This document shows, one piece after another, positions 1-64,000 of a stretch of 64,000 bases of DNA. Position 1 is the first letter of the stretch, and each line of letters begins with the position of its first letter. The DNA lies in NCBI GenBank assembly GCA_964563055.1, contig CAZLVP010000003.1, positions 48,646-112,645 on the forward strand. Reading direction: 5' to 3'. This stretch comes from an uncultured Thermoplasmatales archaeon. Lineage in GTDB: Archaea > Thermoplasmatota > Penumbrarchaeia > Penumbrarchaeales > Penumbrarchaeaceae. The position numbers and the translations under genes are program-made. Below the pieces are notes generated by a model that worked only from the letters and a program-made list of their open reading frames with translations, was not told where the DNA came from and made no database searches.

Positions 1-335
1 ACAGGCTCAACGAGACCGGTCCAGGCACCTATGCATCTATAATTCCCGCAACAGCCCTGACCTGGGATATGGAATATGCCTATCACTTTTCCGATATGGC
101 CAACGGCCCTGACCTGGCCCCTGAGCTCGGAGGCAAGTTCAGGACGCCCAAGCAGACCTCAATAGGGGATGATGATGACGATGACGACGATGATGATGAC
201 GATGAGGATGGGATCGGCAGATACATTCTGCCCCTCTGCATCGTTATAGGCATCGTTCTACTACTGGTCATCATAGTTCTGGTCCTCTTCCTTGCTTTGA
301 GGAAGAAGGATAAGTCCGGTTCATGGGAAGAATGA
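1..335 (+). CDS. C-terminal end of a larger surface protein (5'-partial; frame is open from the window start). It has a poly-Asp tract (D12-E-D), then a C-terminal TM anchor and an RKKD...SWEE tail.
   Basis: The frame is open from nt 3 to the stop at 335. The 12-residue Asp run is encoded by GAT/GAC repeats at about 166-207. The hydrophobic helix ILPLCIVIGIVLLLVIIVLVLFLAL is followed by a basic tail. Confidence 0.5.
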   Translation, partial: RLNETGPGTYASIIPATALTWDMEYAYHFSDMANGPDLAPELGGKFRTPKQTSIGDDDDDDDDDDDDEDGIGRYILPLCIVIGIVLLLVIIVLVLFLALRKKDKSGSWEE

Positions 336-416
336 TCCCCTCAGGCATCGACGGCACTGTCGAACCCAAAAGGCATATATGGTCGTACCATCCATCGCAG
401 TACTGGAGGCCCTCTC

Positions 417-2765
417 TTGAGATCCACCCCTGCTGCCAGGGCAGCGTTCCACTTGATAGCAGCGTTCATTGTCACTGCCCCCCTCCTGTTCATCGCATAC
501 GGTACGTCATCTTTAGTACCTCTCAATGTCCGAACGGCCTTGGAGGCCCGGGAGCATCTGGACCCATATCTCAAAAAGGTCATGGAGGAGGGAGAGGGGG
601 AAATGAGAGTATTGGTCCGGTTTACCGACTGGCCTATTGTGGACGATATCAGGTCCGCTGAAGGTCTGGGAATGGACCACATCTGTTCTATGCAGGTCCT
701 TCCAGCAGCTCTTTTTAAGGGGACGCCAGAACAGATATCCGTGCTCTCAAGGGCTCCCAGGGTCGAATGGATAGAGTTCGACGGTGACCTCGAGCTGCTG
801 ATGGAACAGTCCCTCCTGACCATAAATGCCACGGTCACATGGAACTCGTGGCTCGAGGGAGCAAGGATGACATTCCCCAGAATAGACGGTGAAGGTGTGA
901 CCGTTGCGGTCGTCGATACCGGCATCGATGCTGGTCACCCGGACCTGGACTACGGCGAGAAGACCATAATCAACATCAAGTCCGACATACCCGGTGGCCC
1001 ATGGTACGAGCTCGAGAACTCCGATACGAGCTACGGACACGGGACCCATTGCGCAGGGACCATAGCTGGCAACGGGGACGCCTCGGCGGGAGCCAGGGCC
1101 GGCGTCGCCCCGGCGGCTAAGCTGATCGGACTTTGTGTGGGCGATGTCGGTATCACCCTGACAAATACGCTCCAGGGCCTCGAATGGGTCTATATGAACT
1201 CAAAACCCCCCAACCCATACAATATCAAGGTGGTCTCGAACTCGTGGGGCGGTGGGGCGGCTGAATATGACCCGGAGGATGCGACGTCCATCATATGTCA
1301 GAAGCTCACCTACGAGAACAACGTGCTTGTTGTCTTCGCAATGGGCAATGCCGGAAGCGGGTATCATACCGGAGAGACACTTACTGCCTCTCCCACTGGT
1401 CTAATACCTTCCAACATCGGTGTCGCAGCGACGGAAAGGGACGGTTCGGGAGTGGCATATTTCTCGTCACGTGGCGAGAAGGGGAAGAACCAGACCTATC
1501 CTGATATATCCGCTCCTGGGGTGAGGATCTGGTCAGCCCATGCCAGGGCCACACAGATATCTGCCATCTCCAAACTGAGAGGAAATCCCAACCCATACTA
1601 CCTGGCAATATCTGGAACATCGATGGCAACCCCACACATATCCGGACTTGCCGCCCTCATGTTCCAGGCTGCACCATCCCTGAGGATATCCGGGAGGTTC
1701 GAGGACTACAGCGGGGACGACCCAGAAGGTTGGTACGGGAACACCTTCAACAGGATACACGAGGTAGAGTGGATAATGGAGCAGACCGCGTTCTACATCC
1801 CACCCGACGGCGTTCCGCTGAGCGACGAGAGCACCGATAATGGGGTCCCGGAGCCCGAGGACATGGGTCCCACCGAGGTCGGTTGGGACGGGAGGAAGAT
1901 GGACTGGGCCCAGGGTTATGGCCTTGTGGATGCCGAAAAGTGCGTTGGGGTTGCCCTCACACTGCAGCACCTACGCACAGCCTACCCCCCGGCCAACCAG
2001 TGGAGCGTCAAGGATGCGATAGAGGTCTATTACCAGAACGAGGTGTTCGGACCTGCGTTCCATAATCTATCCACCGACACCCTTCAGACAACATGGACCG
2101 GTGAGTTCGCCAGATATGCCCAGGACGATGAGGGACCTCTTTTGGTCCAGAACCAATCAAGGCGGGTTTGGGTCCCTGGGGGAGCGACCGAGATGACCAT
2201 AGTCCTCTCCTACGACCCCGTGAACATTGTCGATAGGTCGGTCGGAGAGCTCACCTTCGTGGTGGATATGAACGATGACGGGACCTTCGATTACGAAGAA
2301 CCGTTCCTTGGGTCAAGGACCTCAGGTACTAAGGAGGCGGTCCTTCCCGTGGACGGGTCCAACACCGGTGGTTTTTGGGTGATAGGGGTCTATGGTCGCG
2401 GGTTCAGGATCATAAGGCCCATCATCGACAGGGAGTTCATGGAGCTGAGGATAGAGTATTCCCTTGGTGTCGCCCTCAGGATGGACATGCAAGAAGGAGG
2501 CATCATTTCGGTCACACCCCCTTTACCGACCTCCATGGTATCCATCTGGGAGGAGGGGACCCCCTCGGGAGGATACATGGGGGGTACAATATCCCTCTCC
2601 GGAACGGCGTTCCATATGAACAGGATGCATCCTATAGAGGAAACACCTCCACCTGGAAAGGAACGGTCCATGTTATGGTTGTTATTGCTGATAGTCGCTT
2701 TGGCCGCGGGAGTACTAGTAGCGGTCCTATATATCCGAAATAGAAAGAAGCCTTCAAAGGGCTGA
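417..2765 (+). CDS. Subtilisin-like serine protease (S8 family). It has an N-terminal signal/anchor and propeptide and a C-terminal TM anchor.
   Basis: The catalytic triad motifs VAVVDTGID (Asp), HGTHCAGTIAG (His) and GTSMATPHISG (Ser) are present. The C-terminal helix is LWLLLLIVALAAGVLVAVLYI followed by RNRKK. The start is TTG at 417; an ATG at 582 is the alternative. Confidence 0.85.
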   Translation: MRSTPAARAAFHLIAAFIVTAPLLFIAYGTSSLVPLNVRTALEAREHLDPYLKKVMEEGEGEMRVLVRFTDWPIVDDIRSAEGLGMDHICSMQVLPAALFKGTPEQISVLSRAPRVEWIEFDGDLELLMEQSLLTINATVTWNSWLEGARMTFPRIDGEGVTVAVVDTGIDAGHPDLDYGEKTIINIKSDIPGGPWYELENSDTSYGHGTHCAGTIAGNGDASAGARAGVAPAAKLIGLCVGDVGITLTNTLQGLEWVYMNSKPPNPYNIKVVSNSWGGGAAEYDPEDATSIICQKLTYENNVLVVFAMGNAGSGYHTGETLTASPTGLIPSNIGVAATERDGSGVAYFSSRGEKGKNQTYPDISAPGVRIWSAHARATQISAISKLRGNPNPYYLAISGTSMATPHISGLAALMFQAAPSLRISGRFEDYSGDDPEGWYGNTFNRIHEVEWIMEQTAFYIPPDGVPLSDESTDNGVPEPEDMGPTEVGWDGRKMDWAQGYGLVDAEKCVGVALTLQHLRTAYPPANQWSVKDAIEVYYQNEVFGPAFHNLSTDTLQTTWTGEFARYAQDDEGPLLVQNQSRRVWVPGGATEMTIVLSYDPVNIVDRSVGELTFVVDMNDDGTFDYEEPFLGSRTSGTKEAVLPVDGSNTGGFWVIGVYGRGFRIIRPIIDREFMELRIEYSLGVALRMDMQEGGIISVTPPLPTSMVSIWEEGTPSGGYMGGTISLSGTAFHMNRMHPIEETPPPGKERSMLWLLLLIVALAAGVLVAVLYIRNRKKPSKG

Positions 2766-2826
2766 TCGTACGCATTTAGGGACCTATTATAAATCGGCGC
2801 AGGCCCATTTTTCCTTTGGTGGAACA

Positions 2827-3246
2827 ATGGGTTACAAACGGATAGTCACCATCGAGGACATAATGGAGAACCGCAACAGGGCTTTGATCTACCGGACCAT
2901 TGTGGCCTACCCAGGTGCCAGCTTTTCCGATATTAGGATGCTATTGGGGATCAAGAACGGCACTTTGTCACACCATTTGATAAAGTTGGAGAAAGAAGGC
3001 CTTATAAAGTCCAAGAAGATGGGAATATTCCGAAAGTTCTTCCCGGCCAACGGGGTCGTACCCAAGGACCTCGAGGAGAAGATCAAGGACGTTGTCCTGG
3101 ATAATCCGGGTATCTCGCAATCGATGGTCGCCAGGTCACTTGATATCACAAGGCAGGTTGCCAATTATCACATCAACTCCCTCAAGAGGAAAGGGATCGT
3201 CATCGTCAAGAGGGCCGGTAGGGATTCCCAGGTCTACCTAAGGTGA
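2827..3246 (+). CDS. Transcriptional regulator made of two tandem winged-helix HTH domains (ArsR/Lrp-like).
   Basis: Two repeats of the pattern '...SFSDIRMLLGIKNGTLSHHLIKLEKEGLI' and 'ISQSMVARSLDITRQVANYHINSLKRKGIV' are present. Size is 139 aa. Confidence 0.55.
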   Translation: MGYKRIVTIEDIMENRNRALIYRTIVAYPGASFSDIRMLLGIKNGTLSHHLIKLEKEGLIKSKKMGIFRKFFPANGVVPKDLEEKIKDVVLDNPGISQSMVARSLDITRQVANYHINSLKRKGIVIVKRAGRDSQVYLR

Positions 3247-3312
3247 TATAGCAATAAAGATCGGACCTCTCTGAAACCGTCCGATAATGGCATAAGGCCC
3301 TCATTCGATCCA

Positions 3313-3483
3313 TCATCTTTTATTAATGGTATATGCGCAATTGGTGCATTTCCAGATCTCGAATATGTCCTGGCCTCTGGAGAATGGGACCAGATTGCCC
3401 TTATCGCACTTAGGGCATTTCGGGAACAGTTCCGCCGTGTTTACCGCCTCCGAATCAATATGACCGACCGGCTTATTAATCAT
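3313..3483 (-). CDS. Small (56 aa) zinc-ribbon protein with CPKC...CTNC. It is not in the ORF track, which has a 60-aa cutoff.
   Basis: Manual minus-strand translation gives MINKPVGHIDSEAVNTAELFPKCPKCDKGNLVPFSRGQDIFEIWKCTNCAYTINKR with four Cys in a CxxC...CxxC arrangement. It lies in an intergenic gap of about 650 bp. Confidence 0.35.
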   Translation of the reverse strand: MINKPVGHIDSEAVNTAELFPKCPKCDKGNLVPFSRGQDIFEIWKCTNCAYTINKR

Positions 3484-3896
3484 TTTCCTCTCTTCAAATG
3501 GGCACTATTACCATTTATGACCCATGGTGGACCCTTATTGCGGACCGATTACATGAAGAGGAGGGTCCCGATGATTATTAGACCTGTGACGGTAAGTATC
3601 GTCATAAGGAGCAGTGTCAGGTGGACATGGGGGCCATGCTCTGGATCGTCGAGGGCGCCCATTAGTCCCTTGCTCCCTAGAGTGGAGATGACCTTTCCGA
3701 ACGAATATTTGGGCGGTGTGTTCCCAAGCTGTGTTCCGTCCATTTCTGGCACCCCTGAACCCCACAGGGATGATGATTACTTAACGGTTTGGTATTAGGG
3801 GGCGGTCCCGGACAACAAACAGGAACGGGGTCATAGATAGATTTATCGTCAATACGTCCTTTCGGCGGCCCAGAAGTATCTCCTGGAGATGGTACA

Positions 3897-5420
3897 ATGA
3901 CCGTGAAGCTTGACGGTGAGACAGTAACGTTCGAGGATATTGCCAGGGTCGCCAAGGGCGGGGAGAAGGTGGAGCTGACGGAACAGGCGAAGCAACGGGT
4001 TGAGAGATGCCAGGATATGATATCGGCCTTGGTCGCAAGGGGAGAGAAGATCTACGGGGTGACGACCGGTATAGGTGAGCTGGCTTCAGTAATGCTCACC
4101 CCTGAGCAGGGGCTAGAGCTCCAGAAACGGATAATTTACTCCCACAGCGCTTCCTTCGGGGACGACCTGCCCGAGGATGAGGTCAAGGCCGCTATGGCCT
4201 CAAGGGCAAATGTATGGGCAAAGGGTCATACTGGGATCAGGCTCTCCACGGTCAGAACGTACCTGGAAATGGTGAACAGGGGGGTGGTGCCCATAGTCTA
4301 TGAGAAGGGCTCTGTCGGCTGTTCTGGGGACCTTAGCCCGCTGTCCCAGATCGCCGAGGTCGTCATAGGGGATGGCAGGGCAAGGTTCAACGGAGAGGTC
4401 CTGCATGGGAAGGAAGCGATGCAGAGGGCCGGGCTCGAGCCCGTTGTCCCTACCTTCAAAGAAGGTCTGGCCCTTATAAACGGGACCCAGGTGATGGTCG
4501 GTCAGATGTGCCTGGTCCTTGAGAGGTCACGTTCCCTGATAAAGGATGCCATGATCGCCTCGGCCATGTCCCTGGACGCCCTAAGGACGGTCTTGAAGCC
4601 GTTCGATGAGAGGGTCCATCTGGCCAGACCGCACAAAGGCCAGATCTCCGTTGCTAGCAACTTGAGGAGATTGCTGGATGGGTCCGAAATACTTGCAAGA
4701 CCATCCGGTAAGGTCCAGGACGGTTATTCGATGAGGTGCACACCTCAGATAATCGGCCCCACACTCGACCTATGGCACTATGCTCGGGGCGTCATAGAGA
4801 CAGAGCTGAACTCGGTAGTGGACAACCCAATTTTCTTCCCAGACCAGGACGACTTTGTTGGAGCGGGAAATTTTCACGGCCAACCAGTAGGCATCGCGGC
4901 CGATGTACTTAAGATAGGGATGTCAGAGCTATGCGACCTCTCCGAGAGGCATATAAACAGATTGCTGAACCCGGTCCTCTCCGGATTGCCGCCTTTCCTT
5001 GTCAATGGAGCCGGAATGAACTCCGGCCAGATGGTTGCCCAATATACGGCGGCAGTGCTAGTTTCGGAGAACAAGGTCCTGTCACATCCCGCATCCGTCG
5101 ATTCCATCTCCGTTTCGGCCGACCAAGAGGACCATGTATCAATGGGACCCGTTGCCATCAGGCATCTGAAGGAGGTCTGTAAGAACACCGTCGGGGTCCT
5201 TGCCATTGAGATGCTCACGGCCGCCCAGGCCCTTGATTTCAGGAAGCCGCAGAGACCAGGGGTCGGTACCATGGCCGCTTACGAGGTGATAAGGCAGAAA
5301 GTGCCATTCCTGGAGGACGACCGTCCGTTGCACCCGGATATCAAGGCCGTTGCCGACCTGATCCGGAACGGGACCATAAGGGAAGCTGTGGAGAGGACCG
5401 TGGGCGAACTGGAAGTGTGA
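3897..5420 (+). CDS. hutH: Histidine ammonia-lyase family (MIO-dependent aromatic amino acid ammonia-lyase).
   Basis: The MIO-forming triad is recognisable in GSVGCSGDLSPLSQIAE, but reads C-S-G rather than the usual A-S-G. The LQKRIIYSHSASFG region has the 'SH' typical of HAL. Length is 507 aa. Confidence 0.8.
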   Translation: MTVKLDGETVTFEDIARVAKGGEKVELTEQAKQRVERCQDMISALVARGEKIYGVTTGIGELASVMLTPEQGLELQKRIIYSHSASFGDDLPEDEVKAAMASRANVWAKGHTGIRLSTVRTYLEMVNRGVVPIVYEKGSVGCSGDLSPLSQIAEVVIGDGRARFNGEVLHGKEAMQRAGLEPVVPTFKEGLALINGTQVMVGQMCLVLERSRSLIKDAMIASAMSLDALRTVLKPFDERVHLARPHKGQISVASNLRRLLDGSEILARPSGKVQDGYSMRCTPQIIGPTLDLWHYARGVIETELNSVVDNPIFFPDQDDFVGAGNFHGQPVGIAADVLKIGMSELCDLSERHINRLLNPVLSGLPPFLVNGAGMNSGQMVAQYTAAVLVSENKVLSHPASVDSISVSADQEDHVSMGPVAIRHLKEVCKNTVGVLAIEMLTAAQALDFRKPQRPGVGTMAAYEVIRQKVPFLEDDRPLHPDIKAVADLIRNGTIREAVERTVGELEV

Positions 5421-5573
5421 GCTGGCCTGTTCGTTCCGGGGGTCCAGCAATCCTCTGACCATGGAAAACTAAATATCTTAAAACGGTGATACTTCAGAGG
5501 TCCATTCGTGGTCAGCAGGGTCCCGTATCCTCTGGCCAGATCTCCTAATAGGGATAGAATTCAGGTGGGGCAT

Positions 5574-8500
5574 ATGAACAGAAAGGTGTCACTTGTAGCG
5601 CTGTTGGTCGTGATCCTGATGGGAGCATCGTTCCTGCCGTTCCTGACCGGAATAGGGGCAGAGACACAGGGAGAGGGAGACCCCAAACCCCTGGCAGATG
5701 ATTACTACGGAGATTATTACGTATACTCCGGGGATGAGGACCACATAGAGGACCAGGACTGGAACATGTACGGCAGCATCTACGTCTATGGGACGCTGTA
5801 CATTAACCGCACAACGCTCCATTTCGGTGGATATGATGAGGGTTATGAGAACGGGGACCTGGGCATATATGTCTATTCTAGCGGTGCACTCTACGTGGAC
5901 GAGAGCAACTTCACCGCCAAGGACCAGACGACTGTGGTCGATAAGCCCGGGATAATCGCCTGGAACCGCTGGTGGGGGACCTGCTGGCATTTCCAGATAT
6001 TCGGAAAGGCCAATCTCACCAACTCCGACTTCAGCTATATGTGGGGGGACGGGGGCAACTCATTGGGGAACTTCGACGGAGGCATCCAGTGCTATTCTGA
6101 TGACATTTACATCTACAACTGCTACATCTACAACAACATGAACGCAGGTGTTTCAACGATCAGCGATCCATCCGGCTCGAATACAGCGGGCGGTTTCGAT
6201 TTCACTATGGACAATTGCGTCGTATCGAACACCTCCGGTTGGGGGATCGCAGCTGGCGGGTCCGGAGCACAGCCGAAGGTAACCAACACGACCATCATTG
6301 GCAGCGGCTACAGAGGTGCTCAGTACTTCTACGGTGCCAGTGGTGTCATTGACCAATGCAAGTTCCTGAACACCAAGCGCGAGTTCGGTTTCACCTACGA
6401 CCCGATAGTCGGCGGGACAATGACCATAACCAATACCACATTCAGCGGTAACAGGGATGGTTATTCTGCAAGGAGGACGGGGACGGTCAATCTCATAGAC
6501 TGCCATTTGGACAACAACCGAAGATGGGGCCTTGAGCTCGCCCATGACGCCTCCAGTATGCAGATCGTGTACATGAGGGGAGGTTCGGCGAACGGTAACG
6601 GCATGCACGGAGTCTCGGCGAACCTTACCCCCACGACCGCAACGCTCATGAACGTCGAGATCGCAAATAACAACATGAACGGCGTTTATATTTACGACCA
6701 GACCAATGTTGTGGACCTGATAGGTTGCTCCATCTTCGACAACAAGGGATATGGTGTTGAGTACAAGATGACCGCAGGGAGCATCAAGTCCTGCGATATA
6801 GCCCGGAACCTCAAAGGAAATGTCCTCTTGTTGAACGGGACGACGACAATTGTCCAGGACAACGAAATAAACGGCACGACACCGTTCGGTGTGAAGGTCC
6901 AGAACGCCCAACCATCGATCGTCGCCAACTGGATACGCAGGAACGACATAGGTTTGGAGATCATGTCGGATGGAGCACCTTCGAGCATTTCCGGGAACAC
7001 CTACGACAACAACAAGGTGGGGGTCCATGTCAAAGCGGATGCCATCGACCTGAGAATGGAGACATTCATAAGGAACGCACAGTCGGGCATATTCCTGGAC
7101 GATGTATCCGGGTTCATGATCAACGGTGGCTCGTTCACGAACGATAACATTGGGATCTCGATATCCGGTGGTGAGGTTGCGGATGTTACGGATGTGGTCA
7201 TGAGCGGTGCTTCCACTGCAGCGATATCCTTGAACAACAACGCTAACCTCACCATCAAGGACTGCCAGATGAGCGGGAACACCAGGGACTTCAGGCTCGA
7301 TATCGAATCACAGTGCAGGGCCTATTCGGTCGGATCACCGACCACCAAGGTCCAGGTCCTTGACTCAAGGTCCGAGCTCTGGCACTTCTGGAACGTAGCC
7401 ATCAACGCACACGACAACCAGACGCTATTCCCCATCTCAAACGCGAACCTGATCGTCTATGGGGCCAATGGTGAGCTGCTAATGAGCAAGAAGACAGGCT
7501 TCGACGGAGGCGCTTACGGTGATGTCCTTGAATATTATATCCGCGGGTCCCAGACCACCGTCTACAACCCGGTCAATATTACCGTTTCAAAGCCCGGTTA
7601 CATACCTTACTGGGGGGGTCCTGGGATCCTTGACCAGGATGTCTTCTTGGAGGTCAACCTCTCAGTCAACAAAGCCCCGGCCTTCTCCGAGCCCTGGGAA
7701 TACTCGCCGGACGAGACGCACTATAACAGGCCAACACTAAAATGGAACGCATCCACCGACTGGAACCAGGACATCATCAATTACATGGTGAACGTCTATC
7801 AGGATGAGCTCTATTCATCTAACCGTGTAGTGATAGACGCTGTAACGAGGGCCCCGCAGTTCACTTTTACCAAGAACCTCAGGTACAACAAGGAGTATTT
7901 TGTAGAGGTCAAGACCTATGACCCCTGGGGACTTAATGATACCCGGGTCTTCAGCTTCAGGACCATCAATACAAAGCCAACCACCCCGATCCTGGCCTTC
8001 GAGATGTCCCCTGTCTCGACCAGGGACAATATAGTGGTGCTTGTGAAGGTCAATGCCACGGACGTGGATGTTGACCCGATCGATGATATTAGCTACCTAG
8101 TAGAATGGGAGGTCTTCCGCAGCGGTTCTTGGGTCCTTCTGAGCTCGGGGATAGATGCCTTCATGCTCCATTCGAACAAGACCAATGAGGGGGACCGCAT
8201 AAGGGTCCGTGTGAAGGCCTTCGACGGGATAGAGTACGGTCAGGAGGTAAGTATGGAGGTACTTGTCCTGAACTTCGCGCCCAAGCTCCTCAAGGGAAGC
8301 GTTGACCTGACCATAAACGAGGACGAGATCGCCTTGAACCTGGTCTCGTTGGACGAGTTCTTCTCCGACCAGGACATGGACGACCTTACCTACAGCGTGT
8401 TCTTCCAGAGGCACGTATTGGCCGAGATAGAGCCCGTATCCAACAACCTAACCTTAACGCCCCTCCCCGATTGGGTCGGGACGGATTACATATTGGTCGA

Positions 8501-9722
8501 GGCGATGGACGGGAAGCACTCGAGCGAGGGTCTGGCCAAGCTCAGGATAAATATCACGGTGAAGGGGACCAACGATGCCCCTATCATTACCCTCCTCAAC
8601 GACAAACCGGTTCGTCCAGGGATACCGGTAACGGTCCAGTTCCAGCAGGGGTCATGGGCCGTCATAGCCCTATCCGCTTTCGATGCGGATGAGATATATG
8701 GTGATGAGTTCACCTTCTCCACCGACTTCAGGGATGTTGTAGGGAACGATATCGTGAAGGCCGAGGACCTCCAGTTCCAGACCTCGACCGGCGCATTCAA
8801 GGTCTTCCTTACGAACCCATTGGTAGGCGAACATATCTTCAATATCACCGTTACCGATAATAATGAAGCGAGCACAAGTGCGCTCGTCCACCTGATAGTC
8901 GAGAACATCAACGAAGCCCCGTCCAAGCCGACCTTCAAGCTTCCTGAGGGGGATACCGCGGAGACCGACGAGGACACTCCCCTCTCGTTCACTATCGAAG
9001 AAGCGGACGATCCTGACCTTCACATACCCAACTCCAAGGAGAGGATCTATTACGATTGGTCCTTCGGCGAGCTCGATACGAACCAGCAGGAGATATGGAT
9101 CAAGGACCAGGGAACGATCGTTGAGCATCAGTTCCTCAATTCCGGGCCCTATACTATCAAGGTAAGGGCTAGGGATTCGTTAGGCCTGACCGCTGTGGCC
9201 GAGAAAAAGATGACGATAACGGTGATTACAGAAGATATAAGAATTTCAGAAACAGAAACCGATAAACCATTCCTTCAGGAGTACGGGATGATCCTCATCC
9301 TCGTCCTGGTGGCCCTACTTGTCATCGCCCTTCTCGTGTTCATCTTCACTAGGAAGGAGCCACTCGCAGAGGTCGCCGATAAACAGGAGAAGGAGCATGA
9401 AGAGCTCGTCGCCAAGCAGCAGCAGGATGCCCTTGCGGCCCAGGAGAAGCTCCAGGTCCTTCTTGGAGGGGTCGCTATGGCCGGTGCCACAGGTCCCGCC
9501 CTGCCTTCCGCTCCGGACGGCTCTGGGCTCCAGGCCCTACCGGCCGCGACAATGCCTACTGAAGGGGCTGCTGCCCCCGCTATGGATGCTGTTCCCTTCC
9601 AGGCCCCACCGGCATCAGAACCACAACCGATGGCAGCACCGGAACCGGTCGTCGGCCAGGTCCCCGAGGCCCAACCACCAGTAGGGCCGGACCAGACCTA
9701 CCTGCCACCACCGACCCAGTGA
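5574..9722 (+). CDS. Giant surface protein with a signal peptide, right-handed parallel beta-helix (PbH1/NosD-like) repeats, cadherin/Ig-like domains, a C-terminal TM and a Pro/Ala/Gln-rich cytoplasmic tail.
   Basis: The N-terminus is MNRKVSLVALLVVILMGASFLPFLTG. Repeats such as NNMNGVYIYDQTNVVDLIGCSIFDNKGYGV are present. The domain boundaries TNDAPI and NINEAP look cadherin-like. The TM is MILILVLVALLVIALLVFIF. I set the start at the ATG at 5574; the track start at 5508 is GTG. Confidence 0.7.
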   Translation: MNRKVSLVALLVVILMGASFLPFLTGIGAETQGEGDPKPLADDYYGDYYVYSGDEDHIEDQDWNMYGSIYVYGTLYINRTTLHFGGYDEGYENGDLGIYVYSSGALYVDESNFTAKDQTTVVDKPGIIAWNRWWGTCWHFQIFGKANLTNSDFSYMWGDGGNSLGNFDGGIQCYSDDIYIYNCYIYNNMNAGVSTISDPSGSNTAGGFDFTMDNCVVSNTSGWGIAAGGSGAQPKVTNTTIIGSGYRGAQYFYGASGVIDQCKFLNTKREFGFTYDPIVGGTMTITNTTFSGNRDGYSARRTGTVNLIDCHLDNNRRWGLELAHDASSMQIVYMRGGSANGNGMHGVSANLTPTTATLMNVEIANNNMNGVYIYDQTNVVDLIGCSIFDNKGYGVEYKMTAGSIKSCDIARNLKGNVLLLNGTTTIVQDNEINGTTPFGVKVQNAQPSIVANWIRRNDIGLEIMSDGAPSSISGNTYDNNKVGVHVKADAIDLRMETFIRNAQSGIFLDDVSGFMINGGSFTNDNIGISISGGEVADVTDVVMSGASTAAISLNNNANLTIKDCQMSGNTRDFRLDIESQCRAYSVGSPTTKVQVLDSRSELWHFWNVAINAHDNQTLFPISNANLIVYGANGELLMSKKTGFDGGAYGDVLEYYIRGSQTTVYNPVNITVSKPGYIPYWGGPGILDQDVFLEVNLSVNKAPAFSEPWEYSPDETHYNRPTLKWNASTDWNQDIINYMVNVYQDELYSSNRVVIDAVTRAPQFTFTKNLRYNKEYFVEVKTYDPWGLNDTRVFSFRTINTKPTTPILAFEMSPVSTRDNIVVLVKVNATDVDVDPIDDISYLVEWEVFRSGSWVLLSSGIDAFMLHSNKTNEGDRIRVRVKAFDGIEYGQEVSMEVLVLNFAPKLLKGSVDLTINEDEIALNLVSLDEFFSDQDMDDLTYSVFFQRHVLAEIEPVSNNLTLTPLPDWVGTDYILVEAMDGKHSSEGLAKLRINITVKGTNDAPIITLLNDKPVRPGIPVTVQFQQGSWAVIALSAFDADEIYGDEFTFSTDFRDVVGNDIVKAEDLQFQTSTGAFKVFLTNPLVGEHIFNITVTDNNEASTSALVHLIVENINEAPSKPTFKLPEGDTAETDEDTPLSFTIEEADDPDLHIPNSKERIYYDWSFGELDTNQQEIWIKDQGTIVEHQFLNSGPYTIKVRARDSLGLTAVAEKKMTITVITEDIRISETETDKPFLQEYGMILILVLVALLVIALLVFIFTRKEPLAEVADKQEKEHEELVAKQQQDALAAQEKLQVLLGGVAMAGATGPALPSAPDGSGLQALPAATMPTEGAAAPAMDAVPFQAPPASEPQPMAAPEPVVGQVPEAQPPVGPDQTYLPPPTQ

Positions 9723-9783
9723 GACCGATCATGATCGACCAGGTCCTTGGTCATCCAGTCTCAATTCGAGACCTTAAGGATGC

Positions 9784-10575
9784 TCATTCAAGATGAATGC
9801 AATCCCCGGTTGGAACGATAGAGATCCCATCGTCGGTCCTAACTAGCAGAGCTCCCGTTCTGTCCACTCCTAACGCCGTTCCCTCTATGGTCCCCGTTCC
9901 GATATCTATCCTGACCCTTCGTTTCAAGGTTGAGGACCTTTCGGACCAATCGTTCAGAAGAGCCTCGGTCTGCTGTTCAAGGAACATAGAATAATGGAGG
10001 TCCATGAAGTACATGAGGTTCCTCAGTAGGTCGTTTATATTTATCTCATGTCCAGTCTCATCCAGCAGGGTGGTCGCAGAAGAGGACAGTTCCTTTGGAA
10101 GGTCCGAAGTCCTGGAATTGACGTTCATCCCGATCCCTGTAATAACGCTCTCCAATCTACCCTTGGAAGAAGTGGAATGGGACAAGATACCGCATACCTT
10201 CCTTCCGTTCACAAGGACATCGTTAGGCCATTTGACAAGAGCATCGACCATCGCTGTGCATCTTATGGCCTTGGCAGCGGATAGTCCGAAAACAAGAGGG
10301 AGAGGAGAGATCAGAGATGGAGGTATCCTGGGCCTCAGGACCACAGATAGATAGAGACCTCCAATAGGAGAGGAGAACGACCGCCCCCTCCTGCCTATCC
10401 CTTCGGTCTGGGTCTGTGCAATTACAACAGTACCTTCCTTGCATCCTTTAGAGGCCAGTTCAATGGCCAGACCATTTGTGGAGGGTAGTGTGTCGAAGAC
10501 CTCCAGACACCTCCCTATGGTCCTCGTCGTGAGGCCATTGAGAAGGTCCTGACCTTTTCTTTGAACGACCGTCAT
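9784..10575 (-). CDS. birA: Biotin--[acetyl-CoA-carboxylase] ligase (biotin protein ligase).
   Basis: The motifs GTVVIAQTQTEGIGRRGRSFSSPIGGLYLSVVLRP and KWPNDVLVNGRKVCGIL match the BPL catalytic core. Confidence 0.75.
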   Translation of the reverse strand: MTVVQRKGQDLLNGLTTRTIGRCLEVFDTLPSTNGLAIELASKGCKEGTVVIAQTQTEGIGRRGRSFSSPIGGLYLSVVLRPRIPPSLISPLPLVFGLSAAKAIRCTAMVDALVKWPNDVLVNGRKVCGILSHSTSSKGRLESVITGIGMNVNSRTSDLPKELSSSATTLLDETGHEININDLLRNLMYFMDLHYSMFLEQQTEALLNDWSERSSTLKRRVRIDIGTGTIEGTALGVDRTGALLVRTDDGISIVPTGDCIHLE

Positions 10576-10600
10576 AGGGACCTCAGCCCCTCGCTCCAGA

Positions 10601-11440
10601 TCAATCGATGAGGGCCCTTAATAGGTCCATATCATAGAGCATGTTGATAATGTTGTCATCCTTGTCCACGATAGGCACCTGGTCGAAATCGTTGGCCCTC
10701 ATGACCCTTGCCCCCTCGTGGGCAGGGGTCCTTCTATAAAGGGTCGATAGTTCCTTGGTCATGAACTTGGAAATGGGTTCCGAGGGAAGCTGGACCTTTG
10801 CCTCCTGATAGTAGAGGTTCATAACGTTCCTCAGGCCCTCCCAGGTCCAGGCGTCCTCATCCTCGGATATGCCTAATGTCGTGAGGCTTATTCCCTCTCC
10901 GAGGTACTTCAGGTCGAACAGGTCCCTGTCGGTGATCAGGCCGCAAAGCTTGCCCTCCTTGTCAAGCACTGGCATTGCATAGACCTTTGAAAGGTTCATC
11001 ATCTGCGCTGCGACATTGGCCGGGGTCCCTGAGTAGATATAGGTGGGTTGGGAACGCAGGTATTCCTCAACAGGTTTCTCGACCTTGTTCTTCTCTATGA
11101 CCTTCAAAAGGTCGGTAGGGGTGAGCAGGCCGACAAGCTTTCCCTTCTTAACGACCGGTATCCTCCTCTGGTTCTCCTCGAACATGATCTTAGCTGCCTT
11201 TTCGACAGGGGTCGAAGCAGATACGGTAGGGGTGTCCCAGTTCATGATGACGGCGACCTGCTGCTCTCCTGGGTTCTGGAAGATATCCTTCCTTGTTATC
11301 GTCCCAAGGACCTTTCCATCACCATCAATTACCGGCATTCCGGTCCTCTTGTTCTTAATAAGAACGGAAAGCACATCCTCCCTGGTGGAAGGTAGTTCGA
11401 CAAATATCGGTTTTCTGACCATTATCTCTGATACGTTCAT
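10601..11440 (-). CDS. Protein with four CBS domains.
   Basis: Four CBS-like modules are present: the VSEIMVRKPI repeat and its equivalents, with the G-h-h-T/S-xxD-h-h pattern. Confidence 0.8.
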   Translation of the reverse strand: MNVSEIMVRKPIFVELPSTREDVLSVLIKNKRTGMPVIDGDGKVLGTITRKDIFQNPGEQQVAVIMNWDTPTVSASTPVEKAAKIMFEENQRRIPVVKKGKLVGLLTPTDLLKVIEKNKVEKPVEEYLRSQPTYIYSGTPANVAAQMMNLSKVYAMPVLDKEGKLCGLITDRDLFDLKYLGEGISLTTLGISEDEDAWTWEGLRNVMNLYYQEAKVQLPSEPISKFMTKELSTLYRRTPAHEGARVMRANDFDQVPIVDKDDNIINMLYDMDLLRALID

Positions 11441-11519
11441 TTGTATTCCACCGGGGGATGTGGGGGAAATATAGCCATTATATTAAAGGCTTTTGAGGGG
11501 ATATCACGGTGATAGACCA

Positions 11520-12608
11520 TCACCACAGGACCAGGTCCTGGCTGGAGAACCGGACCATCCAGGACCAGGGGTCGGACCTGCACCCCTTCCTAGGTCTCTT
11601 TAACACCGTTAGGGAAGCACGCGTCCCCCTCGATAGCCATTCACTGCTGCCCCATTCCCCGAAACCTTCGACCATGCTTTTGAACCGTGTCCCGATGAGG
11701 GTCCTCCCTGTGGCCATATCAAGGACCATTTTGGAGGCATCGGTCCCGGAGATCCCAGCTCTATGGAGGAGCGACCAGGCACACTCCATCTCCCTGAACA
11801 TATCCTGTCTCACGGTCATTGCATTGTCGGTGCCCAATACAAGTGCCAATCCCTCGTCGAGCATGCCTTTTAGGTCCATATGGAGGCCGAATGCTAGGGA
11901 TGCCCTGGGACAGACGACGACCGGGAGGTTGGCATCCGAGAGGGCCCTCCAATCGTTCCTGGTCCCGGATACCATATGGACGACCAGTTCAGGGTCCAGG
12001 TCAAGTATGGCCTCCACATCCTCTCTGTAGAGCTCGGAGGCATGGAGGGAGAACGGTATCCCTCGATCTTTTGCAGCATGCCTTAGGTCTTCACTGCAGC
12101 TCTCGAGAGAAGGCATGCCCAGGCCCTGGGCCAGATCAATGAGCGATCCGATCTCCTCATCTGGAGCTGGCCTACCGAATCCCAGGACCCTTGTCGAGGA
12201 GCCCCTGGAGGCCGCAAGTAGGGCGTTCATTCCCCTTGCTCCACCCTCTCTGAAATCGATGACCGTATCCACACCGGGGGAGACCTCCTCAATAGCCCCT
12301 CTGATGGACCATATGAGCGAACCTTCGTCAAGGCGGTCTAGGAACCTGTGCTTGGAACCTCCCGGGAAGAAGGCATCCTTCAGAGATACTGGCAGGTCAC
12401 CTCTGGCATCATGGTCACCAAGATGGGAGTGCATGTCGATGAGGCCAGGGGCAATGAGCCCCTCGACCAGGGTAAATCCCTCCATTGGGTCCTCAAGCTC
12501 CTCCAGGGACACATTGGCTATTGCCCCGTCCATGATTGTGATGGAGCCTTCCACGGTCCCTTCGGGAAAGAGGATATCGCCCCTTATCAGATATCTCCCA
12601 TGCTTCAT
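11520..12608 (-). CDS. Amidohydrolase-superfamily metal-dependent hydrolase (deaminase/chlorohydrolase-like).
   Basis: LIDMHSHLGD (HxH), HASE, HMVS and GTDN metal-ligand motifs are present. The last 60 or so residues are low-complexity, so the 3' end could be shifted. Confidence 0.65.
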   Translation of the reverse strand: MKHGRYLIRGDILFPEGTVEGSITIMDGAIANVSLEELEDPMEGFTLVEGLIAPGLIDMHSHLGDHDARGDLPVSLKDAFFPGGSKHRFLDRLDEGSLIWSIRGAIEEVSPGVDTVIDFREGGARGMNALLAASRGSSTRVLGFGRPAPDEEIGSLIDLAQGLGMPSLESCSEDLRHAAKDRGIPFSLHASELYREDVEAILDLDPELVVHMVSGTRNDWRALSDANLPVVVCPRASLAFGLHMDLKGMLDEGLALVLGTDNAMTVRQDMFREMECAWSLLHRAGISGTDASKMVLDMATGRTLIGTRFKSMVEGFGEWGSSEWLSRGTRASLTVLKRPRKGCRSDPWSWMVRFSSQDLVLW

Positions 12609-12699
12609 CGGATGTGGATAGCACTACCCCTATTTATCGCCAGACCCCCATACTCCTATCAATAGGATTATGTGGGGCTTTCGCCCATCCCTTGGGACG

Positions 12700-13614
12700 A
12701 TGAGGGTCCTGCATGTCAACAATCAGGCATCCGTAGGTCATCTCCTGTCCAGGGCCCAGAGGAAGCTCGGGCACAGGTCCGACCTGCTTTCGGTCCCCAA
12801 CCCCAAGCAGAGGCCTCCGGACATAGGGGCTGAGAGCGTACCTTGGTTGTTCGCCGAGCTCCTGGCCAGGGCGCCATACTATGATATCGTCCATGTTCAT
12901 GGCGGTATAGGCATCTCGGGCCTGGGACTTTGGCCTTATAGGTTGGCAGGCAAGCGTTTCTTCTGCCACTACCACGGGTCGGAGCTCAGGGAGGGCAAAC
13001 AGACGCTCTTCCATTCCCTGGCGGAAAGGCTATTCATATCCACGCCTGACCTGAAGCGTTTCTCAGGCAATGTCAGAGGGAGGCAGCTGGTCCATATCCC
13101 CAATCCCGTTCTCGTTGAGGGAGTGACCCCGGTAGATTGGAAAGGGCGTTCGGGCGAGCTAGAAGGGGATGGGCCTCTGAGGATAGCCCATCTGCCCTCG
13201 GTCCGCAGGGTCAAGGGAACAGAGAACGTTATTAAGGGTGTGAAAGAAGCCTGCTCTGAGGGAGCCTTGCTCGAGCTTGATGTGATAGAGGACGTCCAAC
13301 TGGACGAGGCGATGGAGAGGCTCAACAAAGCCCACATCTGCATCGATTGGATGTCTGATGACTATGATATCCACGGAGTGGTATCCGTAGAGGCCATGAT
13401 ACGGGCCCTCCCGGTGATATGTAACATAGAGAGGTCCCTCTACCCTACGGACATACCGATAGTACCCTCCAAACCATCCTCTCTGGCGAAGGTCCTCATC
13501 GAGCTATGGGACAAGAGGGCTGACCTACCTAAGATAGGGGAGCTGTCCAGGCGCTATGCCTTGGACCACCATGACCCTGATAAGGTAGCCCTGCTGATGG
13601 AGAAGTATATCTAG
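12700..13614 (+). CDS. Glycosyltransferase (GT4-like).
   Basis: It has a Rossmann-like N-domain starting MRVLHVNNQ..., VHVHGG, and a C-terminal retaining-GT fold pattern. I set the start at the ATG at 12700. Confidence 0.55.
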   Translation: MRVLHVNNQASVGHLLSRAQRKLGHRSDLLSVPNPKQRPPDIGAESVPWLFAELLARAPYYDIVHVHGGIGISGLGLWPYRLAGKRFFCHYHGSELREGKQTLFHSLAERLFISTPDLKRFSGNVRGRQLVHIPNPVLVEGVTPVDWKGRSGELEGDGPLRIAHLPSVRRVKGTENVIKGVKEACSEGALLELDVIEDVQLDEAMERLNKAHICIDWMSDDYDIHGVVSVEAMIRALPVICNIERSLYPTDIPIVPSKPSSLAKVLIELWDKRADLPKIGELSRRYALDHHDPDKVALLMEKYI

Positions 13615-13656
13615 GCCCATTTCGATTTGGGTCCAGGACAAGGTCAGGTGGCACCC

Positions 13657-14352
13657 ATGATATCGAAGAATGCCAGGATCAATAAGAACGTTGAGCTCGG
13701 GAAGGGAGGGACTGTGGAAGACAATGTCATCCTGGGCGCCCCTGTCAGAGGGGATGACCCCTACCCAGTCACAATTATTGGCGAAGGGGCCATGATCAGG
13801 TCCCATACTGTCATCTATTCCGGCAACAGGATAGGTCGGAACTTCCAAACGGGCAACAAGGCGAACATCAGGGAGACGAACGAGATAGGGGACGATGTTT
13901 CGATAGGGACCCTATCGGTAGTGGAGCATCATGTTACAATTGGCAACGGTGTGAGGGTCCATTCACAGGTGTTCGTTCCGGAGTTCAGCGTCCTTGAGGA
14001 CGGATGCTGGCTTGGGCCAGGCGTAGTCCTGACCAATGCAAGGTTCCCGAACACCCCCTACACCAAAGAGGAGCTAAGGGGACCCAGGATCTGCCAAGGG
14101 GCCAGGATAGGCGCGAACTCGACGGTCCTTCCGGGGATCAAGGTCGGGCCGTTCTCATTGGTAGGGGCAGGATCGGTGGTGACAAGGGACGTTTTAGAAA
14201 GGGAGGTCGTGGCAGGGAACCCCGCAAGGAGGCTTGGATGGTCCTGCACCTGCGGTGTGCCCCTCGATGGTGATGGGAAGGCACTTCTCTGCAGGAAGTG
14301 CGGAGCTAGGTTCGATGAGGGAGAGCCCCCCAAAAGGCTAGAGATGGGGTGA
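13657..14352 (+). CDS. Left-handed beta-helix (hexapeptide-repeat) sugar N-acetyltransferase with a C-terminal zinc ribbon.
   Basis: Hexapeptide repeats are present (IGEGAMIRSHTVIYSGNRIGRN..., IGANSTVLPGIKVGPFSLVGAGSVV). The C-terminus reads CTCGVPLDGDGKALLCRKCGARF. Confidence 0.75.
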   Translation: MISKNARINKNVELGKGGTVEDNVILGAPVRGDDPYPVTIIGEGAMIRSHTVIYSGNRIGRNFQTGNKANIRETNEIGDDVSIGTLSVVEHHVTIGNGVRVHSQVFVPEFSVLEDGCWLGPGVVLTNARFPNTPYTKEELRGPRICQGARIGANSTVLPGIKVGPFSLVGAGSVVTRDVLEREVVAGNPARRLGWSCTCGVPLDGDGKALLCRKCGARFDEGEPPKRLEMG

Positions 14353-14358
14353 GCTCCG

Positions 14359-14937
14359 ATGTGTCCTTTCGGTCCGGTCGAAAGGGCATTGAAGGAGAGC
14401 TCCCTGGTCATTTTCGACCTGGATGGGACCCTATTTGACCTTGAGGTGGATTGGAAGGGGCTATTGAACGAGATGGCCATGATAGCTTACGAGAGCAGGC
14501 ATGTTGGCCCCTTCAGGGACCTGGTCGAGGCATACGAATGGTGCAGGGGCAGGGAGAGGGCCAAAGAAAGGATGTTGCTGGTCCAGAGGGAGTACGAGGG
14601 AAAGGACCTCAAGAAGGCCAATCGGCTCTTCCCCGGCACCCTCGCAGCAAGATGGAGGCTTTCCAGGGACCGGATGTGCTCCATCTTCAGCCTGAACACC
14701 TCCTATACGGTCGAAGGTCTTGTCTCGTCCTGGGGCTTCTATCCCGTTGTGACCGTTGACAGGACAGAAAGGTCGAAACCGGACCCAGAGGGTCTGTTAA
14801 GGGCCATGAAGGTAAGGGGTGTAGGTCCGGACAGGACTGTTTTTGTCGGCAATTCCGAGAGGGACAGGGAGGCCGCCCTTCGGGCAGGGGTCATGTTCAT
14901 AGATGTGAAGGACATAAGGGAGGAATGGTTCACATGA
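14359..14937 (+). CDS. HAD-superfamily hydrolase (phosphatase).
   Basis: The DxD motif IFDLDGTLFD is present, with later FVGNSERD. Confidence 0.65.
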   Translation: MCPFGPVERALKESSLVIFDLDGTLFDLEVDWKGLLNEMAMIAYESRHVGPFRDLVEAYEWCRGRERAKERMLLVQREYEGKDLKKANRLFPGTLAARWRLSRDRMCSIFSLNTSYTVEGLVSSWGFYPVVTVDRTERSKPDPEGLLRAMKVRGVGPDRTVFVGNSERDREAALRAGVMFIDVKDIREEWFT

Positions 14938-16040
14938 CGGTCCAATTGAACAGGATGTTCGTTGACGATGAGATCAGGCAGGCGGCCCTGGAGACGATAG
15001 AGAGCGGTCATTATGTCAAGGGGCCCAGGGCATCGGAGTTCGAGAGCGAGTTCGCTCGGACCATAGGCGATGTCCGTGCGGTGAGCTGCTCGTCCGGGTC
15101 CACGGCACTGATGCTCGCCTTCAAGGCGCTGGAGATAGGAAGGGGGGACGAGGTCATCGTTCCGTCCCACACCTTCGTGGCGACCATAAACGGTTTCTGG
15201 CACTACGGTGCGAGGCCCAAGTTCGTGGACATAGACCCCGAGACCTACACCATGGACCCGGAGAAGGTCAGGAAGGCCGTAACGAAGAGGACGGCTGCCA
15301 TCGTTCCTGTCCATATCTACGGACATCCTGCAGAGATGGCCCCCATCCTCGAGCTCGGGGAGGAACTGGACATCCCGGTGATAGGGGACGCTGCCCAGTC
15401 CCACGGGGCGAAGTACAGGGGGGTGGACATCGGGAAGCTGGGGGACATGACATGCTATTCCTTCTTCCCCTCAAAGATCATAACCGTCGCCGGGGAGGGG
15501 GGGATGATAACCTGCGGTGACGAGGAGCTTTGCGAGCTCCTCCAGGCCCTCAAGGACCACGGCAGGTACCCGTCGGACCCAGAAAGCAAGTACAGATCGA
15601 CCATAGCCGGTTTCAATATGAGGCTCCCGGAGCTTCTGGCCGCAATAGGGAAGGTCCAATTGAAGCACATGGAGGGATGGATAGAGAGGAGGAGGGAGCT
15701 TGCGGCTATCTACAATAATGAGCTGGAAGGCGTCGGGGACCTTGTACTGCCCGTGGAGAAGGAGTGGGCCCGGCATGTCTATTATCTCTATGTCGTGAGG
15801 ACGGCAGCGTCCGGTAGGAAGGCATTGATGGAGCATCTTAAAAAGGACGGCATCTCGACGGGCATCCATTATCCCATTCCCGTCCACAGGATGCCATATA
15901 TCAAGAAGGCCCCGAGATTGCCAGTTACGGAGAGGATAGTTGACGAGATAGTGTCCCTTCCCATGCATCCTCTGATGACGGAAGAGGAGCATGGAGCGGT
16001 GATATCCTCCGTCAAAGCGTTCTTCAAGCAGAAGAGGTGA
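14925..16040 (+). CDS. DegT/DnrJ/EryC1/StrS-family PLP-dependent sugar aminotransferase.
   Basis: The pattern VKGPRASEFESEFA...AVSCSSGSTALMLA...HIYGHPAEM...DAAQSHGAKY is typical of the family. Confidence 0.85.
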   Translation: MVHMTVQLNRMFVDDEIRQAALETIESGHYVKGPRASEFESEFARTIGDVRAVSCSSGSTALMLAFKALEIGRGDEVIVPSHTFVATINGFWHYGARPKFVDIDPETYTMDPEKVRKAVTKRTAAIVPVHIYGHPAEMAPILELGEELDIPVIGDAAQSHGAKYRGVDIGKLGDMTCYSFFPSKIITVAGEGGMITCGDEELCELLQALKDHGRYPSDPESKYRSTIAGFNMRLPELLAAIGKVQLKHMEGWIERRRELAAIYNNELEGVGDLVLPVEKEWARHVYYLYVVRTAASGRKALMEHLKKDGISTGIHYPIPVHRMPYIKKAPRLPVTERIVDEIVSLPMHPLMTEEEHGAVISSVKAFFKQKR

Positions 16041-16044
16041 ACGA

Positions 16045-17232
16045 TTGAGGATAGCGCATGTGGTATCCTACTTCCAGCCGGAGTTCGGCTATGAGGAGTA
16101 CTACAGCGCAAGGGAGCAGGCGGCTATGGGACATGAGGTCCATGTGATAACATCCGACAGGATATTCCCTTTCAAGGACGCATCCCGGATGCTCGCCGAT
16201 ATAGGGTCCTCGTACAAGGACAGGAAGAGGCCCCTGGGAGCTCAGGAGATGGAGGGGTTCACCGTCCACAGGGGCAAGACCCGCTACGAGGTCCTCTTCG
16301 ACCTCATATCCTACGAGGGCGTCGTTCGGACCTTGAGGGATATCAAGCCTGATGTGGTCCACGCCCACGGGCTATGGCAATGGGGCACAAGGAAAGCGGC
16401 CTCGGTCAAGGAAGAGCTCGGGTTCGCCCTGGTAGTGGACGAGCATTCATATTCAACGACCTATGATCAGACAAAAACAATCAGGAACTGGCTCCTTGAC
16501 AAGGAGTACAGACTGCTCAGGGCCCCCCATGCCCGAAGGTCCTTGAAGAAGGCGGACGGGTTGGTCGCCATTTGCCAGGAGACAGTGGGGTTCCTCAAGG
16601 GCTTCTACGGGGTCAAGGACTGCGAGCTCATAGAGCTGGGGATAGACCACAGGAAGTTCAGAAGGGATGAGGGATCAAGGGAGAGGGTCCGGAAGGAACT
16701 GGGTGTAGGGGGGGGGCCTCTCCTGATAACAGCTGGCCGTGTCGAAAGGGAGAAGAAGCTCGAGCATTTCATAGAGGCTGTGAAGCTCACGGGGATGAAG
16801 GACATAAAGCTCCTGGTAGTGGGAAGGGGGGATAAGGCATATATCGAGAGATTGAAGGCCATATCCGATGGTCGCATCATCTTCATGGGGTTCAAGGACC
16901 AGGAGGCACTCTCTGCACTTTACAGCGCCTCCGATATAGGGCTTTGGGGAAAGGCTTCGATAACTATCAGAGAGGCGATGGGCTGCGCCCTACCGCTCCT
17001 GCTCTATGATGTTCCCAACATGAAGGACCTCATAAAATGGGACAACGGCATGTTCGTCAAGCCATCCTCTGAAGCTGTAAAGGATGCCATATCAAGGATG
17101 CTTTCTGACAGGGATGCCCTGAGGAAGATGGGAGGGAACAGCAGGAAGGGAGTGATGGAGGAGCTGTCGGTGGCCGTGGAGGCCACAAAGCTCCTGGACC
17201 TATACAGAACATGCTTAAAGGCAGCAAAATGA
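16045..17232 (+). CDS. GT4-family glycosyltransferase.
   Basis: The N-terminus is MRIAHVVSYFQPEFGYEEYY. The C-domain is EHFIEAVK...GFKDQEALSALYSASDIGLW. Confidence 0.8.
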   Translation: MRIAHVVSYFQPEFGYEEYYSAREQAAMGHEVHVITSDRIFPFKDASRMLADIGSSYKDRKRPLGAQEMEGFTVHRGKTRYEVLFDLISYEGVVRTLRDIKPDVVHAHGLWQWGTRKAASVKEELGFALVVDEHSYSTTYDQTKTIRNWLLDKEYRLLRAPHARRSLKKADGLVAICQETVGFLKGFYGVKDCELIELGIDHRKFRRDEGSRERVRKELGVGGGPLLITAGRVEREKKLEHFIEAVKLTGMKDIKLLVVGRGDKAYIERLKAISDGRIIFMGFKDQEALSALYSASDIGLWGKASITIREAMGCALPLLLYDVPNMKDLIKWDNGMFVKPSSEAVKDAISRMLSDRDALRKMGGNSRKGVMEELSVAVEATKLLDLYRTCLKAAK

Positions 17233-17325
17233 GGCGGAAAAAGGTCATTTCCAACTCTATGCTTTAATAGTTAAAAAAACGATTCCCGTCCCATCATATG
17301 GTTGAAAAAAGGCAGGTGTCCTGAG

Positions 17326-17625
17326 ATGATGTACTGTTCCAAGTGCGGTTCGGATATGAGGGGTTCGACCACTTACTGTCCAGCTTGCGGTTACTCGGTG
17401 AAGCAGATGAAGCTCGATGCGGCGAGCGCTCCTCCCAAGTTCAGACCAGTGGACCCGGCCAAGAGGTCATACAACATGATATCGTCCTCAGCGAACAGGG
17501 ATGGGGACGAGATCAGACCTGGATACGGCTCAGATGGTTTGAGGACCAGAAGGCTCGAGCCAGAGGAGAAGCCCAAGGGGATAATCTTCGGAAGGCCTAA
17601 GAAGGACGAGGACGAGGTCAGTTGA
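17326..17625 (+). CDS. Small protein with an N-terminal zinc ribbon.
   Basis: The N-terminus is MMYCSKCGSDMRGSTTYCPACGYS. The track start at 17302 is TTG. The N-terminus is paralogous to that of the protein at 44858-45475. Confidence 0.5.
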   Translation: MMYCSKCGSDMRGSTTYCPACGYSVKQMKLDAASAPPKFRPVDPAKRSYNMISSSANRDGDEIRPGYGSDGLRTRRLEPEEKPKGIIFGRPKKDEDEVS

Positions 17626-17710
17626 ACCGGTGTTTCCGATCATTCTCCGGTCCCTTCCATGACCAGGTTGGTTTTAAGTAATCCTCCTGTGATGTCGTCT
17701 CGGTGCAGAA

Positions 17711-18814
17711 ATGGGCAAGGTCCGATTTTCGGTCGTTGGTTATGGCAACATAGGGTCGAGACATGTTCACTTCCTCGGGCAGTTACCGGGCGCTGAGCTG
17801 ATCTCCATCTGCGACATCAAGAAAGAGAGGGCAGAGGAAGGCGCGGCCAAAGCTGGATGTAAGGCCCTTACGGACTACCAAGAGGTCCTTGCTGACCCCG
17901 AAGTGGACGTCGTCGACATCTGTACCCCCTCCGGGCTACATGCTGCTATGTCGGTCAAGGCCATGAAGGCGGGCAAACATGCAATCTCCGAGAAGCCCAT
18001 GGCCCTCTCGCTCAAGGATGCCGATGAGGTCCTCAAGGTCCAAAAGAAGACCGATAAGAGATACTTTCTCGTCAAGCAGAACCGCTACAATCCCCCTGTC
18101 GCTGCCCTAAGGAAGGTGGTTGAGGACGGGAGCATCGGAAAGGTCCTTTTCATATCATCGAACGTCTTCTGGAACAGGCGGAGGGGGTACTACGAAGAGG
18201 AGCCTTGGAGGGGTACCCTTGCCCTTGATGGAGGCGCCCTCTTCACCCAGAGCTCACATTTCATAGACCTGCTCCTTTGGCTAGGTGGCAAACCTCTTTC
18301 CGTGGAGTCCTACATGGCGAACCTCTCCCATGAGTACACTGAGACAGAGGACACCGGGTCCGTCAGGATAGAGCTCGAAGGTGGTGGGCTTGCGGTCATG
18401 AACTATACTACCTCCACCTACCATTCGAACCTTGAAGGCTCCATAACGGTCCTGGGGACCAATGGAACCGTTAAGGTGGGAGGCAAATACCTCAACGAAC
18501 TGGTGGAATGGAACGTCGAAGGCGTACCCAGACCGGACCTCCCTCCTGGAGGTCCACCTAACACATACAAGGGTGGTTATCAGGGTTCCATGTCCAATCA
18601 CGACAAGGTCCTTCAGAACGTCATTGATGTCCTGAACGAGGGGAAGCAGGTCGCCGTATCATTGGAAGAGGGCCGCCTTACCGTTGAGGTGATGCAGGCT
18701 GCCCATATCTCGGCCCTTGAGGGAAAGAAGGTGGTCCTGCCCTTGAAAGGAAAGCATCTCGGGTTCGAACTATCGAACACACAGCCCTTCCCGTCAAGGG
18801 AACGCAACAGATGA
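17711..18814 (+). CDS. Gfo/Idh/MocA-family NAD(P)-dependent sugar dehydrogenase (WbpB-like).
   Basis: The Rossmann motif VVGYGNIGSRH is present, with EKPMALSLKDADEV and a C-terminal alpha/beta dimerisation domain. Confidence 0.8.
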   Translation: MGKVRFSVVGYGNIGSRHVHFLGQLPGAELISICDIKKERAEEGAAKAGCKALTDYQEVLADPEVDVVDICTPSGLHAAMSVKAMKAGKHAISEKPMALSLKDADEVLKVQKKTDKRYFLVKQNRYNPPVAALRKVVEDGSIGKVLFISSNVFWNRRRGYYEEEPWRGTLALDGGALFTQSSHFIDLLLWLGGKPLSVESYMANLSHEYTETEDTGSVRIELEGGGLAVMNYTTSTYHSNLEGSITVLGTNGTVKVGGKYLNELVEWNVEGVPRPDLPPGGPPNTYKGGYQGSMSNHDKVLQNVIDVLNEGKQVAVSLEEGRLTVEVMQAAHISALEGKKVVLPLKGKHLGFELSNTQPFPSRERNR

Positions 18815-19459
18815 CCTTTCCACAGCAGCTCTCACATCGGACCAATCGAACCAGCGGATGTGCTCCTTACCCTCCTTTGTCAGGATAACATGTAGCTTAT
18901 CCCTGGCAAGGACCAGGTCCGCCTTCCTTGCAACGCAGAGGTCCGTCGTCCCATCCCCTACGAAGATCACATCACCATGCTCATGCTTCAGCCTCTCCAG
19001 GTGTGAACATTTACAATTGCCGTTGATGGGGCATCCCTCTCTCCAATAAGGGAACTCTATGACCATACCTTCTGACCGGGGTTCGGTCCTGTTCGAGGTC
19101 CAAGGGACCCAGTCTAGCCCCCATTGGGCGAGAAGGACCTCCAGGGTGGTCCCGAACCCATCGGAGCAGATCTCAAGATGGACCCCATTATCCCTGCACC
19201 AGAGAGCGAACTCCCTGAAGCCTTCCCTCAATTGGACCTTACCTATCAGGAAGGAGGCCATCTCCTCTTTGGAGACCTTGACCATGGCTGCCTGTCTGAG
19301 CAATGCCTCTTTAATGGACATCCTTCCCTCAAGAGCCTCCATCTCGATGTCCTTCCATCTGAGGTCCCCGAACCTATCGAGGACCTCGTAGGAAGCATCC
19401 GTGACGGATATCGTTCCATCAAAATCGGTCAGCACTGCTAGGCCCATGGGACCCGCCAA
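18794..19459 (-). CDS. HAD-IB subfamily hydrolase (MtnX / phosphoserine-phosphatase-like).
   Basis: LTDFDGTIS and FVGDGTTD are present. Confidence 0.55.
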   Translation of the reverse strand: MAGPMGLAVLTDFDGTISVTDASYEVLDRFGDLRWKDIEMEALEGRMSIKEALLRQAAMVKVSKEEMASFLIGKVQLREGFREFALWCRDNGVHLEICSDGFGTTLEVLLAQWGLDWVPWTSNRTEPRSEGMVIEFPYWREGCPINGNCKCSHLERLKHEHGDVIFVGDGTTDLCVARKADLVLARDKLHVILTKEGKEHIRWFDWSDVRAAVERSSVAFP

Positions 19460-19558
19460 TCCAATGCCATGATAAAACGGTTTCTGATGCCTTTTGAGGA
19501 AGCATAGTCATATCGCTCAGGCCCAACATTTATAGCGGGGCAGAAAAATGGGAGGTAG

Positions 19559-22543
19559 ATGTTGACGGGTATGAATGGAGCCTCCATCTCCGCTCCGGTG
19601 ATGGTATTGTTGATGCTGTCAGCGGCCCTCATCATCGTCCCGAGCATTGACAGCAGCCGCCCTTTCCTCTCTATGGAGCCTCTCGATGATGTTGAACTCC
19701 CCCCCTATGGTTACTACAAAGGCACCCTCCCGGTCCCTTTCGACAATGAGAGCTTCGAGGGTGCTTATGCCAATGCATCCGAGCATTCCCAGTTCGTCCC
19801 GGTCTGGGGGAAGCCTACCCCCTTCTATGATATGGCCGCAGAACTGAACGGGGCATGGGGGGATGTTTTCGTTGACGGACTGATAAGGGGCAACGGGATG
19901 TTCCCCGTCATCAACATGAACTTCTACGGGGCAGGACTTTCCTTGGTGGAGCCGCCGGGTCTTACCGGTTCCACGCTGGCCTCGCCCCTCTGGAGGAAGG
20001 CCTATCACGATTCTGCCATGAACATCCTGAACGCTTCAAGGCCCATGTACATGTCCATAGGCAACGAGGTCAACCGATGGTTCGAGGTCAATGGTGCTGA
20101 AGAGGGCGATGACAGGTCGTTCCTGAACTATGTCAGCCTTTACGAGTCCATATATGACGATATCAAATCGCTCTCACCAAGGACCAAGGTCTACTGCACT
20201 TTCTCTAGGGAGATCGTTTCAGAGAACAGGGAGGCGAACCTATCCATCCTCTCACTGTTCAACTCCTCGAAGCTCGACCTCCTCGTCCTCACGAGCTATC
20301 CGTTCTCGCTGGCAGGCGTGGACGAGGTCGCAGATCTACCTGACGATTACTATTCCAGCGTGTTCGACCACATAGAAGAAATGCCCATCGGGTTCTCGGA
20401 GCTTGGCTGGCCATCGGAAGGGCCATTTGGTGGCGAGAAGGGGCAGGCGGCATACATCAGGAACATGACCACCAGGCTTACCATCGACCAGGGTCTTGAC
20501 CTCGAGCTCCTTGGTTGGGCATGGCTCACTGACCTTGTTCCGACCGATTCGACAGGGCTCTTTTTTAGGAACGGGGTCAGGAAGGAGGGGTTCGCCGCCT
20601 GGGTCAACAACAAGCCCCCTCAATATGACAGGAACAACAGGACCATAGACCTCGATGAGGATTTCGGAGAGCATACCTACGAACTGTCCAGGACCTTCTT
20701 CGATCCGGACCCCTGGGACAGATTGGGATACACCATCTGGAACGGAAGCGCGTACACCGACCGTTCCAACGGCACCGTTCTTTCCGCTAGGATAGCCGGC
20801 GGAAACCTGGTCCTGACCTCGGCCGATAACAAGTCCGGGACCAGGCAGCTCAGGCTAATGGCCAGGGATTGGGGTGGTCTTACTGTTTGGACAATGCTCC
20901 AGGTCACGGTCGAGCAGGTGAACGACCCACCCGCTCTCGATATGGCCTTCGAAAAGCTCCTCATTTTAGGGGAGGATGAATACAGGTACTTCGATATGAA
21001 AGAATACATCCATGACGACCAGGACCCATTGGAGGGATTAACATTGTCGGTCAGGTCCTCACCTTTCCTTGTGGTCACCGTCAACCTCTCGGTCTCGCCC
21101 TACTTGACGATATATACGGAGGTCCCGGACTGGTCGGGGACCACATACCTCCATATGGTCATCATTGACAGCGAGGGTCTGTCCTTGGAGAAGAACCTGA
21201 CCGTGCTATTCCTCCCGGTGAACGACCCACCTATCATCAACTGCCCCCCATACATTGAGACCCAAGAGGACACACCGGTCATGCGAGATATTGCGAACTG
21301 GGTGGCGGAGGCCGATCCCGGGGACCCCCTCTATAAGGTAGCAACTTCGAGCGATCCGAAGAACGCTTCCATCAACTTCGATGGGACCATTATGACGATA
21401 CTCCCTGCGATGGACTGGCATGGGACCATGGTCATTGAGCTGTCAGTGAGCGACGGGTCTGTGTTGGTAAAGAGCTCCTTTGAGCTCCGGGTCATCTCGG
21501 TGAACGACCCTCCAAGGGCCTTGGGACCGCCAAATGCGGTCCTGCTCGAGGACCATATCTACCATCTTGACCTGGGCACCTTGGAACCTTACGACCCTGA
21601 CAGCGACCGGCTCTTCTGGTCGGTCGTCAATTTGACATACCCGGTCGGTTCCGCTACCATCCTGTCGAACTCGACACTTAGGATCACCCCTCTTAACGAT
21701 GCGTTCGGAAGTTCCAACATTACTCTGGCCATAGATGACGGTGGGGGAGGGAGGACCGAGCTGGAGCTCCATCTCGAGGTCCAACCCGTCAATGACCCAC
21801 CGCATTTCATAGTTCCATCGCCCTGGACGGTCATGGTGATCAGGGGCGGCTCAGCGGAGGTCGATCTGCAGGGGACGGACTATACGATAGAAGACCCTGA
21901 CGACCCGGTAGAGGCTCTCCAGCCCTGGACGGATTCGGAACTGGTAGCGGTCAAGGGTATGACACTCAGGATAACGGTCCCATCCGAAATGACCATGGGA
22001 GAGTTCACGGTCCTGGTATGGTTAAAGGACCCGCACAATGCGGTCTCCGATCCCAGGGAACTGCTGGTAAGGATCAAGAACGGGACCGGTCCAGGCATAA
22101 AGAGGATAAAGGTCACCGAGGTCGGACACGAACGGAGCGATGGCGGAAGGGTAATGACCATAATTGTGACGGGTGACCCAGGTCAGATGATCTGGGTGGT
22201 CCTCAAGGGTGAGAACGGAGGGAAGGCCTCCTATCTTATGGAGGAAAATCCGCAGGGAAGTGGGCAATACAGGATAACAATGAAGGACCTCCCCTTCAAG
22301 GATGGGGAGCAAGTGACCTATCACCTATCCCTGACGGAGGACGGACCCAACGATTCACTGGTCCCTGCATCGACGTTCACCTATGATGTTAGGGACGAGA
22401 ATGGGGTCCTAAATGGGCCTGCATTGCTGTTCATCGGAATAATAGCGATTTCATCTTTCGCGCTCATCCTTATGGGGGCCTACCTGTTCATGAGAAGGAA
22501 CAGGGACGTCCTTGTTGAGGGGACAGGCCCCTTCGAGGAATGA
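19559..22543 (+). CDS. Large surface adhesin-like protein with a signal peptide, at least four cadherin-like domains with VNDPP boundaries, and a C-terminal TM anchor ending GPFEE.
   Basis: The signal is MLTGMNGASISAPVMVLLMLSAALIIV. VNDPP occurs four times. The TM is ALLFIGIIAISSFALILMGAYLF followed by MRRNRD. Confidence 0.65.
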   Translation: MLTGMNGASISAPVMVLLMLSAALIIVPSIDSSRPFLSMEPLDDVELPPYGYYKGTLPVPFDNESFEGAYANASEHSQFVPVWGKPTPFYDMAAELNGAWGDVFVDGLIRGNGMFPVINMNFYGAGLSLVEPPGLTGSTLASPLWRKAYHDSAMNILNASRPMYMSIGNEVNRWFEVNGAEEGDDRSFLNYVSLYESIYDDIKSLSPRTKVYCTFSREIVSENREANLSILSLFNSSKLDLLVLTSYPFSLAGVDEVADLPDDYYSSVFDHIEEMPIGFSELGWPSEGPFGGEKGQAAYIRNMTTRLTIDQGLDLELLGWAWLTDLVPTDSTGLFFRNGVRKEGFAAWVNNKPPQYDRNNRTIDLDEDFGEHTYELSRTFFDPDPWDRLGYTIWNGSAYTDRSNGTVLSARIAGGNLVLTSADNKSGTRQLRLMARDWGGLTVWTMLQVTVEQVNDPPALDMAFEKLLILGEDEYRYFDMKEYIHDDQDPLEGLTLSVRSSPFLVVTVNLSVSPYLTIYTEVPDWSGTTYLHMVIIDSEGLSLEKNLTVLFLPVNDPPIINCPPYIETQEDTPVMRDIANWVAEADPGDPLYKVATSSDPKNASINFDGTIMTILPAMDWHGTMVIELSVSDGSVLVKSSFELRVISVNDPPRALGPPNAVLLEDHIYHLDLGTLEPYDPDSDRLFWSVVNLTYPVGSATILSNSTLRITPLNDAFGSSNITLAIDDGGGGRTELELHLEVQPVNDPPHFIVPSPWTVMVIRGGSAEVDLQGTDYTIEDPDDPVEALQPWTDSELVAVKGMTLRITVPSEMTMGEFTVLVWLKDPHNAVSDPRELLVRIKNGTGPGIKRIKVTEVGHERSDGGRVMTIIVTGDPGQMIWVVLKGENGGKASYLMEENPQGSGQYRITMKDLPFKDGEQVTYHLSLTEDGPNDSLVPASTFTYDVRDENGVLNGPALLFIGIIAISSFALILMGAYLFMRRNRDVLVEGTGPFEE

Positions 22544-22900
22544 ATGCCCATCACCAAGGGTCCTCCAGTCGGCGAGTGCCCTTCTGACATTTGGGATGGT
22601 AATTGAACCGCCTACGATAAGTGCTATGTCCAATGCCTCGACCAACTGAGCGTCCGTTATCCCGTCCTTCTTGCACTGGACCAGATGGTAGCGGATGCAG
22701 TCATCGCACCTCAGAACGGTCGAAGCGACAAGCCCAAGGAGCTCCTTCGTCCCTCCTGGAAGCGCCCCATCACCGTATACATGGGAATCCAGCGAGAGGA
22801 ACCTCTTCATCTCCCGGTCGGCCATCCCTTCCATTATAATCTTGAGATCGGACCGCTCCCTCCAGAAATCAGCTATCGGAACGGAATGTCCATGCGTCAA
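22451..22900 (-). CDS. Carboxymuconolactone decarboxylase / AhpD-like family protein.
   Basis: The CxxCxxxH core reads CDDCIRYH. Its 3' end overlaps the convergent surface-protein gene by about 93 nt, so the exact ends are uncertain. Confidence 0.45.
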   Translation of the reverse strand: MTHGHSVPIADFWRERSDLKIIMEGMADREMKRFLSLDSHVYGDGALPGGTKELLGLVASTVLRCDDCIRYHLVQCKKDGITDAQLVEALDIALIVGGSITIPNVRRALADWRTLGDGHSFLEGACPLNKDVPVPSHEQVGPHKDERER

Positions 22901-22933
22901 GGTCCACCTCCAGAGATCGAAAGATGGATGGTC

Positions 22934-23797
22934 TCACTTTATGTAGCCATATGTGTAAGCGCCCTTGATATCTATGCCCTTCTCATCGAAGGTGTACTCC
23001 ACCCACTGGTTCCCACGCAGGTCAGGCAGGCCTTTGACCAAGAGAAGGTGCTTGTCGTTGTCCTCTTTCAGGCTGAAGGACCCGTCCATGGAGTGCTCTA
23101 TGGCGTTTATCTCCTCGGGTTTGTGGATACCCCCTGCCAGATCGAACATGACGATACCGTTGTAGGCCTTGGTCTTGGTAGAGACCGAATTGATGAAATC
23201 TATGGTATTGTTGAGCCCGTGCGCCCGGAGTATGGACGACAGGGAATCGAAAAGGATCCTGTGATAGAAGTATTTCTTAGCATAACCTGCTTGGAGCCTC
23301 TCTATGGCAGCAATGACTGTGCTCAGGTCATTGACACCGTTGAGATAGACGGCATAGGGGTTCTTCCCCATCAGCCCAACTGTCTTCGAGTGGCAGTCGA
23401 CATATGTCAGGAGACCTGCCCTCTCCCTGTCCTCGAGCTTGAGGTCCAATTCCACTGCCCTTTTTCTGAAATTGGATGTCGTGTTATTGGTAAGGACGAC
23501 TATGGCAGGGGAACCGTACTTTATCCCTTCGGATATGAACTGGGCCAGAAGGATATCCTTGCCAATGAACGCGGGTCCCTGCACGACCGAGCACGAACGG
23601 AAGGGGAGACCCCCTCCAAGGAACTCATCGAGCCTTTTCCCCCCGAGCTGGGCCTTTCGGGGCTTTTCACCGCTCGGTCTCTTCACGATCCTTTGCTGTT
23701 GAGAGGCACCCTGGCCGTTATCCCCGTAACCTGCCCCCGTTAGACTACCCTGTCCTTTGGTAGGGTGGCCACCTGCTGGTCGAACCCCCTGTTCCAT
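22934..23797 (-). CDS. KaiC-like RecA-superfamily protein with a degenerate Walker A.
   Basis: LDEFLGGGLPFRSCSVVQGPAFIGKDILLAQF aligns to the KaiC pattern GIPGLD..GGL...GPPGTGKT, but its P-loop reads GPAFIGKD. It has a Gly/Gln-rich N-terminal extension. Confidence 0.55.
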   Translation of the reverse strand: MEQGVRPAGGHPTKGQGSLTGAGYGDNGQGASQQQRIVKRPSGEKPRKAQLGGKRLDEFLGGGLPFRSCSVVQGPAFIGKDILLAQFISEGIKYGSPAIVVLTNNTTSNFRKRAVELDLKLEDRERAGLLTYVDCHSKTVGLMGKNPYAVYLNGVNDLSTVIAAIERLQAGYAKKYFYHRILFDSLSSILRAHGLNNTIDFINSVSTKTKAYNGIVMFDLAGGIHKPEEINAIEHSMDGSFSLKEDNDKHLLLVKGLPDLRGNQWVEYTFDEKGIDIKGAYTYGYIK

Positions 23798-23925
23798 CTT
23801 TGCATCATCCCGTTCCCATAGGTTCTTAGGCTGGGAACCACATCATAATGAAAAGATGACTATTTAATCATAACTAGATTAAAGCGGAAAAAAGGAATAA
23901 ATCAAGTGTCCTGGCCCACAATTAT

Positions 23926-24948
23926 TCATGTGAGGCCTAGCGCATAGTCGGTCTTTCGGATGGACCCAAGGTTGTCATCCATGAGACCGCACATTGCCCT
24001 GATGCAGTCGATGTTCTCTGGAATGACGTCCGACTCCTGGTGGATGGCCTGGAAATAATAGAGTGTGTCACCGGTGACCTGGACCCCGTCCTCCCAGACG
24101 ATTATCTCGTTCAGGTCCGCCCGGTCCCTGTTGAGGTCCTTTGAAAGCTCCATGATCTGAGCAGTCGATTCGATACCTTCAGCCCCTTTCACGAAACGAA
24201 CTCTTGGGGTGTTCCTCCAAAGCCCCTTCACCTCATCGGAGGTGGAGGGCCTGGATAGCTTGACGATAATGGAATGGAGATGCATGAGCGTCGTTGGAAC
24301 GACGACGGCCATGGAATCTATGTCTATCCCAGGTATGACCGTCTTGAGGTCCGGGCCATGATGGGAAGGGACCTTGAGCTCAGGGACGATGGCATTTACG
24401 GGCCCTTTCTTGGAATCGTTGGGGTCAACGGCCCTTCTTATCATGGTAGCATAGACCTTTGACACACCTATGTCCCTCACAAGAGGGAATATGGTCCTGG
24501 CAAGCCCCGTTGTATTGCAGCTCACCACCCGAACGAACTGTGCCCCAATATTGTCCTTGTAGTTCGATAGGGCGTTGAAGGACCTTCCGACCTTGTCATG
24601 CTTTTCCCCCCCCTGGAAGATCGCCTTGACATTCGCCTTCTTATACCTGTCCAGGTTCTCAATGCCCTTCTTGCCCGGTGTGCAGTCGATGACGATATCG
24701 GCCTTTACCAGAAGGTCGTCCAATGTTCCCTTCACATCGATACCGGCCTGCTGAAAGAGCGGCATGTTCTCAGGTATTGCGATATAGAGGTCGTAACCCT
24801 TGGCCAAAGCTGTCCTAGCCTCATAGGTCGGCCTTGTCTTCGTCACGCCGACGATCTCCATATCGTCCTGCCTCGAGACAGCGTCGGCCACCCTCTTTCC
24901 AATGGACCCGTACCCGTTTATGGCTACCTTGACCTTGTTCTCGACCAT
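23926..24948 (-). CDS. gap: Glyceraldehyde-3-phosphate dehydrogenase, archaeal type II.
   Basis: KVAINGYGSIGKRVADAV and the active-site SCNTTGL are present. I set the start at MVENKVKV (24948). Confidence 0.85.
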   Translation of the reverse strand: MVENKVKVAINGYGSIGKRVADAVSRQDDMEIVGVTKTRPTYEARTALAKGYDLYIAIPENMPLFQQAGIDVKGTLDDLLVKADIVIDCTPGKKGIENLDRYKKANVKAIFQGGEKHDKVGRSFNALSNYKDNIGAQFVRVVSCNTTGLARTIFPLVRDIGVSKVYATMIRRAVDPNDSKKGPVNAIVPELKVPSHHGPDLKTVIPGIDIDSMAVVVPTTLMHLHSIIVKLSRPSTSDEVKGLWRNTPRVRFVKGAEGIESTAQIMELSKDLNRDRADLNEIIVWEDGVQVTGDTLYYFQAIHQESDVIPENIDCIRAMCGLMDDNLGSIRKTDYALGLT

Positions 24949-25097
24949 ATATCTCACCCTAAGGATACCTAATCGAGGCCAAGATATTAAAATTTGGTAG
25001 GTGCAGGGATTGAGGCCTTCAAAAGCTTTATCAGCGCCCAATGCCCATCATACATACTGCCTAAGGTGCGTAATCGATCGCATAGGGGGTAGGTCCA

Positions 25098-26279
25098 TTG
25101 GTAAGGACGAATGGAACATGTAAGGGACCTGGGCGGACCCTGGTCATCACGCTATCTCTCCTCCTACTTGCCCTGCTTCAGAACCCATCAGGTTCGTTCG
25201 GTCATCCGCCGTCCGATATGGTCCTTGAGTATGATTTCGCCTCCCAGGTCCTCTCCGTGACCATAACCCATAATTCACCGACGACCTCGAACCACTACGT
25301 GGAGACAGTTGAGCTCTTCAAGAACGGGATAGCACAGGAGACCTTCACCTACCAGACCCAGCCTGACAGGTCCATGTTCACCTACGAGTACCCTGTCACC
25401 GGCCAGGACGGTGACCTTATAGAGGCCATGGCAACATGCAATATATACGGCTCATTGACAAGGAACACGACGGTTGTCGGGCCCAAGGAGAGTATGAGGA
25501 TGGAACTGGCCCCCAGACCGACGTCCATTGGTTCCGGTATGGATGTGGATTTCACCGTCAACCTATACTCTGCGGCAGACGATATACCGCTCGATGGGGC
25601 AAGGGTGGTAGCCGTCCCTGAACTAGGATCGGTGACCGATGTTGAACCATTGGCATTGGGCGGGTATACATTCACATATACCGCCCCGAGCATCATCGAC
25701 GATGTGGCCGAGGAGCTCAATATCTCGGCCTCCAAGAACGGCTATCATACCATCTATCAAGAGCTGCTCTTCGATATTGTATCTGAGACAACGCCTAGGA
25801 TCCAGGTCTCGATACTGCCCATACTTTACAAGCTGAACGAGGGCGAGAAGACGACCTTCAGCGTCAGGGTAAGGTCCGGGACCCAGGACCTTGATGTGGA
25901 GGACATTACCGTCGAGCGTTCCGGAGGTGAGGTGGAGAAGAAGAAGGTATCCAAGGGTCAGTTCACGCTCGAATACAAACCGGATGAGGTGGCATCTGAC
26001 ACCAACGCTTTCATCCAGGTGAGGGCTGAGATGGAAGGCTACCTTCCCGGGGAAAAGAGACTTGATTTCGTGATATCTGACATACCCGACACCCCTGGTA
26101 ATGGTGATGGTGGGTCCGGACCATCTTCATTGACGAACACCCTCCTGCTCATAGGGATTATACTGGCCCTTGGAGCGGCGCTGTCCTTCGTTATCTATAT
26201 GGTCTGGAAAAAGAGGTCGGTCAGGAAGGGGTCGGAGGACGAAAGGGTGACCGCCAGGGAGCTGGGACCTGAGAGATGA
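25098..26279 (+). CDS. Secreted protein with a C-terminal TM anchor (Ig-like folds), function unknown.
   Basis: It has a signal/hydrophobic N-terminus. The C-terminal helix is LLLIGIILALGAALSFVIYMVW followed by KKR. Confidence 0.5.
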   Translation: MVRTNGTCKGPGRTLVITLSLLLLALLQNPSGSFGHPPSDMVLEYDFASQVLSVTITHNSPTTSNHYVETVELFKNGIAQETFTYQTQPDRSMFTYEYPVTGQDGDLIEAMATCNIYGSLTRNTTVVGPKESMRMELAPRPTSIGSGMDVDFTVNLYSAADDIPLDGARVVAVPELGSVTDVEPLALGGYTFTYTAPSIIDDVAEELNISASKNGYHTIYQELLFDIVSETTPRIQVSILPILYKLNEGEKTTFSVRVRSGTQDLDVEDITVERSGGEVEKKKVSKGQFTLEYKPDEVASDTNAFIQVRAEMEGYLPGEKRLDFVISDIPDTPGNGDGGSGPSSLTNTLLLIGIILALGAALSFVIYMVWKKRSVRKGSEDERVTARELGPER

Positions 26280-26293
26280 GCATCAGAGCATGT

Positions 26294-29041
26294 TCATTCT
26301 TCCCAGTCCATAACTGGGTCCTTTTTCCTAACAAGGAGCAGGACCAATGGTATGACGGTAACTATGATTAGGGGCAGCAGCAGGAGAAGCCAAAGGTACG
26401 ATCGGCCGTCTGGACCGTCACCCGGTAGGGGACTATCCTCGATCACCACTGTGAAGTTCACTACCAGTGTCACTCGGACCGATGGGTAATCTGGTAGAGA
26501 TGCCCGGAGAATGGCCGTGTAGGTCCCGATATCGAGGTCCAAAAGGACAACCTCCTTTCCTCTGTAGTTTTCCCCATCGACCATCCATACATAGTCCAGT
26601 TCTCTGGTATCGTTCGTTTCCGCCTTCAGCGTGATGTTCTCTCCCTTCAAAAATAACTGACGCTCTGTCGGAGAGACAATGAAAACCCCTTTAATGGGCG
26701 GGACCTGGGGCGGAGGTGGCCTCTCAAGGACCGTAATGTTCCATTTGACCTTAGTCATATGAGCCCCCGAAGCTATCTCGAGCATGACCTGAACGGTCTC
26801 CCCACCGGATAGCCCAAGTTGAGCAGGTCCGAAGGAGAGATAGGTCTTATTGAACTGTGCACGTCCCAGATATGTCCAGGTCGATCGAACAGGTGTCCCG
26901 TCCAGGTCGGTGGCATTGAAAGAGAGAGTAACTCCAACATCATAGGCCACCGTTAGGTTCCCTGGGGCCGGATCAAAAGAGCGGACGAAAGGTCTGTCGG
27001 TATCGTTCACATGAACTGTCCAGTTCATGAAGGTGGTTCCATCGTGCCCCTTACCATCAGAAACGTTCAGGACCAGACGGAAAGGGGAACCTATCGAGGA
27101 GTTTGGACCAAGGTAGTCCGGGGAGAGGACATATGCCGGACCATGGACAGGAAGGTCAAGGCCGTTCAACTCCCATCCGTAATCCAAGATATCGTCGTCT
27201 GGATCGAGAGCTTCCACCGAGAAATATTGAACGGCACCTTCTGACAGCCAGATCTCCTCCGACAGGGGTGTGACGTTCAAGAGCTCAGGCGGTCTGTTGA
27301 CATCAAATACGGTGATGTTCCATCCTACCGAGCTCATCTCTCCATCGAAGGTCTGACCTTCGTTCAAAGCGTAGGTCAGGACATAGGGTTCGGTCCGTGA
27401 TGAGCGGTCCCCAGTATGGTCGGTCGTGAAGTTGAGACTATCAGATAGAGAGATGGTCCTACCATCCAGGGTCCAGTTCCCCTTTAGTGACCTCCCATCT
27501 CTCATTGCAGAGGCAGAGAGGACCTTCCAACTGCCCTCGGCCAGCTGTAGATCGCCCTGAGGAGGGTCCACGGTCCATATAAGAAGAGACCTCTCCAGGA
27601 CCTGGAACCCCTTCCTGACCTGATCGTTGCTCTCGTTGATCTCTGGTATTTCGTCCTCAGGGTCTACAATAAGGGAGAGGTTGTAGGTCCCGGGTAGGTC
27701 GACCATGAAATCTATAGAAAGTTCAAGGACCTCTCCAGCTGGCACGGTCAGGTCGGACCGGTCCAAAAGGACCAACCCCAACTCGTCCAGGACCATTTTG
27801 ACCCTGAGTTCCTTGACAGCGTAATTGGAGGGATTCCTCACAAAGGCCCGGGCAGTGAAGGTATCGTCGATGCTCCCATTGCCGGTATGGGATATCTTTA
27901 ACGATGTACCGTCCAATTCAGCATCGGTCGCCCAGGTCGTGACCGTAGCGACGGCTATCGCATCAAGAAGCCCCACTACGGCAAGGACCCCGAAAGACCC
28001 ATGGTCAACTCGTGTCAATGTATCGTCAGGATAGTATGGTGCGAACAACGTCACATCGAAATCCCTGTCGCCGAGCAGCAGCGGGACAATGGTAGAAACG
28101 TTCCCGTCCGGGAAGAGGACCGTTACCACCGTGTTGCTGATGCTGGTCCTACCGGACACAGTGAAAGTGGACCCTGCTCTGACCGGTTGGGGGGAAGTGA
28201 CCTTAAGGCTCAGTCCGACCATGGCCGAATGCCTGGTGTACCTCTTCAGTTCCAGAGGGATGACCAGGACCGTGCCGTCAAGGTCGAGCTCGTATGACCT
28301 CTTGACGGTGTTCCCTACTGTTGAGTTGTAGAAGAGCGACCTCTTTCCATCGATGCTTATTGGAAGCACCGAGAAGGTCCCTGCCGGAACGGTCATCAGT
28401 TCCAAGGCCCCCAGCGAGTTGGTCCTGTTCATGGACAGGAGGTCCCCCGATGCACCGAAGGGCAATGCGGCGGTGACATTGGTCCACCAAATATCTCCCT
28501 GGACCAAAGGAAAATCAAACTCCTCAAGGGGCGGGGAGAACTCGTACCCGAAAGGGTAATCACCGTTCAGTGATGGAATGGACCCGCTTATTGACGCGTT
28601 GAGGACGGTCCTGTATAGGGATAGGTCCTGCACCTTGCTCCAGGTATATCCTTTGAGCTCGATATAGATGTCAAGGTCCAATATGAACGGGATGTAAAGA
28701 TGTCCTGAGATATTACCGGTCACATTCGTGATGTAGACCGGGGCCATGTCAAGAAATGGGTCCAGGATGACCTGGACGACGTTCATTTCAAGCCACCCCG
28801 AGAACGGGATCGGGAATCCCATGATGTCGACCTCGAACTCGGTCGTGTAGTTCCAGGAATCGGACGCCTCATAGACCGGTGCATCGATCCCATTGGCAAT
28901 ATCAAGGACAGGGTCAGGTCGCCTGGTGTCAGGTCCAGGTCCGCTCAGATATGAGGGTATGACCATGAGGAGGAGCGAGAGCGACACCGTGGCAATGGAC
29001 ACCATTTCACTACATAAAAAGCGTCTGGACCTATCCTTCAT
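26294..29041 (-). CDS. Large surface protein (915 aa) with a signal peptide and a C-terminal TM anchor ending RKKDPVMDWEE.
   Basis: The N-terminus is MVSIATVSLSLLLMVIPSYLSG. The C-terminal helix is LWLLLLLPLIIVTVIPLVLLLV followed by RKKD. It is rich in N-x-S/T sequons. Confidence 0.6.
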   Translation of the reverse strand: MKDRSRRFLCSEMVSIATVSLSLLLMVIPSYLSGPGPDTRRPDPVLDIANGIDAPVYEASDSWNYTTEFEVDIMGFPIPFSGWLEMNVVQVILDPFLDMAPVYITNVTGNISGHLYIPFILDLDIYIELKGYTWSKVQDLSLYRTVLNASISGSIPSLNGDYPFGYEFSPPLEEFDFPLVQGDIWWTNVTAALPFGASGDLLSMNRTNSLGALELMTVPAGTFSVLPISIDGKRSLFYNSTVGNTVKRSYELDLDGTVLVIPLELKRYTRHSAMVGLSLKVTSPQPVRAGSTFTVSGRTSISNTVVTVLFPDGNVSTIVPLLLGDRDFDVTLFAPYYPDDTLTRVDHGSFGVLAVVGLLDAIAVATVTTWATDAELDGTSLKISHTGNGSIDDTFTARAFVRNPSNYAVKELRVKMVLDELGLVLLDRSDLTVPAGEVLELSIDFMVDLPGTYNLSLIVDPEDEIPEINESNDQVRKGFQVLERSLLIWTVDPPQGDLQLAEGSWKVLSASAMRDGRSLKGNWTLDGRTISLSDSLNFTTDHTGDRSSRTEPYVLTYALNEGQTFDGEMSSVGWNITVFDVNRPPELLNVTPLSEEIWLSEGAVQYFSVEALDPDDDILDYGWELNGLDLPVHGPAYVLSPDYLGPNSSIGSPFRLVLNVSDGKGHDGTTFMNWTVHVNDTDRPFVRSFDPAPGNLTVAYDVGVTLSFNATDLDGTPVRSTWTYLGRAQFNKTYLSFGPAQLGLSGGETVQVMLEIASGAHMTKVKWNITVLERPPPPQVPPIKGVFIVSPTERQLFLKGENITLKAETNDTRELDYVWMVDGENYRGKEVVLLDLDIGTYTAILRASLPDYPSVRVTLVVNFTVVIEDSPLPGDGPDGRSYLWLLLLLPLIIVTVIPLVLLLVRKKDPVMDWEE

Positions 29042-30068
29042 GACCTTGTGAAGCGCCCTTCCTCCTAAAAGGGTTTCCCCGTAGCTGGGCTAGATAGACT
29101 GCGAAGAGGAGGACAAGCCCTGAGATCGTCTGGACCAAAGAAAGCCTGTCTCCCAGCATGATGTACCCGAAGATATAGGAGAAGACCGGGAGCAGGAACA
29201 CATAGAAGGTGATCCTGGAAAGCTCATCGCTGCGAATGACCCTGTACCAGACGATAGAGGTTGCAGCATAGATACAGACGGAGAGATAGATTAGGGATAG
29301 TAAAGCAGGAAGGCCTGCATCGAAAGCAAGTAGCGGGTCCTCGGCCCCCACGGCCCAGAATATGACCGCAATAGGCAAGAGAAGGAGAGTTCCCAGGGAC
29401 CCGTTCAATGCAATGATCGAGATCGGTTCGGCCCCTTCGTTCAAGGCCTTTTTTAGGAAGAGCCCAGAGAACGAGTAACAGAGGGCAGTGAGCAGGTTCA
29501 GCAATGCACCAACGGTCTCGTCCGAACCAAGGTCGAACCCGCTCTGGTCGTAGGTCGTCAGAAATGCAGTGGCCGGGATGGCTATCGCCAGCCCAACGAC
29601 CTTCCAGGTCGTGAGCCTTTCCCTCAGTATCACCCATGAAAGTGTAATGGTGAACACCGGGGATACGCTTTGCAGGAGCGATGCAAGGCTGGAGGTCGAA
29701 GACGGGTCCATCATGGTCATGCCTATGTTCTGGAAGATGTTCGGTAGGACAGTACCGAAGACCGCTGTTCCAAAAAATAGAAGGGCGAACCTCCTCTTCT
29801 TCAACCCTGCGAACAGAAGATATCTCGGCCTGAGGAACCTATTGTCGCCCTTAAATATGGCCAATGTAAAGAACAGGCCCAATATGAAAAGGAAGGCCAG
29901 AAAGGACCTTAAGAGGCCAAGTGTCAAGGGTGGGATGTCCTCTAGAGCCACTACCAGTGCCCAGAAGCTGGTCGAATAGACAACCATCGTAAGGACGGCC
30001 AGCACGGCCATCCTGTCCTTGACTTCAAGGCCTGGGTGAGGCAGTTGTGACCACCCTCCGGTCGGCAC
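29031..30068 (-). CDS. EamA/DMT-family transporter (10 TM).
   Basis: It has two EamA-like halves of 4-5 TM helices each. Confidence 0.7.
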   Translation of the reverse strand: MPTGGWSQLPHPGLEVKDRMAVLAVLTMVVYSTSFWALVVALEDIPPLTLGLLRSFLAFLFILGLFFTLAIFKGDNRFLRPRYLLFAGLKKRRFALLFFGTAVFGTVLPNIFQNIGMTMMDPSSTSSLASLLQSVSPVFTITLSWVILRERLTTWKVVGLAIAIPATAFLTTYDQSGFDLGSDETVGALLNLLTALCYSFSGLFLKKALNEGAEPISIIALNGSLGTLLLLPIAVIFWAVGAEDPLLAFDAGLPALLSLIYLSVCIYAATSIVWYRVIRSDELSRITFYVFLLPVFSYIFGYIMLGDRLSLVQTISGLVLLFAVYLAQLRGNPFRRKGASQGHEG

Positions 30069-30147
30069 CTTTTAACGGAGAGGTCCATATAAACCGTTAC
30101 ATCGAAGGTGCCTTCACGGACCTCACCGAAAGGGTTTAATCGATAAC

Positions 30148-30906
30148 TTGGCATCTTCGAGCACAGTCCGGGAAAGGAGGCGTGATGCCGTCATGACCGA
30201 TATGAGAAGGATATCCACCGGGATCCCAGGGCTCGATACGATGCTCAAGGGAGGGCTCATAGCGGGAAGGCCTTATACGGTCATTGGAGGCCCTGGCTCC
30301 GGGAAGTCCATATTGGCCTGGCAGTTCCTGCTAGAAGGGAATAGGAACGGTGAGACAGCGCTTTATATAACATTGGACGAGCCGTACTACGAGATAAGGG
30401 CCAACATGGAGGCCATTGGGCTGTTCGATCCCGGAATCAAGATAATGGACCTATCACCGGAGGATATGGCCCACAAGGGGGAATCTTCGTTCTCGGTCTA
30501 TCTAGAGAACGAACTCCCAAGGCAACTAGCTAGGATTTCCCCGGAGAGGGTCGTCCTAGATTCTACCACCTCTATCAAGGTCCTCGAAAAGGACCCTCTC
30601 TCGGCCAGGAGGGCGGTCCTTTCCCTGATGAAGCTGCTTTCCGAGCGAAAAGAGCAGGGTGGTGGCATAGACCAGATAACGTCCCTTCTCATCTCCGAGC
30701 TGGAGGGCGGCGACCATCCTATGGAGACCTATCTCTCACGAGGGGTGATAAGGCTCCATAGCTCCATGGTACGGGGCAGTAGGGTCCGGGCAGTGGAGAT
30801 AGAGAAGATGAGAGGGACGGATTTTGACGAGCAGTTAAGGCCTCTTCGCATTGGAAAGGGCGGTGTCCAGGTTGCAGAGAGGGACACGCTCATAAGTTTC
30901 CCTTGA
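30148..30906 (+). CDS. KaiC-like RecA-superfamily ATPase (single domain) with a canonical Walker A.
   Basis: ISTGIPGLDTMLKGGLIAGRPYTVIGGPGSGKSILAWQF is present. Confidence 0.65.
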   Translation: MASSSTVRERRRDAVMTDMRRISTGIPGLDTMLKGGLIAGRPYTVIGGPGSGKSILAWQFLLEGNRNGETALYITLDEPYYEIRANMEAIGLFDPGIKIMDLSPEDMAHKGESSFSVYLENELPRQLARISPERVVLDSTTSIKVLEKDPLSARRAVLSLMKLLSERKEQGGGIDQITSLLISELEGGDHPMETYLSRGVIRLHSSMVRGSRVRAVEIEKMRGTDFDEQLRPLRIGKGGVQVAERDTLISFP

Positions 30907-30918
30907 GGAGCATTAAGG

Positions 30919-31599
30919 ATGACAGCACCGACCAAGCCAGATATCGGGAGGGGGAGGAGCTCATCAACGGTCCGGGCCCGCCATCATAGGTTCGGGCCGA
31001 TCAGGTACATCTGGCGTCAGGTCTGGGGAGAGCGGGGAAGGAACCTTCTGACGTTCATGTCACTGGCCATTATGTCTACGGTCCTAACTATATTCCTGGC
31101 CGTGGATGAGGGATTGGACGACCATTTCAAGGACGATGTCGGGGTGCCAAGTGACGAGGACAAGGAGCTGTTCGAAGTGAAGGGGGTAATAGGTGTCTGG
31201 AGCTCCTTCATGCTCTTCCTCTGTGCATCATTGATGGCCCTATCAACGGCCAATGCATCCTCCATGGACATCCTGGAGAGGAGGTTCGAGCTTTCGACGC
31301 TCAGGGCCATAGGGACCCGGTTCCATCAGGTCCTAATGCTCCTGATATCCCCTTTGGTCCTGGTCATGATCTCGGGTCTGGTCATGGGACCTTTATTGGT
31401 CCTTGCGTCCCTTTCATTGATGGGGGACGACCCGAGGCTCCCTTTGGGCCCGGACATTGGGGTCCCGCTATCGTTCAACCTTGGGACGTTCCTCTTTGTA
31501 ATGGTCGTTGGGACCCTGGCCGCAGCTTTCGGCGCTGCCCCATCCCTGGTCTCAGTCCTGACCAGGTCACCTCTGGAGGTGTTAAGGGATGCCCCGTGA
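30919..31599 (+). CDS. FtsX-like ABC transporter permease (4 TM).
   Basis: It has four hydrophobic helices. ERRFELSTLRAIGTR is like the FtsX motif. Confidence 0.6.
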   Translation: MTAPTKPDIGRGRSSSTVRARHHRFGPIRYIWRQVWGERGRNLLTFMSLAIMSTVLTIFLAVDEGLDDHFKDDVGVPSDEDKELFEVKGVIGVWSSFMLFLCASLMALSTANASSMDILERRFELSTLRAIGTRFHQVLMLLISPLVLVMISGLVMGPLLVLASLSLMGDDPRLPLGPDIGVPLSFNLGTFLFVMVVGTLAAAFGAAPSLVSVLTRSPLEVLRDAP

Positions 31600-32326
31600 G
31601 CCGTTCATAGTCATCGAGGATGTCTCGAAGGGGTACAAAGTGGGAGGCCAGTCCGTCAATGCCTTGGACCATCTAACGATCACCATCGATAGAGGGGACA
31701 TGTGCGCCTTGATGGGTCCATCCGGTGCCGGGAAGACAACGCTATTGAACATGATAGGTGGCCTCGATGTCCCAGACAGCGGGAAGGTCATTGTTGGGAA
31801 CCTCGACCTGTCAAGATTGAACGAGATGCAGAGGGCCTCTTTCAGAAAGAGGAACGTGGGGTTCATATTCCAGTTCTACAACCTGATACCTTCACTCACT
31901 GCCTACGAGAACGTATTGGTCCCAGTGATGTTCGAGAGGGACCAGAAGCGAGGGAGGGCAGAGGACCTCCTTGACAGGATGGGCCTCTCACGGAGGTTGG
32001 ACCACCTCCCATCCGAGCTATCGGGCGGGGAGAAGCAAAGGGTGGCGATAGCAAGGGCGCTGATGAACGACCCCCCGCTGATACTTGCAGATGAGCCCAC
32101 TGGCAACATAGACTCCGAAACAGCAAGGGAGATAGTCTCGCTTTTCAGGCAGCTCAACGATGAGGGTAAGACGCTGGTACTGGCGACTCATGACAGGATG
32201 GTAGCCGGCAAAGCCCGGTCGATGCTGCGCATGAGGGACGGCCGGTTATCGGGCGGTAAGACCTCCACCAGGTCCGGGACTGTCCACCTTGCCTCATCAC
32301 AATACAAGGGTGCGGCAAAGGAGTGA
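31589..32326 (+). CDS. ABC transporter ATP-binding protein (MacB/LolD-like).
   Basis: Walker A GPSGAGKTT, signature LSGGEKQRVAIARAL and Walker B ILADEPTGNID are all present. Confidence 0.9.
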   Translation: MPREPFIVIEDVSKGYKVGGQSVNALDHLTITIDRGDMCALMGPSGAGKTTLLNMIGGLDVPDSGKVIVGNLDLSRLNEMQRASFRKRNVGFIFQFYNLIPSLTAYENVLVPVMFERDQKRGRAEDLLDRMGLSRRLDHLPSELSGGEKQRVAIARALMNDPPLILADEPTGNIDSETAREIVSLFRQLNDEGKTLVLATHDRMVAGKARSMLRMRDGRLSGGKTSTRSGTVHLASSQYKGAAKE

Positions 32327-32332
32327 TGGCAG

Positions 32333-33016
32333 GTGACCCAAGCGCCAAAGACCTTCACGACCGCCACATATGGCCTCTCGCATATGAGGCACAACAAGAT
32401 GAGGACCATGACCGTCATGGTAACATTGACCTTGACTATGGGATTTCTGATACTGACGCTCTCCCTTTTCTTTGGCCTCACCTCCCAGGTCGACCCGGAT
32501 TCCGAGAGGGAGGGTATACTTGAAGGCAGGGTCCCGACGTCGACGGACCTCTTCCGGGACCTGAGGATAGACAACGAAATGTCCGATGGGTCACGACAGG
32601 CCCTGGTCGAGCTTCTGCTCTTCACCACGGTCCTTGTCTGTGCCGTCTCCTTCTTCATAATCTACAATACCATGGCCGTCTCCGTCAGGGAGAGAAGGAG
32701 GGAGATTGGTATCCTCAGAGCGCTCGGTCTCTCCAGCTGGGAGGTCACAAAGCTCTTCCTTGCAGAGGGGGGGTTCATAGGATTGGTCTCTTGGATAAGT
32801 GCCTTGTTCCTTGGGATGCCGTTCATCCTGAACCTATCCGTTTACCTCCTTGAGAGAGGGGATACGACCTTCTTTTTCGTGGCACCTGCGATCCCTCCCC
32901 AGCTCCTTGTCGTATCCTTCCTGGTCAGTATAGGGCTCTGTCTTGTCTCCACCTACCTTGCGGCAAGGACAAGGATAGGCTCCTCCCCCGTTGAGCTGAT
33001 GCGGAGCCAGGAGTGA
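32333..33016 (+). CDS. FtsX-like ABC transporter permease (4 TM).
   Basis: RERRREIGILRALGLSSWEV is the classic FtsX/MacB motif. Confidence 0.7.
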   Translation: MTQAPKTFTTATYGLSHMRHNKMRTMTVMVTLTLTMGFLILTLSLFFGLTSQVDPDSEREGILEGRVPTSTDLFRDLRIDNEMSDGSRQALVELLLFTTVLVCAVSFFIIYNTMAVSVRERRREIGILRALGLSSWEVTKLFLAEGGFIGLVSWISALFLGMPFILNLSVYLLERGDTTFFFVAPAIPPQLLVVSFLVSIGLCLVSTYLAARTRIGSSPVELMRSQE

Positions 33017-33055
33017 GGTCTGACCCCACCGAAAGGCCCTCCTTCCCATCGGGCT

Positions 33056-33694
33056 ATGATTAAATATCACGAAGGTGCTCGAAGTCCCATGGCAAGGCCT
33101 GAGGAGATAAGGACCGCTCTCGAAACCTCTCTCGACATGGAGGAGACGAGGCGTGAGGTCGCCATAGGCAGTTCAAGGGCAGTGGTCCGCGAATGCAGGC
33201 ATGCCATATCGCTTATGGTCCGGACGGAACGACCTTGTGATGAGCAATTGCTTTTAAAGCCCGCCAAACCCCTACTCGATATGCTCAACAGGCACGAGAT
33301 ATTGGAAGCTGGGATCCTGGAGGATCCTCTGACGGAGGTGGCGGAGGCCCTGGTACTATCCAGGGTCCTTGAGGGGAAGGAGCTTCCAATGCCGTCAGAG
33401 GTCGGGATACCAGAGAGGGCATATGCCCTCGGGCTTTGCGATGCATTGGGGGAGATGAGGCGGGTCGTACTGAACCGTCTTCTCCGTGATGAGCTCGATA
33501 AGGCCATCTCCATGTACGGGTCTATGAAGGAGCTCTTCTCCATCATAGAAGGTCTCACATACCCCTCGGGGATGATACAGCTCAAGAGGAAACAGGATGT
33601 CGTCAGGGGGATATTGGACAGGACCGCCGGTGAACTGGCCATTTCGATGACGTCAAAAAGGGCGAATTCGGGTCCAGGAGGGTTGGGACGATGA
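33056..33694 (+). CDS. All-alpha protein, probably translin family.
   Basis: RAYALGLCDALGEMRRVVLNRLLRDELDKA resembles the translin 'GL.DLTGEL.R' helix. Size is 212 aa. This call is inference. Confidence 0.4.
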   Translation: MIKYHEGARSPMARPEEIRTALETSLDMEETRREVAIGSSRAVVRECRHAISLMVRTERPCDEQLLLKPAKPLLDMLNRHEILEAGILEDPLTEVAEALVLSRVLEGKELPMPSEVGIPERAYALGLCDALGEMRRVVLNRLLRDELDKAISMYGSMKELFSIIEGLTYPSGMIQLKRKQDVVRGILDRTAGELAISMTSKRANSGPGGLGR

Positions 33695-35298
33695 CTTCCA
33701 TACCAGATATTGAAAGTGACCCCTCTGGGACCAAAGGCCCTGATGTCAAGAAGGGTGCCAACCTTGAGGATATTGTGGTCTATTTCTCGGGCAAAGGGAC
33801 CCCGCACCCGATCTCCGAAGGAGTGGCCTCGGTCCGGCACCTTATGCTCGAGAACGGGTTCGATGAGCTTCTTACCTCACATTTCATAGAGGGAAAGGAT
33901 GTGAAGGACCTTCTGGGCAAGCTCCATATCACTTTCAGGGATGCCTTGTTCTACCTTTACACAAGCAGAATGGTCCCCATGGCCCCGACCAGGGAGGTCG
34001 AGGTCCAGATAGCAAGGAGGTTCCCCAATGTGGACCTAGCCCAGCTCTGGAACAATCTGGACGATATAGACGGGACCATAAGCGGAGAGGACCTTCTTGT
34101 ATCGCTCAAACACGACCTGGGCCTATCCCTTGAGGATGCATTGGAGCTCATGAACATGGTCCCCGAGCTCTCATCGAGCGGTCTACAGGCAACGGGATTG
34201 ACCCTCCGCGCGTTCATGCCCCTATCTTGGCTGTCCACGATCGAGGCCGTTTACGATGAGAAGGCCCTACCCATCAGGTTATTCACGGTCGGTACTATGT
34301 TCAGAAGGGAGCCCGTTCAGGACAAGACCCACATGAGGACCTACAACGTACTTTCCTTGGCCGTTTTCGATAAGGGGTTCACCATAGAGAAGGGGATCAC
34401 TGTCCTTAAAAGGCTGCTCTCGTCGATAAAGATAGAGAACACTTCCTTCATAGAGAAGACCTATTCGTATCCGTTCTTCGATAAGGGGACGGAGTACGAG
34501 GTCTTCGTTAACGGTCTGGAGATAGGGACATGCGGGATGATATCCTCAGACGTTCTGAACAGCATGAACGTGAACGCGAACCTGTTCCTTGCCGACCTGG
34601 GTATCGAACGTATACTGATGCAGCAAAAGGGATACCCTGATATCAGGGAGCTCTTCTATCCACAGTTCTTCTCTTCCTGGAACATCTCGGATTCGGAGCT
34701 CTCCTCCTCCATCAAGTATACCCACAGGCCCCTGACCCCGACCGGGCGGGATATTGCCAGGTCCATAGAGAGGGCGCTCAAGGAAATGAGAGGAAAGGAA
34801 GAGGCTGGACCTCTGGTCGTTTGGAAAGGGCACCTGATCACCAATGGGGATAGGGAGAACCTGGTCCCGGAAGGGTCCGCGGTCCCTGAAGGTAGTGGAG
34901 CGATTAAGGCGGAGCTCTTGATAGAGGAGGCCAAGGCAGGTATGGGGCTCTTCGGGCCAGGTGCCTTCGATCAGGTCTGGGTCAAGGAGGGTAATATCAT
35001 GGGCATCCCCCCGACCCTATCCAAAAAGGTCAGGTCAGAGGGGGGGTACAGGACCGGGAAGACCTATCTCAAGGCGTTCGCAAACTATGCTGGATGGAAA
35101 GTGGAGCGGTCTCTCTCCAGGGGAAGTACATCAAAGAGCTTCGAGATGGTCCGGAGGCTCGAGGACATCAACATGCATCTGAGCTCGAAGGCCCAGAACT
35201 ACATCCTAAGCAGGTCAAGGAAGGTAGATGTCAAGGGGCCTGTCTTCCTTAGGTTCAGGTTCGTTCTGGGTTCCCGCGCCCGACCGGTCCGTGATTGA
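33691..35298 (+). CDS. sepS: O-phosphoseryl-tRNA(Cys) synthetase (SepRS), a PheRS-alpha-like class II aaRS.
   Basis: Motif 2 reads LFTVGTMFRREPVQDKTHMRTYN, motif 3 reads ADLGIERILMQQKGYPDIRELFYPQ, and the C-terminus reads VDVKGPVFLRF. These match what I remember of SepRS at about 535 aa. The start overlaps the upstream stop in an ATGA. Confidence 0.65.
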   Translation: MTSIPDIESDPSGTKGPDVKKGANLEDIVVYFSGKGTPHPISEGVASVRHLMLENGFDELLTSHFIEGKDVKDLLGKLHITFRDALFYLYTSRMVPMAPTREVEVQIARRFPNVDLAQLWNNLDDIDGTISGEDLLVSLKHDLGLSLEDALELMNMVPELSSSGLQATGLTLRAFMPLSWLSTIEAVYDEKALPIRLFTVGTMFRREPVQDKTHMRTYNVLSLAVFDKGFTIEKGITVLKRLLSSIKIENTSFIEKTYSYPFFDKGTEYEVFVNGLEIGTCGMISSDVLNSMNVNANLFLADLGIERILMQQKGYPDIRELFYPQFFSSWNISDSELSSSIKYTHRPLTPTGRDIARSIERALKEMRGKEEAGPLVVWKGHLITNGDRENLVPEGSAVPEGSGAIKAELLIEEAKAGMGLFGPGAFDQVWVKEGNIMGIPPTLSKKVRSEGGYRTGKTYLKAFANYAGWKVERSLSRGSTSKSFEMVRRLEDINMHLSSKAQNYILSRSRKVDVKGPVFLRFRFVLGSRARPVRD

Positions 35299-35374
35299 GA
35301 TTGTTTCACCTATCTCCCTCTACGCTCCTTATATGTTCAGCTCATGTCCGGGTGTAACCGATGGAGAAAAGGTG

Positions 35375-37102
35375 ATGAAATCCCTAAAAAGGCAATGGAG
35401 GTACGCCCGAGAGGACATTGACCTGGCGGACAGGATATCGAGGGAGCTCGAGATCCCTCTCCTTGTATCCCGATTGCTAGTAGCTAGGGGGATGCGGGAT
35501 GCCGCATCGGTCCATGGGTACCTACACCCGGACCTTCGGCAGCTGCACGACCCGTTCCTGATGGATGGTATGGATGCTGCCGTCAAAAGGGTCACGGAGG
35601 CTATGGAGGGAAATGAGGTCCTGGGCATCCATGGGGATTACGATACCGATGGCATAACCGCAACCGCCCTCATGCTGACCGCCCTTGGCCGTAGGATGAA
35701 CAGAGAGAGGATGGTCTACAAACTGCCATCAAGGTACGACGAGGGTTATGGGATATCCGAGGATTCTGTGAGGGACATGTCCCGAGGCGGGGCGACCCTG
35801 CTCATATCGGTCGACTGTGGTGTACAGGCAATGGAGGCCGTCGACCTCGCTCGCACGCTGGGTATGGACGTGATAGTTACCGACCACCATGAGATGGGGG
35901 CAGAGCTCCCCAGGGCGCTTTCTATCCTTAACCCCAAGGTCAAGGGCTCAGGATATCCGTTCACAGGGCTTTCCGGTGTCGGGGTAGCGTTCAAACTGGT
36001 CCAAGCCCTCAGACTGAGGGATGCCATTTCCGGGGACATCAAGGACCTGCTTCACCTGGTGGCATTGGGGACCATAGCCGATCTCGTCCCTCTAACGGAC
36101 GAGAACCGCCCTCTTGTAAAGGAAGGCCTCCAGGTCCTTTCCTCCACAGGTTCCCCCGGGATCCTAGCCCTCATGAGGGAGACCGGTCTGGACCCGGTCA
36201 AGGGCATTTCGTCCGTCGATGTTTCCCATCGCCTTGCCCCAAGGCTCAATGCGGCAGGGAGGCTCGGGAACCCGGAAATGGCCCTGGAGCTCTTACTGAT
36301 AGAGGACAGGGTGGATGCCGAAGTGTTCGCTAGGGAGCTTAGCTCGTTGAACTTTCGGAGGCAGACAATAGCGGCCAGGGTGATGGGGGAGGCGCTGGAG
36401 ATGGCCAGGACGACAGGTGCGGTCGATAGACCGTCCATCATCGTGGCAAAGGAGGGGTGGAACCCCGGGGTCCTGGGTATAGCGGCGAGCAGGATGTTGG
36501 AGGAGACCGGAAAGCCCTCTGTCGTACTGACCATAGATGGGGGAACGGCGCGAGGGTCCGCAAGGGCCCCATCGGGCTTCGACATGCTCGCAGCCCTGGA
36601 ACGCTGCAAAGGTTTGCTCGACAAGTGGGGTGGTCACGATAGGGCGGCCGGAGTGACATTGGGGGCCGCATCCATCGCTTTGTTCCATGACGGTCTTGAT
36701 GCCTTCATCTCGGAGAGATATCCTATAGGCATTCCCCCACCGGTCATAGATATCGACCTTGACCTGATGCCAGTGGAGCTCGATGTACGGTCCATACTTT
36801 CGTTGGAGATGATGCGGCCCACAGGAATAGGGAACCCTTCCCCATCGGTTTCCATAAGGGATGCATCGGTAGGACCCAGGGTCCACGCGGTGGGTGAGGG
36901 TAAGCACCTCAAGTTCGATCTTTTGGGTGGTGACGGGCGGATAAATTGCATATGGTTCAATTCCGGAGAACGGGCTGGAAGTCTATTCCCCGGTTCCACC
37001 ATAAGCGTTTGTGGATGTCCAGAGATCAACAGATGGGGGGGGAACGAGGAGGTCCAGATCAGGGTATTGGACATCACTGGATGGGATCCCGAGCCCACAT
37101 GA
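35375..37102 (+). CDS. recJ: Single-stranded-DNA-specific exonuclease RecJ (DHH/DHHA1 plus OB fold; bacterial-type architecture).
   Basis: LLVSRLLVARGM, GDYDTDGITA, VIVTDHHE (DHH) and the DHHA1 GGHDRAAG are present. Confidence 0.75.
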   Translation: MKSLKRQWRYAREDIDLADRISRELEIPLLVSRLLVARGMRDAASVHGYLHPDLRQLHDPFLMDGMDAAVKRVTEAMEGNEVLGIHGDYDTDGITATALMLTALGRRMNRERMVYKLPSRYDEGYGISEDSVRDMSRGGATLLISVDCGVQAMEAVDLARTLGMDVIVTDHHEMGAELPRALSILNPKVKGSGYPFTGLSGVGVAFKLVQALRLRDAISGDIKDLLHLVALGTIADLVPLTDENRPLVKEGLQVLSSTGSPGILALMRETGLDPVKGISSVDVSHRLAPRLNAAGRLGNPEMALELLLIEDRVDAEVFARELSSLNFRRQTIAARVMGEALEMARTTGAVDRPSIIVAKEGWNPGVLGIAASRMLEETGKPSVVLTIDGGTARGSARAPSGFDMLAALERCKGLLDKWGGHDRAAGVTLGAASIALFHDGLDAFISERYPIGIPPPVIDIDLDLMPVELDVRSILSLEMMRPTGIGNPSPSVSIRDASVGPRVHAVGEGKHLKFDLLGGDGRINCIWFNSGERAGSLFPGSTISVCGCPEINRWGGNEEVQIRVLDITGWDPEPT

Positions 37103-37222
37103 CGGATGAAGAGGGGGAAGGGTTAAGTAGGCTGGCTGTCAATGGCGATAGTGACCGGCCAGGATCGCCCTGAGATCAAAGGATCTGACCGCTCTTCGGT
37201 CTTCCTGGAAGGTGGTGGAACG

Positions 37223-37828
37223 ATGAAGCACGTTAAGGTGATGGGTTTCGACCTTGATGGGACATTAGTCAAGATCAAACTGGATTTCAGGACAATACGA
37301 AAGGAGCTCGGCATCCCAGAGAGGGACATCCTTTCATACATCTCCTCTCTACCAAAGCCACAGGGCGACAAGCTCCTCAGGGCCGTCGAGGATCGGGAGA
37401 TGGAAGCTGCAGAGAAGGCCGAGATAATGGAAGGCGCCCAGGAGCTATTGGAACATTGCAGGTCCAGGGACATCCGTGTCGTGGTCATCACCAGGAACTC
37501 GGAAAAGGCGAGCAAACGGACCCTTTCCAATTTGGACCTGGAGGTCGATATGGTCATATCCAGGGAGCACTCGGCGCCCAAACCCTCGCCCGAACCGCTC
37601 AACATGGTTCTGGGTCACTTCAAGATCGAACCTTATCAGATGGCCTTTGTAGGTGATTACCTATTTGACATGCAGGCCGGAAGGGCGGCCGGGGTCAAGA
37701 CCATCCTTCTTACGACACAGGAGAGCTGTGACCAGTGGGCCCATGCCGCTGATTTCGTCGTCACCGACCTATACGAGGTCCTGGACCTTCTCAAGGAAGG
37801 CCGGGAGGCCCAGTGCAATGTCCGTTGA
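37223..37828 (+). CDS. HAD-superfamily hydrolase.
   Basis: MKHVKVMGFDLDGTLVK and FVGDYLFDMQAGRAAG are present. Confidence 0.65.
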   Translation: MKHVKVMGFDLDGTLVKIKLDFRTIRKELGIPERDILSYISSLPKPQGDKLLRAVEDREMEAAEKAEIMEGAQELLEHCRSRDIRVVVITRNSEKASKRTLSNLDLEVDMVISREHSAPKPSPEPLNMVLGHFKIEPYQMAFVGDYLFDMQAGRAAGVKTILLTTQESCDQWAHAADFVVTDLYEVLDLLKEGREAQCNVR

Positions 37829-38582
37829 TGCGAATGGAGGCAAGGGTGGGCCAAGGCTCCATCTGATGCTCGTCGATTCCGAACTAGAGATGGTCCCCAA
37901 GGAACTATGGTCCCATCCCTCCGTGGCATCCAACGCCAGAAAGAGGGGTAAGAGACCCTCTCAGGTACTGCTCGATTCCAATCTCCATCACAATGCTCTG
38001 GGAAGCAGGGAAGAGGCTATGAGGAGGGGTAGGCCGGACATCGTCCATCAGTTCCTGCTCCTGGGGCTAGATTCACTGCTCAACCTTGAGGGCGGGCTGA
38101 GGATCTACGTCCATACCAGGAACGATGAGCTCATAGGTGTGGCCCCGAACACCAGGCTCCCCAAGAACCTTAACCGGTACATGGGCCTGTTCGAGGAGCT
38201 TTTCGCATCAGGTGCCGTTCCAAGCAAGGAGGACCCCCTCCTATCGCTCACACCTGGCATGGACCTTGAGAAAAGCATTTCATCTGTCAAGGACAGTGCA
38301 CGGTCGGCCGGAAGGGACCTCACGATCGTCCTTCTCGATCAGGAAGGGGAGAAAAAAGGGGCCTACGAACTTTTCAGAGACCTACCTGGTCTGGTCGAAG
38401 GAAGAAGTGATGTCCTTTGTCTGGTCGGCGGGTTCTCTCATGGCGACTTCAGATCGGATGTGAAAGCTATAAGCGACCGATCGATCAGCCTTTCCGACTC
38501 GATTCTCAAGGTCTGGGGCGTCGAGATGGAGCTCATTGTGGCCTTCAGGTACTCGATGGGAGAGGGGAAGGGCTCAAAGTAG
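37818..38582 (+). CDS. nep1: Ribosome biogenesis methyltransferase Nep1/EMG1 (SPOUT).
   Basis: RPDIVHQFLLLGLDSLLN is the Nep1 signature. The start overlaps the upstream HAD gene. Confidence 0.75.
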   Translation: MSVDANGGKGGPRLHLMLVDSELEMVPKELWSHPSVASNARKRGKRPSQVLLDSNLHHNALGSREEAMRRGRPDIVHQFLLLGLDSLLNLEGGLRIYVHTRNDELIGVAPNTRLPKNLNRYMGLFEELFASGAVPSKEDPLLSLTPGMDLEKSISSVKDSARSAGRDLTIVLLDQEGEKKGAYELFRDLPGLVEGRSDVLCLVGGFSHGDFRSDVKAISDRSISLSDSILKVWGVEMELIVAFRYSMGEGKGSK

Positions 38583-39500
38583 GCCGTACTTCTGGAGGAG
38601 CATCAGGTCCTCGGTCGAGAGCTTCTCTCCCCTCATGAACTTCTCATAGATCTTCTCGGCCTCGAGCTTTGCCGAGACCGGTGAGGGTTGGGCCGTTGTT
38701 TGGGTCGAAGGCGTGGCCGTCTTCTGGACCTTTTTCTCCTGTGCCCTCTTTCTCTGTCTGAGGGCTATTATGAGCCTATCGAGGTCGTGGACCAGATGTA
38801 TGAGCTCTATGTGCTTCCAGTGCTCCTCGTCGGCCTTCACCTTTGAGGCGACGAAGCTCTCCTGACCGGCATCGGCCTCCTTACGGACCTTGTCCGATTC
38901 GCTGAACCGCTCTATCATCTGGTCATGTTCCTTCTGGGCCAGGTCCGCATATTCGTTGACCATATGGTGGGAATCGTCCATCTTCTTCTTTGCATCGCGG
39001 ACCTTCTGGATGATCTCCCTCATCTCCTCGTTGGCCTCGAACTCCTTCTCCTTCTTGTCTATCTGGGACTTGATCTTGGATATCCTCTCTACAAGGTCCC
39101 TTTCCTTGTCGGCCTCAAGGACCGATGTCTGTTGCTTGAACTCAAGGTCCTTGACCTCCCTTTTCAGCCGGGCAAGGTTCCTCTCCTCCTCCGCAGAGCT
39201 GGTCCTGGATTTCTTGAGCTTGTCGAGCTTTGCCTTCTCCTCGGCGAATACCTTGGTAAGGAGGTCCCTGTTGGCCTTCTCCTGCTGGACCTTTGAATTG
39301 AACTCGTCACGCCTCTCTCTGAACCGGGATGCCTCCTGCAGGAGCTTCTTTACTTGGGCATTGTGCCTGTCCCTGGTCTCAGCGAAGCGCTTCGTCTCCT
39401 GGTTCAGCCTGTCACGCTTCTTCCTATGCGCGTCGGCATCGGCATTGAGCTTGTTCCTGCGCTCCTCCAGTTCCTCGAGGTATTCGGTCATCCCTATCAC
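38574..39500 (-). CDS. Lys/Glu/Arg-rich coiled-coil protein, function unknown.
   Basis: Heptad-rich K/E/R sequence runs over about 250 aa. Confidence 0.45.
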   Translation of the reverse strand: MIGMTEYLEELEERRNKLNADADAHRKKRDRLNQETKRFAETRDRHNAQVKKLLQEASRFRERRDEFNSKVQQEKANRDLLTKVFAEEKAKLDKLKKSRTSSAEEERNLARLKREVKDLEFKQQTSVLEADKERDLVERISKIKSQIDKKEKEFEANEEMREIIQKVRDAKKKMDDSHHMVNEYADLAQKEHDQMIERFSESDKVRKEADAGQESFVASKVKADEEHWKHIELIHLVHDLDRLIIALRQRKRAQEKKVQKTATPSTQTTAQPSPVSAKLEAEKIYEKFMRGEKLSTEDLMLLQKYGLL

Positions 39501-39722
39501 ACAATGTCCATCTTTTTGCCTGCGGGGGAGAACGGGAGCATGCTGGCCCCTGTCCCGGGCTTGGGGGCTATTATAGGGCTACTTTTTAAGGATTTCCATA
39601 TTAGGCATGTTTGTCAATGGTCTGACCATCAGAGGGTCCTTAGGGGCTCCAGTCGGAAATCTACTGTAACATTAATTATATCCCCTGACCGTTGTACCGT
39701 CAGTCAAGGTCGGTGTCAGAGC

Positions 39723-40361
39723 ATGGGCCCGGTGGAGATAGCATTGGTGGCGGCCATAGTCGCATTGGCCCTTGTCCTCTTCTTCTGGACGTTACTGAGC
39801 TCCGTGGTGATCATCCAGCAGTACGAGTCCGGGGTCTATATGAGGCTCGGAAGATATAAAAGGACGTTGGGACCAGGCCTACATCTGGTCGCTCCATTCG
39901 TGTCAAGGATATACAGAGCGGACACACGGGCCCAGGTACTGGACATAGGGAGGACCGAGCTCATGACCCGGGACATGTCACCTGTAGTTGTCGAGGCATT
40001 CATCCAGTACCGTATGGTAAGGCCGGACAACAGCCTTCTCAAGGTGGAGAAATACAGGTCCACCCTATCCCAGATCTCCCACGTCACCATGAGGAAACTT
40101 GTACTGGAACATGATCTGGATGACATCCTACGGAACATTCCCACTATCGGCAAGCAGTTGAAGGAAAGGCTATCCTCAGAGGGCGAAACCCTTGGGGTGG
40201 AGATAGTCCGGGCTGAGATAAAGGAGCTTGAGCCCGTAGGACCTATCAAGGCCGCGATAGAGGATAGGATAGCTGCAGAGAAAGAGAGGCAGGCCATGAT
40301 ACTCAGGGCCGACGGCAGGAAGAGGGCTATGATGATGGATGCCGAGGGGAAAAGGTCCTGA
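39723..40361 (+). CDS. SPFH/band-7 (stomatin/prohibitin-like) membrane protein.
   Basis: An N-terminal TM (IALVAAIVALALVLFFWTLL) is followed by an SPFH core (VIIQQYESGVYMRLGRY...). I set the start at the ATG at 39723. Confidence 0.75.
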   Translation: MGPVEIALVAAIVALALVLFFWTLLSSVVIIQQYESGVYMRLGRYKRTLGPGLHLVAPFVSRIYRADTRAQVLDIGRTELMTRDMSPVVVEAFIQYRMVRPDNSLLKVEKYRSTLSQISHVTMRKLVLEHDLDDILRNIPTIGKQLKERLSSEGETLGVEIVRAEIKELEPVGPIKAAIEDRIAAEKERQAMILRADGRKRAMMMDAEGKRS

Positions 40362-40440
40362 ACCCACCTTTAAGGGTCCATCTGACGCTTTGATGATGAT
40401 AATTTTATAATAGAAGTAAAGGGTTCATTTTCGACGACAC

Positions 40441-41460
40441 ATGCTCAAGAAGATCTCAATGACAGTCGATGAAAGGGTACTCCTCCACCTTATGGATTTC
40501 ATACCCTTCGAGGAGGATTTCGAATCGCCCGAGGGTACGACCCAGGCAGGGATAGCCAAAGGGGTGGCCATAGAGAGGAAGCACATCCCCAGAGCGGTCA
40601 AGAAGCTCATGTCCGACAACCTTGTCGAGACCAAGGTCTCACATGTCAGGGGTGCCAAGCAGAGGAAGAAGGTCTATTTCCTGACCTTTGAAGGCAAGGC
40701 ACTGGCCAGGAGGATATGGGAATCCTTGGCAAAGAAGCCTGTCATAATCAAGGACGAGTCCGGTAACGAGACCGAGACGACATTCTCAGAGCTCTGCTTC
40801 ACCTATCAGGTCGGAAGGACCCCGCTCCAGCTCCTTCAGGACTTCCAGGACGGGAATGTGTATTCCCCGACAGCCTCCGCAAAGCAGACGGTCGAGAAGG
40901 AGACCAAGAGACCGTCAAAGGAGGGTAAGGTCGATGGTGCGAAGGAGGTCTACCGGAAGGCCCTCGTGAAGGCCTGGGAGGATTCCATACTGACCAAGGA
41001 GGAATCCCAGCTGCTCAAAGAGCTAAGGGACTCCCTTGGGATAACCGAGCTCGATCATAGGAACCTGCAGGAGGAGATACTCGGGGGCGGTAAGGCGCAG
41101 GGGAGGGAGCTCAACAGGTCCGAGATCTACAGGAAGGTCCTCGAGGTCGCGGTCAGGGACGGCCGGATAACCCAGGACGAGCAGGACATCCTCGATGAAC
41201 TGGAGAGATCGCTAGGTCTGAACAAGGACCAGGCCATGAAGCTGAGGATGGAGATGCAGCTCCTCAAAGGTGAGGGTATAATGACCCCGGAGAAGAGGGA
41301 CCGCAACTACAAGGACATATACGGGTCCGTCATAAGGGAGTCCATGAAGGATGGGAAGATAAGCAGGGACGAGCAGAACCTGATACTTCTTTTAAAGAGG
41401 CTCCTTGAGATAGAGGACAAGGAGCACCTGGACATCTACAACGATGTGAAGGGGGCCTGA
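40441..41460 (+). CDS. Winged-helix N-terminal domain protein with three tandem repeats of about 45 aa ('Y(R/K)K.L..A..DG.I..DE...L..L...LG').
   Basis: The repeats YRKALVKAWEDSILTKEESQLLKELRDSLGI, YRKVLEVAVRDGRITQDEQDILDELERSLGL and YKDIYGSVIRESMKDGKISRDEQNLILLLKRLLEI are present. The motif reappears in the protein at 45525-46805. Confidence 0.55.
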   Translation: MLKKISMTVDERVLLHLMDFIPFEEDFESPEGTTQAGIAKGVAIERKHIPRAVKKLMSDNLVETKVSHVRGAKQRKKVYFLTFEGKALARRIWESLAKKPVIIKDESGNETETTFSELCFTYQVGRTPLQLLQDFQDGNVYSPTASAKQTVEKETKRPSKEGKVDGAKEVYRKALVKAWEDSILTKEESQLLKELRDSLGITELDHRNLQEEILGGGKAQGRELNRSEIYRKVLEVAVRDGRITQDEQDILDELERSLGLNKDQAMKLRMEMQLLKGEGIMTPEKRDRNYKDIYGSVIRESMKDGKISRDEQNLILLLKRLLEIEDKEHLDIYNDVKGA

Positions 41461-41542
41461 AGGGGCATTTTCTTGTCATGTTCGCTTCAAAATCCTTTTA
41501 TAATATACTCAAGATGAGGTCATATAACGGGAAGGTCGATAT

Positions 41543-41824
41543 ATGCTGGAAGAGCTTACATCATTGCTGGACCTGAGGGTTTATACACCGTGGGGAGTGG
41601 AGATCGGGGGTATAACCAATCTCGAGATAGATTCCGAGATGAGCGAGATCTCGAACTTGATCATCGAACAGACCAATGAGAAGATAGTGGAGGATGGGGC
41701 CAGCATCATGATACCCTACAGGTGGATCATGGCCCTTGGCGATATCGTTATACTCCGCCACTTCCCCCAGGACCTTCCGATAAAGAACACCTCTGAGCTG
41801 GGAGTGGGAGAGTACCGCTACTAG
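41543..41824 (+). CDS. PRC-barrel domain protein.
   Basis: LDLRVYTPWGVEIGGITNLEIDSEMSEISNLII is typical of archaeal PRC barrels. Confidence 0.6.
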   Translation: MLEELTSLLDLRVYTPWGVEIGGITNLEIDSEMSEISNLIIEQTNEKIVEDGASIMIPYRWIMALGDIVILRHFPQDLPIKNTSELGVGEYRY

Positions 41825-41834
41825 GGGTCCGATC

Positions 41835-42047
41835 ATGCCACCAGGAAAAGAGGCTCCTTTAGAGAGGACCTGCGATGTCGAGAGATGTCAGTCGAAGGCC
41901 GAACGCTCGGTGAATGCGAAGAAGGCTTCGAAGGCAGGCCTAGAAGTGAAGGGGGAGAGGGGGAACGTCCACCTCTGCAGGGAGCATTACAGGCAGTTCA
42001 AGAAGGGGACCAAAGAGGATAGGAAGCTCGAGAGGCTCGGATGGTAG
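41835..42047 (+). CDS. Small Cys/His-containing protein, possibly zinc-binding.
   Basis: The C-x4-C...H-x-C-x2-H arrangement (CDVERC...HLCREH) is present. Confidence 0.35.
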   Translation: MPPGKEAPLERTCDVERCQSKAERSVNAKKASKAGLEVKGERGNVHLCREHYRQFKKGTKEDRKLERLGW

Positions 42048-42119
42048 GTCCTGTTCCAGAACGCAAGATTGATATCTTAAAAGGATTTCAACCCACTGGG
42101 ACCACATAGGTAATGCAGT

Positions 42120-42197
42120 GGGCACGTAGTATAGCCTGGATAATGCGTTAGCCTCCTAAGCTAAATGCCAAGGGTTCGAATCCCTTCGTGCCCGCCA
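42120..42197 (+). tRNA. tRNA-Arg (anticodon CCT), with CCA encoded.
   Basis: I folded it by hand. The acceptor GGGCACG/CGTGCCC, D stem GTAT/ATGC, anticodon stem TTAGC/GCTAA with loop CTCCTAA, T arm AAGGG-TTCGAAT-CCCTT, discriminator G and CCA are all in place. Confidence 0.8.
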
Positions 42198-42213
42198 TTT
42201 TTTTGTTAAAAAC

Positions 42214-42246
42214 TGGCGCACTCAGGGTTCGAACCCTTGATTGGCG
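42214..42246. other. tRNA-like fragment (T-arm plus acceptor 3' strand) with no 5' half.
   Basis: TGGCGCACTCAGGGTTCGAACCCTTGATTGGCG contains the palindromic T-arm core GGTTCGAACC. It reads as ...GAGTGCGCCA-3' on the minus strand. I found no complementary 5' acceptor strand within 200 nt. Confidence 0.3.
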
Positions 42247-42416
42247 TTACTAATCCTGATAAATGAACGTTCATGAGAAGGTAAGTATTTTATTACAGCT
42301 AATTTCAAAAGAAGAGAATGGGGTAATTTAGAGATTATTTGAAAGAAGTGTCAGGACGATTTCTGGGGTCGCTGACGGTTCAGTAGTAGGTGGATCAGGT
42401 TCATTGTTGTAAGGGT

Positions 42417-44078
42417 TCATCGCTGGGTCGTACCTGCCGATGGGACGCCGTTCTCGATATTGATAAAATCCCTCAAGAGCGAATTGCTCACCCTCTGCCG
42501 GTACTCCCTTCTGCTCATCTGATAGATTATGACGTCCGCCTTCCCGCCATCGACCGGCTGGTACTCACGAAGGATCCCCGCCTTCCTGAAGCCTGTAAGT
42601 TCCAGTACCCGCTTGGTCTGGTCCTTTGTCGCGGTAACGTATGTGATGAGGTTCTCCAGCTTCATCCTGTCGAAGGCTATGCCCAACAGGAGCTCGGCCG
42701 ATTCCTTGCCGTAACCCTTGCCCTGGCTATCCTTGTCCCCTATCAGGAAGGATATCTCCGCGCTCTTGTTCAAAGGATTGATGTTCTCCAGGGAGCAGAC
42801 CCCTATCTCCCTTCCATCGGAACGTTCGAGCATCAACAGATCGAAATCGTCATGGCCGGATATGAAATACTTGTCTATGAGATTGTCCTCGGAGTAGCTG
42901 TGGACATCGAACCCGTTCTCCCCCTTGTTCACCTCTAGCTCGTTGTACCATTTCGATATGAGGTCAAGGTTCTCGTACTTCACAGGTTTGAGGATGAGAT
43001 TATCCGTCATGTAGGCCTCGTCCGTGGCCCTGGAGGTCTTCATAGGGTCGATCCTGTAGCGCTTCAAGGCCTCCTGAACGATCCGTTCTATGATCTGCTT
43101 GTAGGGGTATCCCGCCGCGTTGGCGCTCCTTACGAACCCGCCATCCAGATAGATCCAGGGATTGGGGTTCACCTCAAGAACGTAGGGGACACCGTCCCTC
43201 AGGCGAATATCGACCCTTGCATAGTCCCTGCAACCAGTTGCCTTGTAGGCATCGAGCGCCGCCTTCTTCACCCTTCGTTCGATATCAGGTGGCAGGTCCG
43301 CAGGGCACACCCCTGTGGTCCGATTATAGACATCCGTACCCTCGCACCACTTCGCCTGGTAGCTAACTATGTTCGGCTGTCCCTTTTCGAAATCGAAGGT
43401 TATCTCCGAGATGGGCAGGACCTCTAGCTTGTTCCCGTTCCCGATTATGGAGACGTTCAGTTCCCTTCCGTCTATGAACTCCTCGACGAGGGCGGGCTGA
43501 TGGAAGTTCTTGAGGATCCTTTCGACCATCACCTCGAGCTCGGCCCTGTTGTTCACAAGAGAGTCCATGGATATCCCAAGGCTCCCGTCCTCCATCGCAG
43601 GTTTGACGAAAAGGGGATAGTTCAGTTCGGGGTCGGTCGATTGCTTCTTTCTCACGAACTTCTGGTACTTAGGTGTCGGGATATCGTTCGCCACGAGCAT
43701 GTGCTTTGTCCGTATCTTGTTCATGCACAGTCCGAGGGTGAAGGAATCGGACCCGGTATAGGGGATCTCCAACAGGTCAAGGAAACCGGGTATCCATGGT
43801 TCTTTCTTGGAATCCTCCTCCAGCCCCTCACAGAGGTTGAAGATGAGGTCGAAGCTCCTTCTTCGCAGCGTCTGGATGGCGTTACGGCTCACACGGATGG
43901 GTATGACCTCATTATCGTCCTTTAAGACCGAGAGGATGCTCTGAACGGGATCACCGATCTCGCTGTCGGGCATTATGTCTATGTCCTTCCCGTAATCGGT
44001 GCTCTCGACGATGTTGTAGAGGATGCCTATCTTCATTGCTATCGACCGGAAGGCCATAGGCACATTGCTGCCCTGCAC
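42417..44078 (-). CDS. Fusion protein with an N-terminal ATP-grasp ligase (D-Ala-D-Ala ligase-like) and a C-terminal GNAT (RimL-like) N-acetyltransferase.
   Basis: The N-terminal half has MKIGILYN, a central Ddl-like ATP-grasp and EVNPNPW near the end of the grasp fold. The C-terminal half has GNAT motifs ISFLIGDKDSQGKGYGKESAELLLGIAFD. Confidence 0.6.
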   Translation of the reverse strand: MQGSNVPMAFRSIAMKIGILYNIVESTDYGKDIDIMPDSEIGDPVQSILSVLKDDNEVIPIRVSRNAIQTLRRRSFDLIFNLCEGLEEDSKKEPWIPGFLDLLEIPYTGSDSFTLGLCMNKIRTKHMLVANDIPTPKYQKFVRKKQSTDPELNYPLFVKPAMEDGSLGISMDSLVNNRAELEVMVERILKNFHQPALVEEFIDGRELNVSIIGNGNKLEVLPISEITFDFEKGQPNIVSYQAKWCEGTDVYNRTTGVCPADLPPDIERRVKKAALDAYKATGCRDYARVDIRLRDGVPYVLEVNPNPWIYLDGGFVRSANAAGYPYKQIIERIVQEALKRYRIDPMKTSRATDEAYMTDNLILKPVKYENLDLISKWYNELEVNKGENGFDVHSYSEDNLIDKYFISGHDDFDLLMLERSDGREIGVCSLENINPLNKSAEISFLIGDKDSQGKGYGKESAELLLGIAFDRMKLENLITYVTATKDQTKRVLELTGFRKAGILREYQPVDGGKADVIIYQMSRREYRQRVSNSLLRDFINIENGVPSAGTTQR

Positions 44079-44230
44079 GCCCCTTGGCCGACCGTATGTC
44101 GAAGAGGATAAATTATTCTATCGGAATTTCGGTCCTTTTCAACAAGGATAACAAGCTACATCGATAGCATTCAAAAGGTCCCTTCACCGCTCTTCTGCCT
44201 TGCGACCGATCGTGTCTTCGAATTAGGTCT

Positions 44231-44791
44231 TCAGGTCCCTTTGTCCGTGGCACGTTCGATCGATGACAGTTCGGGCATCCTCTCCTTAAGATGTCTGTAG
44301 AGCCTCAGAAGCTCGGAGGCCTTCTCCCTCACATGTTCAAGGACCTCACCGTACCTTCCATCACGGTACAGCTGAGGGACCGATTCGCTGGGTATCTTGA
44401 TGTTCACGAAACTGTCAAGGGATGCGCCCTTGAAGCTGCCCCTGTTCATCATCACGAGCAGGGGTTTCAGGTCAAGGAAGGGTTTGGACCCCAGCAGATA
44501 CAAGGGGTCCGGTGCCTCCAGACCGTTCCTCCTGGCCCTCTCGACCAGGAAGGAATAGATGAACGGAACGTTGACGCCTATCGCCACGAACGAGAAGGGT
44601 CCGAAACCGTTGAAGATGGGCAGGAAGAGCTCGAGGACCTCCTTCTCGGAGCTTTCCCATGTCGTGAGGATATTGAGGGCGCTCTCCTCCCTTCCAGTCA
44701 ACATGCCAAGCCTCTGATATGAGATCGTGACTATGGTATCCGTTCTCGGGTCTAGACCCGTCGTTCCAATGTCGAGATAGTACTCAGGCAT
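44231..44791 (-). CDS. RNase-H-like/DEDD-type exonuclease-fold protein with a degenerate Exo I motif.
   Basis: The N-terminus YYLDIGTTGLDPRTDTIV resembles the DnaQ Exo I motif 'DhETTGL' but has Gly where the catalytic Glu should be. Confidence 0.4.
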   Translation of the reverse strand: MPEYYLDIGTTGLDPRTDTIVTISYQRLGMLTGREESALNILTTWESSEKEVLELFLPIFNGFGPFSFVAIGVNVPFIYSFLVERARRNGLEAPDPLYLLGSKPFLDLKPLLVMMNRGSFKGASLDSFVNIKIPSESVPQLYRDGRYGEVLEHVREKASELLRLYRHLKERMPELSSIERATDKGT

Positions 44792-44857
44792 CTTCGCACT
44801 CGCCTCCTTGGTCGATCGGTAAGGTCAATGATCACGGTGAAGGACCATGGTCGGCCC

Positions 44858-45475
44858 TTAGCCCACCCTTTTCCATTCGTGATAAGGTTTGATGCTGAAG
44901 AACATACCTGCTTCCTGCGCCTCGGCAGGGGTGGGGTTCCTCCCGACCTTGGCGGATGCCATGCTCGGGGATGCAGGTACGATCTCTCCGAACGGCTGCG
45001 TCCTGACGAAGATCTGCATCCTTACAGTGTGTCTTTGGCAGAGAGGGGCCTGCGTGAAGAAGCACCTGTTCACCGGTCTGCCGCCGCAGACAGAGCACCC
45101 CGTTACGAACCTTGGGTCCTCCACCTCACCCTCCTCCTTCTCCCCATCCCCCTCGACAAGGATGACCTTTGGCCTTTCCTTACCCAATGTTTCGAACGGG
45201 GAAACGAACTCAGTGCTCTCGACCTTCCTCTCGTCCGCTGTGCCACCCCATCTCATTGGCTCTTTAGCGGCCTTCCTCCTTTCTAGCTGCTCACTATCAC
45301 GCCTTTGGTCCGGGATGGGTGGTGCCCATGCACGTTCCTCTGTTCTAGGCTGCCTCACCTGTCTGGGGGTCAGAAGGTCCGTCCTCATCTTGTTGATCTC
45401 GTAGCCGCAGACAGGGCAAAGTTTGCCCGATCCCTTGAGGTTCGATCCGCATTTCGTACAGTACATCATGGTCAT
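44858..45475 (-). CDS. Protein with two zinc ribbons (N-terminal and C-terminal).
   Basis: The N-terminus is MMYCTKCGSNLKGSGKLCPVCGYE. The C-terminal part has CSVCGG...CQRH. Confidence 0.5.
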   Translation of the reverse strand: MTMMYCTKCGSNLKGSGKLCPVCGYEINKMRTDLLTPRQVRQPRTEERAWAPPIPDQRRDSEQLERRKAAKEPMRWGGTADERKVESTEFVSPFETLGKERPKVILVEGDGEKEEGEVEDPRFVTGCSVCGGRPVNRCFFTQAPLCQRHTVRMQIFVRTQPFGEIVPASPSMASAKVGRNPTPAEAQEAGMFFSIKPYHEWKRVG

Positions 45476-45524
45476 AACCCTCCATCCATCGTTCCAACAG
45501 GTTCTTTTCCATTCGGTCCCTGTA

Positions 45525-46805
45525 TCATTTCATGATCCTTCCCTTTGCCCCGCATGAGGAGCAGACAACGACGACAGGCCTTTCCTCTGTCGTGATGGGG
45601 ACCCCTGAGCCGCACTTAGGGCACGGGATCACTTTGTAAACTATCTCCACAGGTTCCTCCTCCATCTCCTCCACGCCCTCCTCTTCACCGTTCGCCCCAT
45701 CGACCCCTTCATCCCCCGGTCCCTCGGCGGGAGGTGCCTGAGGGGCAGTGGAGGTCTTCGGAGGGCCGTCTTCAAACATGTCATCGTCAAGGTAAGAGGA
45801 GCCATCCTTCTGCTTGACAGGTCTGGGAACATCAATACTATCGATCGCGGTCCTATCTGGACCGAGTTCCGAATCCATCTGTCGGACATCATCTTCAAGC
45901 TTAGGTTGATCACCGGGACCTGGTGCGGTCCTTTCGGGCATGTCGACAGCTTGTCGAGGAGGTTCGACCTCAACATCATCGGACCTTTCCTCTACCTTGA
46001 CCTTTGGCTTTTTCTTCCCTTCTTTCCTATCGACCTTAGTGACCTGAGGTGGAGGGGTGTCCACCATATTCACGGACCGCACCTCGACACTTTCCTCTAT
46101 CCTGGCCTTGACCTTGAGCGCCATCCCGTTATTTGGGTCCCTCTCGAGCGCCATCGATACATCGTCCTTTGCATCCTCTGGTCTTGCCATCGAGAGGTGC
46201 GTAAGGGCCCTCTCAATGAAACCGATAGGGTGCTCGGGGAAGGATTCGACGGCCCTTGTCGCGCATGCTCTGGACTTTTCAAGGTTACCTTTTTTCCTCT
46301 CGAGCCTTGAAAGCATGACCCATGAGAGGGTCTGGTCCGGTTCTGCCTCCAATGCCCTTTCGAAGCAGTCCATGGCAGCTTCAGTGTCCCCATGGGTAGT
46401 GTAGGCTATCCCCTTCCAGAACCATGCCTCGTCCGAATGAGGGTCGAGCTCTAGGGACCTTTCTAAAGACCCCAAGCCCCCCTCCACATCTCCCATGAGG
46501 TACTGCAGGGAGCCCTTCTTCATCCAGAGAAAATCGTTCTCATGGTCGATGGTGAGAGCCTTATCGATAAGGGCCAGCTGTTGGTCGTACGGTGTGGTCT
46601 CGTACTCCCTCCACCTATATCGCAGGTATTCCCTTGCCTCCAGCTCGGAGACCTTCTCAGGGGATATGGGCAGGCCGTCCGAGAACTGGGTGATGACGTT
46701 CCTCTCATCGTAGGAGATCCTCCCATCCTCCCAGGCCTTCCTGAGGGCGTTCCTGAAGGCCTTCACAACGCTTATGTCATCTCCATCGGTATCAACCATG
46801 GTCAT
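45525..46805 (-). CDS. TPR-repeat protein with an N-terminal 'WEDGRI' repeat module, an acidic linker and a C-terminal zinc ribbon.
   Basis: AFRNALRKAWEDGRISYDERNVITQFSDGL is the repeat module. TPR-like helices run over about residues 100-230. The C-terminus reads CPKCGSGV...CSSCGAKG. Confidence 0.6.
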   Translation of the reverse strand: MTMVDTDGDDISVVKAFRNALRKAWEDGRISYDERNVITQFSDGLPISPEKVSELEAREYLRYRWREYETTPYDQQLALIDKALTIDHENDFLWMKKGSLQYLMGDVEGGLGSLERSLELDPHSDEAWFWKGIAYTTHGDTEAAMDCFERALEAEPDQTLSWVMLSRLERKKGNLEKSRACATRAVESFPEHPIGFIERALTHLSMARPEDAKDDVSMALERDPNNGMALKVKARIEESVEVRSVNMVDTPPPQVTKVDRKEGKKKPKVKVEERSDDVEVEPPRQAVDMPERTAPGPGDQPKLEDDVRQMDSELGPDRTAIDSIDVPRPVKQKDGSSYLDDDMFEDGPPKTSTAPQAPPAEGPGDEGVDGANGEEEGVEEMEEEPVEIVYKVIPCPKCGSGVPITTEERPVVVVCSSCGAKGRIMK

Positions 46806-47076
46806 ACCTCCGTGGGGGCGATGACCTCCTGATTGTCGGATGGCCTTCCCTTGTGGACCTTTCCATGCGTATCCTGGACCGCTGCTTCCGTTTGATATAT
46901 GAGTTTATGGCTGGGACCGCCCATAGAACGAACCCGAAAAGGGTCATGGACCATCCCGCAATGAAGAGGAAGGATCCGTTCCTGATGGTAAAGTCGAACG
47001 AAGAGGCCATGACCATGATGGAGCCGAAGGAGATCAGGACCATGGGTATCCTATCAGACCTTGTTGTTACCTTCAT
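46792..47076 (-). CDS. Small 2-TM membrane protein downstream of the pilus-like operon.
   Basis: Two hydrophobic helices are present. There is no class III (prepilin) signal. Confidence 0.3.
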   Translation of the reverse strand: MKVTTRSDRIPMVLISFGSIMVMASSFDFTIRNGSFLFIAGWSMTLFGFVLWAVPAINSYIKRKQRSRIRMERSTREGHPTIRRSSPPRRYDHG

Positions 47077-47185
47077 AGTGCAGCTCTCCGTTTCCGGTCC
47101 CCAATAAGAGAATGAAGGCTATAAAACCTTTTTATGGGCCTGCAGGTCGGACCGTCAATTGACCGGACAGGATCGTGGACCGATC

Positions 47186-48286
47186 TCAGAGCAGTACCAG
47201 GTCGAATGCCAGCAGTGTGACGATTGCGAACATTGTCGATAGGAAAAGACCGTTGGAGATCCTTCCTGATGACATGATACCTCCGACCACACCGTCCCCA
47301 ATGGCCTGTATCGCCGCAGCGGCAAATAGAAGGAGCTTCATCACCCCGAAATCCACTATGGTCGGGTCAAAACCACCTGGGGCCTGAGCAGAAGAGGAGG
47401 AATCACCGGTCTGATAGCTCTTGGAGAGCTCCTCCATCCTCGGCATGAAGGTTGCGAACATGACCGCTATGACGACAAGGAAGACCATGAAAGATATGGC
47501 TATCACATAGGTGTACATTGACATCTCAGTGGCCCTGGTCCTCTTCATTATCTGTATCTCCCTGGTATCCTTGGCGGCAGCGTCTATGACGTTCGATACG
47601 TTCCCGCCTGCGCTTGCCGCCTCATTTATCAGGGTCACCGCTCTCTTCACGAGAGGTGTATGGACCCTCTCAGCGAACATTTCGAGCGCCTTTGAGGCGG
47701 ATACGCCCCACGATACCTGGATGGCCATCTTCTTGATCTCGGGGGTAAGATACCCGTACTCACCGCCGGCAGATGTCTTGATCGCTTCATGAAGCGTCTG
47801 GCCAGCCCTCATGGACTCCGATATGTCCCTAAGGAAGTCCGATAGTCTTTCCTCTATCTTGTCGACCTTCCTCCTCTTGCGGACCTCATAGAATGATATC
47901 GGGCCAACCCCGCTGATGAACGATAGGAGCAGGAAGGAGTGCCATTCTATCCTCACCTCGCTCTTCACCCAGAATCCCGTCGTATTGAAGGTCAGGTTTA
48001 TCGGATTGAACCCTTCCTTCATGGAGAGCCTCTGCTTGTCCGGACCCAAGCTGTCGTAGGTGTCCTTGTACTCGTCCTTAACATTTGAGACAGGTAGGAA
48101 AGGCATGTTCATCAGGCTCAGCATTAAGAAGAACAATGCTAGGACGATCGAAATGGTATAGACGATGTATTTCTTCCTCTCCTCCGGGTCCTTGGCCACT
48201 TTGATGGTCTTCACTGTCCGGCCGCCTTTCTTCTGGCCTTGGAGCTGCTTGCGCCCGACCTTGGGGCTATCCTTGGCTACCATCAA
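47186..48286 (-). CDS. Type II secretion / archaeal pilus platform protein (FlaJ/TadC-like).
   Basis: It is polytopic with the T2SS-F-like pattern and has a Lys-rich N-terminal tail. Confidence 0.6.
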   Translation of the reverse strand: MMVAKDSPKVGRKQLQGQKKGGRTVKTIKVAKDPEERKKYIVYTISIVLALFFLMLSLMNMPFLPVSNVKDEYKDTYDSLGPDKQRLSMKEGFNPINLTFNTTGFWVKSEVRIEWHSFLLLSFISGVGPISFYEVRKRRKVDKIEERLSDFLRDISESMRAGQTLHEAIKTSAGGEYGYLTPEIKKMAIQVSWGVSASKALEMFAERVHTPLVKRAVTLINEAASAGGNVSNVIDAAAKDTREIQIMKRTRATEMSMYTYVIAISFMVFLVVIAVMFATFMPRMEELSKSYQTGDSSSSAQAPGGFDPTIVDFGVMKLLLFAAAAIQAIGDGVVGGIMSSGRISNGLFLSTMFAIVTLLAFDLVLL

Positions 48287-49182
48287 TCCGCCCCCGTATC
48301 ACCGATAAGAACAGCAAATACGATCTGGGCCACAGGTATGAGCCCGAAGATGGTTGCCATGAGCAGTGTATCCCCGCCCTGCTGCCCCATCATGGCCATC
48401 GTCGACATCATGATTATCAGGAAGAGGGGAGCGGCGACGACGACTGTAACGAAGCTCTCTGCCATGACACCCAGGGTCTGCATGTCCCTCTCCTGTTTCA
48501 GGCGGTTCTCCTTCATGAACTGCTCGGATTTGGCCATGAAATAGACCTTGAGGGAGCCTCCGGAGTTCGAGGTCGTGATAATACCCTGAAGGAAATCCTG
48601 GAACCGCTCCGAGGGGCTTCTGGCGATGGCCTTTTGCAGGACCTTAATGATATCCCTGCCGAAGAAGTCTATGTCCCTTGCGATCTTCTCCGCCTCCGTT
48701 CTGACCTCGCCGTATATCTCCTGTTCGGCCAATCCGCGGAAGATGGCAGTTGGGGTAACATCGGCCGACGACATGGCGGCCATATAGTTAGTGGCATAGG
48801 ACAGGTTGTTCTCTATGCTTTTCTTCCTTTCCGAGACGGCGTTCCTGGGAAGGCCCATGAAGATCGCGTAGGTGAACATACCTACCAGAGGCGGGACCGC
48901 GATCCAGATTACGAGCTTTATCGGTAATGGGAGGCCAAGGCTCTCCAGAATGGTCAGGTTCAGAATGGTGGCGACAATGAGCCCCCCGATGATGGCCAAT
49001 ACGACCGAGACCAACATCCCGGTGTAATAGACCTCGCCCCTGAGGTTGTAATTGGCCCTCTCCATGATGCTCTCGATATCGGGATCGTTATCGGCGAGCT
49101 TTTTCCCAAGCTTTGTCAAAGGTCCTATCTTCATGCTAGCCTTGAAGTAGGGTGTCAGGGTCATCTCATCCACCTCCTGCAT
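48283..49182 (-). CDS. Type II secretion / archaeal pilus platform protein (FlaJ/TadB-like).
   Basis: It is polytopic and T2SS-F-like. It overlaps the upstream ATPase gene by 17 nt. Confidence 0.6.
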   Translation of the reverse strand: MQEVDEMTLTPYFKASMKIGPLTKLGKKLADNDPDIESIMERANYNLRGEVYYTGMLVSVVLAIIGGLIVATILNLTILESLGLPLPIKLVIWIAVPPLVGMFTYAIFMGLPRNAVSERKKSIENNLSYATNYMAAMSSADVTPTAIFRGLAEQEIYGEVRTEAEKIARDIDFFGRDIIKVLQKAIARSPSERFQDFLQGIITTSNSGGSLKVYFMAKSEQFMKENRLKQERDMQTLGVMAESFVTVVVAAPLFLIIMMSTMAMMGQQGGDTLLMATIFGLIPVAQIVFAVLIGDTGAD

Positions 49183-51220
49183 TCTGAGGGGCCTGTCCTA
49201 TGGGTGGTTGTTGGCTCGCGCTACTACCACTATATGGGGGAAGAGCTTCCTTCGATGCGCTAGGAAGCTTTTCGATAGGAGCGTTATCGAAGAGCCGCAG
49301 TCCCTTCTTGATATCAATCTCCCTGTTCTCCCTGATGAGCTTAATGAGCTTGTCAGAGTCCTCATAATATTCAACGATCATCTTGCTCACGTCGGTGAAC
49401 TTCCTCACTTCGTTCTTGAGCATCCACTCTATGACCTCGGCCCTCCTGTTGAGCTCATGGATGACCTCGTCCCTTGTCATATCCTCCATATCCATGATCT
49501 TCTCATAAAGGTTAGAGTGGCCACCGAATACGAAATGGTCCCCGTTCCCTTCCCACCTGTAGACCCTGTTGGTGATGATCTCAAGGCTCGTAGGCTCGAT
49601 ACCGACTATCTCGACGAGCTCGGTGATCCTCCTGACCCTCATACCCTTGACCCTTAGCTGGTTGTGGATGGCGACCAGGTTGAGGGCTTGTATCAGGACC
49701 CTGGGGATGGAGATGGGTGGGTTCTCGAGACGATAGACGATGGATTTTACGGAATCAGCATGCATGGTTGAATATGTGATGTGGCCTGTGGCCATGGCCT
49801 GGAACATGGTCATGGTCTCCTTGCCCCTGACCTCACCCACAAGGACGTATTCTGGGCGTTGCCTCAATGCAGCCCTAAGAAGCTGGTACATATCGATATC
49901 GGTCTCGCGTCCCCCTTCCGCCGAACCCCTGGTAAGGCCTGCTATCCAGTTCTGATGAGGCAGGTTGACCTCCCTAGTGTCCTCTATCGAGATTATCTTC
50001 GCTGAGGTGGGGATGAAGATCGATGTGGCGTTCATCGTTGCGGTCTTGCCCGATGCCGTACCGCCTGCGAATATCATAGAGTCCCCATACTGGACCGCAA
50101 GCCAAAGGTGGGCGGCCATCTGTGGTGATATCGTCCCAAACTTGACCAGGTCCGTGATGGTGAGCGGGTCCTCCTTGAACTTCCTGATGGTGAATGAGGA
50201 ACCTCTCGTTGTCACCTCCCTGCCGAAGGTCGCGTTCAACCTGTGGCCTTCTGGAAGTGTCGAGTCAAGGATAGGATGTGCAACGGATATCGTCTTACCT
50301 GCCCTCTGGGCGAGGGACACTACGAACCCCTCGAGCTCCTCGTCCGATTCGAACTTGATGGTGGTCCGGATGGACCCGAAGTTCCGGTGGTATACGAAGA
50401 CAGGGATACCCGTACCATCACAGGATATATCCTCGACCCCCTGGTCCTTCATCAGGCATTGGATCTTGCCATATCCTATATACTCCCTCCAGACATGATA
50501 TCTGATAGGTTCCATGAGCTCTGTCGTCACATCTCCGATCACAGACCTATAATCCCTGAGGATGATATCGAGCTCTTTCTTTAGGAACCTCTCTTTCTCA
50601 ACGAGGACCTCCATTGCCATCTTGTCGTAGTTCAGAGAACTGGAAAGGGTCTCCCTGATGAACTCCAGTATCTTCTTCTGTCTTGGACCGAGCCTTGGCT
50701 CGATAGGGTGGTAGATGTATTCGTTCGTTACGGGATTGAGATAGATCTCGACACTGACGTTCTTATCACCCAGTTCCAGGGTCTCCATGAGCTCGACCCC
50801 TTCTTCCAGGTCCTTCTTGGAATCGTCGCTTATCTTTGCGATCTTCTTGATGTGGACCTCCCTATCGGGCTTGGAAAGGATCGACCTCAGCGTGTCTCCG
50901 AACCTCTTGACAGGTGAGGACCTCTGGTGTTGGGCCCCTTTGTCATTATCCTCCGTAACTGCTGACTCGTCCTGTTCGACCTCGGTGACCTTACCGTTCA
51001 CGGAAGAAGGTACTATGATCTGTTCTGTTGTGGTCCCTGCCGGACCGGGGGGGACCTGTAGCGTTCTAGGTCTGTTATTAGGGCTTTCAGAAATCTTGTT
51101 AGGGAATTTACCCTTATCTGTTTCGTCCGATCGAACATCTTTCCCCGTGACGTTCTCGGTCGGGACTTTCTCGGATGGACCGCCATCCCCAGAAATTCTT
51201 TCCTTCTTCCCTTCCGCCAT
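49166..51220 (-). CDS. FlaI/TadA/VirB11-family secretion ATPase with an N-terminal extension of about 170 aa that looks disordered.
   Basis: Walker A FAGGTASGKTATMNA is present. YVLVGEVRGKE and the His-box region are present. The N-terminal 170 aa are rich in K/E/P/S. Confidence 0.8.
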   Translation of the reverse strand: MAEGKKERISGDGGPSEKVPTENVTGKDVRSDETDKGKFPNKISESPNNRPRTLQVPPGPAGTTTEQIIVPSSVNGKVTEVEQDESAVTEDNDKGAQHQRSSPVKRFGDTLRSILSKPDREVHIKKIAKISDDSKKDLEEGVELMETLELGDKNVSVEIYLNPVTNEYIYHPIEPRLGPRQKKILEFIRETLSSSLNYDKMAMEVLVEKERFLKKELDIILRDYRSVIGDVTTELMEPIRYHVWREYIGYGKIQCLMKDQGVEDISCDGTGIPVFVYHRNFGSIRTTIKFESDEELEGFVVSLAQRAGKTISVAHPILDSTLPEGHRLNATFGREVTTRGSSFTIRKFKEDPLTITDLVKFGTISPQMAAHLWLAVQYGDSMIFAGGTASGKTATMNATSIFIPTSAKIISIEDTREVNLPHQNWIAGLTRGSAEGGRETDIDMYQLLRAALRQRPEYVLVGEVRGKETMTMFQAMATGHITYSTMHADSVKSIVYRLENPPISIPRVLIQALNLVAIHNQLRVKGMRVRRITELVEIVGIEPTSLEIITNRVYRWEGNGDHFVFGGHSNLYEKIMDMEDMTRDEVIHELNRRAEVIEWMLKNEVRKFTDVSKMIVEYYEDSDKLIKLIRENREIDIKKGLRLFDNAPIEKLPSASKEALPPYSGSSASQQPPIGQAPQNAGGG

Positions 51221-51405
51221 CGTGAACGCATCCCCTTGGTCAGCTTTATTTAGCGTAAATAATCCGTAATTACCTATTTTTTAACCTTCTGTTGGTGTTA
51301 CTCGGTCAGAGATATATAATTGTTTTTATATTAATGGCCGATTCGGGAAATCCCCGGGATTCAGGTGCTGGGCCTTACCTGAAAGGACCAAGGGAGCGAT
51401 GATCT

Positions 51406-51936
51406 ATGACCAAGACCGGAATGATACCAAGGATATCAAGTGACTGCTATGTGCATAGTTCCGCGTTCATCTGCGGCGATGTGGAGGTCGGTCGGGACTC
51501 TTCGATTTGGCCCAATGCGGTCATACGTGGTGATGAGGAATCCATCAGGATAGGGGAGAGGACGAGCGTTCAGGACTGCGTTGTCATCCATGCCGATACA
51601 GGGCTTGTCACTTCCATCGGCAACGATGTCACCATTGGTCACTCGGCCGTGGTGCATGGATGTGTGATAGAGGACAAGTGCATAATAGGCATCCATTCGA
51701 CAATCTTGAACGGTTGTGTTGTCGGGAGGGGTAGCATCATCGGAGCGGGGGCGGTCCTCACTCCGGGGACCAAGGTCCCCCCCAACAGCATGGTGCTCGG
51801 AATACCTGGCAAGGTCGTAAAGAACGACCCCTCTTACGAGGTGATGGCAAGCGAGAACGCCAGGATATACGTCGGACTCTCGAAACTGCATCTTAAGGGA
51901 AGTTTCCCCAGCTATCCGGTCGATCGTGCTCATTGA
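51406..51936 (+). CDS. Gamma-class carbonic anhydrase family (LbH, Cam/PaaY-like).
   Basis: It has hexapeptide repeats with the His ligands VHSSAFICGDVEVG...IHADTG...VHGCVIED. Confidence 0.8.
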   Translation: MTKTGMIPRISSDCYVHSSAFICGDVEVGRDSSIWPNAVIRGDEESIRIGERTSVQDCVVIHADTGLVTSIGNDVTIGHSAVVHGCVIEDKCIIGIHSTILNGCVVGRGSIIGAGAVLTPGTKVPPNSMVLGIPGKVVKNDPSYEVMASENARIYVGLSKLHLKGSFPSYPVDRAH

Positions 51937-54431
51937 TCCTTTCCTATGACCCATGCCATACCAAGCGGCGCTGCTGGCAACGTTATCAGTGAGGCCGCAT
52001 AGACAAGCATCTTTGGCACCGGACCGCCTGTCTTGCGTTGAACGATGAATGCGATCCCGTCCAATATGGGGACCATGACCATGAGCACACCAAGAACAGC
52101 CATCCCGGTGTCAATGATCAGGATCGCTCCAAAGAGGAGAGCGAGCGCACTATGAGCGGCCAGGAAGGCATAAGTTGGGACCCTGACGGGACCTGTACCA
52201 GTATGGGGTCTGTCCTCCATCCAGGAGGCGATCTTGGTAAGGAGGTCCGCAAGGAGGACCCCCCCAGCGAACAGCGAAAAGAAGAACAATAACGTCCAGA
52301 GATATGGCCCCTGCTGTCCTGTGAGCTCTGCAAGGAAAGAGCTGTAATCGAATAGGAAATGCAATGCTATCGATGCGTGAAGCCCTATCTTGACATAGAG
52401 ATAACCGAAGAGGAGCCCCATGATGAAGGTGGGGGCTATCTTCCAGATACCCCACCCGATATGGGCAAGTCCGAAAAGGGCGGCAGAGATGAATATCAGG
52501 ACCGCTGCCGGGACTGAGACCCCCCCATGCCCCCCTATGAGGGCTTTTAGTGCAGGACCTTTCCCTTGTTTCATCAATGCCAAGACCGAGAGCGGAGCAC
52601 CGATCATGAGGACCCTGGTTATGATCTCTTCCCAGACCGAGGCATTGGCTAGGGTCACCATCCGTATCCAGATAGGGACCTTTTCGGATAGCAGGTCAGG
52701 GACCGGTGTGGGTTGTTCCATAAGATTGAAGAGGACCACAACAGAGAGTGAGAAGAAAAGAGCACCGATATATGTCCTTGAGGTCGCTATAAGGTCATTG
52801 TCCCTGTCTCTGAGGAGGTCCCTGATCTTGCGTTCGAGGTCCTTCGCCCCTCCTTTCAATAGCGGTCGCAACCCTCTTCCGAACAGATAGGCGCAAGATA
52901 TGACAATGGCCGTAGAGATAACAAGGAACCAGACGATCAGGACAGGGCCTTTCAATCTCAACACAAGAAGGATGGTCTCTGAAGGTTCGAAGTAGGTCGC
53001 CGATCGGACCCTGATTGTCCTTTCCCCGAGGGTCCCTTGATGGGTGGTAACTATCGTCGTATTGTATTCGAAACCATCCGTGACCTCTGTTAGCTCAAGG
53101 TCGCGATCGTTCAATTCCAGTTGGGGGACATCCCTGAACAACCTCCAGTTGACCAGCTCCCATTCTCCCTTTAACGTCAGCTCCATAGGGTCCAGACCAT
53201 CCCTGTATCGGTCAGAGAACGGGTCCGGGCTGAGGGAGAGGTCCGGGGTCGGATTATCAGTAAGGTAAGTCCTGTAACGGAGAAGCTCTATCGAGTTGGT
53301 CCCTATAGTGTCGTATTCAACGATAAGATCGGTCCTCCCATCGCTCCCGTAGTCATCCGGTGTGACCATTATCCCTTTCCAAACCTTCCTTTGGGGCGTG
53401 GGGGAGAGCGGATATTTCTTACCCTCTATTTTCATGGTCAGGTCAGGGAGCGGGAACCAGCTGTTTTCCGTTACGTCCAATGGGATTGTGAACGAAATAT
53501 GGTAGTAGGTCTCGGCCATCATTGTAACATTGCCTTGGGTGTTGTTAATGGAGGCACCCTTTTCAAGGTCATATAGAGAATCCTTGTGGTCGAGTACGGT
53601 CTCAAGCACCATGGAGACCTTGTCAGCATCATGGTTAGGGCTCCATCCTGTTCCTACTAAGAATCCCTTCTGATACTTTCGGGTAAGTGGGGATGTGGTG
53701 GGATGGGTAAACGTGCATTCGATGTCGAACTCGGTCCACAGGCTGGTTGGAACATAGGACAGAGTATCGTAGTCCAAAGTGAAGGACCTCCCACCCCTTT
53801 CATGAAGTGTATATATCATTTTGCCTCTGCCCCCGACCATCCTACTGACCTCCCTGAACATAGAGGTATGGGATAGTGAGAGGTTCTCGTCCGTCAGGGG
53901 GAGGAGGAACGATATCCTTCCCTTGATTACCTCAACGCTCGCAAAGGTCGATAATTTGGAGGAATGACCGATCTCACGACCGCTCCAGGCCTCGACGGTC
54001 CAATTGAACCCACCTTCCAGTCCGGGTACCCTGGTCCAACCACTCCACGAACCGTCAGCGGTCCAAGAATCCCATAGCCTATACCAAAGGTCGCCCAGCT
54101 CGGAGCTCAGGACAATGTATTGCGGGGGATGGGGCCTGGAACCGCTCCCGAACGTCAGGGTGACGTTGAAAGGTGAACCTTCAATAACGGATGATGGTGC
54201 TTGCAGTGAACAGGAGGTCGAGCCGTCCGGGTAGAACGGTAGCACCATCTCTCCCGATGTGGATGCTTTATAGGTCCTCCCGGCGTTACCGAGGACAGAA
54301 GGGAAAGATAGACCGAGAGCTAGCAGGTTCCCTGCAAGGAGGGCTCCGACCAGCAGCAAGGTCACCAGATTGACTAGGTAGCCCCTGCCATTGTCAATAG
54401 GTCCCTTCTTCCGTTCTCTATCGGATGACAT
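51930..54431 (-). CDS. CPBP-family (CAAX/Rce1-like) intramembrane metalloprotease fused to an N-terminal ectodomain of about 550 aa.
   Basis: The C-terminal motifs EEIITRVLMIG (EExxxR), FGLAHIGWG (FxxxH) and HFLFDY (HxxxD) are present. The N-terminal signal anchor is YLVNLVTLLLVGALLAGNLLAL. I set the start at MSSDRERKK (54431). Confidence 0.6.
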   Translation of the reverse strand: MSSDRERKKGPIDNGRGYLVNLVTLLLVGALLAGNLLALGLSFPSVLGNAGRTYKASTSGEMVLPFYPDGSTSCSLQAPSSVIEGSPFNVTLTFGSGSRPHPPQYIVLSSELGDLWYRLWDSWTADGSWSGWTRVPGLEGGFNWTVEAWSGREIGHSSKLSTFASVEVIKGRISFLLPLTDENLSLSHTSMFREVSRMVGGRGKMIYTLHERGGRSFTLDYDTLSYVPTSLWTEFDIECTFTHPTTSPLTRKYQKGFLVGTGWSPNHDADKVSMVLETVLDHKDSLYDLEKGASINNTQGNVTMMAETYYHISFTIPLDVTENSWFPLPDLTMKIEGKKYPLSPTPQRKVWKGIMVTPDDYGSDGRTDLIVEYDTIGTNSIELLRYRTYLTDNPTPDLSLSPDPFSDRYRDGLDPMELTLKGEWELVNWRLFRDVPQLELNDRDLELTEVTDGFEYNTTIVTTHQGTLGERTIRVRSATYFEPSETILLVLRLKGPVLIVWFLVISTAIVISCAYLFGRGLRPLLKGGAKDLERKIRDLLRDRDNDLIATSRTYIGALFFSLSVVVLFNLMEQPTPVPDLLSEKVPIWIRMVTLANASVWEEIITRVLMIGAPLSVLALMKQGKGPALKALIGGHGGVSVPAAVLIFISAALFGLAHIGWGIWKIAPTFIMGLLFGYLYVKIGLHASIALHFLFDYSSFLAELTGQQGPYLWTLLFFFSLFAGGVLLADLLTKIASWMEDRPHTGTGPVRVPTYAFLAAHSALALLFGAILIIDTGMAVLGVLMVMVPILDGIAFIVQRKTGGPVPKMLVYAASLITLPAAPLGMAWVIGKDQ

Positions 54432-54544
54432 CCCTTTTCTCCTGACTACCGAGAAATGAGGCGCCTCTATTATAGTGTTCGCGGGGAAAACGGTTAAATC
54501 CACCCCGGGAGATGCTCTCCACTTACGACCTTGAAGGCCCATCA

Positions 54545-57500
54545 ATGAACGATAATGAACGCTGCGTTGATCTCGTGAAGGAGGACACAACCTTACCTCT
54601 TCAGCTAAACGAACGGGTATTGGAATGGTTCAATAGGTCGGTCGGGGAGCCCACGCTCCTGCAGTCCAAGGCTTGGAGCTCTATCCTTGAGGGCAGGAAC
54701 ACCCTGATAATATCCCCTACGGGTTCCGGCAAGACCCTTGCTGCTGTGCTCCCGGCCATTAGCAACCTTGTGAGCGGCAGATGGGGTCGGAGGTCGATAT
54801 CCGTTGTTTACATATCCCCTATGAGGGCGCTTGGAGCGGACCTTGTGAGGAACATCGGGGACATTTCGAAGGGTATAGGCCCTTTTCCCGGGAGGTCCAT
54901 CAGGAAGAGGCACAGTAGTAAGAGAGCGGATGGACCCGAGGAGGCCCCCCTCGATATAGGCATCAGAACAGGGGATGTCCCTCAATCCGAACGAAGGAGG
55001 CTGTTGACCCATCCCCCGGACATCCTGGTGATCACCCCTGAGAACCTCCTTTTGATGCTTTGCTCCGGAGCAAGGGAGACCCTCATGGATGTCTCCTGTG
55101 TCGTCCTTGACGAGCTCCACGACCTGGCCGCGAGCAAGAGGGGGGCACTGCTCTCTCTTTCCCTGGAGTTGTTGAACGATCAGCTCCATGTGAGGGGGAG
55201 GCCTGAGCCTGTCCGTATAGGGCTTTCTGCCACGGTCAGGCCTGAGAGGACTGCCGCAGCGTTCCTAGGTGGGTTCGATAGGAACGGCCGTCCTAGGCCA
55301 GTCAATGTGGTGAAGGAGCCCCAGAGGAAGGAGATGGAGATAGAGGTCCGGACCATCTCCATGGACGACCGTACTGAAGATGCGGTAAAAGAGGCAGTGA
55401 TAGGTGAGGTCAGCCGTTACATAAAGGGGGAGGCAGGCCCGGTGGTCGTCTTCCAGAACACCAGGAAAGGTGCCGAGGAGATGTCTTTTTCTCTCACACA
55501 GAGAGGTTTAGAGGGTATCACGGCGCACCATGGGTCCCTTGGCCCGGACGTCAGAAGAGGGGCGGAGGAGGGATTGAAGACTGGGAAGCTCAAAGCAATC
55601 ATCTCCTCCACATCACTGGAACTAGGTGTTGATATCGGTTCGGTCGGGCTGGTGGTCCAGGTAGCCTCGCCCCGGAGCCCCACTAAGCTCATCCAGAGGT
55701 TCGGGAGGTCAGGACATGGTCTCAATAGGACCTCTCGCGGGGCCATACTTACCAGCTCAAGGGTGGACCTGATCGAATCGATGGCGGTGCTCAGGGCCGC
55801 ATCAGGCGGGGATATTGAGAGGCTTACCCCACCCATGGGACCTCCGGACGTTCTTGCGCAGTTCATAGTGGGGGCGGCCATCGGTGATGACGGTCTCGAT
55901 CCAAAGAGGATCATGAACCTGGCAAGAAGGACGTTCCAGTTCCGAGGCCTTAAGGGTGCGTCACTTAAGGCCGTCATATCACTTCTTACCGAAAGACTAC
56001 CAGGACCGAAACAGCCCTCTCCTCGTCTCAGGATAGATGGCACAACAGGACTTCTTCGTCCCAACAAGGATACCAAACAGGCATTCTATCTGAACTGTGG
56101 GACCATACCAAGGGAGACGAACTACAAGGTCATGGACGTCCCGAAGGGGCATGTGGTGGGCGAGCTATCAAGGGATTTTGCTGAGTCATTGTTCGAGAGG
56201 GACGTCATCATGCTCGCTTCCAAGAGCTTCAGGGTCACCGGATTCTCCGGCAGCAGGGTCCTGGTCAGGGAGGACCCTGGTTCGCTCCCAACAACACCTA
56301 TTTGGACCGGTGAGGCCCCGGCCAGACCAGTGGTCGTGACCCGGGAGATCTATGCCATGCATGCGAGGCCCCCGCAGAGACCGTCCGGCTCGTCCGGACC
56401 TTTCAGCTGGAGCATGGACGGTCCCACCATCGATCTTCTAAAGGACAGCTTCCAGGCCCTGTCCGCTTCCGGTATCAGACCATCCGAACATAACATTCCC
56501 GTTGAGAGGGTACCGCTTCCGGGCGGCCGGACAGCTCACGTGGTCCATCTTCCATTGGGGAAACGTTCGACCGACCTGCTGGGCAGGGTCATTTCCTACG
56601 GCCTAAGGCGCAGGTTCGGCGCAGCTATGGACCATATTGCGAGCGATGATGGTCTTGCCATTTCGTCCCCTCTTGTCCTTGAGGAAGAGGACCTCGTGCT
56701 CTCGATGCCTGAAGGTCGTTTCAAGGACCTTGCTGGAGAACTGGTCCTATCATCATCCATGTTCAGGTCAAGGTTCGCCTCATGTGCAGGGCGGTCGCTC
56801 CTTGTCCTGTCTAGGTTCAGGGGCCGTGATACAGGGGTGATGTATCGAAGGTCCACAATGGACAGGCTCCTGTCGACGGTCCGCTCTGAAAAAAGGGGTG
56901 GAAAAGGGGTTTTGAAGGCAACAGGGCCCGTTCATGGATTGAAGCTCATTGCGGAGGAGGCCTTGAAGGAGTCGATGTCAGAAGGGACAGACCTGCAAAG
57001 GCTCGAAGGTATTCGTTCTGGAGTGGTGGATGGCCGCATAAGGTTCGAGATGCTGCCTCCCTCATCGACATTGAGCTTCCTTGGTGCGTCCATTATGAGG
57101 AATTGGAAGGTTAGGGCGTTTGAAGGCGAGCAGGGTGCCCTACTTGTGGACGGACCTGCGGGAGAGCACCGATCGGACCATGGAAATGCGCCTGGAACGG
57201 CAGTTGCGATGATCGGAGGGGAACTATCATCCTCTGCAGGGCCGATCTACCTGCAGTCAGCACAGACCTCCATCGAGAGGAGGTCAAGGCTCGAGGTCCA
57301 TGGTGGATTGGAGAGGGTCCTGAGGGGTGTTCCCTTCTTCACCCATCCCCTGGACATCATCAGGAGGGCCAGGGGTTCTGACCTGAACCAGTTACGCTCG
57401 GCCATGAAGGGTGGTAGACTGGTCCCTGTCAGGACCTGCGGGAAGGATAGAATGGCACATCCCGAATGGGCCTGGGCCTTCCAGGTCCTTTCCCCCCAAC

Positions 57501-59686
57501 CGCCCGAGGTTCCCAAAGCCCTGACCCTTCTTCTGTTGGAAGGACGTCCGTTGAGCAGAGCTGAGGTTGGGGCAGCTGCAATGGTCAAAGGTCCAGAACT
57601 GGCCCGGCTCTTGGAGGTCCTCGCGCTATCGAACAGCCTGGTCCGGTTCCCAGCAGAGGCGAGGTACCATCTTGGGGCGCCGGACGGATTGGTGCCAGGG
57701 CTACCAATTAAAAGGAGCGATGACCGCTTTGAAGCAGAGCAGCTGAAGGCCATACTGAAGGTCCTCTCATGTCTGGGCCCAATGACCATGACCGAGCTTG
57801 CACACATGTTCAACTGGGGTGAAGGTCAAACGCCTAAGGGCATTTCCAGGGGTTTGGAGGATGGGACCATTCAGGCCCTCCAAGGACCCCCTGGTCCTAT
57901 GGACCTTTCGATCGAAGGGCGGACCGGGGATATCCATATTAGATCATGGCTCGCCCCTATCGATAAGGGACCTAAAACCTGGAAAGGGACAGATGGGGAA
58001 CCTACGGTCATGACATCCAAGGACCCATCGCTGGTCATCACCGGGAATGCAATGGAGGAACTGGAGAGGGAACATGTCAGGGACACCCTACCAGCACTCC
58101 TGGAAGGGATCCTGCCGGAAGGGGCTTCCCCCATCCAGGCAAGGGTCTCAGAAAGGAGGGACCTGGTGCTCTTCCGAGAGCTTTCGATCAGGGACTATTC
58201 CCTGGTGGGTTCTGCCGGTAAATTGATAATGGATGCTGTAAGGCTCTATGAAAACCTCAGCTATGAGGTGTTCTGTATAGACGGCCTAATGGGGGTCCCA
58301 GCAGGAGATACGACACCGAGATTATTGACGCCATTGATGGAGGGCGGGTTCTCCCCGGTCCAGACCGAAAAAGGGCCAGTTCTCATCTTGGGATGCGAGG
58401 AGGGCCGGGGATTGGACCGGGAACGTGTCCTGTGGGAGATGCTCTCAAGGCAGGGCCTTCTTCCGGAGAAGAGGAAGCGCCATCCGGTGGAGGTCCTCGA
58501 GCTCTTGGGTGGAATATCGGACCGTTGGGAGCTCCTGAGCAGATTGGGTACCTCGAGGTATCCAAGGGGCCGTGGCCTCAACAGAGATGCCTTCTCGTCC
58601 AGACAGAAGGCATTATGGGATGGCCTAGGTAGGATATTGAAGGGGGAGCCACTATGGTCCGATATCCCTGCACCGGTAGAGCTCTCCGAACAGATGGAGT
58701 CGCTACCGGAGATCAGGGACCTTGCGAGGGGATTGGGACTGTTTAAGGTCTTGCTCGACCAGCCCAATCCGGTCTGGGCCTTCGAGGAAGAAGCGATCAG
58801 GGCCCCTCCACCCTCACCTGGCACCCTGGCGTCGCTCGATAAGGCCTCCAGGAAGCTGGTCGAACGATTGCTGGCCGTGAGCAGAAAGGCCTCATCGGAC
58901 ATCCTCAAGGCCTCCGATGTAGGTGATGAGGTAACTGAGCTGGTCAAGAGCGGCCTGGCCGTTCAGGACGCTTGGGGTGGCCATCAGTTCCCTTTCGATG
59001 ATTCCAGGTTCGGGAGGGCGCACAGACGCAGGGACCCGAACGAACCGAAAGGGCTCAGGCAGAGGAAATGGCTCATCCGATGTGCTGTAGCATTAGGCCT
59101 TTTCACGATGGGGGACCTCCTTGAATATTCCCCCTCGCTCGACGACCCGTGCAAGGTCAGGACCATGTTGAACGAGCTGTCCAGAGGGCCGCTCACAAGG
59201 AAGCTCTACTACGATAGCGGCCCGGTCCTTGTCCATGGTGTTCCCGAAGCGTTCGAGGCCCCCCCTGGTCCTCCCACCTCAGGACAGCTGGAGGGGACCG
59301 AGCTGACCCTCATCTCCCCAAGGGACAGGATGGCAAGGGTCCTTGCAGGGGATGTAAGAGCTCTCCTGTCCAGACGCCAGGGCTTCCTGGTGATGAAGGG
59401 GACCAGGTGCCTTTCGACGGTGAACATAGTTCGCTCCACCTATGGTCGTCGAAAGGACGGGAACGTGGGTGTCGGTCCGTCCTATGGAGGTGCCACTTTA
59501 ATGATAAAGAAGGTCTGGATGGACCTGAGGTTGAAGCGTCCTGTCCTTCTCAGGGATATTAAAAGGGCTTTCTTCGAGCATGGGTCGAAGGTCCTAACGA
59601 TAGAGGAGGGACCTGGGCTCGAGGAGCTTTACAGGGATATCAACCCCTATGAAGATGTCCCGGTCCTGTACCGAAAGAGGGATTGA
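54545..59686 (+). CDS. lhr: Lhr-family DExH-box helicase, unusually long (about 1710 aa) with a large C-terminal extension.
   Basis: Motifs I ISPTGSGKT, II VVLDELHD, III LSAT and VI QRFGRSGH are present. The C-terminal half carries repeated winged-helix-like modules. Confidence 0.75.
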   Translation: MNDNERCVDLVKEDTTLPLQLNERVLEWFNRSVGEPTLLQSKAWSSILEGRNTLIISPTGSGKTLAAVLPAISNLVSGRWGRRSISVVYISPMRALGADLVRNIGDISKGIGPFPGRSIRKRHSSKRADGPEEAPLDIGIRTGDVPQSERRRLLTHPPDILVITPENLLLMLCSGARETLMDVSCVVLDELHDLAASKRGALLSLSLELLNDQLHVRGRPEPVRIGLSATVRPERTAAAFLGGFDRNGRPRPVNVVKEPQRKEMEIEVRTISMDDRTEDAVKEAVIGEVSRYIKGEAGPVVVFQNTRKGAEEMSFSLTQRGLEGITAHHGSLGPDVRRGAEEGLKTGKLKAIISSTSLELGVDIGSVGLVVQVASPRSPTKLIQRFGRSGHGLNRTSRGAILTSSRVDLIESMAVLRAASGGDIERLTPPMGPPDVLAQFIVGAAIGDDGLDPKRIMNLARRTFQFRGLKGASLKAVISLLTERLPGPKQPSPRLRIDGTTGLLRPNKDTKQAFYLNCGTIPRETNYKVMDVPKGHVVGELSRDFAESLFERDVIMLASKSFRVTGFSGSRVLVREDPGSLPTTPIWTGEAPARPVVVTREIYAMHARPPQRPSGSSGPFSWSMDGPTIDLLKDSFQALSASGIRPSEHNIPVERVPLPGGRTAHVVHLPLGKRSTDLLGRVISYGLRRRFGAAMDHIASDDGLAISSPLVLEEEDLVLSMPEGRFKDLAGELVLSSSMFRSRFASCAGRSLLVLSRFRGRDTGVMYRRSTMDRLLSTVRSEKRGGKGVLKATGPVHGLKLIAEEALKESMSEGTDLQRLEGIRSGVVDGRIRFEMLPPSSTLSFLGASIMRNWKVRAFEGEQGALLVDGPAGEHRSDHGNAPGTAVAMIGGELSSSAGPIYLQSAQTSIERRSRLEVHGGLERVLRGVPFFTHPLDIIRRARGSDLNQLRSAMKGGRLVPVRTCGKDRMAHPEWAWAFQVLSPQPPEVPKALTLLLLEGRPLSRAEVGAAAMVKGPELARLLEVLALSNSLVRFPAEARYHLGAPDGLVPGLPIKRSDDRFEAEQLKAILKVLSCLGPMTMTELAHMFNWGEGQTPKGISRGLEDGTIQALQGPPGPMDLSIEGRTGDIHIRSWLAPIDKGPKTWKGTDGEPTVMTSKDPSLVITGNAMEELEREHVRDTLPALLEGILPEGASPIQARVSERRDLVLFRELSIRDYSLVGSAGKLIMDAVRLYENLSYEVFCIDGLMGVPAGDTTPRLLTPLMEGGFSPVQTEKGPVLILGCEEGRGLDRERVLWEMLSRQGLLPEKRKRHPVEVLELLGGISDRWELLSRLGTSRYPRGRGLNRDAFSSRQKALWDGLGRILKGEPLWSDIPAPVELSEQMESLPEIRDLARGLGLFKVLLDQPNPVWAFEEEAIRAPPPSPGTLASLDKASRKLVERLLAVSRKASSDILKASDVGDEVTELVKSGLAVQDAWGGHQFPFDDSRFGRAHRRRDPNEPKGLRQRKWLIRCAVALGLFTMGDLLEYSPSLDDPCKVRTMLNELSRGPLTRKLYYDSGPVLVHGVPEAFEAPPGPPTSGQLEGTELTLISPRDRMARVLAGDVRALLSRRQGFLVMKGTRCLSTVNIVRSTYGRRKDGNVGVGPSYGGATLMIKKVWMDLRLKRPVLLRDIKRAFFEHGSKVLTIEEGPGLEELYRDINPYEDVPVLYRKRD

Positions 59687-59727
59687 ACTCAGACCGTTTC
59701 ACAGGGGTTTTTCACAGGGGTTAACCA

Positions 59728-59735
59728 TTTATATA
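59728..59735 (+). promoter_or_regulatory. Candidate archaeal TATA box (TTTATATA) upstream of the 59879 gene.
   Basis: The TTTATATA consensus sits 144 nt upstream of the start codon. This is a long leader, so the call is weak. Confidence 0.25.
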
Positions 59736-59878
59736 ATTACTAGTATATCAGGTCGGCTGGTTCACCAAGCAGGTTCAGCATCGGACCGGGAGTGTGCAGA
59801 AGGAACATGCACATGAAGACGAAAGGTTAATAAAATCCCACTGGTGTTTGATGCTTGGACGCAAGAAGGTGGTAACAA

Positions 59879-62353
59879 ATGGAGACTATGACCTCGAAGC
59901 GAACTATCGCTTTCGTTTTCGTGATGATAATGGCCATTTCCGCGATAGCGGGGATCGCCTACGGATTGAACCCCCTTTCCGGGAACGACTGGGACCTTGA
60001 CCCTGATGGCGATGGTCTTACCAACCTCGATGAGTTCGTGGCCCAGTCCGATCCGAACAACGCGGACACGGACGGGGACGCCCTGCCGGACGGTTGGGAG
60101 GTCGATAACTTCCTGAACCCCAATGACCCCTCGGACGCCGATGCCGATTTCGATTACTTCGGCGGAGAGGAGTATGCCCAGTTCAGGATACCTGACGTTC
60201 CCAACCCCTATACCAACTATGCAGAGTTCTTCAGGTATGCGGGAGTGGACAGGGAGACGGGGCAGCCGGTCTATTACCCGACCGACCCCAACAACCCTGA
60301 CACCGATGGTGACAGCATACTCGACCCTGACGATTCCTTCCCATGGGACTTCTCCAATGACGGGACGAGCGGCTCCGGCAACGGTGGCGCCAATTCCGGC
60401 GGAGAGGGCAATGGGCCCGCTGTAGGTGGGGATGGGGACGGCGACGGGGATGGCAATGCCGATGATGACGGAGATGGCCTCACCGATATGCAGGAGATGG
60501 CCCTTGGGACAGATTTCAACAACCCCGATACAGACGGGGATGGTTTGATAGACTCCGCGGAGATCAGCGCCGGGCTCGATCCCAACGATTGGGACACCGA
60601 CAATGACATGCTCATAGACGGTGTAGAGATGGGCTCCGGGGACTCCACCGACGGACACCTGGTGGACAGCGACAATGACGGTCTTCCCGACCCCTGGGAG
60701 GACAACGATGGGGACGGTCTGCTCAACATAGAGGAGCAGGATATTGTCCTCTGGATATGGGCCTGGTTCACTCCACAGAACAGAGGAGGCGGCGGTTGGG
60801 ACCCGTTCATAACGCACAGGGTCGCCTACAGGTTCAGGATAAGCCCCAACTCGAACGATACAGATAACGATGAGATATCCGACGATAAGGAGATTCAGCT
60901 CTACGGCCCGGGCCCCATAAACAAGAACTCAAGGTCCGAGTACAACTACCACCAGGTCACCAATGAGACCGGCAACGGGAAATGGATCCCTGACAGGTGG
61001 AACAGGGCTCATGACCTCGGGAACCCCTCCTCAGGTTTCTCAAAGTGGACCGAGGGCAGGTACTCTTGGTGGACCTACTGGTTCGACAGGGCCTACGAAT
61101 ACGGTGAGTACTGGCCCAACCCCAAGGAGGTCGGTTACAATGTGGGTCTTTTCAATATGAACCCCTGGTTGCTATGGTACTTCAACTGGGACTTCTTCTA
61201 CGGGCAACTCGAACTTTCAGCAGAGGAGACGGCACAGTATTTCTATCATACCGACCAGTACGGCTTTTATGACGATGCGCTCCCGGACTATAGCGGTTAT
61301 ACGACACTGGAGGACTGCCTGGGATGGCAGGAGAGGGGACCGGCAACGACGGACCCCAAGAGGTTCAGGTGGAACATGTACGACCTGGACCCATCGAACG
61401 ATGATACCGACTCTGACAGGATGGAGGACAACTGGGACCCTAGGCCATCCATACCCGATGATAGGCTGGACACCGCCATTGCCCTTAACAGGGTCGGATT
61501 CCCGCAGTCGGGAGGCTCCATAGAGTGGTACTATCCAGGCTTCGGACCTGGCACTCAGTTCCCGATATCGGCACAGTTCGCTCCGACGTTCGTATATTTT
61601 GACCGCAATACAGGGCAGTTCCTTCATGACTACTATGGCTTCCCCTACAGGATAATTGATTCCACCATGAACAAGGGGATACCTATGTACCTCGAGATCA
61701 TAGTAGGCATTGAGAGAGGCCATCCCGGAGCGGAGTTCTTCCTCAAGGGTTGGTACAGCTATCTCAACGTCTCAATTACCTTCCACAATGGTTCCATTGA
61801 TGTGAAGTCCGATCAATGGGGAGAGATAGTCTCGGATAATGTCAGTTACGATGTGGACGATGATATCGATGGGGATGGCATCCCCAGGATCGCCGACAGG
61901 TCCATGACCAATCCCTGGATATACAATCCTAGGGAATCGCAGTACCCGGTCTTTTCGCTCGGGCTAGATGATCTGAACCAGAACAAGATCCCTGCCGAGA
62001 TGCATCTGGACTACTTCAATCCGGTCGATTATGTGATAGGTGGTTACGGTCCATGGCCGGGACCTGACGATCCTTACAAGGACCCGGTGACGGGCAAGGG
62101 CCATTCCGGTCTCATGGTGCCTTTTATAAACATATCGAACTATCCGGACCCCAACGCACTTCATGCCCAGGGTACGGTGGAATGGTATTACTGGTCCACC
62201 ATGACCTTCTACACCGTAGGGTTCCACTTCATGGTGCCCGAGGGTGTCATGGCAGGCTATGTGGTCATGGACATGATCATTGACACCACCGAGAACATAC
62301 ACGTAGAGGAGTCCTTCGACGGGTTCACAGGATATCCGTACGTAGCATATTGA
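59879..62353 (+). CDS. Secreted protein with thrombospondin type-3-like Ca-binding repeats (DxDxDGxxD) and a Trp/Tyr-rich C-terminal domain.
   Basis: The N-terminal signal/TM is IAFVFVMIMAISAIAGIAYG. Repeats such as DPDGDGLTNLDE, DTDGDALPDGWE, DTDGDSILD and DTDGDGLID are present. Aromatic-rich stretches include WWTYWFDRAYEYGEYW. Confidence 0.6.
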   Translation: METMTSKRTIAFVFVMIMAISAIAGIAYGLNPLSGNDWDLDPDGDGLTNLDEFVAQSDPNNADTDGDALPDGWEVDNFLNPNDPSDADADFDYFGGEEYAQFRIPDVPNPYTNYAEFFRYAGVDRETGQPVYYPTDPNNPDTDGDSILDPDDSFPWDFSNDGTSGSGNGGANSGGEGNGPAVGGDGDGDGDGNADDDGDGLTDMQEMALGTDFNNPDTDGDGLIDSAEISAGLDPNDWDTDNDMLIDGVEMGSGDSTDGHLVDSDNDGLPDPWEDNDGDGLLNIEEQDIVLWIWAWFTPQNRGGGGWDPFITHRVAYRFRISPNSNDTDNDEISDDKEIQLYGPGPINKNSRSEYNYHQVTNETGNGKWIPDRWNRAHDLGNPSSGFSKWTEGRYSWWTYWFDRAYEYGEYWPNPKEVGYNVGLFNMNPWLLWYFNWDFFYGQLELSAEETAQYFYHTDQYGFYDDALPDYSGYTTLEDCLGWQERGPATTDPKRFRWNMYDLDPSNDDTDSDRMEDNWDPRPSIPDDRLDTAIALNRVGFPQSGGSIEWYYPGFGPGTQFPISAQFAPTFVYFDRNTGQFLHDYYGFPYRIIDSTMNKGIPMYLEIIVGIERGHPGAEFFLKGWYSYLNVSITFHNGSIDVKSDQWGEIVSDNVSYDVDDDIDGDGIPRIADRSMTNPWIYNPRESQYPVFSLGLDDLNQNKIPAEMHLDYFNPVDYVIGGYGPWPGPDDPYKDPVTGKGHSGLMVPFINISNYPDPNALHAQGTVEWYYWSTMTFYTVGFHFMVPEGVMAGYVVMDMIIDTTENIHVEESFDGFTGYPYVAY

Positions 62354-62367
62354 GGTCATCAAAAACA

Positions 62368-62402
62368 ATAGGGGGGGTTCCAATGGACCCCCCCTTTTTT
62401 TT
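62368..62402 (+). terminator. Hairpin plus T8 tract (intrinsic-terminator-like).
   Basis: The palindrome CAATAGGGGGGGTTCCAATGGACCCCCCC is followed by TTTTTTTT AAAAAAA and CCTATTG (nested inverted repeat). Confidence 0.5.
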
Positions 62403-62500
62403 AAAAAAACCTATTGTCCAGATGGTACTGTATTTATAGTTGCATCGCTTTTGAAGTCTCCCGCAGGTTCAGTCATGGGGTATGCCAGGAGGCTCTCCGA

Positions 62501-64000
62501 ATGAGGATCACCAGATGGTCGGCCCTAATATTGGTAATGCTTTTAGTTGTACCTATACTGCCCCATGTGTCTGTGCTGGTCTCGGCAGGGAGGCCTATTT
62601 TCGCATCGAACGTTCTTGCCGTTGGGGACCAGAGGAACTACAATCAGGTCCCCCGGGACCTGGCCGTCGATGGGAACGGACGGATCTACATGTCCTACCA
62701 GACCTATCTTGGCGATATAATATCCACCATCTGGCTGGTGCACTCGGACGACGGTGGCGTCACCTGGTCGAGATCGTTCAGGATCGATGACGTCCTTCGC
62801 GACGGGAACACATCCAATGATGACTCCAAACAGAGCTTTCCCCGCCTTGCCGTGGCGTCCAACAATACACTGTATGCTGTTTGGGCAGACTGGAGGGACA
62901 AGACCTTCACCCAGCAGATAAGGATAGCTTGGTCCACCGATGGGGAGAACTTCTCAAGGAGCATAAGGATAGACGGTGTGAAGGATGAGCCAATAATGCA
63001 TGGATCCAGGCCGGATATAGCCATTAACGACGCAGGTAGGATATTCGTCACATGGTTGGATAGGAACGTCTCCGGCTCCTACTGGAACATCTGGTCGGCG
63101 TATTCAGATAACGGCGGTGTGACCTGGTCCACAATGAAGCGGATCAATACGGACAGCCCCCATGTCAGGCAGCATGAATGGGTCGGGTGCGCAATGCAAG
63201 GCAACGATGTCTATGTGACCTGGCACGATAACAGGGAGGACAGCCAGTACAGGCCTTACATTGCCATTTCACATGATGGTGGGGCTACTTTCCTACCGGA
63301 GAAGGCCGTATCGGACGACCTTGAACAAACGAACTCCAGGCAGTGGCCCTCACCTGCGGTCGATGATGTTGGGAACCTGTATATCACCTGGAGGGACAAA
63401 AGGACAGGTTCCGATGAGATATGGTTCGCAAAGAGCACGGACAAGGGGGCGACCATCTCCCAGAACAAGAGGTTGACCGTGGCCCCGGAGAACGTCGATG
63501 ACTGGTATCCTGTGACTGCCGCAAGGGGGAACGGGGTAGTATCGGTGGCATGGCAGAGGAGGGTCCCCTCAGTTGAGACCAAGGACGAGGGCGAGATATT
63601 CTTCCTAAATTCTTCGAACGGAGGATCATCATGGGCCGAGATACTTAGGGTCGATGACACTGATAGGTACTGGAACGACATCTCGGTCCAGGAGCTACCT
63701 GTCATTGCCTATGATCTTGCCGGAAGGGCCATCTGTGCCTGGTCGGACGGTAGGGAGGAATATACCTACAGCAAGGACGCTTATTTTTCAAGGCACAGCG
63801 GGGACCTGACGGGTCCCAACCACCGCCCCATGTTCATGGATATGGGCTTCGTGGGCAATTTCACCTTCAACAGGAACATAGGGTCGACAAGCTCCCCGTT
63901 CCTGTTCTACTGCAACTATTCGGACGAGGATAATGACGTCCCGGTCACGGGCTATCCCCGCCTCCACATCTTCAATGATAGTGCGGGAACGGACCCGGTC
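62501..64000 (+). CDS. BNR/Asp-box repeat (sialidase-like beta-propeller) secreted protein, 3'-partial (it runs off the window).
   Basis: Manual translation from ATG 62501 stays open to the window end. The signal is MRITRWSALILVMLLVVPILP. Asp-box repeats include HSDDGGVTWS, WSTDGENFS, YSDNGGVTWS, SHDGGATF, STDKGATIS and SSNGGSSWA. It is absent from the ORF track because it has no in-window stop. Confidence 0.65.
   Translation, partial: MRITRWSALILVMLLVVPILPHVSVLVSAGRPIFASNVLAVGDQRNYNQVPRDLAVDGNGRIYMSYQTYLGDIISTIWLVHSDDGGVTWSRSFRIDDVLRDGNTSNDDSKQSFPRLAVASNNTLYAVWADWRDKTFTQQIRIAWSTDGENFSRSIRIDGVKDEPIMHGSRPDIAINDAGRIFVTWLDRNVSGSYWNIWSAYSDNGGVTWSTMKRINTDSPHVRQHEWVGCAMQGNDVYVTWHDNREDSQYRPYIAISHDGGATFLPEKAVSDDLEQTNSRQWPSPAVDDVGNLYITWRDKRTGSDEIWFAKSTDKGATISQNKRLTVAPENVDDWYPVTAARGNGVVSVAWQRRVPSVETKDEGEIFFLNSSNGGSSWAEILRVDDTDRYWNDISVQELPVIAYDLAGRAICAWSDGREEYTYSKDAYFSRHSGDLTGPNHRPMFMDMGFVGNFTFNRNIGSTSSPFLFYCNYSDEDNDVPVTGYPRLHIFNDSAGTDPV

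What the first reader, a model, noticed from the sequence alone, without database searches (positions are those of the whole stretch)
42417..44078. ATP-grasp ligase fused to a GNAT acetyltransferase
A Ddl-like ATP-grasp (carboxylate-amine ligase) and a RimL-like N-acetyltransferase sit in one 553-aa polypeptide, next to the tRNA locus. The fusion predicts a two-step 'ligate then N-acylate' chemistry, for example synthesis of an N-acetylated dipeptide or an aminoacyl-amine. I cannot place the substrate from sequence.
Basis: partly seen in the sequence, partly recalled or inferred. Interest (0 to 1): 0.5.

Follow-up and report, generated by a model that had tools for sequence, protein, structure and literature searches.

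The report
ATP-grasp ligase–acetyltransferase fusion, β-lysine family
This archaeal gene really does join an ATP-dependent amide-bond ligase to an acetyltransferase, and in other microbes its relatives nearly always sit beside a lysine-to-β-lysine enzyme and a second ligase, which points to an undescribed pathway for an acetylated β-lysine peptide, although this copy stands alone.

Summary
One uninterrupted ORF (42417-44078, minus strand) encodes a Ddl-fold ATP-grasp domain followed by an Acetyltransf_3-type GNAT domain. The conserved core starts at ATG 44036 (539 aa). The fusion is not an assembly artefact: about 85 protein clusters and 38 fetched loci share this architecture, in Thermoplasmatota, Lokiarchaeota/Promethearchaeota, Methanocellales and Wallbacteria.

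It is not a D-Ala-D-Ala ligase. The ATP/Mg catalytic core is intact, but the D-Ala-binding residues are replaced and every NCBIfam Ddl cut-off is missed.

The new finding is the context. In 24 of 28 informative fused loci, a paralogous ATP-grasp ligase (Ddl2) lies immediately upstream. In at least 17 of these a lysine 2,3-aminomutase (KamA) is also present, often fused to Ddl2. Bacteria carry the same module with a separate, unrelated GNAT.

The family therefore most likely forms an amide bond on a β-lysine-derived substrate and N-acetylates a free amine.

The window's copy and its closest relatives are orphans: there is no KamA or Ddl2 in the 64 kb. I found no publication on this module. The product is unknown.

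The parts
42417..44078 (-). Longest ORF (553 aa from GTG 44078) that encodes the fusion protein.
   Evidence: ORF list and sequence. It is 100% identical to database cluster P0001.
42417..44036 (-). Conserved core CDS (539 aa from ATG 44036, MKIGILYN...).
   Evidence: All more distant homologues (54% identity or less) start at this motif (alignment A1). One 539-aa member is annotated in the 90% cluster.
43059..44036 (-). Ddl-fold ATP-grasp ligase domain (core residues 1-326). The Pfam Dala_Dala_lig_C match covers 43074-43691.
   Evidence: Pfam result. PDB sequence search: Ddl 3r23, E 2.6e-31. Foldseek TM 0.85 to B. anthracis Ddl. Residues equivalent to K97, K144, E180, K215, R255, D257, E270 and N272 are kept.
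42999..43058 (-). Inter-domain linker (core residues about 327-346), poorly conserved.
   Evidence: Variable length and sequence in A1. pLDDT falls to 57 for residues 331-340.
42453..42998 (-). GNAT N-acetyltransferase domain (core residues about 347-528). The Pfam Acetyltransf_3 match covers 42585-42998.
   Evidence: Pfam result. NCBIfam gives PseH, SpeG, ArsN1 and RimL as best but sub-threshold hits. PDB sequence search gives AAC(6'), diamine and spermidine acetyltransferases at E 1e-9 to 1e-8. The Q-x-x-G-x-G motif (QGKGYG) is present and its glycines are invariant.
44108..44117 (-). TATA-like element (AATAATTTAT) upstream of the gene, a possible archaeal promoter.
   Evidence: Sequence. 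The element and the about 50 nt that follow it are conserved in the 92%-identical L093. Promoter function is inferred, not tested.

Best explanation
The gene encodes a bifunctional enzyme. The N-terminal Ddl-fold ATP-grasp domain activates a carboxylate as an acyl phosphate and joins it to an amine to form an amide bond. The C-terminal GNAT domain uses acetyl-CoA to acetylate a free amine. The protein belongs to a family ('Ddl1::GNAT') that is normally the last gene of a compact cassette. In that cassette, lysine 2,3-aminomutase (KamA) makes β-lysine, a paralogous ATP-grasp (Ddl2, often fused to KamA) makes one amide bond, Ddl1 makes a second, and the GNAT caps a remaining amine. The inferred product is a small N-acetylated β-lysine-containing peptide or isopeptide that stays inside the cell, since no exporter is conserved. 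The following are shown: the fusion, the intact catalytic motifs in both halves, the orthology to cassette-linked proteins, and the lysine-type determinants in the linked aminomutases. The following are inferred: the substrates, the order of the steps, the identity of the product, and whether this orphan copy still works on β-lysine supplied by genes elsewhere in the genome.
For: Domains: with a confident two-domain model (pLDDT 87, pTM 0.83).

Catalytic core: ATP-grasp residues equivalent to E. coli DdlB K97, K144, E180, K215, R255, D257, E270 and N272 are all present. GNAT motif A is present.

Context of fused homologues: KamA + Ddl2, or a KamA::Ddl2 fusion, lies immediately upstream in L001, L006, L088-L091 and in most metagenome loci. 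Of 25 fused loci with at least 3.5 kb of upstream flank, 22 have KamA and 23 have Ddl2. After dereplication and inclusion of shorter contigs, 24 of 28 have Ddl2.

Bacterial version: the bacterial relatives are arranged Ddl2-Ddl1-GNAT(160 aa)-KamA. Of 77 unfused loci, 45 have all three partners. The bacterial GNAT is RimI-like and shares only the generic motif with the archaeal one. An acetyltransferase was therefore recruited twice independently, which argues that acetylation is integral to the pathway.

Aminomutase specificity: the aminomutase is 50-70% identical to C. subterminale KamA (2A5H, E 5e-115). All 80 linked copies keep the equivalents of Asp293, Asp330 and Lys337. The best NCBIfam model is lysine 2,3-aminomutase AblA.

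Position of the window protein: it nests inside the fused, cassette-linked clade in a neighbour-joining tree.

GNAT relatives: the closest solved structures acetylate amines of cationic small molecules such as aminoglycosides, diamines and spermidine, which fits a β-lysine-type acceptor.
Against: The window itself has no KamA and no second Ddl-like gene anywhere in its 64 kb. No KamA::Ddl2 protein among the 120 best database hits lies on a contig of the window's contig length, 166,521 bp.

The window's own subclade is orphan in every case and sits in different neighbourhoods (L092/P0003, L008/P0004; L093 has too little flank to be decisive). This subclade also carries private substitutions near the active site, such as NPNPW where most members have NPNPG, and GG at the positions of DdlB S281/L282. 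It may therefore have shifted substrate.

No member of the family has been assayed. The product, the order of reactions and the acetylated nitrogen are unknown. The tree is a simple NJ tree without support values.
Confidence: 0.55

Rival explanations
1. It is a stand-alone synthetase for an N-acetylated dipeptide or aminoacyl-amine made from ordinary α-amino acids or polyamines. It would work like Ngg, which makes the osmolyte precursor N-acetylglutaminylglutamine, and would be independent of β-lysine. The orphan subclade would have lost the aminomutase link and changed substrate.
For: The gene is orphan in the window, in L092 and in L008. The subclade has private substitutions near the substrate pocket. 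There is a precedent for one polypeptide that both acetylates and ligates (Ngg; PMC8070244). The GNAT half resembles diamine and spermidine acetyltransferases.
Against: The protein nests within cassette-linked orthologues at 44-57% identity. The Ngg family model does not appear among the listed NCBIfam hits. To my knowledge the domain order is the reverse of Ngg's, and there is no asnO-like partner next to the gene.
Confidence: 0.22
2. It is a protein-modifying enzyme. The ATP-grasp would add an amino acid or peptide tag to a protein carboxylate (RimK-like logic), and the GNAT would acetylate a protein N-terminus or the added residue (RimI/RimJ/RimL-like logic). The target might be in the translation apparatus.
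For: Both GNAT types in the module are closest to ribosomal-protein N-acetyltransferase models: RimL for the archaeal type and RimI for the bacterial type. In L092 the gene abuts the S10, EF-1α, EF-2, S7, S12 operon. In Ignavibacteriota the bacterial cassette sits among housekeeping genes such as recG, gpsA and plsY, with no transporter. β-Lysine is used to modify EF-P in some bacteria (established knowledge; PMC2821294 appears in the listing).
Against: The ATP-grasp has the Ddl fold, whose known members join small molecules, not the RimK type. No candidate target protein is conserved in the neighbourhoods. All RimI/RimL scores are far below the family cut-offs. The ribosomal neighbourhood occurs in only one locus.
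Confidence: 0.1
3. It is a genuine D-alanine-D-alanine ligase, as some source annotations say, with a fused accessory acetyltransferase, and it serves cell-wall-type peptide synthesis.
For: JGI names cluster members 'D-alanine-D-alanine ligase'. The best fold and sequence matches are Ddl enzymes.
Against: All NCBIfam Ddl models fall well below their cut-offs (best 168.7 bits against 243). The Pfam N-terminal Ddl domain does not match. The D-Ala-site residues S150, Y216, S281 and L282 are G, W, G and G here. The hosts are archaea without murein, no mur genes are nearby, and the conserved partner is lysine 2,3-aminomutase.
Confidence: 0.03

Closest known systems
[quoted passage not shown]
   Same: Both share the three-domain ATP-grasp fold (Foldseek TM about 0.85) and 24-32% sequence identity. 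The ATP/Mg and acyl-phosphate-stabilising residues are conserved, so the acyl-phosphate ligation mechanism is presumably the same.
   Different: The substrate-pocket residues differ: S150 is G/A, Y216 is W, H63 is E, and S281/L282 are G/G. There is also an extra acidic residue (ED(A/G)S where Ddl has EGSS). Scores are below all curated Ddl cut-offs. This protein is fused to a GNAT, occurs in wall-less or murein-less archaea, and is linked to lysine 2,3-aminomutase rather than to mur genes.
AblA/AblB pathway for the osmolyte Nε-acetyl-β-lysine (methanogens, some bacteria)
   Same: Both combine a lysine 2,3-aminomutase with a GNAT acetyltransferase that acts downstream of β-lysine (pathway described in PMC3543383). 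The linked aminomutases here score best against the AblA model.
   Different: This module adds two ATP-grasp ligases. Its GNATs are RimL/SpeG-like (archaea) or RimI-like (bacteria), and no AblB-type model was hit. The predicted product is therefore a peptide-bonded β-lysine derivative, not free acetyl-β-lysine.
Ngg, N-acetylglutaminylglutamine synthetase of the NAGGN osmolyte pathway
   Same: In both, one polypeptide performs an N-acetylation and an ATP-dependent peptide-bond formation (PMC8070244).
   Different: To my knowledge Ngg has the GNAT at the N-terminus and a different ATP-grasp subfamily. No Ngg-family model appears among the listed hits. Ngg's partner is an asparagine-synthetase-like amidotransferase rather than an aminomutase. 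Ngg uses glutamine.
PylB/PylC of pyrrolysine biosynthesis
   Same: The logic is the same (from established knowledge): a radical-SAM enzyme rearranges lysine into a non-proteinogenic amino acid, and a Ddl-like ATP-grasp ligase then joins that product to an amine.
   Different: PylB is a methylornithine synthase, not a PLP-dependent 2,3-aminomutase. PylC was not detected in the PDB sequence search at E <= 1e-3. The pyrrolysine pathway has no GNAT and no second ligase.
Streptothricin N-acetyltransferases (STAT/NAT/SatA)
   Same: These are GNATs that acetylate the β-amino group of a β-lysine moiety (established knowledge). They show that a GNAT can carry out the predicted type of acetylation. The bacterial cassette GNAT has a faint STAT hit (E 3e-4).
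   Different: They are resistance enzymes that act on an antibiotic. They are not fused or linked to ligases, and their similarity to these GNATs is marginal.

Membership tests
D-alanine-D-alanine ligase (EC 6.3.2.4) | Ddl-type ATP-grasp fold | tested here: met
   Pfam Dala_Dala_lig_C scores 116 bits. Foldseek gives TM 0.82-0.87, normalised to target, against Ddl structures.
D-alanine-D-alanine ligase (EC 6.3.2.4) | ATP/Mg2+ and acyl-phosphate catalytic residues (DdlB K97, K144, E180, K215, R255, D257, E270, N272) | tested here: met
   All are conserved in the window protein when aligned with E. coli DdlB, whose sequence was verified against 2DLN.
D-alanine-D-alanine ligase (EC 6.3.2.4) | D-Ala-binding residues (E15, S150, Y216, S281, L282) | tested here: not met
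   The window has D, G, W, G and G at these positions. The whole family has W at 216 and A/G at 150. The N-terminal part of the alignment (E15) is uncertain.
D-alanine-D-alanine ligase (EC 6.3.2.4) | Score above the curated NCBIfam Ddl cut-offs | tested here: not met
   The best result is 168.7 bits against a cut-off of 243 (NF002378). All 25 listed models are below their cut-offs.
D-alanine-D-alanine ligase (EC 6.3.2.4) | Murein or pseudomurein biosynthetic context | tested here: not met
   No mur genes lie near the gene in the window or in homologous loci. The Ddl_archaea (pseudomurein) model scores 47.9 bits against a cut-off of 500.
GNAT superfamily, Acetyltransf_3 (RimJ/RimL/SpeG-like) branch | Domain match above the Pfam gathering threshold | tested here: met
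   Acetyltransf_3 scores 53.9 bits against 25.4, and Acetyltransf_4 scores 42.8 against 24.3.
GNAT superfamily, Acetyltransf_3 (RimJ/RimL/SpeG-like) branch | Acetyl-CoA pyrophosphate-binding motif A (Q/R-x-x-G-x-G/A) | tested here: met
   QGKGYG is present, and its glycines are invariant or nearly invariant across 29 and 20 homologues.
GNAT superfamily, Acetyltransf_3 (RimJ/RimL/SpeG-like) branch | Acetyl transfer from acetyl-CoA to a defined acceptor | not testable with these tools
   This needs an enzyme assay. No specific equivalog model is reached (PseH, SpeG, ArsN1 and RimL are all far below their cut-offs).
KamA-linked double ATP-grasp + GNAT module (operational family defined in this report) | Orthology of the ATP-grasp half to the Ddl1-type ligase of the cassette, with a fused GNAT | tested here: met
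   The protein is 44-57% identical to cassette-linked fused proteins and nests inside that clade in the NJ tree.
KamA-linked double ATP-grasp + GNAT module (operational family defined in this report) | Adjacent lysine 2,3-aminomutase and second (Ddl2-type) ATP-grasp | tested here: not met
   Neither is present anywhere in the 64-kb window. The rest of the genome could not be searched.
Ngg (N-acetylglutaminylglutamine synthetase) | GNAT and ATP-grasp in one polypeptide | tested here: met
   Both domains are present. To my knowledge the domain order is the reverse of Ngg's.
Ngg (N-acetylglutaminylglutamine synthetase) | Sequence membership in the Ngg family and an asnO-type partner gene | tested here: inconclusive
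   No Ngg-type model appears among the listed NCBIfam hits for the whole protein or the GNAT half, and the neighbours lack an asparagine-synthetase-like gene. I made no direct comparison with an Ngg sequence.
AblA/AblB Nε-acetyl-β-lysine pathway | AblB-type β-lysine acetyltransferase | tested here: not met
   The GNAT half hits PseH, SpeG, ArsN1 and RimL models only, with no AblB model at E <= 1e-3.

The most novel reading that the evidence does not exclude
The four catalytic domains (lysine 2,3-aminomutase, two paralogous Ddl-fold ligases and a GNAT) form a previously undescribed and very widespread pathway. It occurs in anaerobic archaea (Thermoplasmatota, Methanocellales, Asgard, Bathyarchaeia, DPANN) and bacteria (Ignavibacteriota, Bacteroidota, Chlorobi relatives, Desulfuromonadales, Aminicenantes). 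It would make a so far unknown N-acetylated β-lysine peptide or isopeptide, which could be a new intracellular metabolite such as a compatible solute, a polyamine-like polycation or a cofactor part. The window's orphan fusion would be a derived member, either fed from elsewhere in the genome or retargeted to a new substrate.
Probability: 0.45. Interest if true: 0.7.

Novelty: new variant of a known kind. Interest (0 to 1): 0.58.

Why it matters
If the inference holds, a compact and easily cloned set of genes encodes an unknown β-lysine-containing metabolite. In archaea the set is two genes that carry four catalytic domains. In bacteria it is four genes. It is present across many uncultured anaerobic lineages, including Asgard and genome-reduced DPANN archaea. 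Databases currently mislabel these genes as 'D-alanine-D-alanine ligase' or generic 'GNAT family N-acetyltransferase'.

The finding would extend β-lysine biochemistry beyond the three known uses: Nε-acetyl-β-lysine osmolytes, EF-P modification and antibiotic side chains. It would give Ddl-fold enzymes a defined role in archaea that lack murein. It is directly testable, because cultured organisms appear among the hits (Promethearchaeum syntrophicum; Stygiobacter electus and Melioribacter MAGs).

For this particular window the result is more modest: a well-supported bifunctional enzyme of unknown substrate, uncoupled from its usual partners.

Tried and rejected
- **Assembly artefact or chance fusion:** rejected. 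The same architecture is found in about 85 clusters and 38 loci.
- **True Ddl:** rejected on residues, cut-offs and context.
- **Pseudomurein ATP-grasp:** rejected (47.9 bits against a cut-off of 500; PMC11915815 concerns a different family).
- **Link to the adjacent tRNA-Arg:** no support. Homologues have unrelated neighbours.
- **Conserved synteny with the upstream 186-aa and 205-aa genes:** none found in L092, L008 or L088-L091. Those two genes have no Pfam hits.
- **Glutamate or arginine 2,3-aminomutase as the partner:** rejected in favour of lysine. The Asp293/Asp330 equivalents are kept in 80 of 80 copies, and AblA is the best model.
- **Same GNAT in bacteria and archaea:** rejected. Only motif-level similarity was found (E 0.008).
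- **Literature:** six searches on combinations of aminomutase, β-lysine, ATP-grasp, GNAT and Ddl found no paper on this module, and one further search was used only to document the Ngg precedent (one search returned nothing). The 2009 amidoligase survey by Iyer et al., the most likely place for a prior prediction, is not held.
- **Plasmid collection:** no full-length fused homologue.
- **Partner on the same contig:** I looked for a KamA::Ddl2 hit with the window's contig length and found none. The exact-sequence contig look-up for P0001 failed.
- **AFDB fold library:** unavailable. The PDB fold search returned only Ddl structures for the N-terminal half and no solved fusion.
Full report
**Observation.** The ORF 42417-44078 on the minus strand is real and uninterrupted. 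Pfam places a D-Ala-D-Ala-ligase-type ATP-grasp C-terminal domain at residues 130-335 (E 1.8e-33) and an Acetyltransf_3 GNAT domain at residues 361-498 (E 4.2e-14). Both are well above the gathering thresholds. In a PDB sequence search the N-terminal 325 residues match Ddl enzymes (3r23, E 2.6e-31). The C-terminal 170 residues match aminoglycoside 6'-, diamine and spermidine N-acetyltransferases (E 1e-9 to 1e-5). An AlphaFold model built on 29 homologues is confident (pLDDT 87, pTM 0.83) and dips only at the linker. Foldseek finds Ddl structures for the first half (TM about 0.85 to target) and no solved protein with the whole architecture. All more distant homologues (54% identity or less) start at MKIG(I/V)LYN, which corresponds to ATG 44036. 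The 14 extra codons from GTG 44078 may or may not be translated.

**The fusion is not an artefact.** A search of 5.8 billion protein clusters returned about 85 full-length fused relatives among the best 120 hits, at 36-85% identity. Named sources include Thermoplasmatota, Promethearchaeum syntrophicum, Lokiarchaeum ossiferum, other Lokiarchaeota/Promethearchaeota, Methanocellales and Candidatus Wallbacteria. Thirty-eight fetched loci carry the fused gene.

**It is not a D-Ala-D-Ala ligase.** I aligned the family with E. coli DdlB, after checking that sequence against 2DLN. The nucleotide, Mg2+ and acyl-phosphate residues are all present: K97, K144, E180, K215, R255, D257, E270 and N272. The residues that define the two D-Ala sites are not: S150 is G (A in most members), Y216 is W, H63 is E, and S281/L282 are G/G. 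The loop EGSS becomes ED(A/G)S, which adds an acidic residue. Every NCBIfam Ddl/Van model is far below its cut-off (best 168.7 bits against 243), and the pseudomurein ATP-grasp model scores 48 against 500. The assignment of these residues to D-Ala binding rests on my knowledge of the DdlB literature. The domain is thus an apparently competent carboxylate-amine ligase with a different, probably more cationic, substrate.

**The GNAT half looks active.** Motif A (QGKGYG) and the other glycines, the W-x-N motif at the start of the domain and the N...GF motif are invariant or nearly so. No specific NCBIfam equivalog is reached. The nearest models are PseH, SpeG, ArsN1 and RimL, all well below threshold.

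**Genomic context is the main result.** In the window the gene has no informative neighbours. Upstream lie a 186-aa and a 205-aa protein without Pfam hits and a TPR protein. Downstream lies a convergent tRNA-Arg(CCT). Homologues tell a different story.
- In Methanocellales contigs the order is radical-SAM/LAM_C aminomutase, then a 343-aa Ddl-like ATP-grasp, then the fusion.
- In six other archaeal contigs a roughly 700-aa aminomutase::ATP-grasp fusion sits directly upstream.
- A metagenome scan seeded with the GNAT half alone gave 46 loci. Nearly every fused locus with enough flank repeats this arrangement.
- Of 25 fused loci with at least 3.5 kb upstream, 22 have the aminomutase and 23 have the second ligase.
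- After removing near-duplicates and adding short contigs that still show the upstream gene, 24 of 28 informative loci have the second ligase.

The second ligase ('Ddl2') is a paralogue, about 36% identical to the ligase half of the fusion ('Ddl1'), and it keeps the Ddl-like EGSS loop.

**The bacterial version has the same four parts.** A scan of species-representative genomes found the Ddl1-type ligase unfused in Ignavibacteriota, Bacteroidota, Chlorobi relatives, Desulfuromonadales, Aminicenantes, Planctomycetota, Omnitrophota and others, and also in Bathyarchaeia and Aenigmatarchaeota. Clustering all neighbouring ORFs showed a fixed order: Ddl2, Ddl1, a 160-aa protein, then the aminomutase. 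The 160-aa protein is a GNAT with a RimI-like best hit. Of 77 unfused loci, 45 have all three partners. The bacterial and archaeal GNATs share only the generic motif (BLASTP E 0.008 over 74 residues). Two different acetyltransferases were therefore recruited to the same module, which is good evidence that acetylation is an integral step. No transporter or other enzyme is consistently linked. In Ignavibacteriota the cluster sits among recG, gpsA, plsY and ispD.

**The aminomutase is lysine-specific.** The linked enzyme aligns with C. subterminale lysine 2,3-aminomutase (2A5H) at E 5e-115. All 80 linked copies that cover the region keep the equivalents of Asp293 and Asp330 and of Lys337. According to my knowledge of the LAM and glutamate-2,3-aminomutase literature, the two aspartates bind the lysine ε-ammonium group and the lysine is the PLP lysine. 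The best NCBIfam model is lysine 2,3-aminomutase AblA (451 bits against a cut-off of 525). The KamA subfamily cut-off is passed, and the glutamate, arginine and EpmB models score lower. The module should therefore start from β-lysine.

**Proposed mechanism.** L-lysine is converted to β-lysine by KamA. Two ATP-grasp ligases form two amide bonds, and a GNAT acetylates a remaining amine. β-Lysine has one carboxylate and two amines, so three decorating activities could cap all three groups. Alternatively, short β-lysine oligomers could be built. The fusion partners (KamA with Ddl2, Ddl1 with GNAT) suggest the order KamA, Ddl2, Ddl1, GNAT, but this is inference only. The general logic that linked ATP-grasp ligases act successively and that an associated GNAT caps the product has been put forward for other systems (PMC4431377). 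One polypeptide that both acetylates and ligates is known in Ngg (PMC8070244).

**Caveat for this window.** No aminomutase or Ddl2 gene occurs in the 64 kb. None of the 120 best KamA::Ddl2 database proteins lies on a contig of the window's contig length. The window protein's nearest relatives form a subclade that is orphan in every case and sits in different neighbourhoods: P0002 and L093 at 85-92% identity, P0003/L092 and P0004/L008 at about 53%. In an NJ tree this subclade nests within cassette-linked fused proteins, so the orphan state is derived. It carries private changes near the active site. Either the partners are encoded elsewhere in these genomes, or the subclade has moved to another substrate. 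I put about 0.55 on the β-lysine-pathway reading for this copy and about 0.9 on 'active ligase plus acetyltransferase'.

**Novelty.** Six full-text searches on combinations of aminomutase, β-lysine, ATP-grasp, GNAT and Ddl returned nothing that describes this module. The 2009 survey of amidoligases, the most likely place for an earlier prediction, could not be read, so prior in-silico mention cannot be excluded. Source annotations are generic or wrong ('GNAT family N-acetyltransferase', 'D-alanine-D-alanine ligase', 'KamA family radical SAM protein'). I rate the finding as a new variant of known kinds (ATP-grasp peptide ligases, the AblA/AblB β-lysine pathway, Ngg-like bifunctional enzymes), of moderate to good interest.

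Noticed in passing
window 42164-42243 (tRNA-Arg at 42120-42197, +): The 3' half of tRNA-Arg(CCT) is followed, after a T/A-rich spacer, by an inverted imperfect copy of a tRNA 3' end on the minus strand (...CAAGGGTTCGAACCCTGAGTGCGCCA, about 42213-42243). Together they form an imperfect hairpin of about 80 nt, which cmscan reported as a spurious mir-605 hit. It could be a pseudo-tRNA, an integration-site remnant or a bidirectional terminator.
   Followed up: partly
window 44079-44130: The upstream region, with a TATA-like TAATTTAT and the about 50 nt that follow it, is almost identical in the 92%-identical metagenome homologue L093, whereas sequence further upstream has diverged. This suggests a conserved promoter or 5' leader. 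The start-codon choice (GTG 44078 or ATG 44036) remains open.
   Followed up: partly
proteins P0130-P0215; loci L001, L088-L091: Lysine 2,3-aminomutase fused to a Ddl-like ATP-grasp (about 700 aa) forms a large family of its own. It occurs in Thermoplasmatota, Methanocellales, Woesearchaeota, Nanoarchaeota and one Spirochaetales MAG. Its retention in genome-reduced DPANN archaea is notable.
   Followed up: partly
L097 3320-4303 and L099 7864-8847; L095 6701-7171 and L094 3269-3721: Some cassettes carry a third ATP-grasp paralogue between Ddl2 and Ddl1::GNAT. Others have a second, stand-alone GNAT about 41% identical to the fused GNAT roughly 2 kb downstream.
   Followed up: no
L026, L033, L035, L041, L045, L048, L053, L054, L062, L065-L067 (Ignavibacteriota/Bacteroidota): A separate bacterial clade of Ddl1-type ligases lacks all partners. 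Contig CAVTNP010000001.1 holds both a full cassette (L046) and such an orphan paralogue (L054).
   Followed up: no
plasmid hits H4-H21: Rhizobial symbiosis plasmids (for example pNGR234a) encode an unannotated ATP-grasp that is 32-37% identical to the ligase half. A Thioflavicoccus plasmid has one next to ornithine cyclodeaminase.
   Followed up: no
L002 943-2543 (Promethearchaeum syntrophicum): In the cultured Asgard archaeon the Ddl2 + Ddl1::GNAT pair has no adjacent aminomutase. It lies about 2.3 kb from pyruvoyl-dependent arginine decarboxylase and deoxyhypusine synthase genes, which belong to polyamine and hypusine metabolism.
   Followed up: no
window 42390-42938 (+) and 43500-43925 (+): Long ORFs on the strand opposite the gene (182 and 141 aa) are most likely shadow ORFs of the strongly supported minus-strand CDS.
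   Followed up: no
window 37653-41460 and 47186-51220: The surrounding genes are ordinary archaeal housekeeping or envelope genes: a Nep1/EMG1 rRNA methyltransferase, DUF7121, an SPFH/band-7 protein, a PRC-barrel protein, and two T2SSF-type (pilus/archaellum platform) genes. This is consistent with a Thermoplasmatota chromosome rather than a mobile element. The GC content of the gene (0.539) matches that of the window (0.546).
   Followed up: partly

What the first reader, a model, noticed from the sequence alone, without database searches (positions are those of the whole stretch)
54545..59686. Bacterial-length (1.7k aa) Lhr helicase in an archaeal context
Archaeal Lhr-type helicases are typically about 900 aa. 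This ORF continues for roughly another 800 aa that look like serial winged-helix modules, as in the C-terminal domains of long bacterial Lhr. It is divergently arranged with the CPBP gene. It is either a horizontally acquired bacterial-type Lhr or an undescribed archaeal long form. The extension could carry a second activity (glycosylase or nuclease).
Basis: partly seen in the sequence, partly recalled or inferred. Interest (0 to 1): 0.5.

Follow-up and report, generated by a model that had tools for sequence, protein, structure and literature searches.

The report
Long archaeal Lhr, tandem AlkZ-like tail
This is a real 1,713-residue DNA-repair helicase of an uncultured Thermoplasmatota archaeon whose 870-residue tail, invisible to domain databases, consists of two tandem copies of the AlkZ/YcaQ DNA-glycosylase fold; long archaeal Lhr proteins were already known, so it is a modest variant rather than a surprise.

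Summary
The ORF is real: 54545..59686 (+), 1,713 aa, with no stop or frameshift. Residues 1-840 are a complete Lhr-core with intact helicase motifs. Residues 841-1713 match nothing in Pfam, NCBIfam or PDB sequences.

The tail is still a true, highly diverged Lhr C-terminal domain.
- Profile-profile comparison links it (99.7%, E 8.5e-27) to the HTH_42-bearing tail of Methanomassiliicoccales-type long Lhr. That tail in turn links to the bacterial Lhr-CTD.
- The tail is a disordered linker plus two tandem AlkZ-like modules. The first ends in a GNAT-like alpha/beta sub-domain. The bacterial WH2-WH3 part is missing.

The fused gene and its neighbours are conserved in about 20 Thermoplasmatota genomes and found nowhere else, so it was inherited vertically and not recently acquired from bacteria. 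Hajj et al. 2021 already noted long archaeal aLhr2 forms, including Thermoplasmatales extensions "with no detected Pfam domain".

Canonical glycosylase motifs are absent, so a second catalytic activity is possible but unproven.

Verdict: observation confirmed, interpretation partly supported, a new variant of a known kind, moderate interest.

The parts
54545..59686 (+). Complete long-form Lhr gene (1,713 aa plus stop). An alternative upstream ATG at 54512 would give 1,724 aa.
   Evidence: ORF list and translation. Identical protein P0003 in NCBI, and 79%-identical 1,713-aa P0004. N-terminus matches P0004 from 54545.
54545..57064 (+). Lhr-core (aa 1-840): RecA1 (DEAD, nt 54659-55240), RecA2 (Helicase_C, 55424-55714), WH_Lhr (55799-56281), Domain 4 / DEAD_assoc (56480-57061).
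   Evidence: Pfam E 3.8e-27, 1.9e-13, 3.2e-19 and 1.6e-22. phmmer E 1.4e-100 to the M. smegmatis Lhr-core 5v9x. Motifs I SPTGSGKT, Ia PMRAL, II DELH, III SAT and VI QRFGRSGH are present. NCBIfam PRK13767 477 bits, below its 849 cutoff.
57065..57250 (+). Unconserved, predicted-disordered linker between core and tail (aa 841-902).
   Evidence: pLDDT 26-50 over CTD residues 1-60. Poorly aligned among homologues. In locus L014 the gene changes frame exactly in this linker.
57251..58405 (+). AlkZ-like module 1 (aa 903-1287): three winged helices followed by an alpha/beta domain.
   Evidence: hhalign of A-m1 against clade-B module 1: 98.9%, E 1.2e-17, 345 columns. That clade-B segment carries Pfam AlkZ-like PF06224, E 7e-20, model positions 20-252, and is paralogous to clade-B module 2 (99.4%, E 7.5e-22). 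Secondary structure from the AF2 model. It was not modelled or fold-searched on its own.
58004..58399 (+). GNAT-like alpha/beta sub-domain at the end of module 1 (approx. aa 1154-1285). It includes the conserved GVPAGD segment, in which G1250 is invariant and P1252 and G1254 are at least 90% conserved in clade A.
58406..59644 (+). AlkZ-like module 2 (aa 1288-1700): a complete HTH_42 fold, with three winged helices plus a C-terminal beta domain.
58508..58543 (+). GGISDRWELLSR (aa 1322-1333): invariant D-R-W-E ... R cluster in the first winged helix of module 2, in the loop where YcaQ and AlkZ carry their catalytic motif.
   Evidence: D486, R487, W488, E489 and R493 (CTD numbering) are invariant in 26 sequences. 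Clade B has G-G-phi-R-S-[D/E]-x-E-x3-R at the aligned place. The positional equivalence to YcaQ Q45-I-D47 rests on collinear sequence islands and low-confidence alignments. It is inferred, not shown.

Best explanation
The gene encodes a genuine single-polypeptide long form of the archaeal Lhr helicase, specific to a lineage of uncultured Thermoplasmatota.

Shown: the N-terminal 840 aa are a complete, motif-intact Lhr-core. In characterised Lhr proteins this core is an ATP-driven 3'-to-5' single-strand DNA translocase and helicase. A disordered linker of about 60 aa follows. Then come two tandem copies of the AlkZ/YcaQ (HTH_42) fold, each made of three winged helices plus a small beta-rich domain. 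They are orthologous to the two modules in the tail of Methanomassiliicoccales-type long Lhr. Module 2 corresponds to the WH4-WH6 plus beta-barrel sub-domain of bacterial Lhr. Module 1 is a duplicate whose terminal domain is enlarged into a GNAT-like fold. The bacterial WH2-WH3 part is absent.

Inferred: the motor tracks along single-stranded DNA at stalled forks or gaps. It carries the two C-shaped winged-helix modules to duplex DNA, where they recognise damaged bases or crosslinks. Module 2 keeps an invariant Asp/Arg/Glu cluster in the loop that holds the catalytic residues of YcaQ and AlkZ, so it is the likelier site of any base-excision chemistry. Module 1 looks like a non-catalytic DNA-binding or scaffolding copy.
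For: - Continuous ORF and Lhr-core domains; E 1.4e-100 to the solved Lhr-core; helicase motifs intact.
- Tail homologous to the clade-B archaeal HTH_42 tail: hhalign 99.7%, E 8.5e-27, 640 columns. Module by module: 98.9% and 97.9%.
- Clade-B modules are paralogues of each other (99.4%, E 7.5e-22), and B-m2 matches the bacterial AlkZ-like sub-domain (94.5-95.8%).
- Pfam AlkZ-like hit on B-m1, E 7e-20.
- The fusion is conserved in 15 of 16 loci and in about 20 database proteins. The clade is confined to Thermoplasmatota MAGs, and synteny is conserved.
- Functional precedent: the Msm Lhr-CTD is essential for crosslink resistance (PMC9841417), and the E. coli Lhr-CTD is a uracil-DNA glycosylase although it lacks QxQ (PMC10953399).
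Against: - No clade-A member hits Pfam AlkZ-like or any other family in the tail (0 of 26).
- Direct profile comparison with bacterial tails is not significant, so homology to the bacterial CTD is only transitive plus structural.
- Module 1 was never modelled or fold-searched alone.
- The canonical HTH_42 catalytic motifs QxD, (Q/H)xQ and Hx(S/T)(D/E) are absent. The motif loop is 9-14 residues shorter than in YcaQ or bacterial Lhr, and its residue mapping rests on weak alignments.
- The equivalent of E. coli Lhr D1536 could not be mapped.
- The core scores well below NCBIfam equivalog cutoffs (477 against 849), which indicates a fast-evolving and possibly functionally shifted protein.
- The neighbours (pilus-type ATPase, CPBP protease, surface protein) give no DNA-repair context.
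- The AF2 alignments are shallow (26 and 14 sequences).
Confidence: 0.75

Rival explanations
1. The tail is a purely structural element, serving oligomerisation, DNA clamping or partner binding, with no catalytic activity of its own. The conserved charged cluster would then be a structural or DNA-contact feature.
For: - Canonical HTH_42 catalytic motifs are missing.
- The Msm Lhr-CTD is reported to lack the AlkZ catalytic residues, to nucleate a tetramer that occludes the putative DNA cleft, and to be needed in vivo through tetramerisation.
- The [D/E]-x3-R pair is conserved in all four archaeal modules, including the apparently degenerate module 1, which fits a structural role.
Against: - The E. 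coli Lhr-CTD also lacks QxQ yet has glycosylase activity.
- D486, R487, W488 and E489 are invariant across sequences only about 30% identical overall.
- Clade A lacks the WH2-WH3 sub-domain, and the interface contacts quoted include residues both there and in the AlkZ-like part.
Confidence: 0.45
2. The gene is a bacterial-type long Lhr recently acquired by horizontal transfer.
For: - The length resembles bacterial Lhr, and the fold of module 2 matches the bacterial CTD.
- Most archaeal Lhr proteins are short.
- Core similarity to bacterial long Lhr (about 380-390 bits) is not far below that to the archaeal clade B (about 420 bits).
Against: - All 20 loci with this tail are Thermoplasmatota MAGs.
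- The gene sits in the same order (T2SSF, T2SSE, hexapeptide transferase, CPBP, Lhr, surface protein) across the clade, down to about 30% protein identity.
- G+C content is unremarkable (0.56-0.58 against 0.52-0.58 elsewhere).
- The tail shares the derived two-module architecture with archaeal clade B and shows no direct similarity to bacterial tails.
- PRK13767 scores above PRK09751.
- An ancient transfer of an Lhr-HTH ancestor between domains is not excluded.
Confidence: 0.04
3. The long ORF is an assembly artefact, or a frameshift that fuses a 900-aa Lhr gene with a separate downstream gene.
For: One related MAG contig (L014) has core and tail in two overlapping frames, split in the linker. 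The linker is unconserved and disordered.
Against: - 15 of 16 independent loci, and about 20 database proteins from different assemblies and sources, keep one frame.
- In the exhaustive search every strong hit (E < 1e-30) was either a full-length Lhr of about 1,700 aa or a short sequence; the three of these checked (P0001, P0002, P0123) lie at or near contig ends.
- The window ORF has no stop in 5.2 kb.
Confidence: 0.03
4. The GNAT-like sub-domain of module 1 is an active acyl- or acetyl-transferase, which would give the protein a third enzymatic activity.
Against: - No Pfam GNAT hit even at E 10.
- By inspection there is no Q/R-x-x-G-x-G/A acetyl-CoA motif between the strand and helix where GNATs carry it.
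- The GVPAGD segment is not conserved in clade B.
- The domain is the counterpart of the HTH_42 C-terminal beta domain with an added alpha-beta-beta.
Confidence: 0.05

Closest known systems
Long aLhr2 of Methanomassiliicoccales / Thermoplasmata (about 1,780-1,800 aa, with Pfam HTH_42/AlkZ-like), noted by Hajj et al. 2021 (PMC8301817)
   Same: An archaeal Lhr-core followed by a tail of nearly 900-1,000 aa in the same phylum. The tails are homologous over 640 columns (99.7%). Both contain two tandem AlkZ-like modules, m1 and m2.
   Different: The window's clade lacks the first roughly 290 aa of that tail (m0, the counterpart of bacterial WH2-WH3). It is so diverged that no member hits PF06224. 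Its core is fast-evolving (PRK13767 477 bits against 1,155 for P0030). The motif loop reads x-D-R-W-E instead of R-S-[D/E]-x-E.
Bacterial long Lhr (bLhr-HTH): E. coli Lhr (1,538 aa) and M. smegmatis Lhr (1,507 aa; PDB 5v9x, 7lhl)
   Different: One AlkZ-like module in bacteria, two here. The bacterial WH2-WH3 sub-domain (PF23236, PF23235) is absent. There is no direct sequence or profile similarity between the tails. No counterpart of E. coli D1536 could be identified. Oligomeric state is unknown.
Stand-alone HTH_42 DNA glycosylases AlkZ (5uuj) and YcaQ/AlkX (9zd6)
   Different: About 13% identity. The catalytic QxD / (Q/H)xQ / Hx(S/T)(D/E) motif is not present and the loop is 14 residues shorter. 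The fold is fused in tandem behind a helicase rather than free-standing.
Short archaeal Lhr (aLhr1 and aLhr2, about 850-950 aa; e.g. Methanothermobacter, Sulfolobus, Thermococcus)
   Same: Same Lhr-core domain set. The best NCBIfam model is the 877-position short-type PRK13767.
   Different: These proteins end soon after Domain 4. The window protein continues for 873 aa.

Membership tests
Lhr helicases (Lhr-core) | SF2 helicase motifs I, Ia, II (DExH), III and VI in two RecA-like domains | tested here: met
   SPTGSGKT, PMRAL, DELH, SAT and QRFGRSGH found. Pfam DEAD 3.8e-27 and Helicase_C 1.9e-13.
Lhr helicases (Lhr-core) | Lhr-specific winged helix (PF19306) and Domain 4 (PF08494, DEAD_assoc) after the RecA domains | tested here: met
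   WH_Lhr 3.2e-19 (aa 419-579) and DEAD_assoc 1.6e-22 (aa 646-839). phmmer E 1.4e-100 to 5v9x.
Lhr helicases (Lhr-core) | Score above the curated NCBIfam equivalog cutoff (PRK13767 849; PRK09751 1496; TIGR04121 850) | tested here: not met
   477, 385 and 347 bits. A divergent member; clade-mate P0005 also falls below (558).
Lhr helicases (Lhr-core) | ATP-dependent 3'-to-5' ssDNA translocase and helicase activity | not testable with these tools
   Biochemistry needed.
aLhr2 group (Hajj et al. 2021) | Core branches within the aLhr2 subtree in a phylogeny that includes aLhr1, aLhr2, aLhr3, bLhr and bLhr-HTH references | not tested
The tree with clades A and B and bacterial long Lhr only shows each group monophyletic at 100/100, with A on a long branch.
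aLhr2 group (Hajj et al. 2021) | Tail homologous to that of the Methanomassiliicoccales long aLhr2 | tested here: met
   hhalign 99.7%, E 8.5e-27. Per module: 98.9% and 97.9%.
Bacterial long Lhr (bLhr-HTH, E. coli / M. smegmatis type) | N-terminal CTD sub-domain WH2-WH3 (PF23236, PF23235) | tested here: not met
   No Pfam hit. Clade-B m0 matches it (98.3%), but clade A starts at m1 after a disordered linker.
Bacterial long Lhr (bLhr-HTH, E. coli / M. smegmatis type) | C-terminal AlkZ-like sub-domain (WH4-WH6 plus beta-barrel) | tested here: met
Bacterial long Lhr (bLhr-HTH, E. coli / M. smegmatis type) | Sequence-level match of the tail (PRK09751 full length; PF06224 hit) | tested here: not met
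   PRK09751 matches the core only. phmmer of the tail against 7lhl gives nothing. hhalign A against C is about 1%.
Bacterial long Lhr (bLhr-HTH, E. coli / M. smegmatis type) | CTD-nucleated homotetramer; E. coli active-site Asp-1536 | not testable with these tools
   Quaternary structure was not modelled. The alignments do not reach the extreme C-terminus.
HTH_42 / AlkZ-YcaQ DNA glycosylases | C-shaped fold of three tandem winged helices plus a C-terminal beta domain | tested here: met
HTH_42 / AlkZ-YcaQ DNA glycosylases | Match to Pfam PF06224 | tested here: not met
   0 of 26 clade members at E <= 0.01. The tail alone at E <= 10 gives nothing.
HTH_42 / AlkZ-YcaQ DNA glycosylases | Catalytic motif QxD, (Q/H)xQ or Hx(S/T)(D/E) | tested here: not met
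   The motif loop reads G-G-I-S-D-R-W-E in module 2 and T-H-P-L-D in module 1. The acid is conserved but the Gln or His is not, and the positional mapping is low-confidence.
HTH_42 / AlkZ-YcaQ DNA glycosylases | N-glycosidic bond hydrolysis on alkylated or crosslinked DNA | not testable with these tools
   Enzymology needed.
GNAT acetyltransferases | GNAT fold with an acetyl-CoA-binding Q/R-x-x-G-x-G/A motif | tested here: inconclusive

The most novel reading that the evidence does not exclude
The two tandem AlkZ-like modules behind the motor might form a single-chain crosslink 'unhooking' device. An interstrand crosslink needs recognition, and possibly cleavage, on both strands. One polypeptide with two C-shaped lesion-binding modules, one retaining an invariant Asp/Glu cluster, could do as a monomer what bacterial Lhr achieves as a CTD-nucleated tetramer. 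It would use a catalytic loop chemistry (D-R-W-E) not yet described in the HTH_42 superfamily.
Probability: 0.12. Interest if true: 0.65.

Novelty: new variant of a known kind. Interest (0 to 1): 0.38.

Why it matters
Lhr is one of the most widespread archaeal repair helicases, yet the role of the long C-terminal domain is still debated even in bacteria: tetramer scaffold, crosslink sensor or uracil glycosylase.

This analysis shows that the Pfam-blank extension of a Thermoplasmatota lineage is a doubled AlkZ/YcaQ fold, and that the better-known Methanomassiliicoccales long Lhr also carries the duplication.
- It gives a concrete architecture for a domain that Hajj et al. 2021 left unannotated.
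- It expands the HTH_42 superfamily in Archaea, where one study counted only 12 members.
- It nominates specific residues for testing (D1326, R1327, W1328, E1329).
- It offers a natural variant that lacks the WH2-WH3 part of the bacterial CTD, useful for separating oligomerisation from lesion recognition.

It does not overturn anything. It is an incremental structural and evolutionary annotation.

Tried and rejected
- Direct domain and sequence searches of the tail gave nothing: Pfam at E <= 10, NCBIfam and PDB sequences; a clade-A half-tail profile against PDB; a clade-B module-2 profile against PDB, which gave only weak MarR-type winged-helix hits.
- A word-indexed protein search with the tail alone found only two fragments and wrongly suggested extreme rarity. 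The full-length search and the exhaustive profile search corrected this.
- A self-comparison of the two halves within clade A showed no significant internal repeat. The duplication only became visible in clade B.
- Profile against single-sequence alignments to E. coli YcaQ and the E. coli Lhr-CTD were not significant. The catalytic-residue mapping therefore stays an inference.
- I considered that the strong AlkZ match came from the first half, because Pfam's AlkZ-like hit in clade B lies there. Modelling the second half alone showed that it is a full AlkZ-like module.
- I considered the GNAT-like hits to be the ordinary HTH_42 beta domain and rejected this, because module 2 gives no GNAT hits.
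- I considered a stand-alone version of the tail. P0001, P0002 and P0123, the three candidates checked, lie at or near contig ends.
Full report
OBSERVATION. The window holds one uninterrupted + strand ORF from 54512 or 54545 to 59686, of 1,724 or 1,713 codons. The 54545 ATG (MNDN...) matches the N-terminus of the nearest full-length homologue (P0004, MNDI..., 1,713 aa), so I take it as the start. Pfam finds DEAD (aa 39-232), Helicase_C (294-390), WH_Lhr (419-579) and DEAD_assoc (646-839), which together are the Lhr-core. It finds nothing from aa 840 to 1713, even when that part is searched alone at E <= 10. The core matches the solved M. smegmatis Lhr-core at E 1.4e-100, whereas the tail matches no PDB sequence, including full-length MsmLhr 7lhl. 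Helicase motifs I, Ia, II (DELH), III and VI are intact.

WHO ELSE HAS IT. A search with the tail alone in the word-indexed database found only two contig-edge fragments. The full-length search was more informative:
- The identical protein is in NCBI (P0003, on a 166-kb contig).
- P0004 is a 79%-identical protein of 1,713 aa.
- About 20 proteins of 1,664-1,767 aa align at up to 98-100% of the query, at 34-45% identity. The named ones are labelled 'Thermoplasmatota archaeon DEAD/DEAH box helicase'. I call this group clade A.
- Hundreds of Thermoplasmata and Methanomassiliicoccus proteins of roughly 1,780-1,800 aa carry Pfam PF06224 (HTH_42/AlkZ-like) and match the query only over the core. I call this group clade B.
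- Bacterial proteins of about 1,450-1,500 aa carry the Lhr-CTD Pfam families. I call this group clade C.

An exhaustive HMMER search of 1.84 billion cluster representatives with a tail profile returned only 28 hits. The strong ones (E < 1e-30) were all full-length Lhr proteins of about 1,700 aa or short sequences; the three of these I checked (P0001, P0002, P0123) lie at or near contig ends. The weak tail included four AlkZ-like-bearing Lhr C-terminal regions (P0133, P0136-P0138), alongside one spurious Rib-repeat protein and two unannotated short sequences.

A scan of 185,579 species-representative genomes with clade-A-specific peptide patterns found 20 loci. All are Thermoplasmatota MAGs, and several are labelled EX4484-6. 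In 15 of the 16 loci with enough upstream DNA, core and tail sit in one open frame of 1,697-1,838 codons. In L014 the frame changes inside the unconserved linker. That could be a real split or an assembly indel.

Gene order is conserved throughout the clade: T2SSF, T2SSE, hexapeptide transferase, CPBP (divergent), long Lhr, an 824-aa surface protein, then orf149. This holds even where proteins are only about 30% identical. G+C content is unremarkable. This is vertical inheritance within an archaeal lineage and not a recent transfer.

WHAT THE TAIL IS. Profile-profile comparison gives the following results.

| Comparison | Probability | E-value | Columns |
|---|---|---|---|
| Clade-A tail vs clade-B tail | 99.7% | 8.5e-27 | 640 |
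| Clade-B tail vs bacterial tail | 98.4% | 9e-15 | 463 |
| Clade-A tail vs bacterial tail | about 1% | not significant | - |
| B-m0 (first ~290 aa) vs bacterial WH2-WH3 part | 98.3% | 1.1e-14 | 193 |
| B-m1 vs B-m2 | 99.4% | 7.5e-22 | 264 |
| B-m2 vs bacterial AlkZ-like sub-domain | 94.5-95.8% | 7.7e-8 to 7.5e-9 | 272-273 |
| A-m1 vs B-m1 | 98.9% | 1.2e-17 | 345 |
| A-m2 vs B-m2 | 97.9% | 3.4e-13 | 284 |

B-m1 carries the Pfam AlkZ-like hit (E 7e-20, model positions 20-252). Clade A has no m0. A predicted-disordered linker of about 60 aa joins the core directly to m1.

The tail is therefore a linker plus two tandem AlkZ-like modules. Module 2 is shown structurally. Module 1 is shown by a chain of significant homologies and by its secondary-structure pattern of three winged helices plus an alpha/beta domain, but it was not fold-searched alone.

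CATALYTIC RESIDUES. The known HTH_42 motifs are QxD (YcaQ-like), (Q/H)xQ (AlkZ-like) and Hx(S/T)(D/E) (AZL2) (PMC9040887). Bacterial Lhr-CTDs lack QxQ, yet the E. coli Lhr-CTD is a uracil-DNA glycosylase that depends on D1536 (PMC10953399).

I retrieved E. coli YcaQ and Lhr from the K-12 record. Module 2 shares collinear sequence islands with YcaQ:
- LAAQGLL against LSRQGLL.
- LFSRLGNYP against LLSRLGTSRYP.
- SLGIF...L..YY against ALGLF...L.EYS.
- VLSPFD against LISPRD.

Between the first two islands YcaQ has 39 residues, including L-L-Q45-I-D47. The window has 25, reading ...LLGGISDRWELL.... D486, R487, W488, E489 and R493 (CTD numbering; full-length D1326 to R1333) are invariant in 26 sequences. 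Clade-B m2 has G-G-phi-R-S-[D/E]-x-E-x3-R at the aligned place. Bacterial Lhr has Q-L-Q-G-x-E followed by nine more residues. A [D/E]-x3-R pair recurs in all four archaeal modules.

The canonical motif is therefore not met. A conserved acid/base cluster does occupy the equivalent loop of module 2, while module 1 (T-H-P-L-D) looks more degenerate. These equivalences rest on low-confidence alignments and are inference. The counterpart of E. coli D1536 could not be mapped.

RELATION TO WHAT IS KNOWN. Hajj et al. 2021 (PMC8301817) state that aLhr2 proteins of Methanomassiliicoccales carry an extra HTH_42 domain. [quoted passage not shown] The existence of long archaeal Lhr is thus published, and the protein itself is in NCBI. 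I found no paper that describes the structure of an archaeal long-Lhr tail, its tandem AlkZ-like duplication, or the identity of the Pfam-blank extension.

NCBIfam scores place the core nearer the short-type model PRK13767 (477 bits) than the E. coli-type model PRK09751 (385 bits, core only). Both are far below cutoff. The Methanomassiliicoccus protein P0030 scores 1,155 on PRK13767, and a bacterial long Lhr matches PRK09751 through its tail. A neighbour-joining core tree shows clades A, B and C each monophyletic at 100/100, with A on a long branch. Without short-Lhr outgroups this tree cannot test aLhr2 membership directly. The shared derived m1+m2 architecture is the stronger argument that A and B are sisters.

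A simple scenario follows:
1. The ancestral tail had the bacterial layout, WH2-WH3 plus one AlkZ-like module.
2. The AlkZ-like module was duplicated in Thermoplasmatota.
3. Clade A then lost m0 and diverged rapidly.

MECHANISM.
- Shown: an intact Lhr motor is fused through a flexible linker to two HTH_42-fold modules.
- From established knowledge: Lhr-cores are 3'-to-5' ssDNA translocases and RNA:DNA or DNA helicases. The Msm CTD is essential for mitomycin C and cisplatin resistance (PMC9841417). AlkZ and YcaQ unhook interstrand crosslinks and excise N7-alkylguanines.
- Inferred: the motor delivers the winged-helix modules to lesions at stalled forks or gaps. Module 2 may excise bases using its conserved Asp/Glu cluster. 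Module 1 probably only binds DNA or scaffolds.

I put about 0.9 on the architecture, about 0.3 on glycosylase activity of the tail, and about 0.45 on the rival view that the tail is purely structural.

VERDICT. The added value is the identification of the blank tail as a doubled AlkZ/YcaQ fold with a GNAT-like appendage and no WH2-WH3. It is a new variant of a known kind, of moderate interest.

Noticed in passing
window 59879-62353 (+): The 824-aa protein immediately downstream of the Lhr gene is 58-70% identical across the Thermoplasmatota loci, far better conserved than the Lhr (about 38%). Its only Pfam hit is one 18-aa TSP3 repeat. It has an N-terminal signal/TM segment, acidic D-x-D-x-D-G Ca-binding-type repeats (weak lanmodulin/EF-hand matches), and a Trp/Tyr-rich C-terminal domain of about 500 aa and unknown fold. 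It is probably a conserved surface or S-layer-type protein.
   Followed up: partly
L014 219-5500 (Thermoplasmatales archaeon ex4484_6, NJDO01000119.1): In this one MAG the long Lhr is split into two overlapping ORFs (219..3002 and 2945..5500). The frame change falls in the unconserved linker between core and tail. It is either a natural split into helicase plus a stand-alone double-AlkZ-like protein, or an assembly indel.
   Followed up: partly
clade-B proteins such as P0028 and P0030: The Methanomassiliicoccales-type long Lhr tail (about 980 aa) consists of a bacterial-like WH2-WH3 part plus two paralogous AlkZ-like modules (hhalign 99.4%, E 7.5e-22). Hajj et al. 2021 mention only 'an additional HTH_42 domain'.
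   Followed up: yes
window 45525-54590 and loci L003-L022: A conserved block precedes the Lhr gene in every related genome: TPR protein (seen in the window only), two T2SSF-like genes (one of which was detected in the related loci), a T2SSE/PilB-like ATPase, a hexapeptide-repeat transferase, and an 886-aa CPBP/Rce1-like membrane protein. It looks like an archaeal type IV pilus or archaellum-like assembly locus with no obvious link to DNA repair.
   Followed up: partly
window 51930-54590 (-): The CPBP/Rce1-like domain occupies only aa 639-749 of an 886-aa ORF. The other roughly 750 aa have no Pfam or NCBIfam match, yet are conserved at about 30% identity across the clade.
   Followed up: no
window 26294-29041 (-): A 915-aa ORF with no Pfam family at E <= 1e-5. 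It was not examined further.
   Followed up: no
window 42417-44078 (-): A 553-aa fusion of a D-Ala-D-Ala-ligase-type ATP-grasp domain with a GNAT acetyltransferase domain, next to the only tRNA gene in the window (tRNA-Arg CCT, 42120-42197).
   Followed up: no
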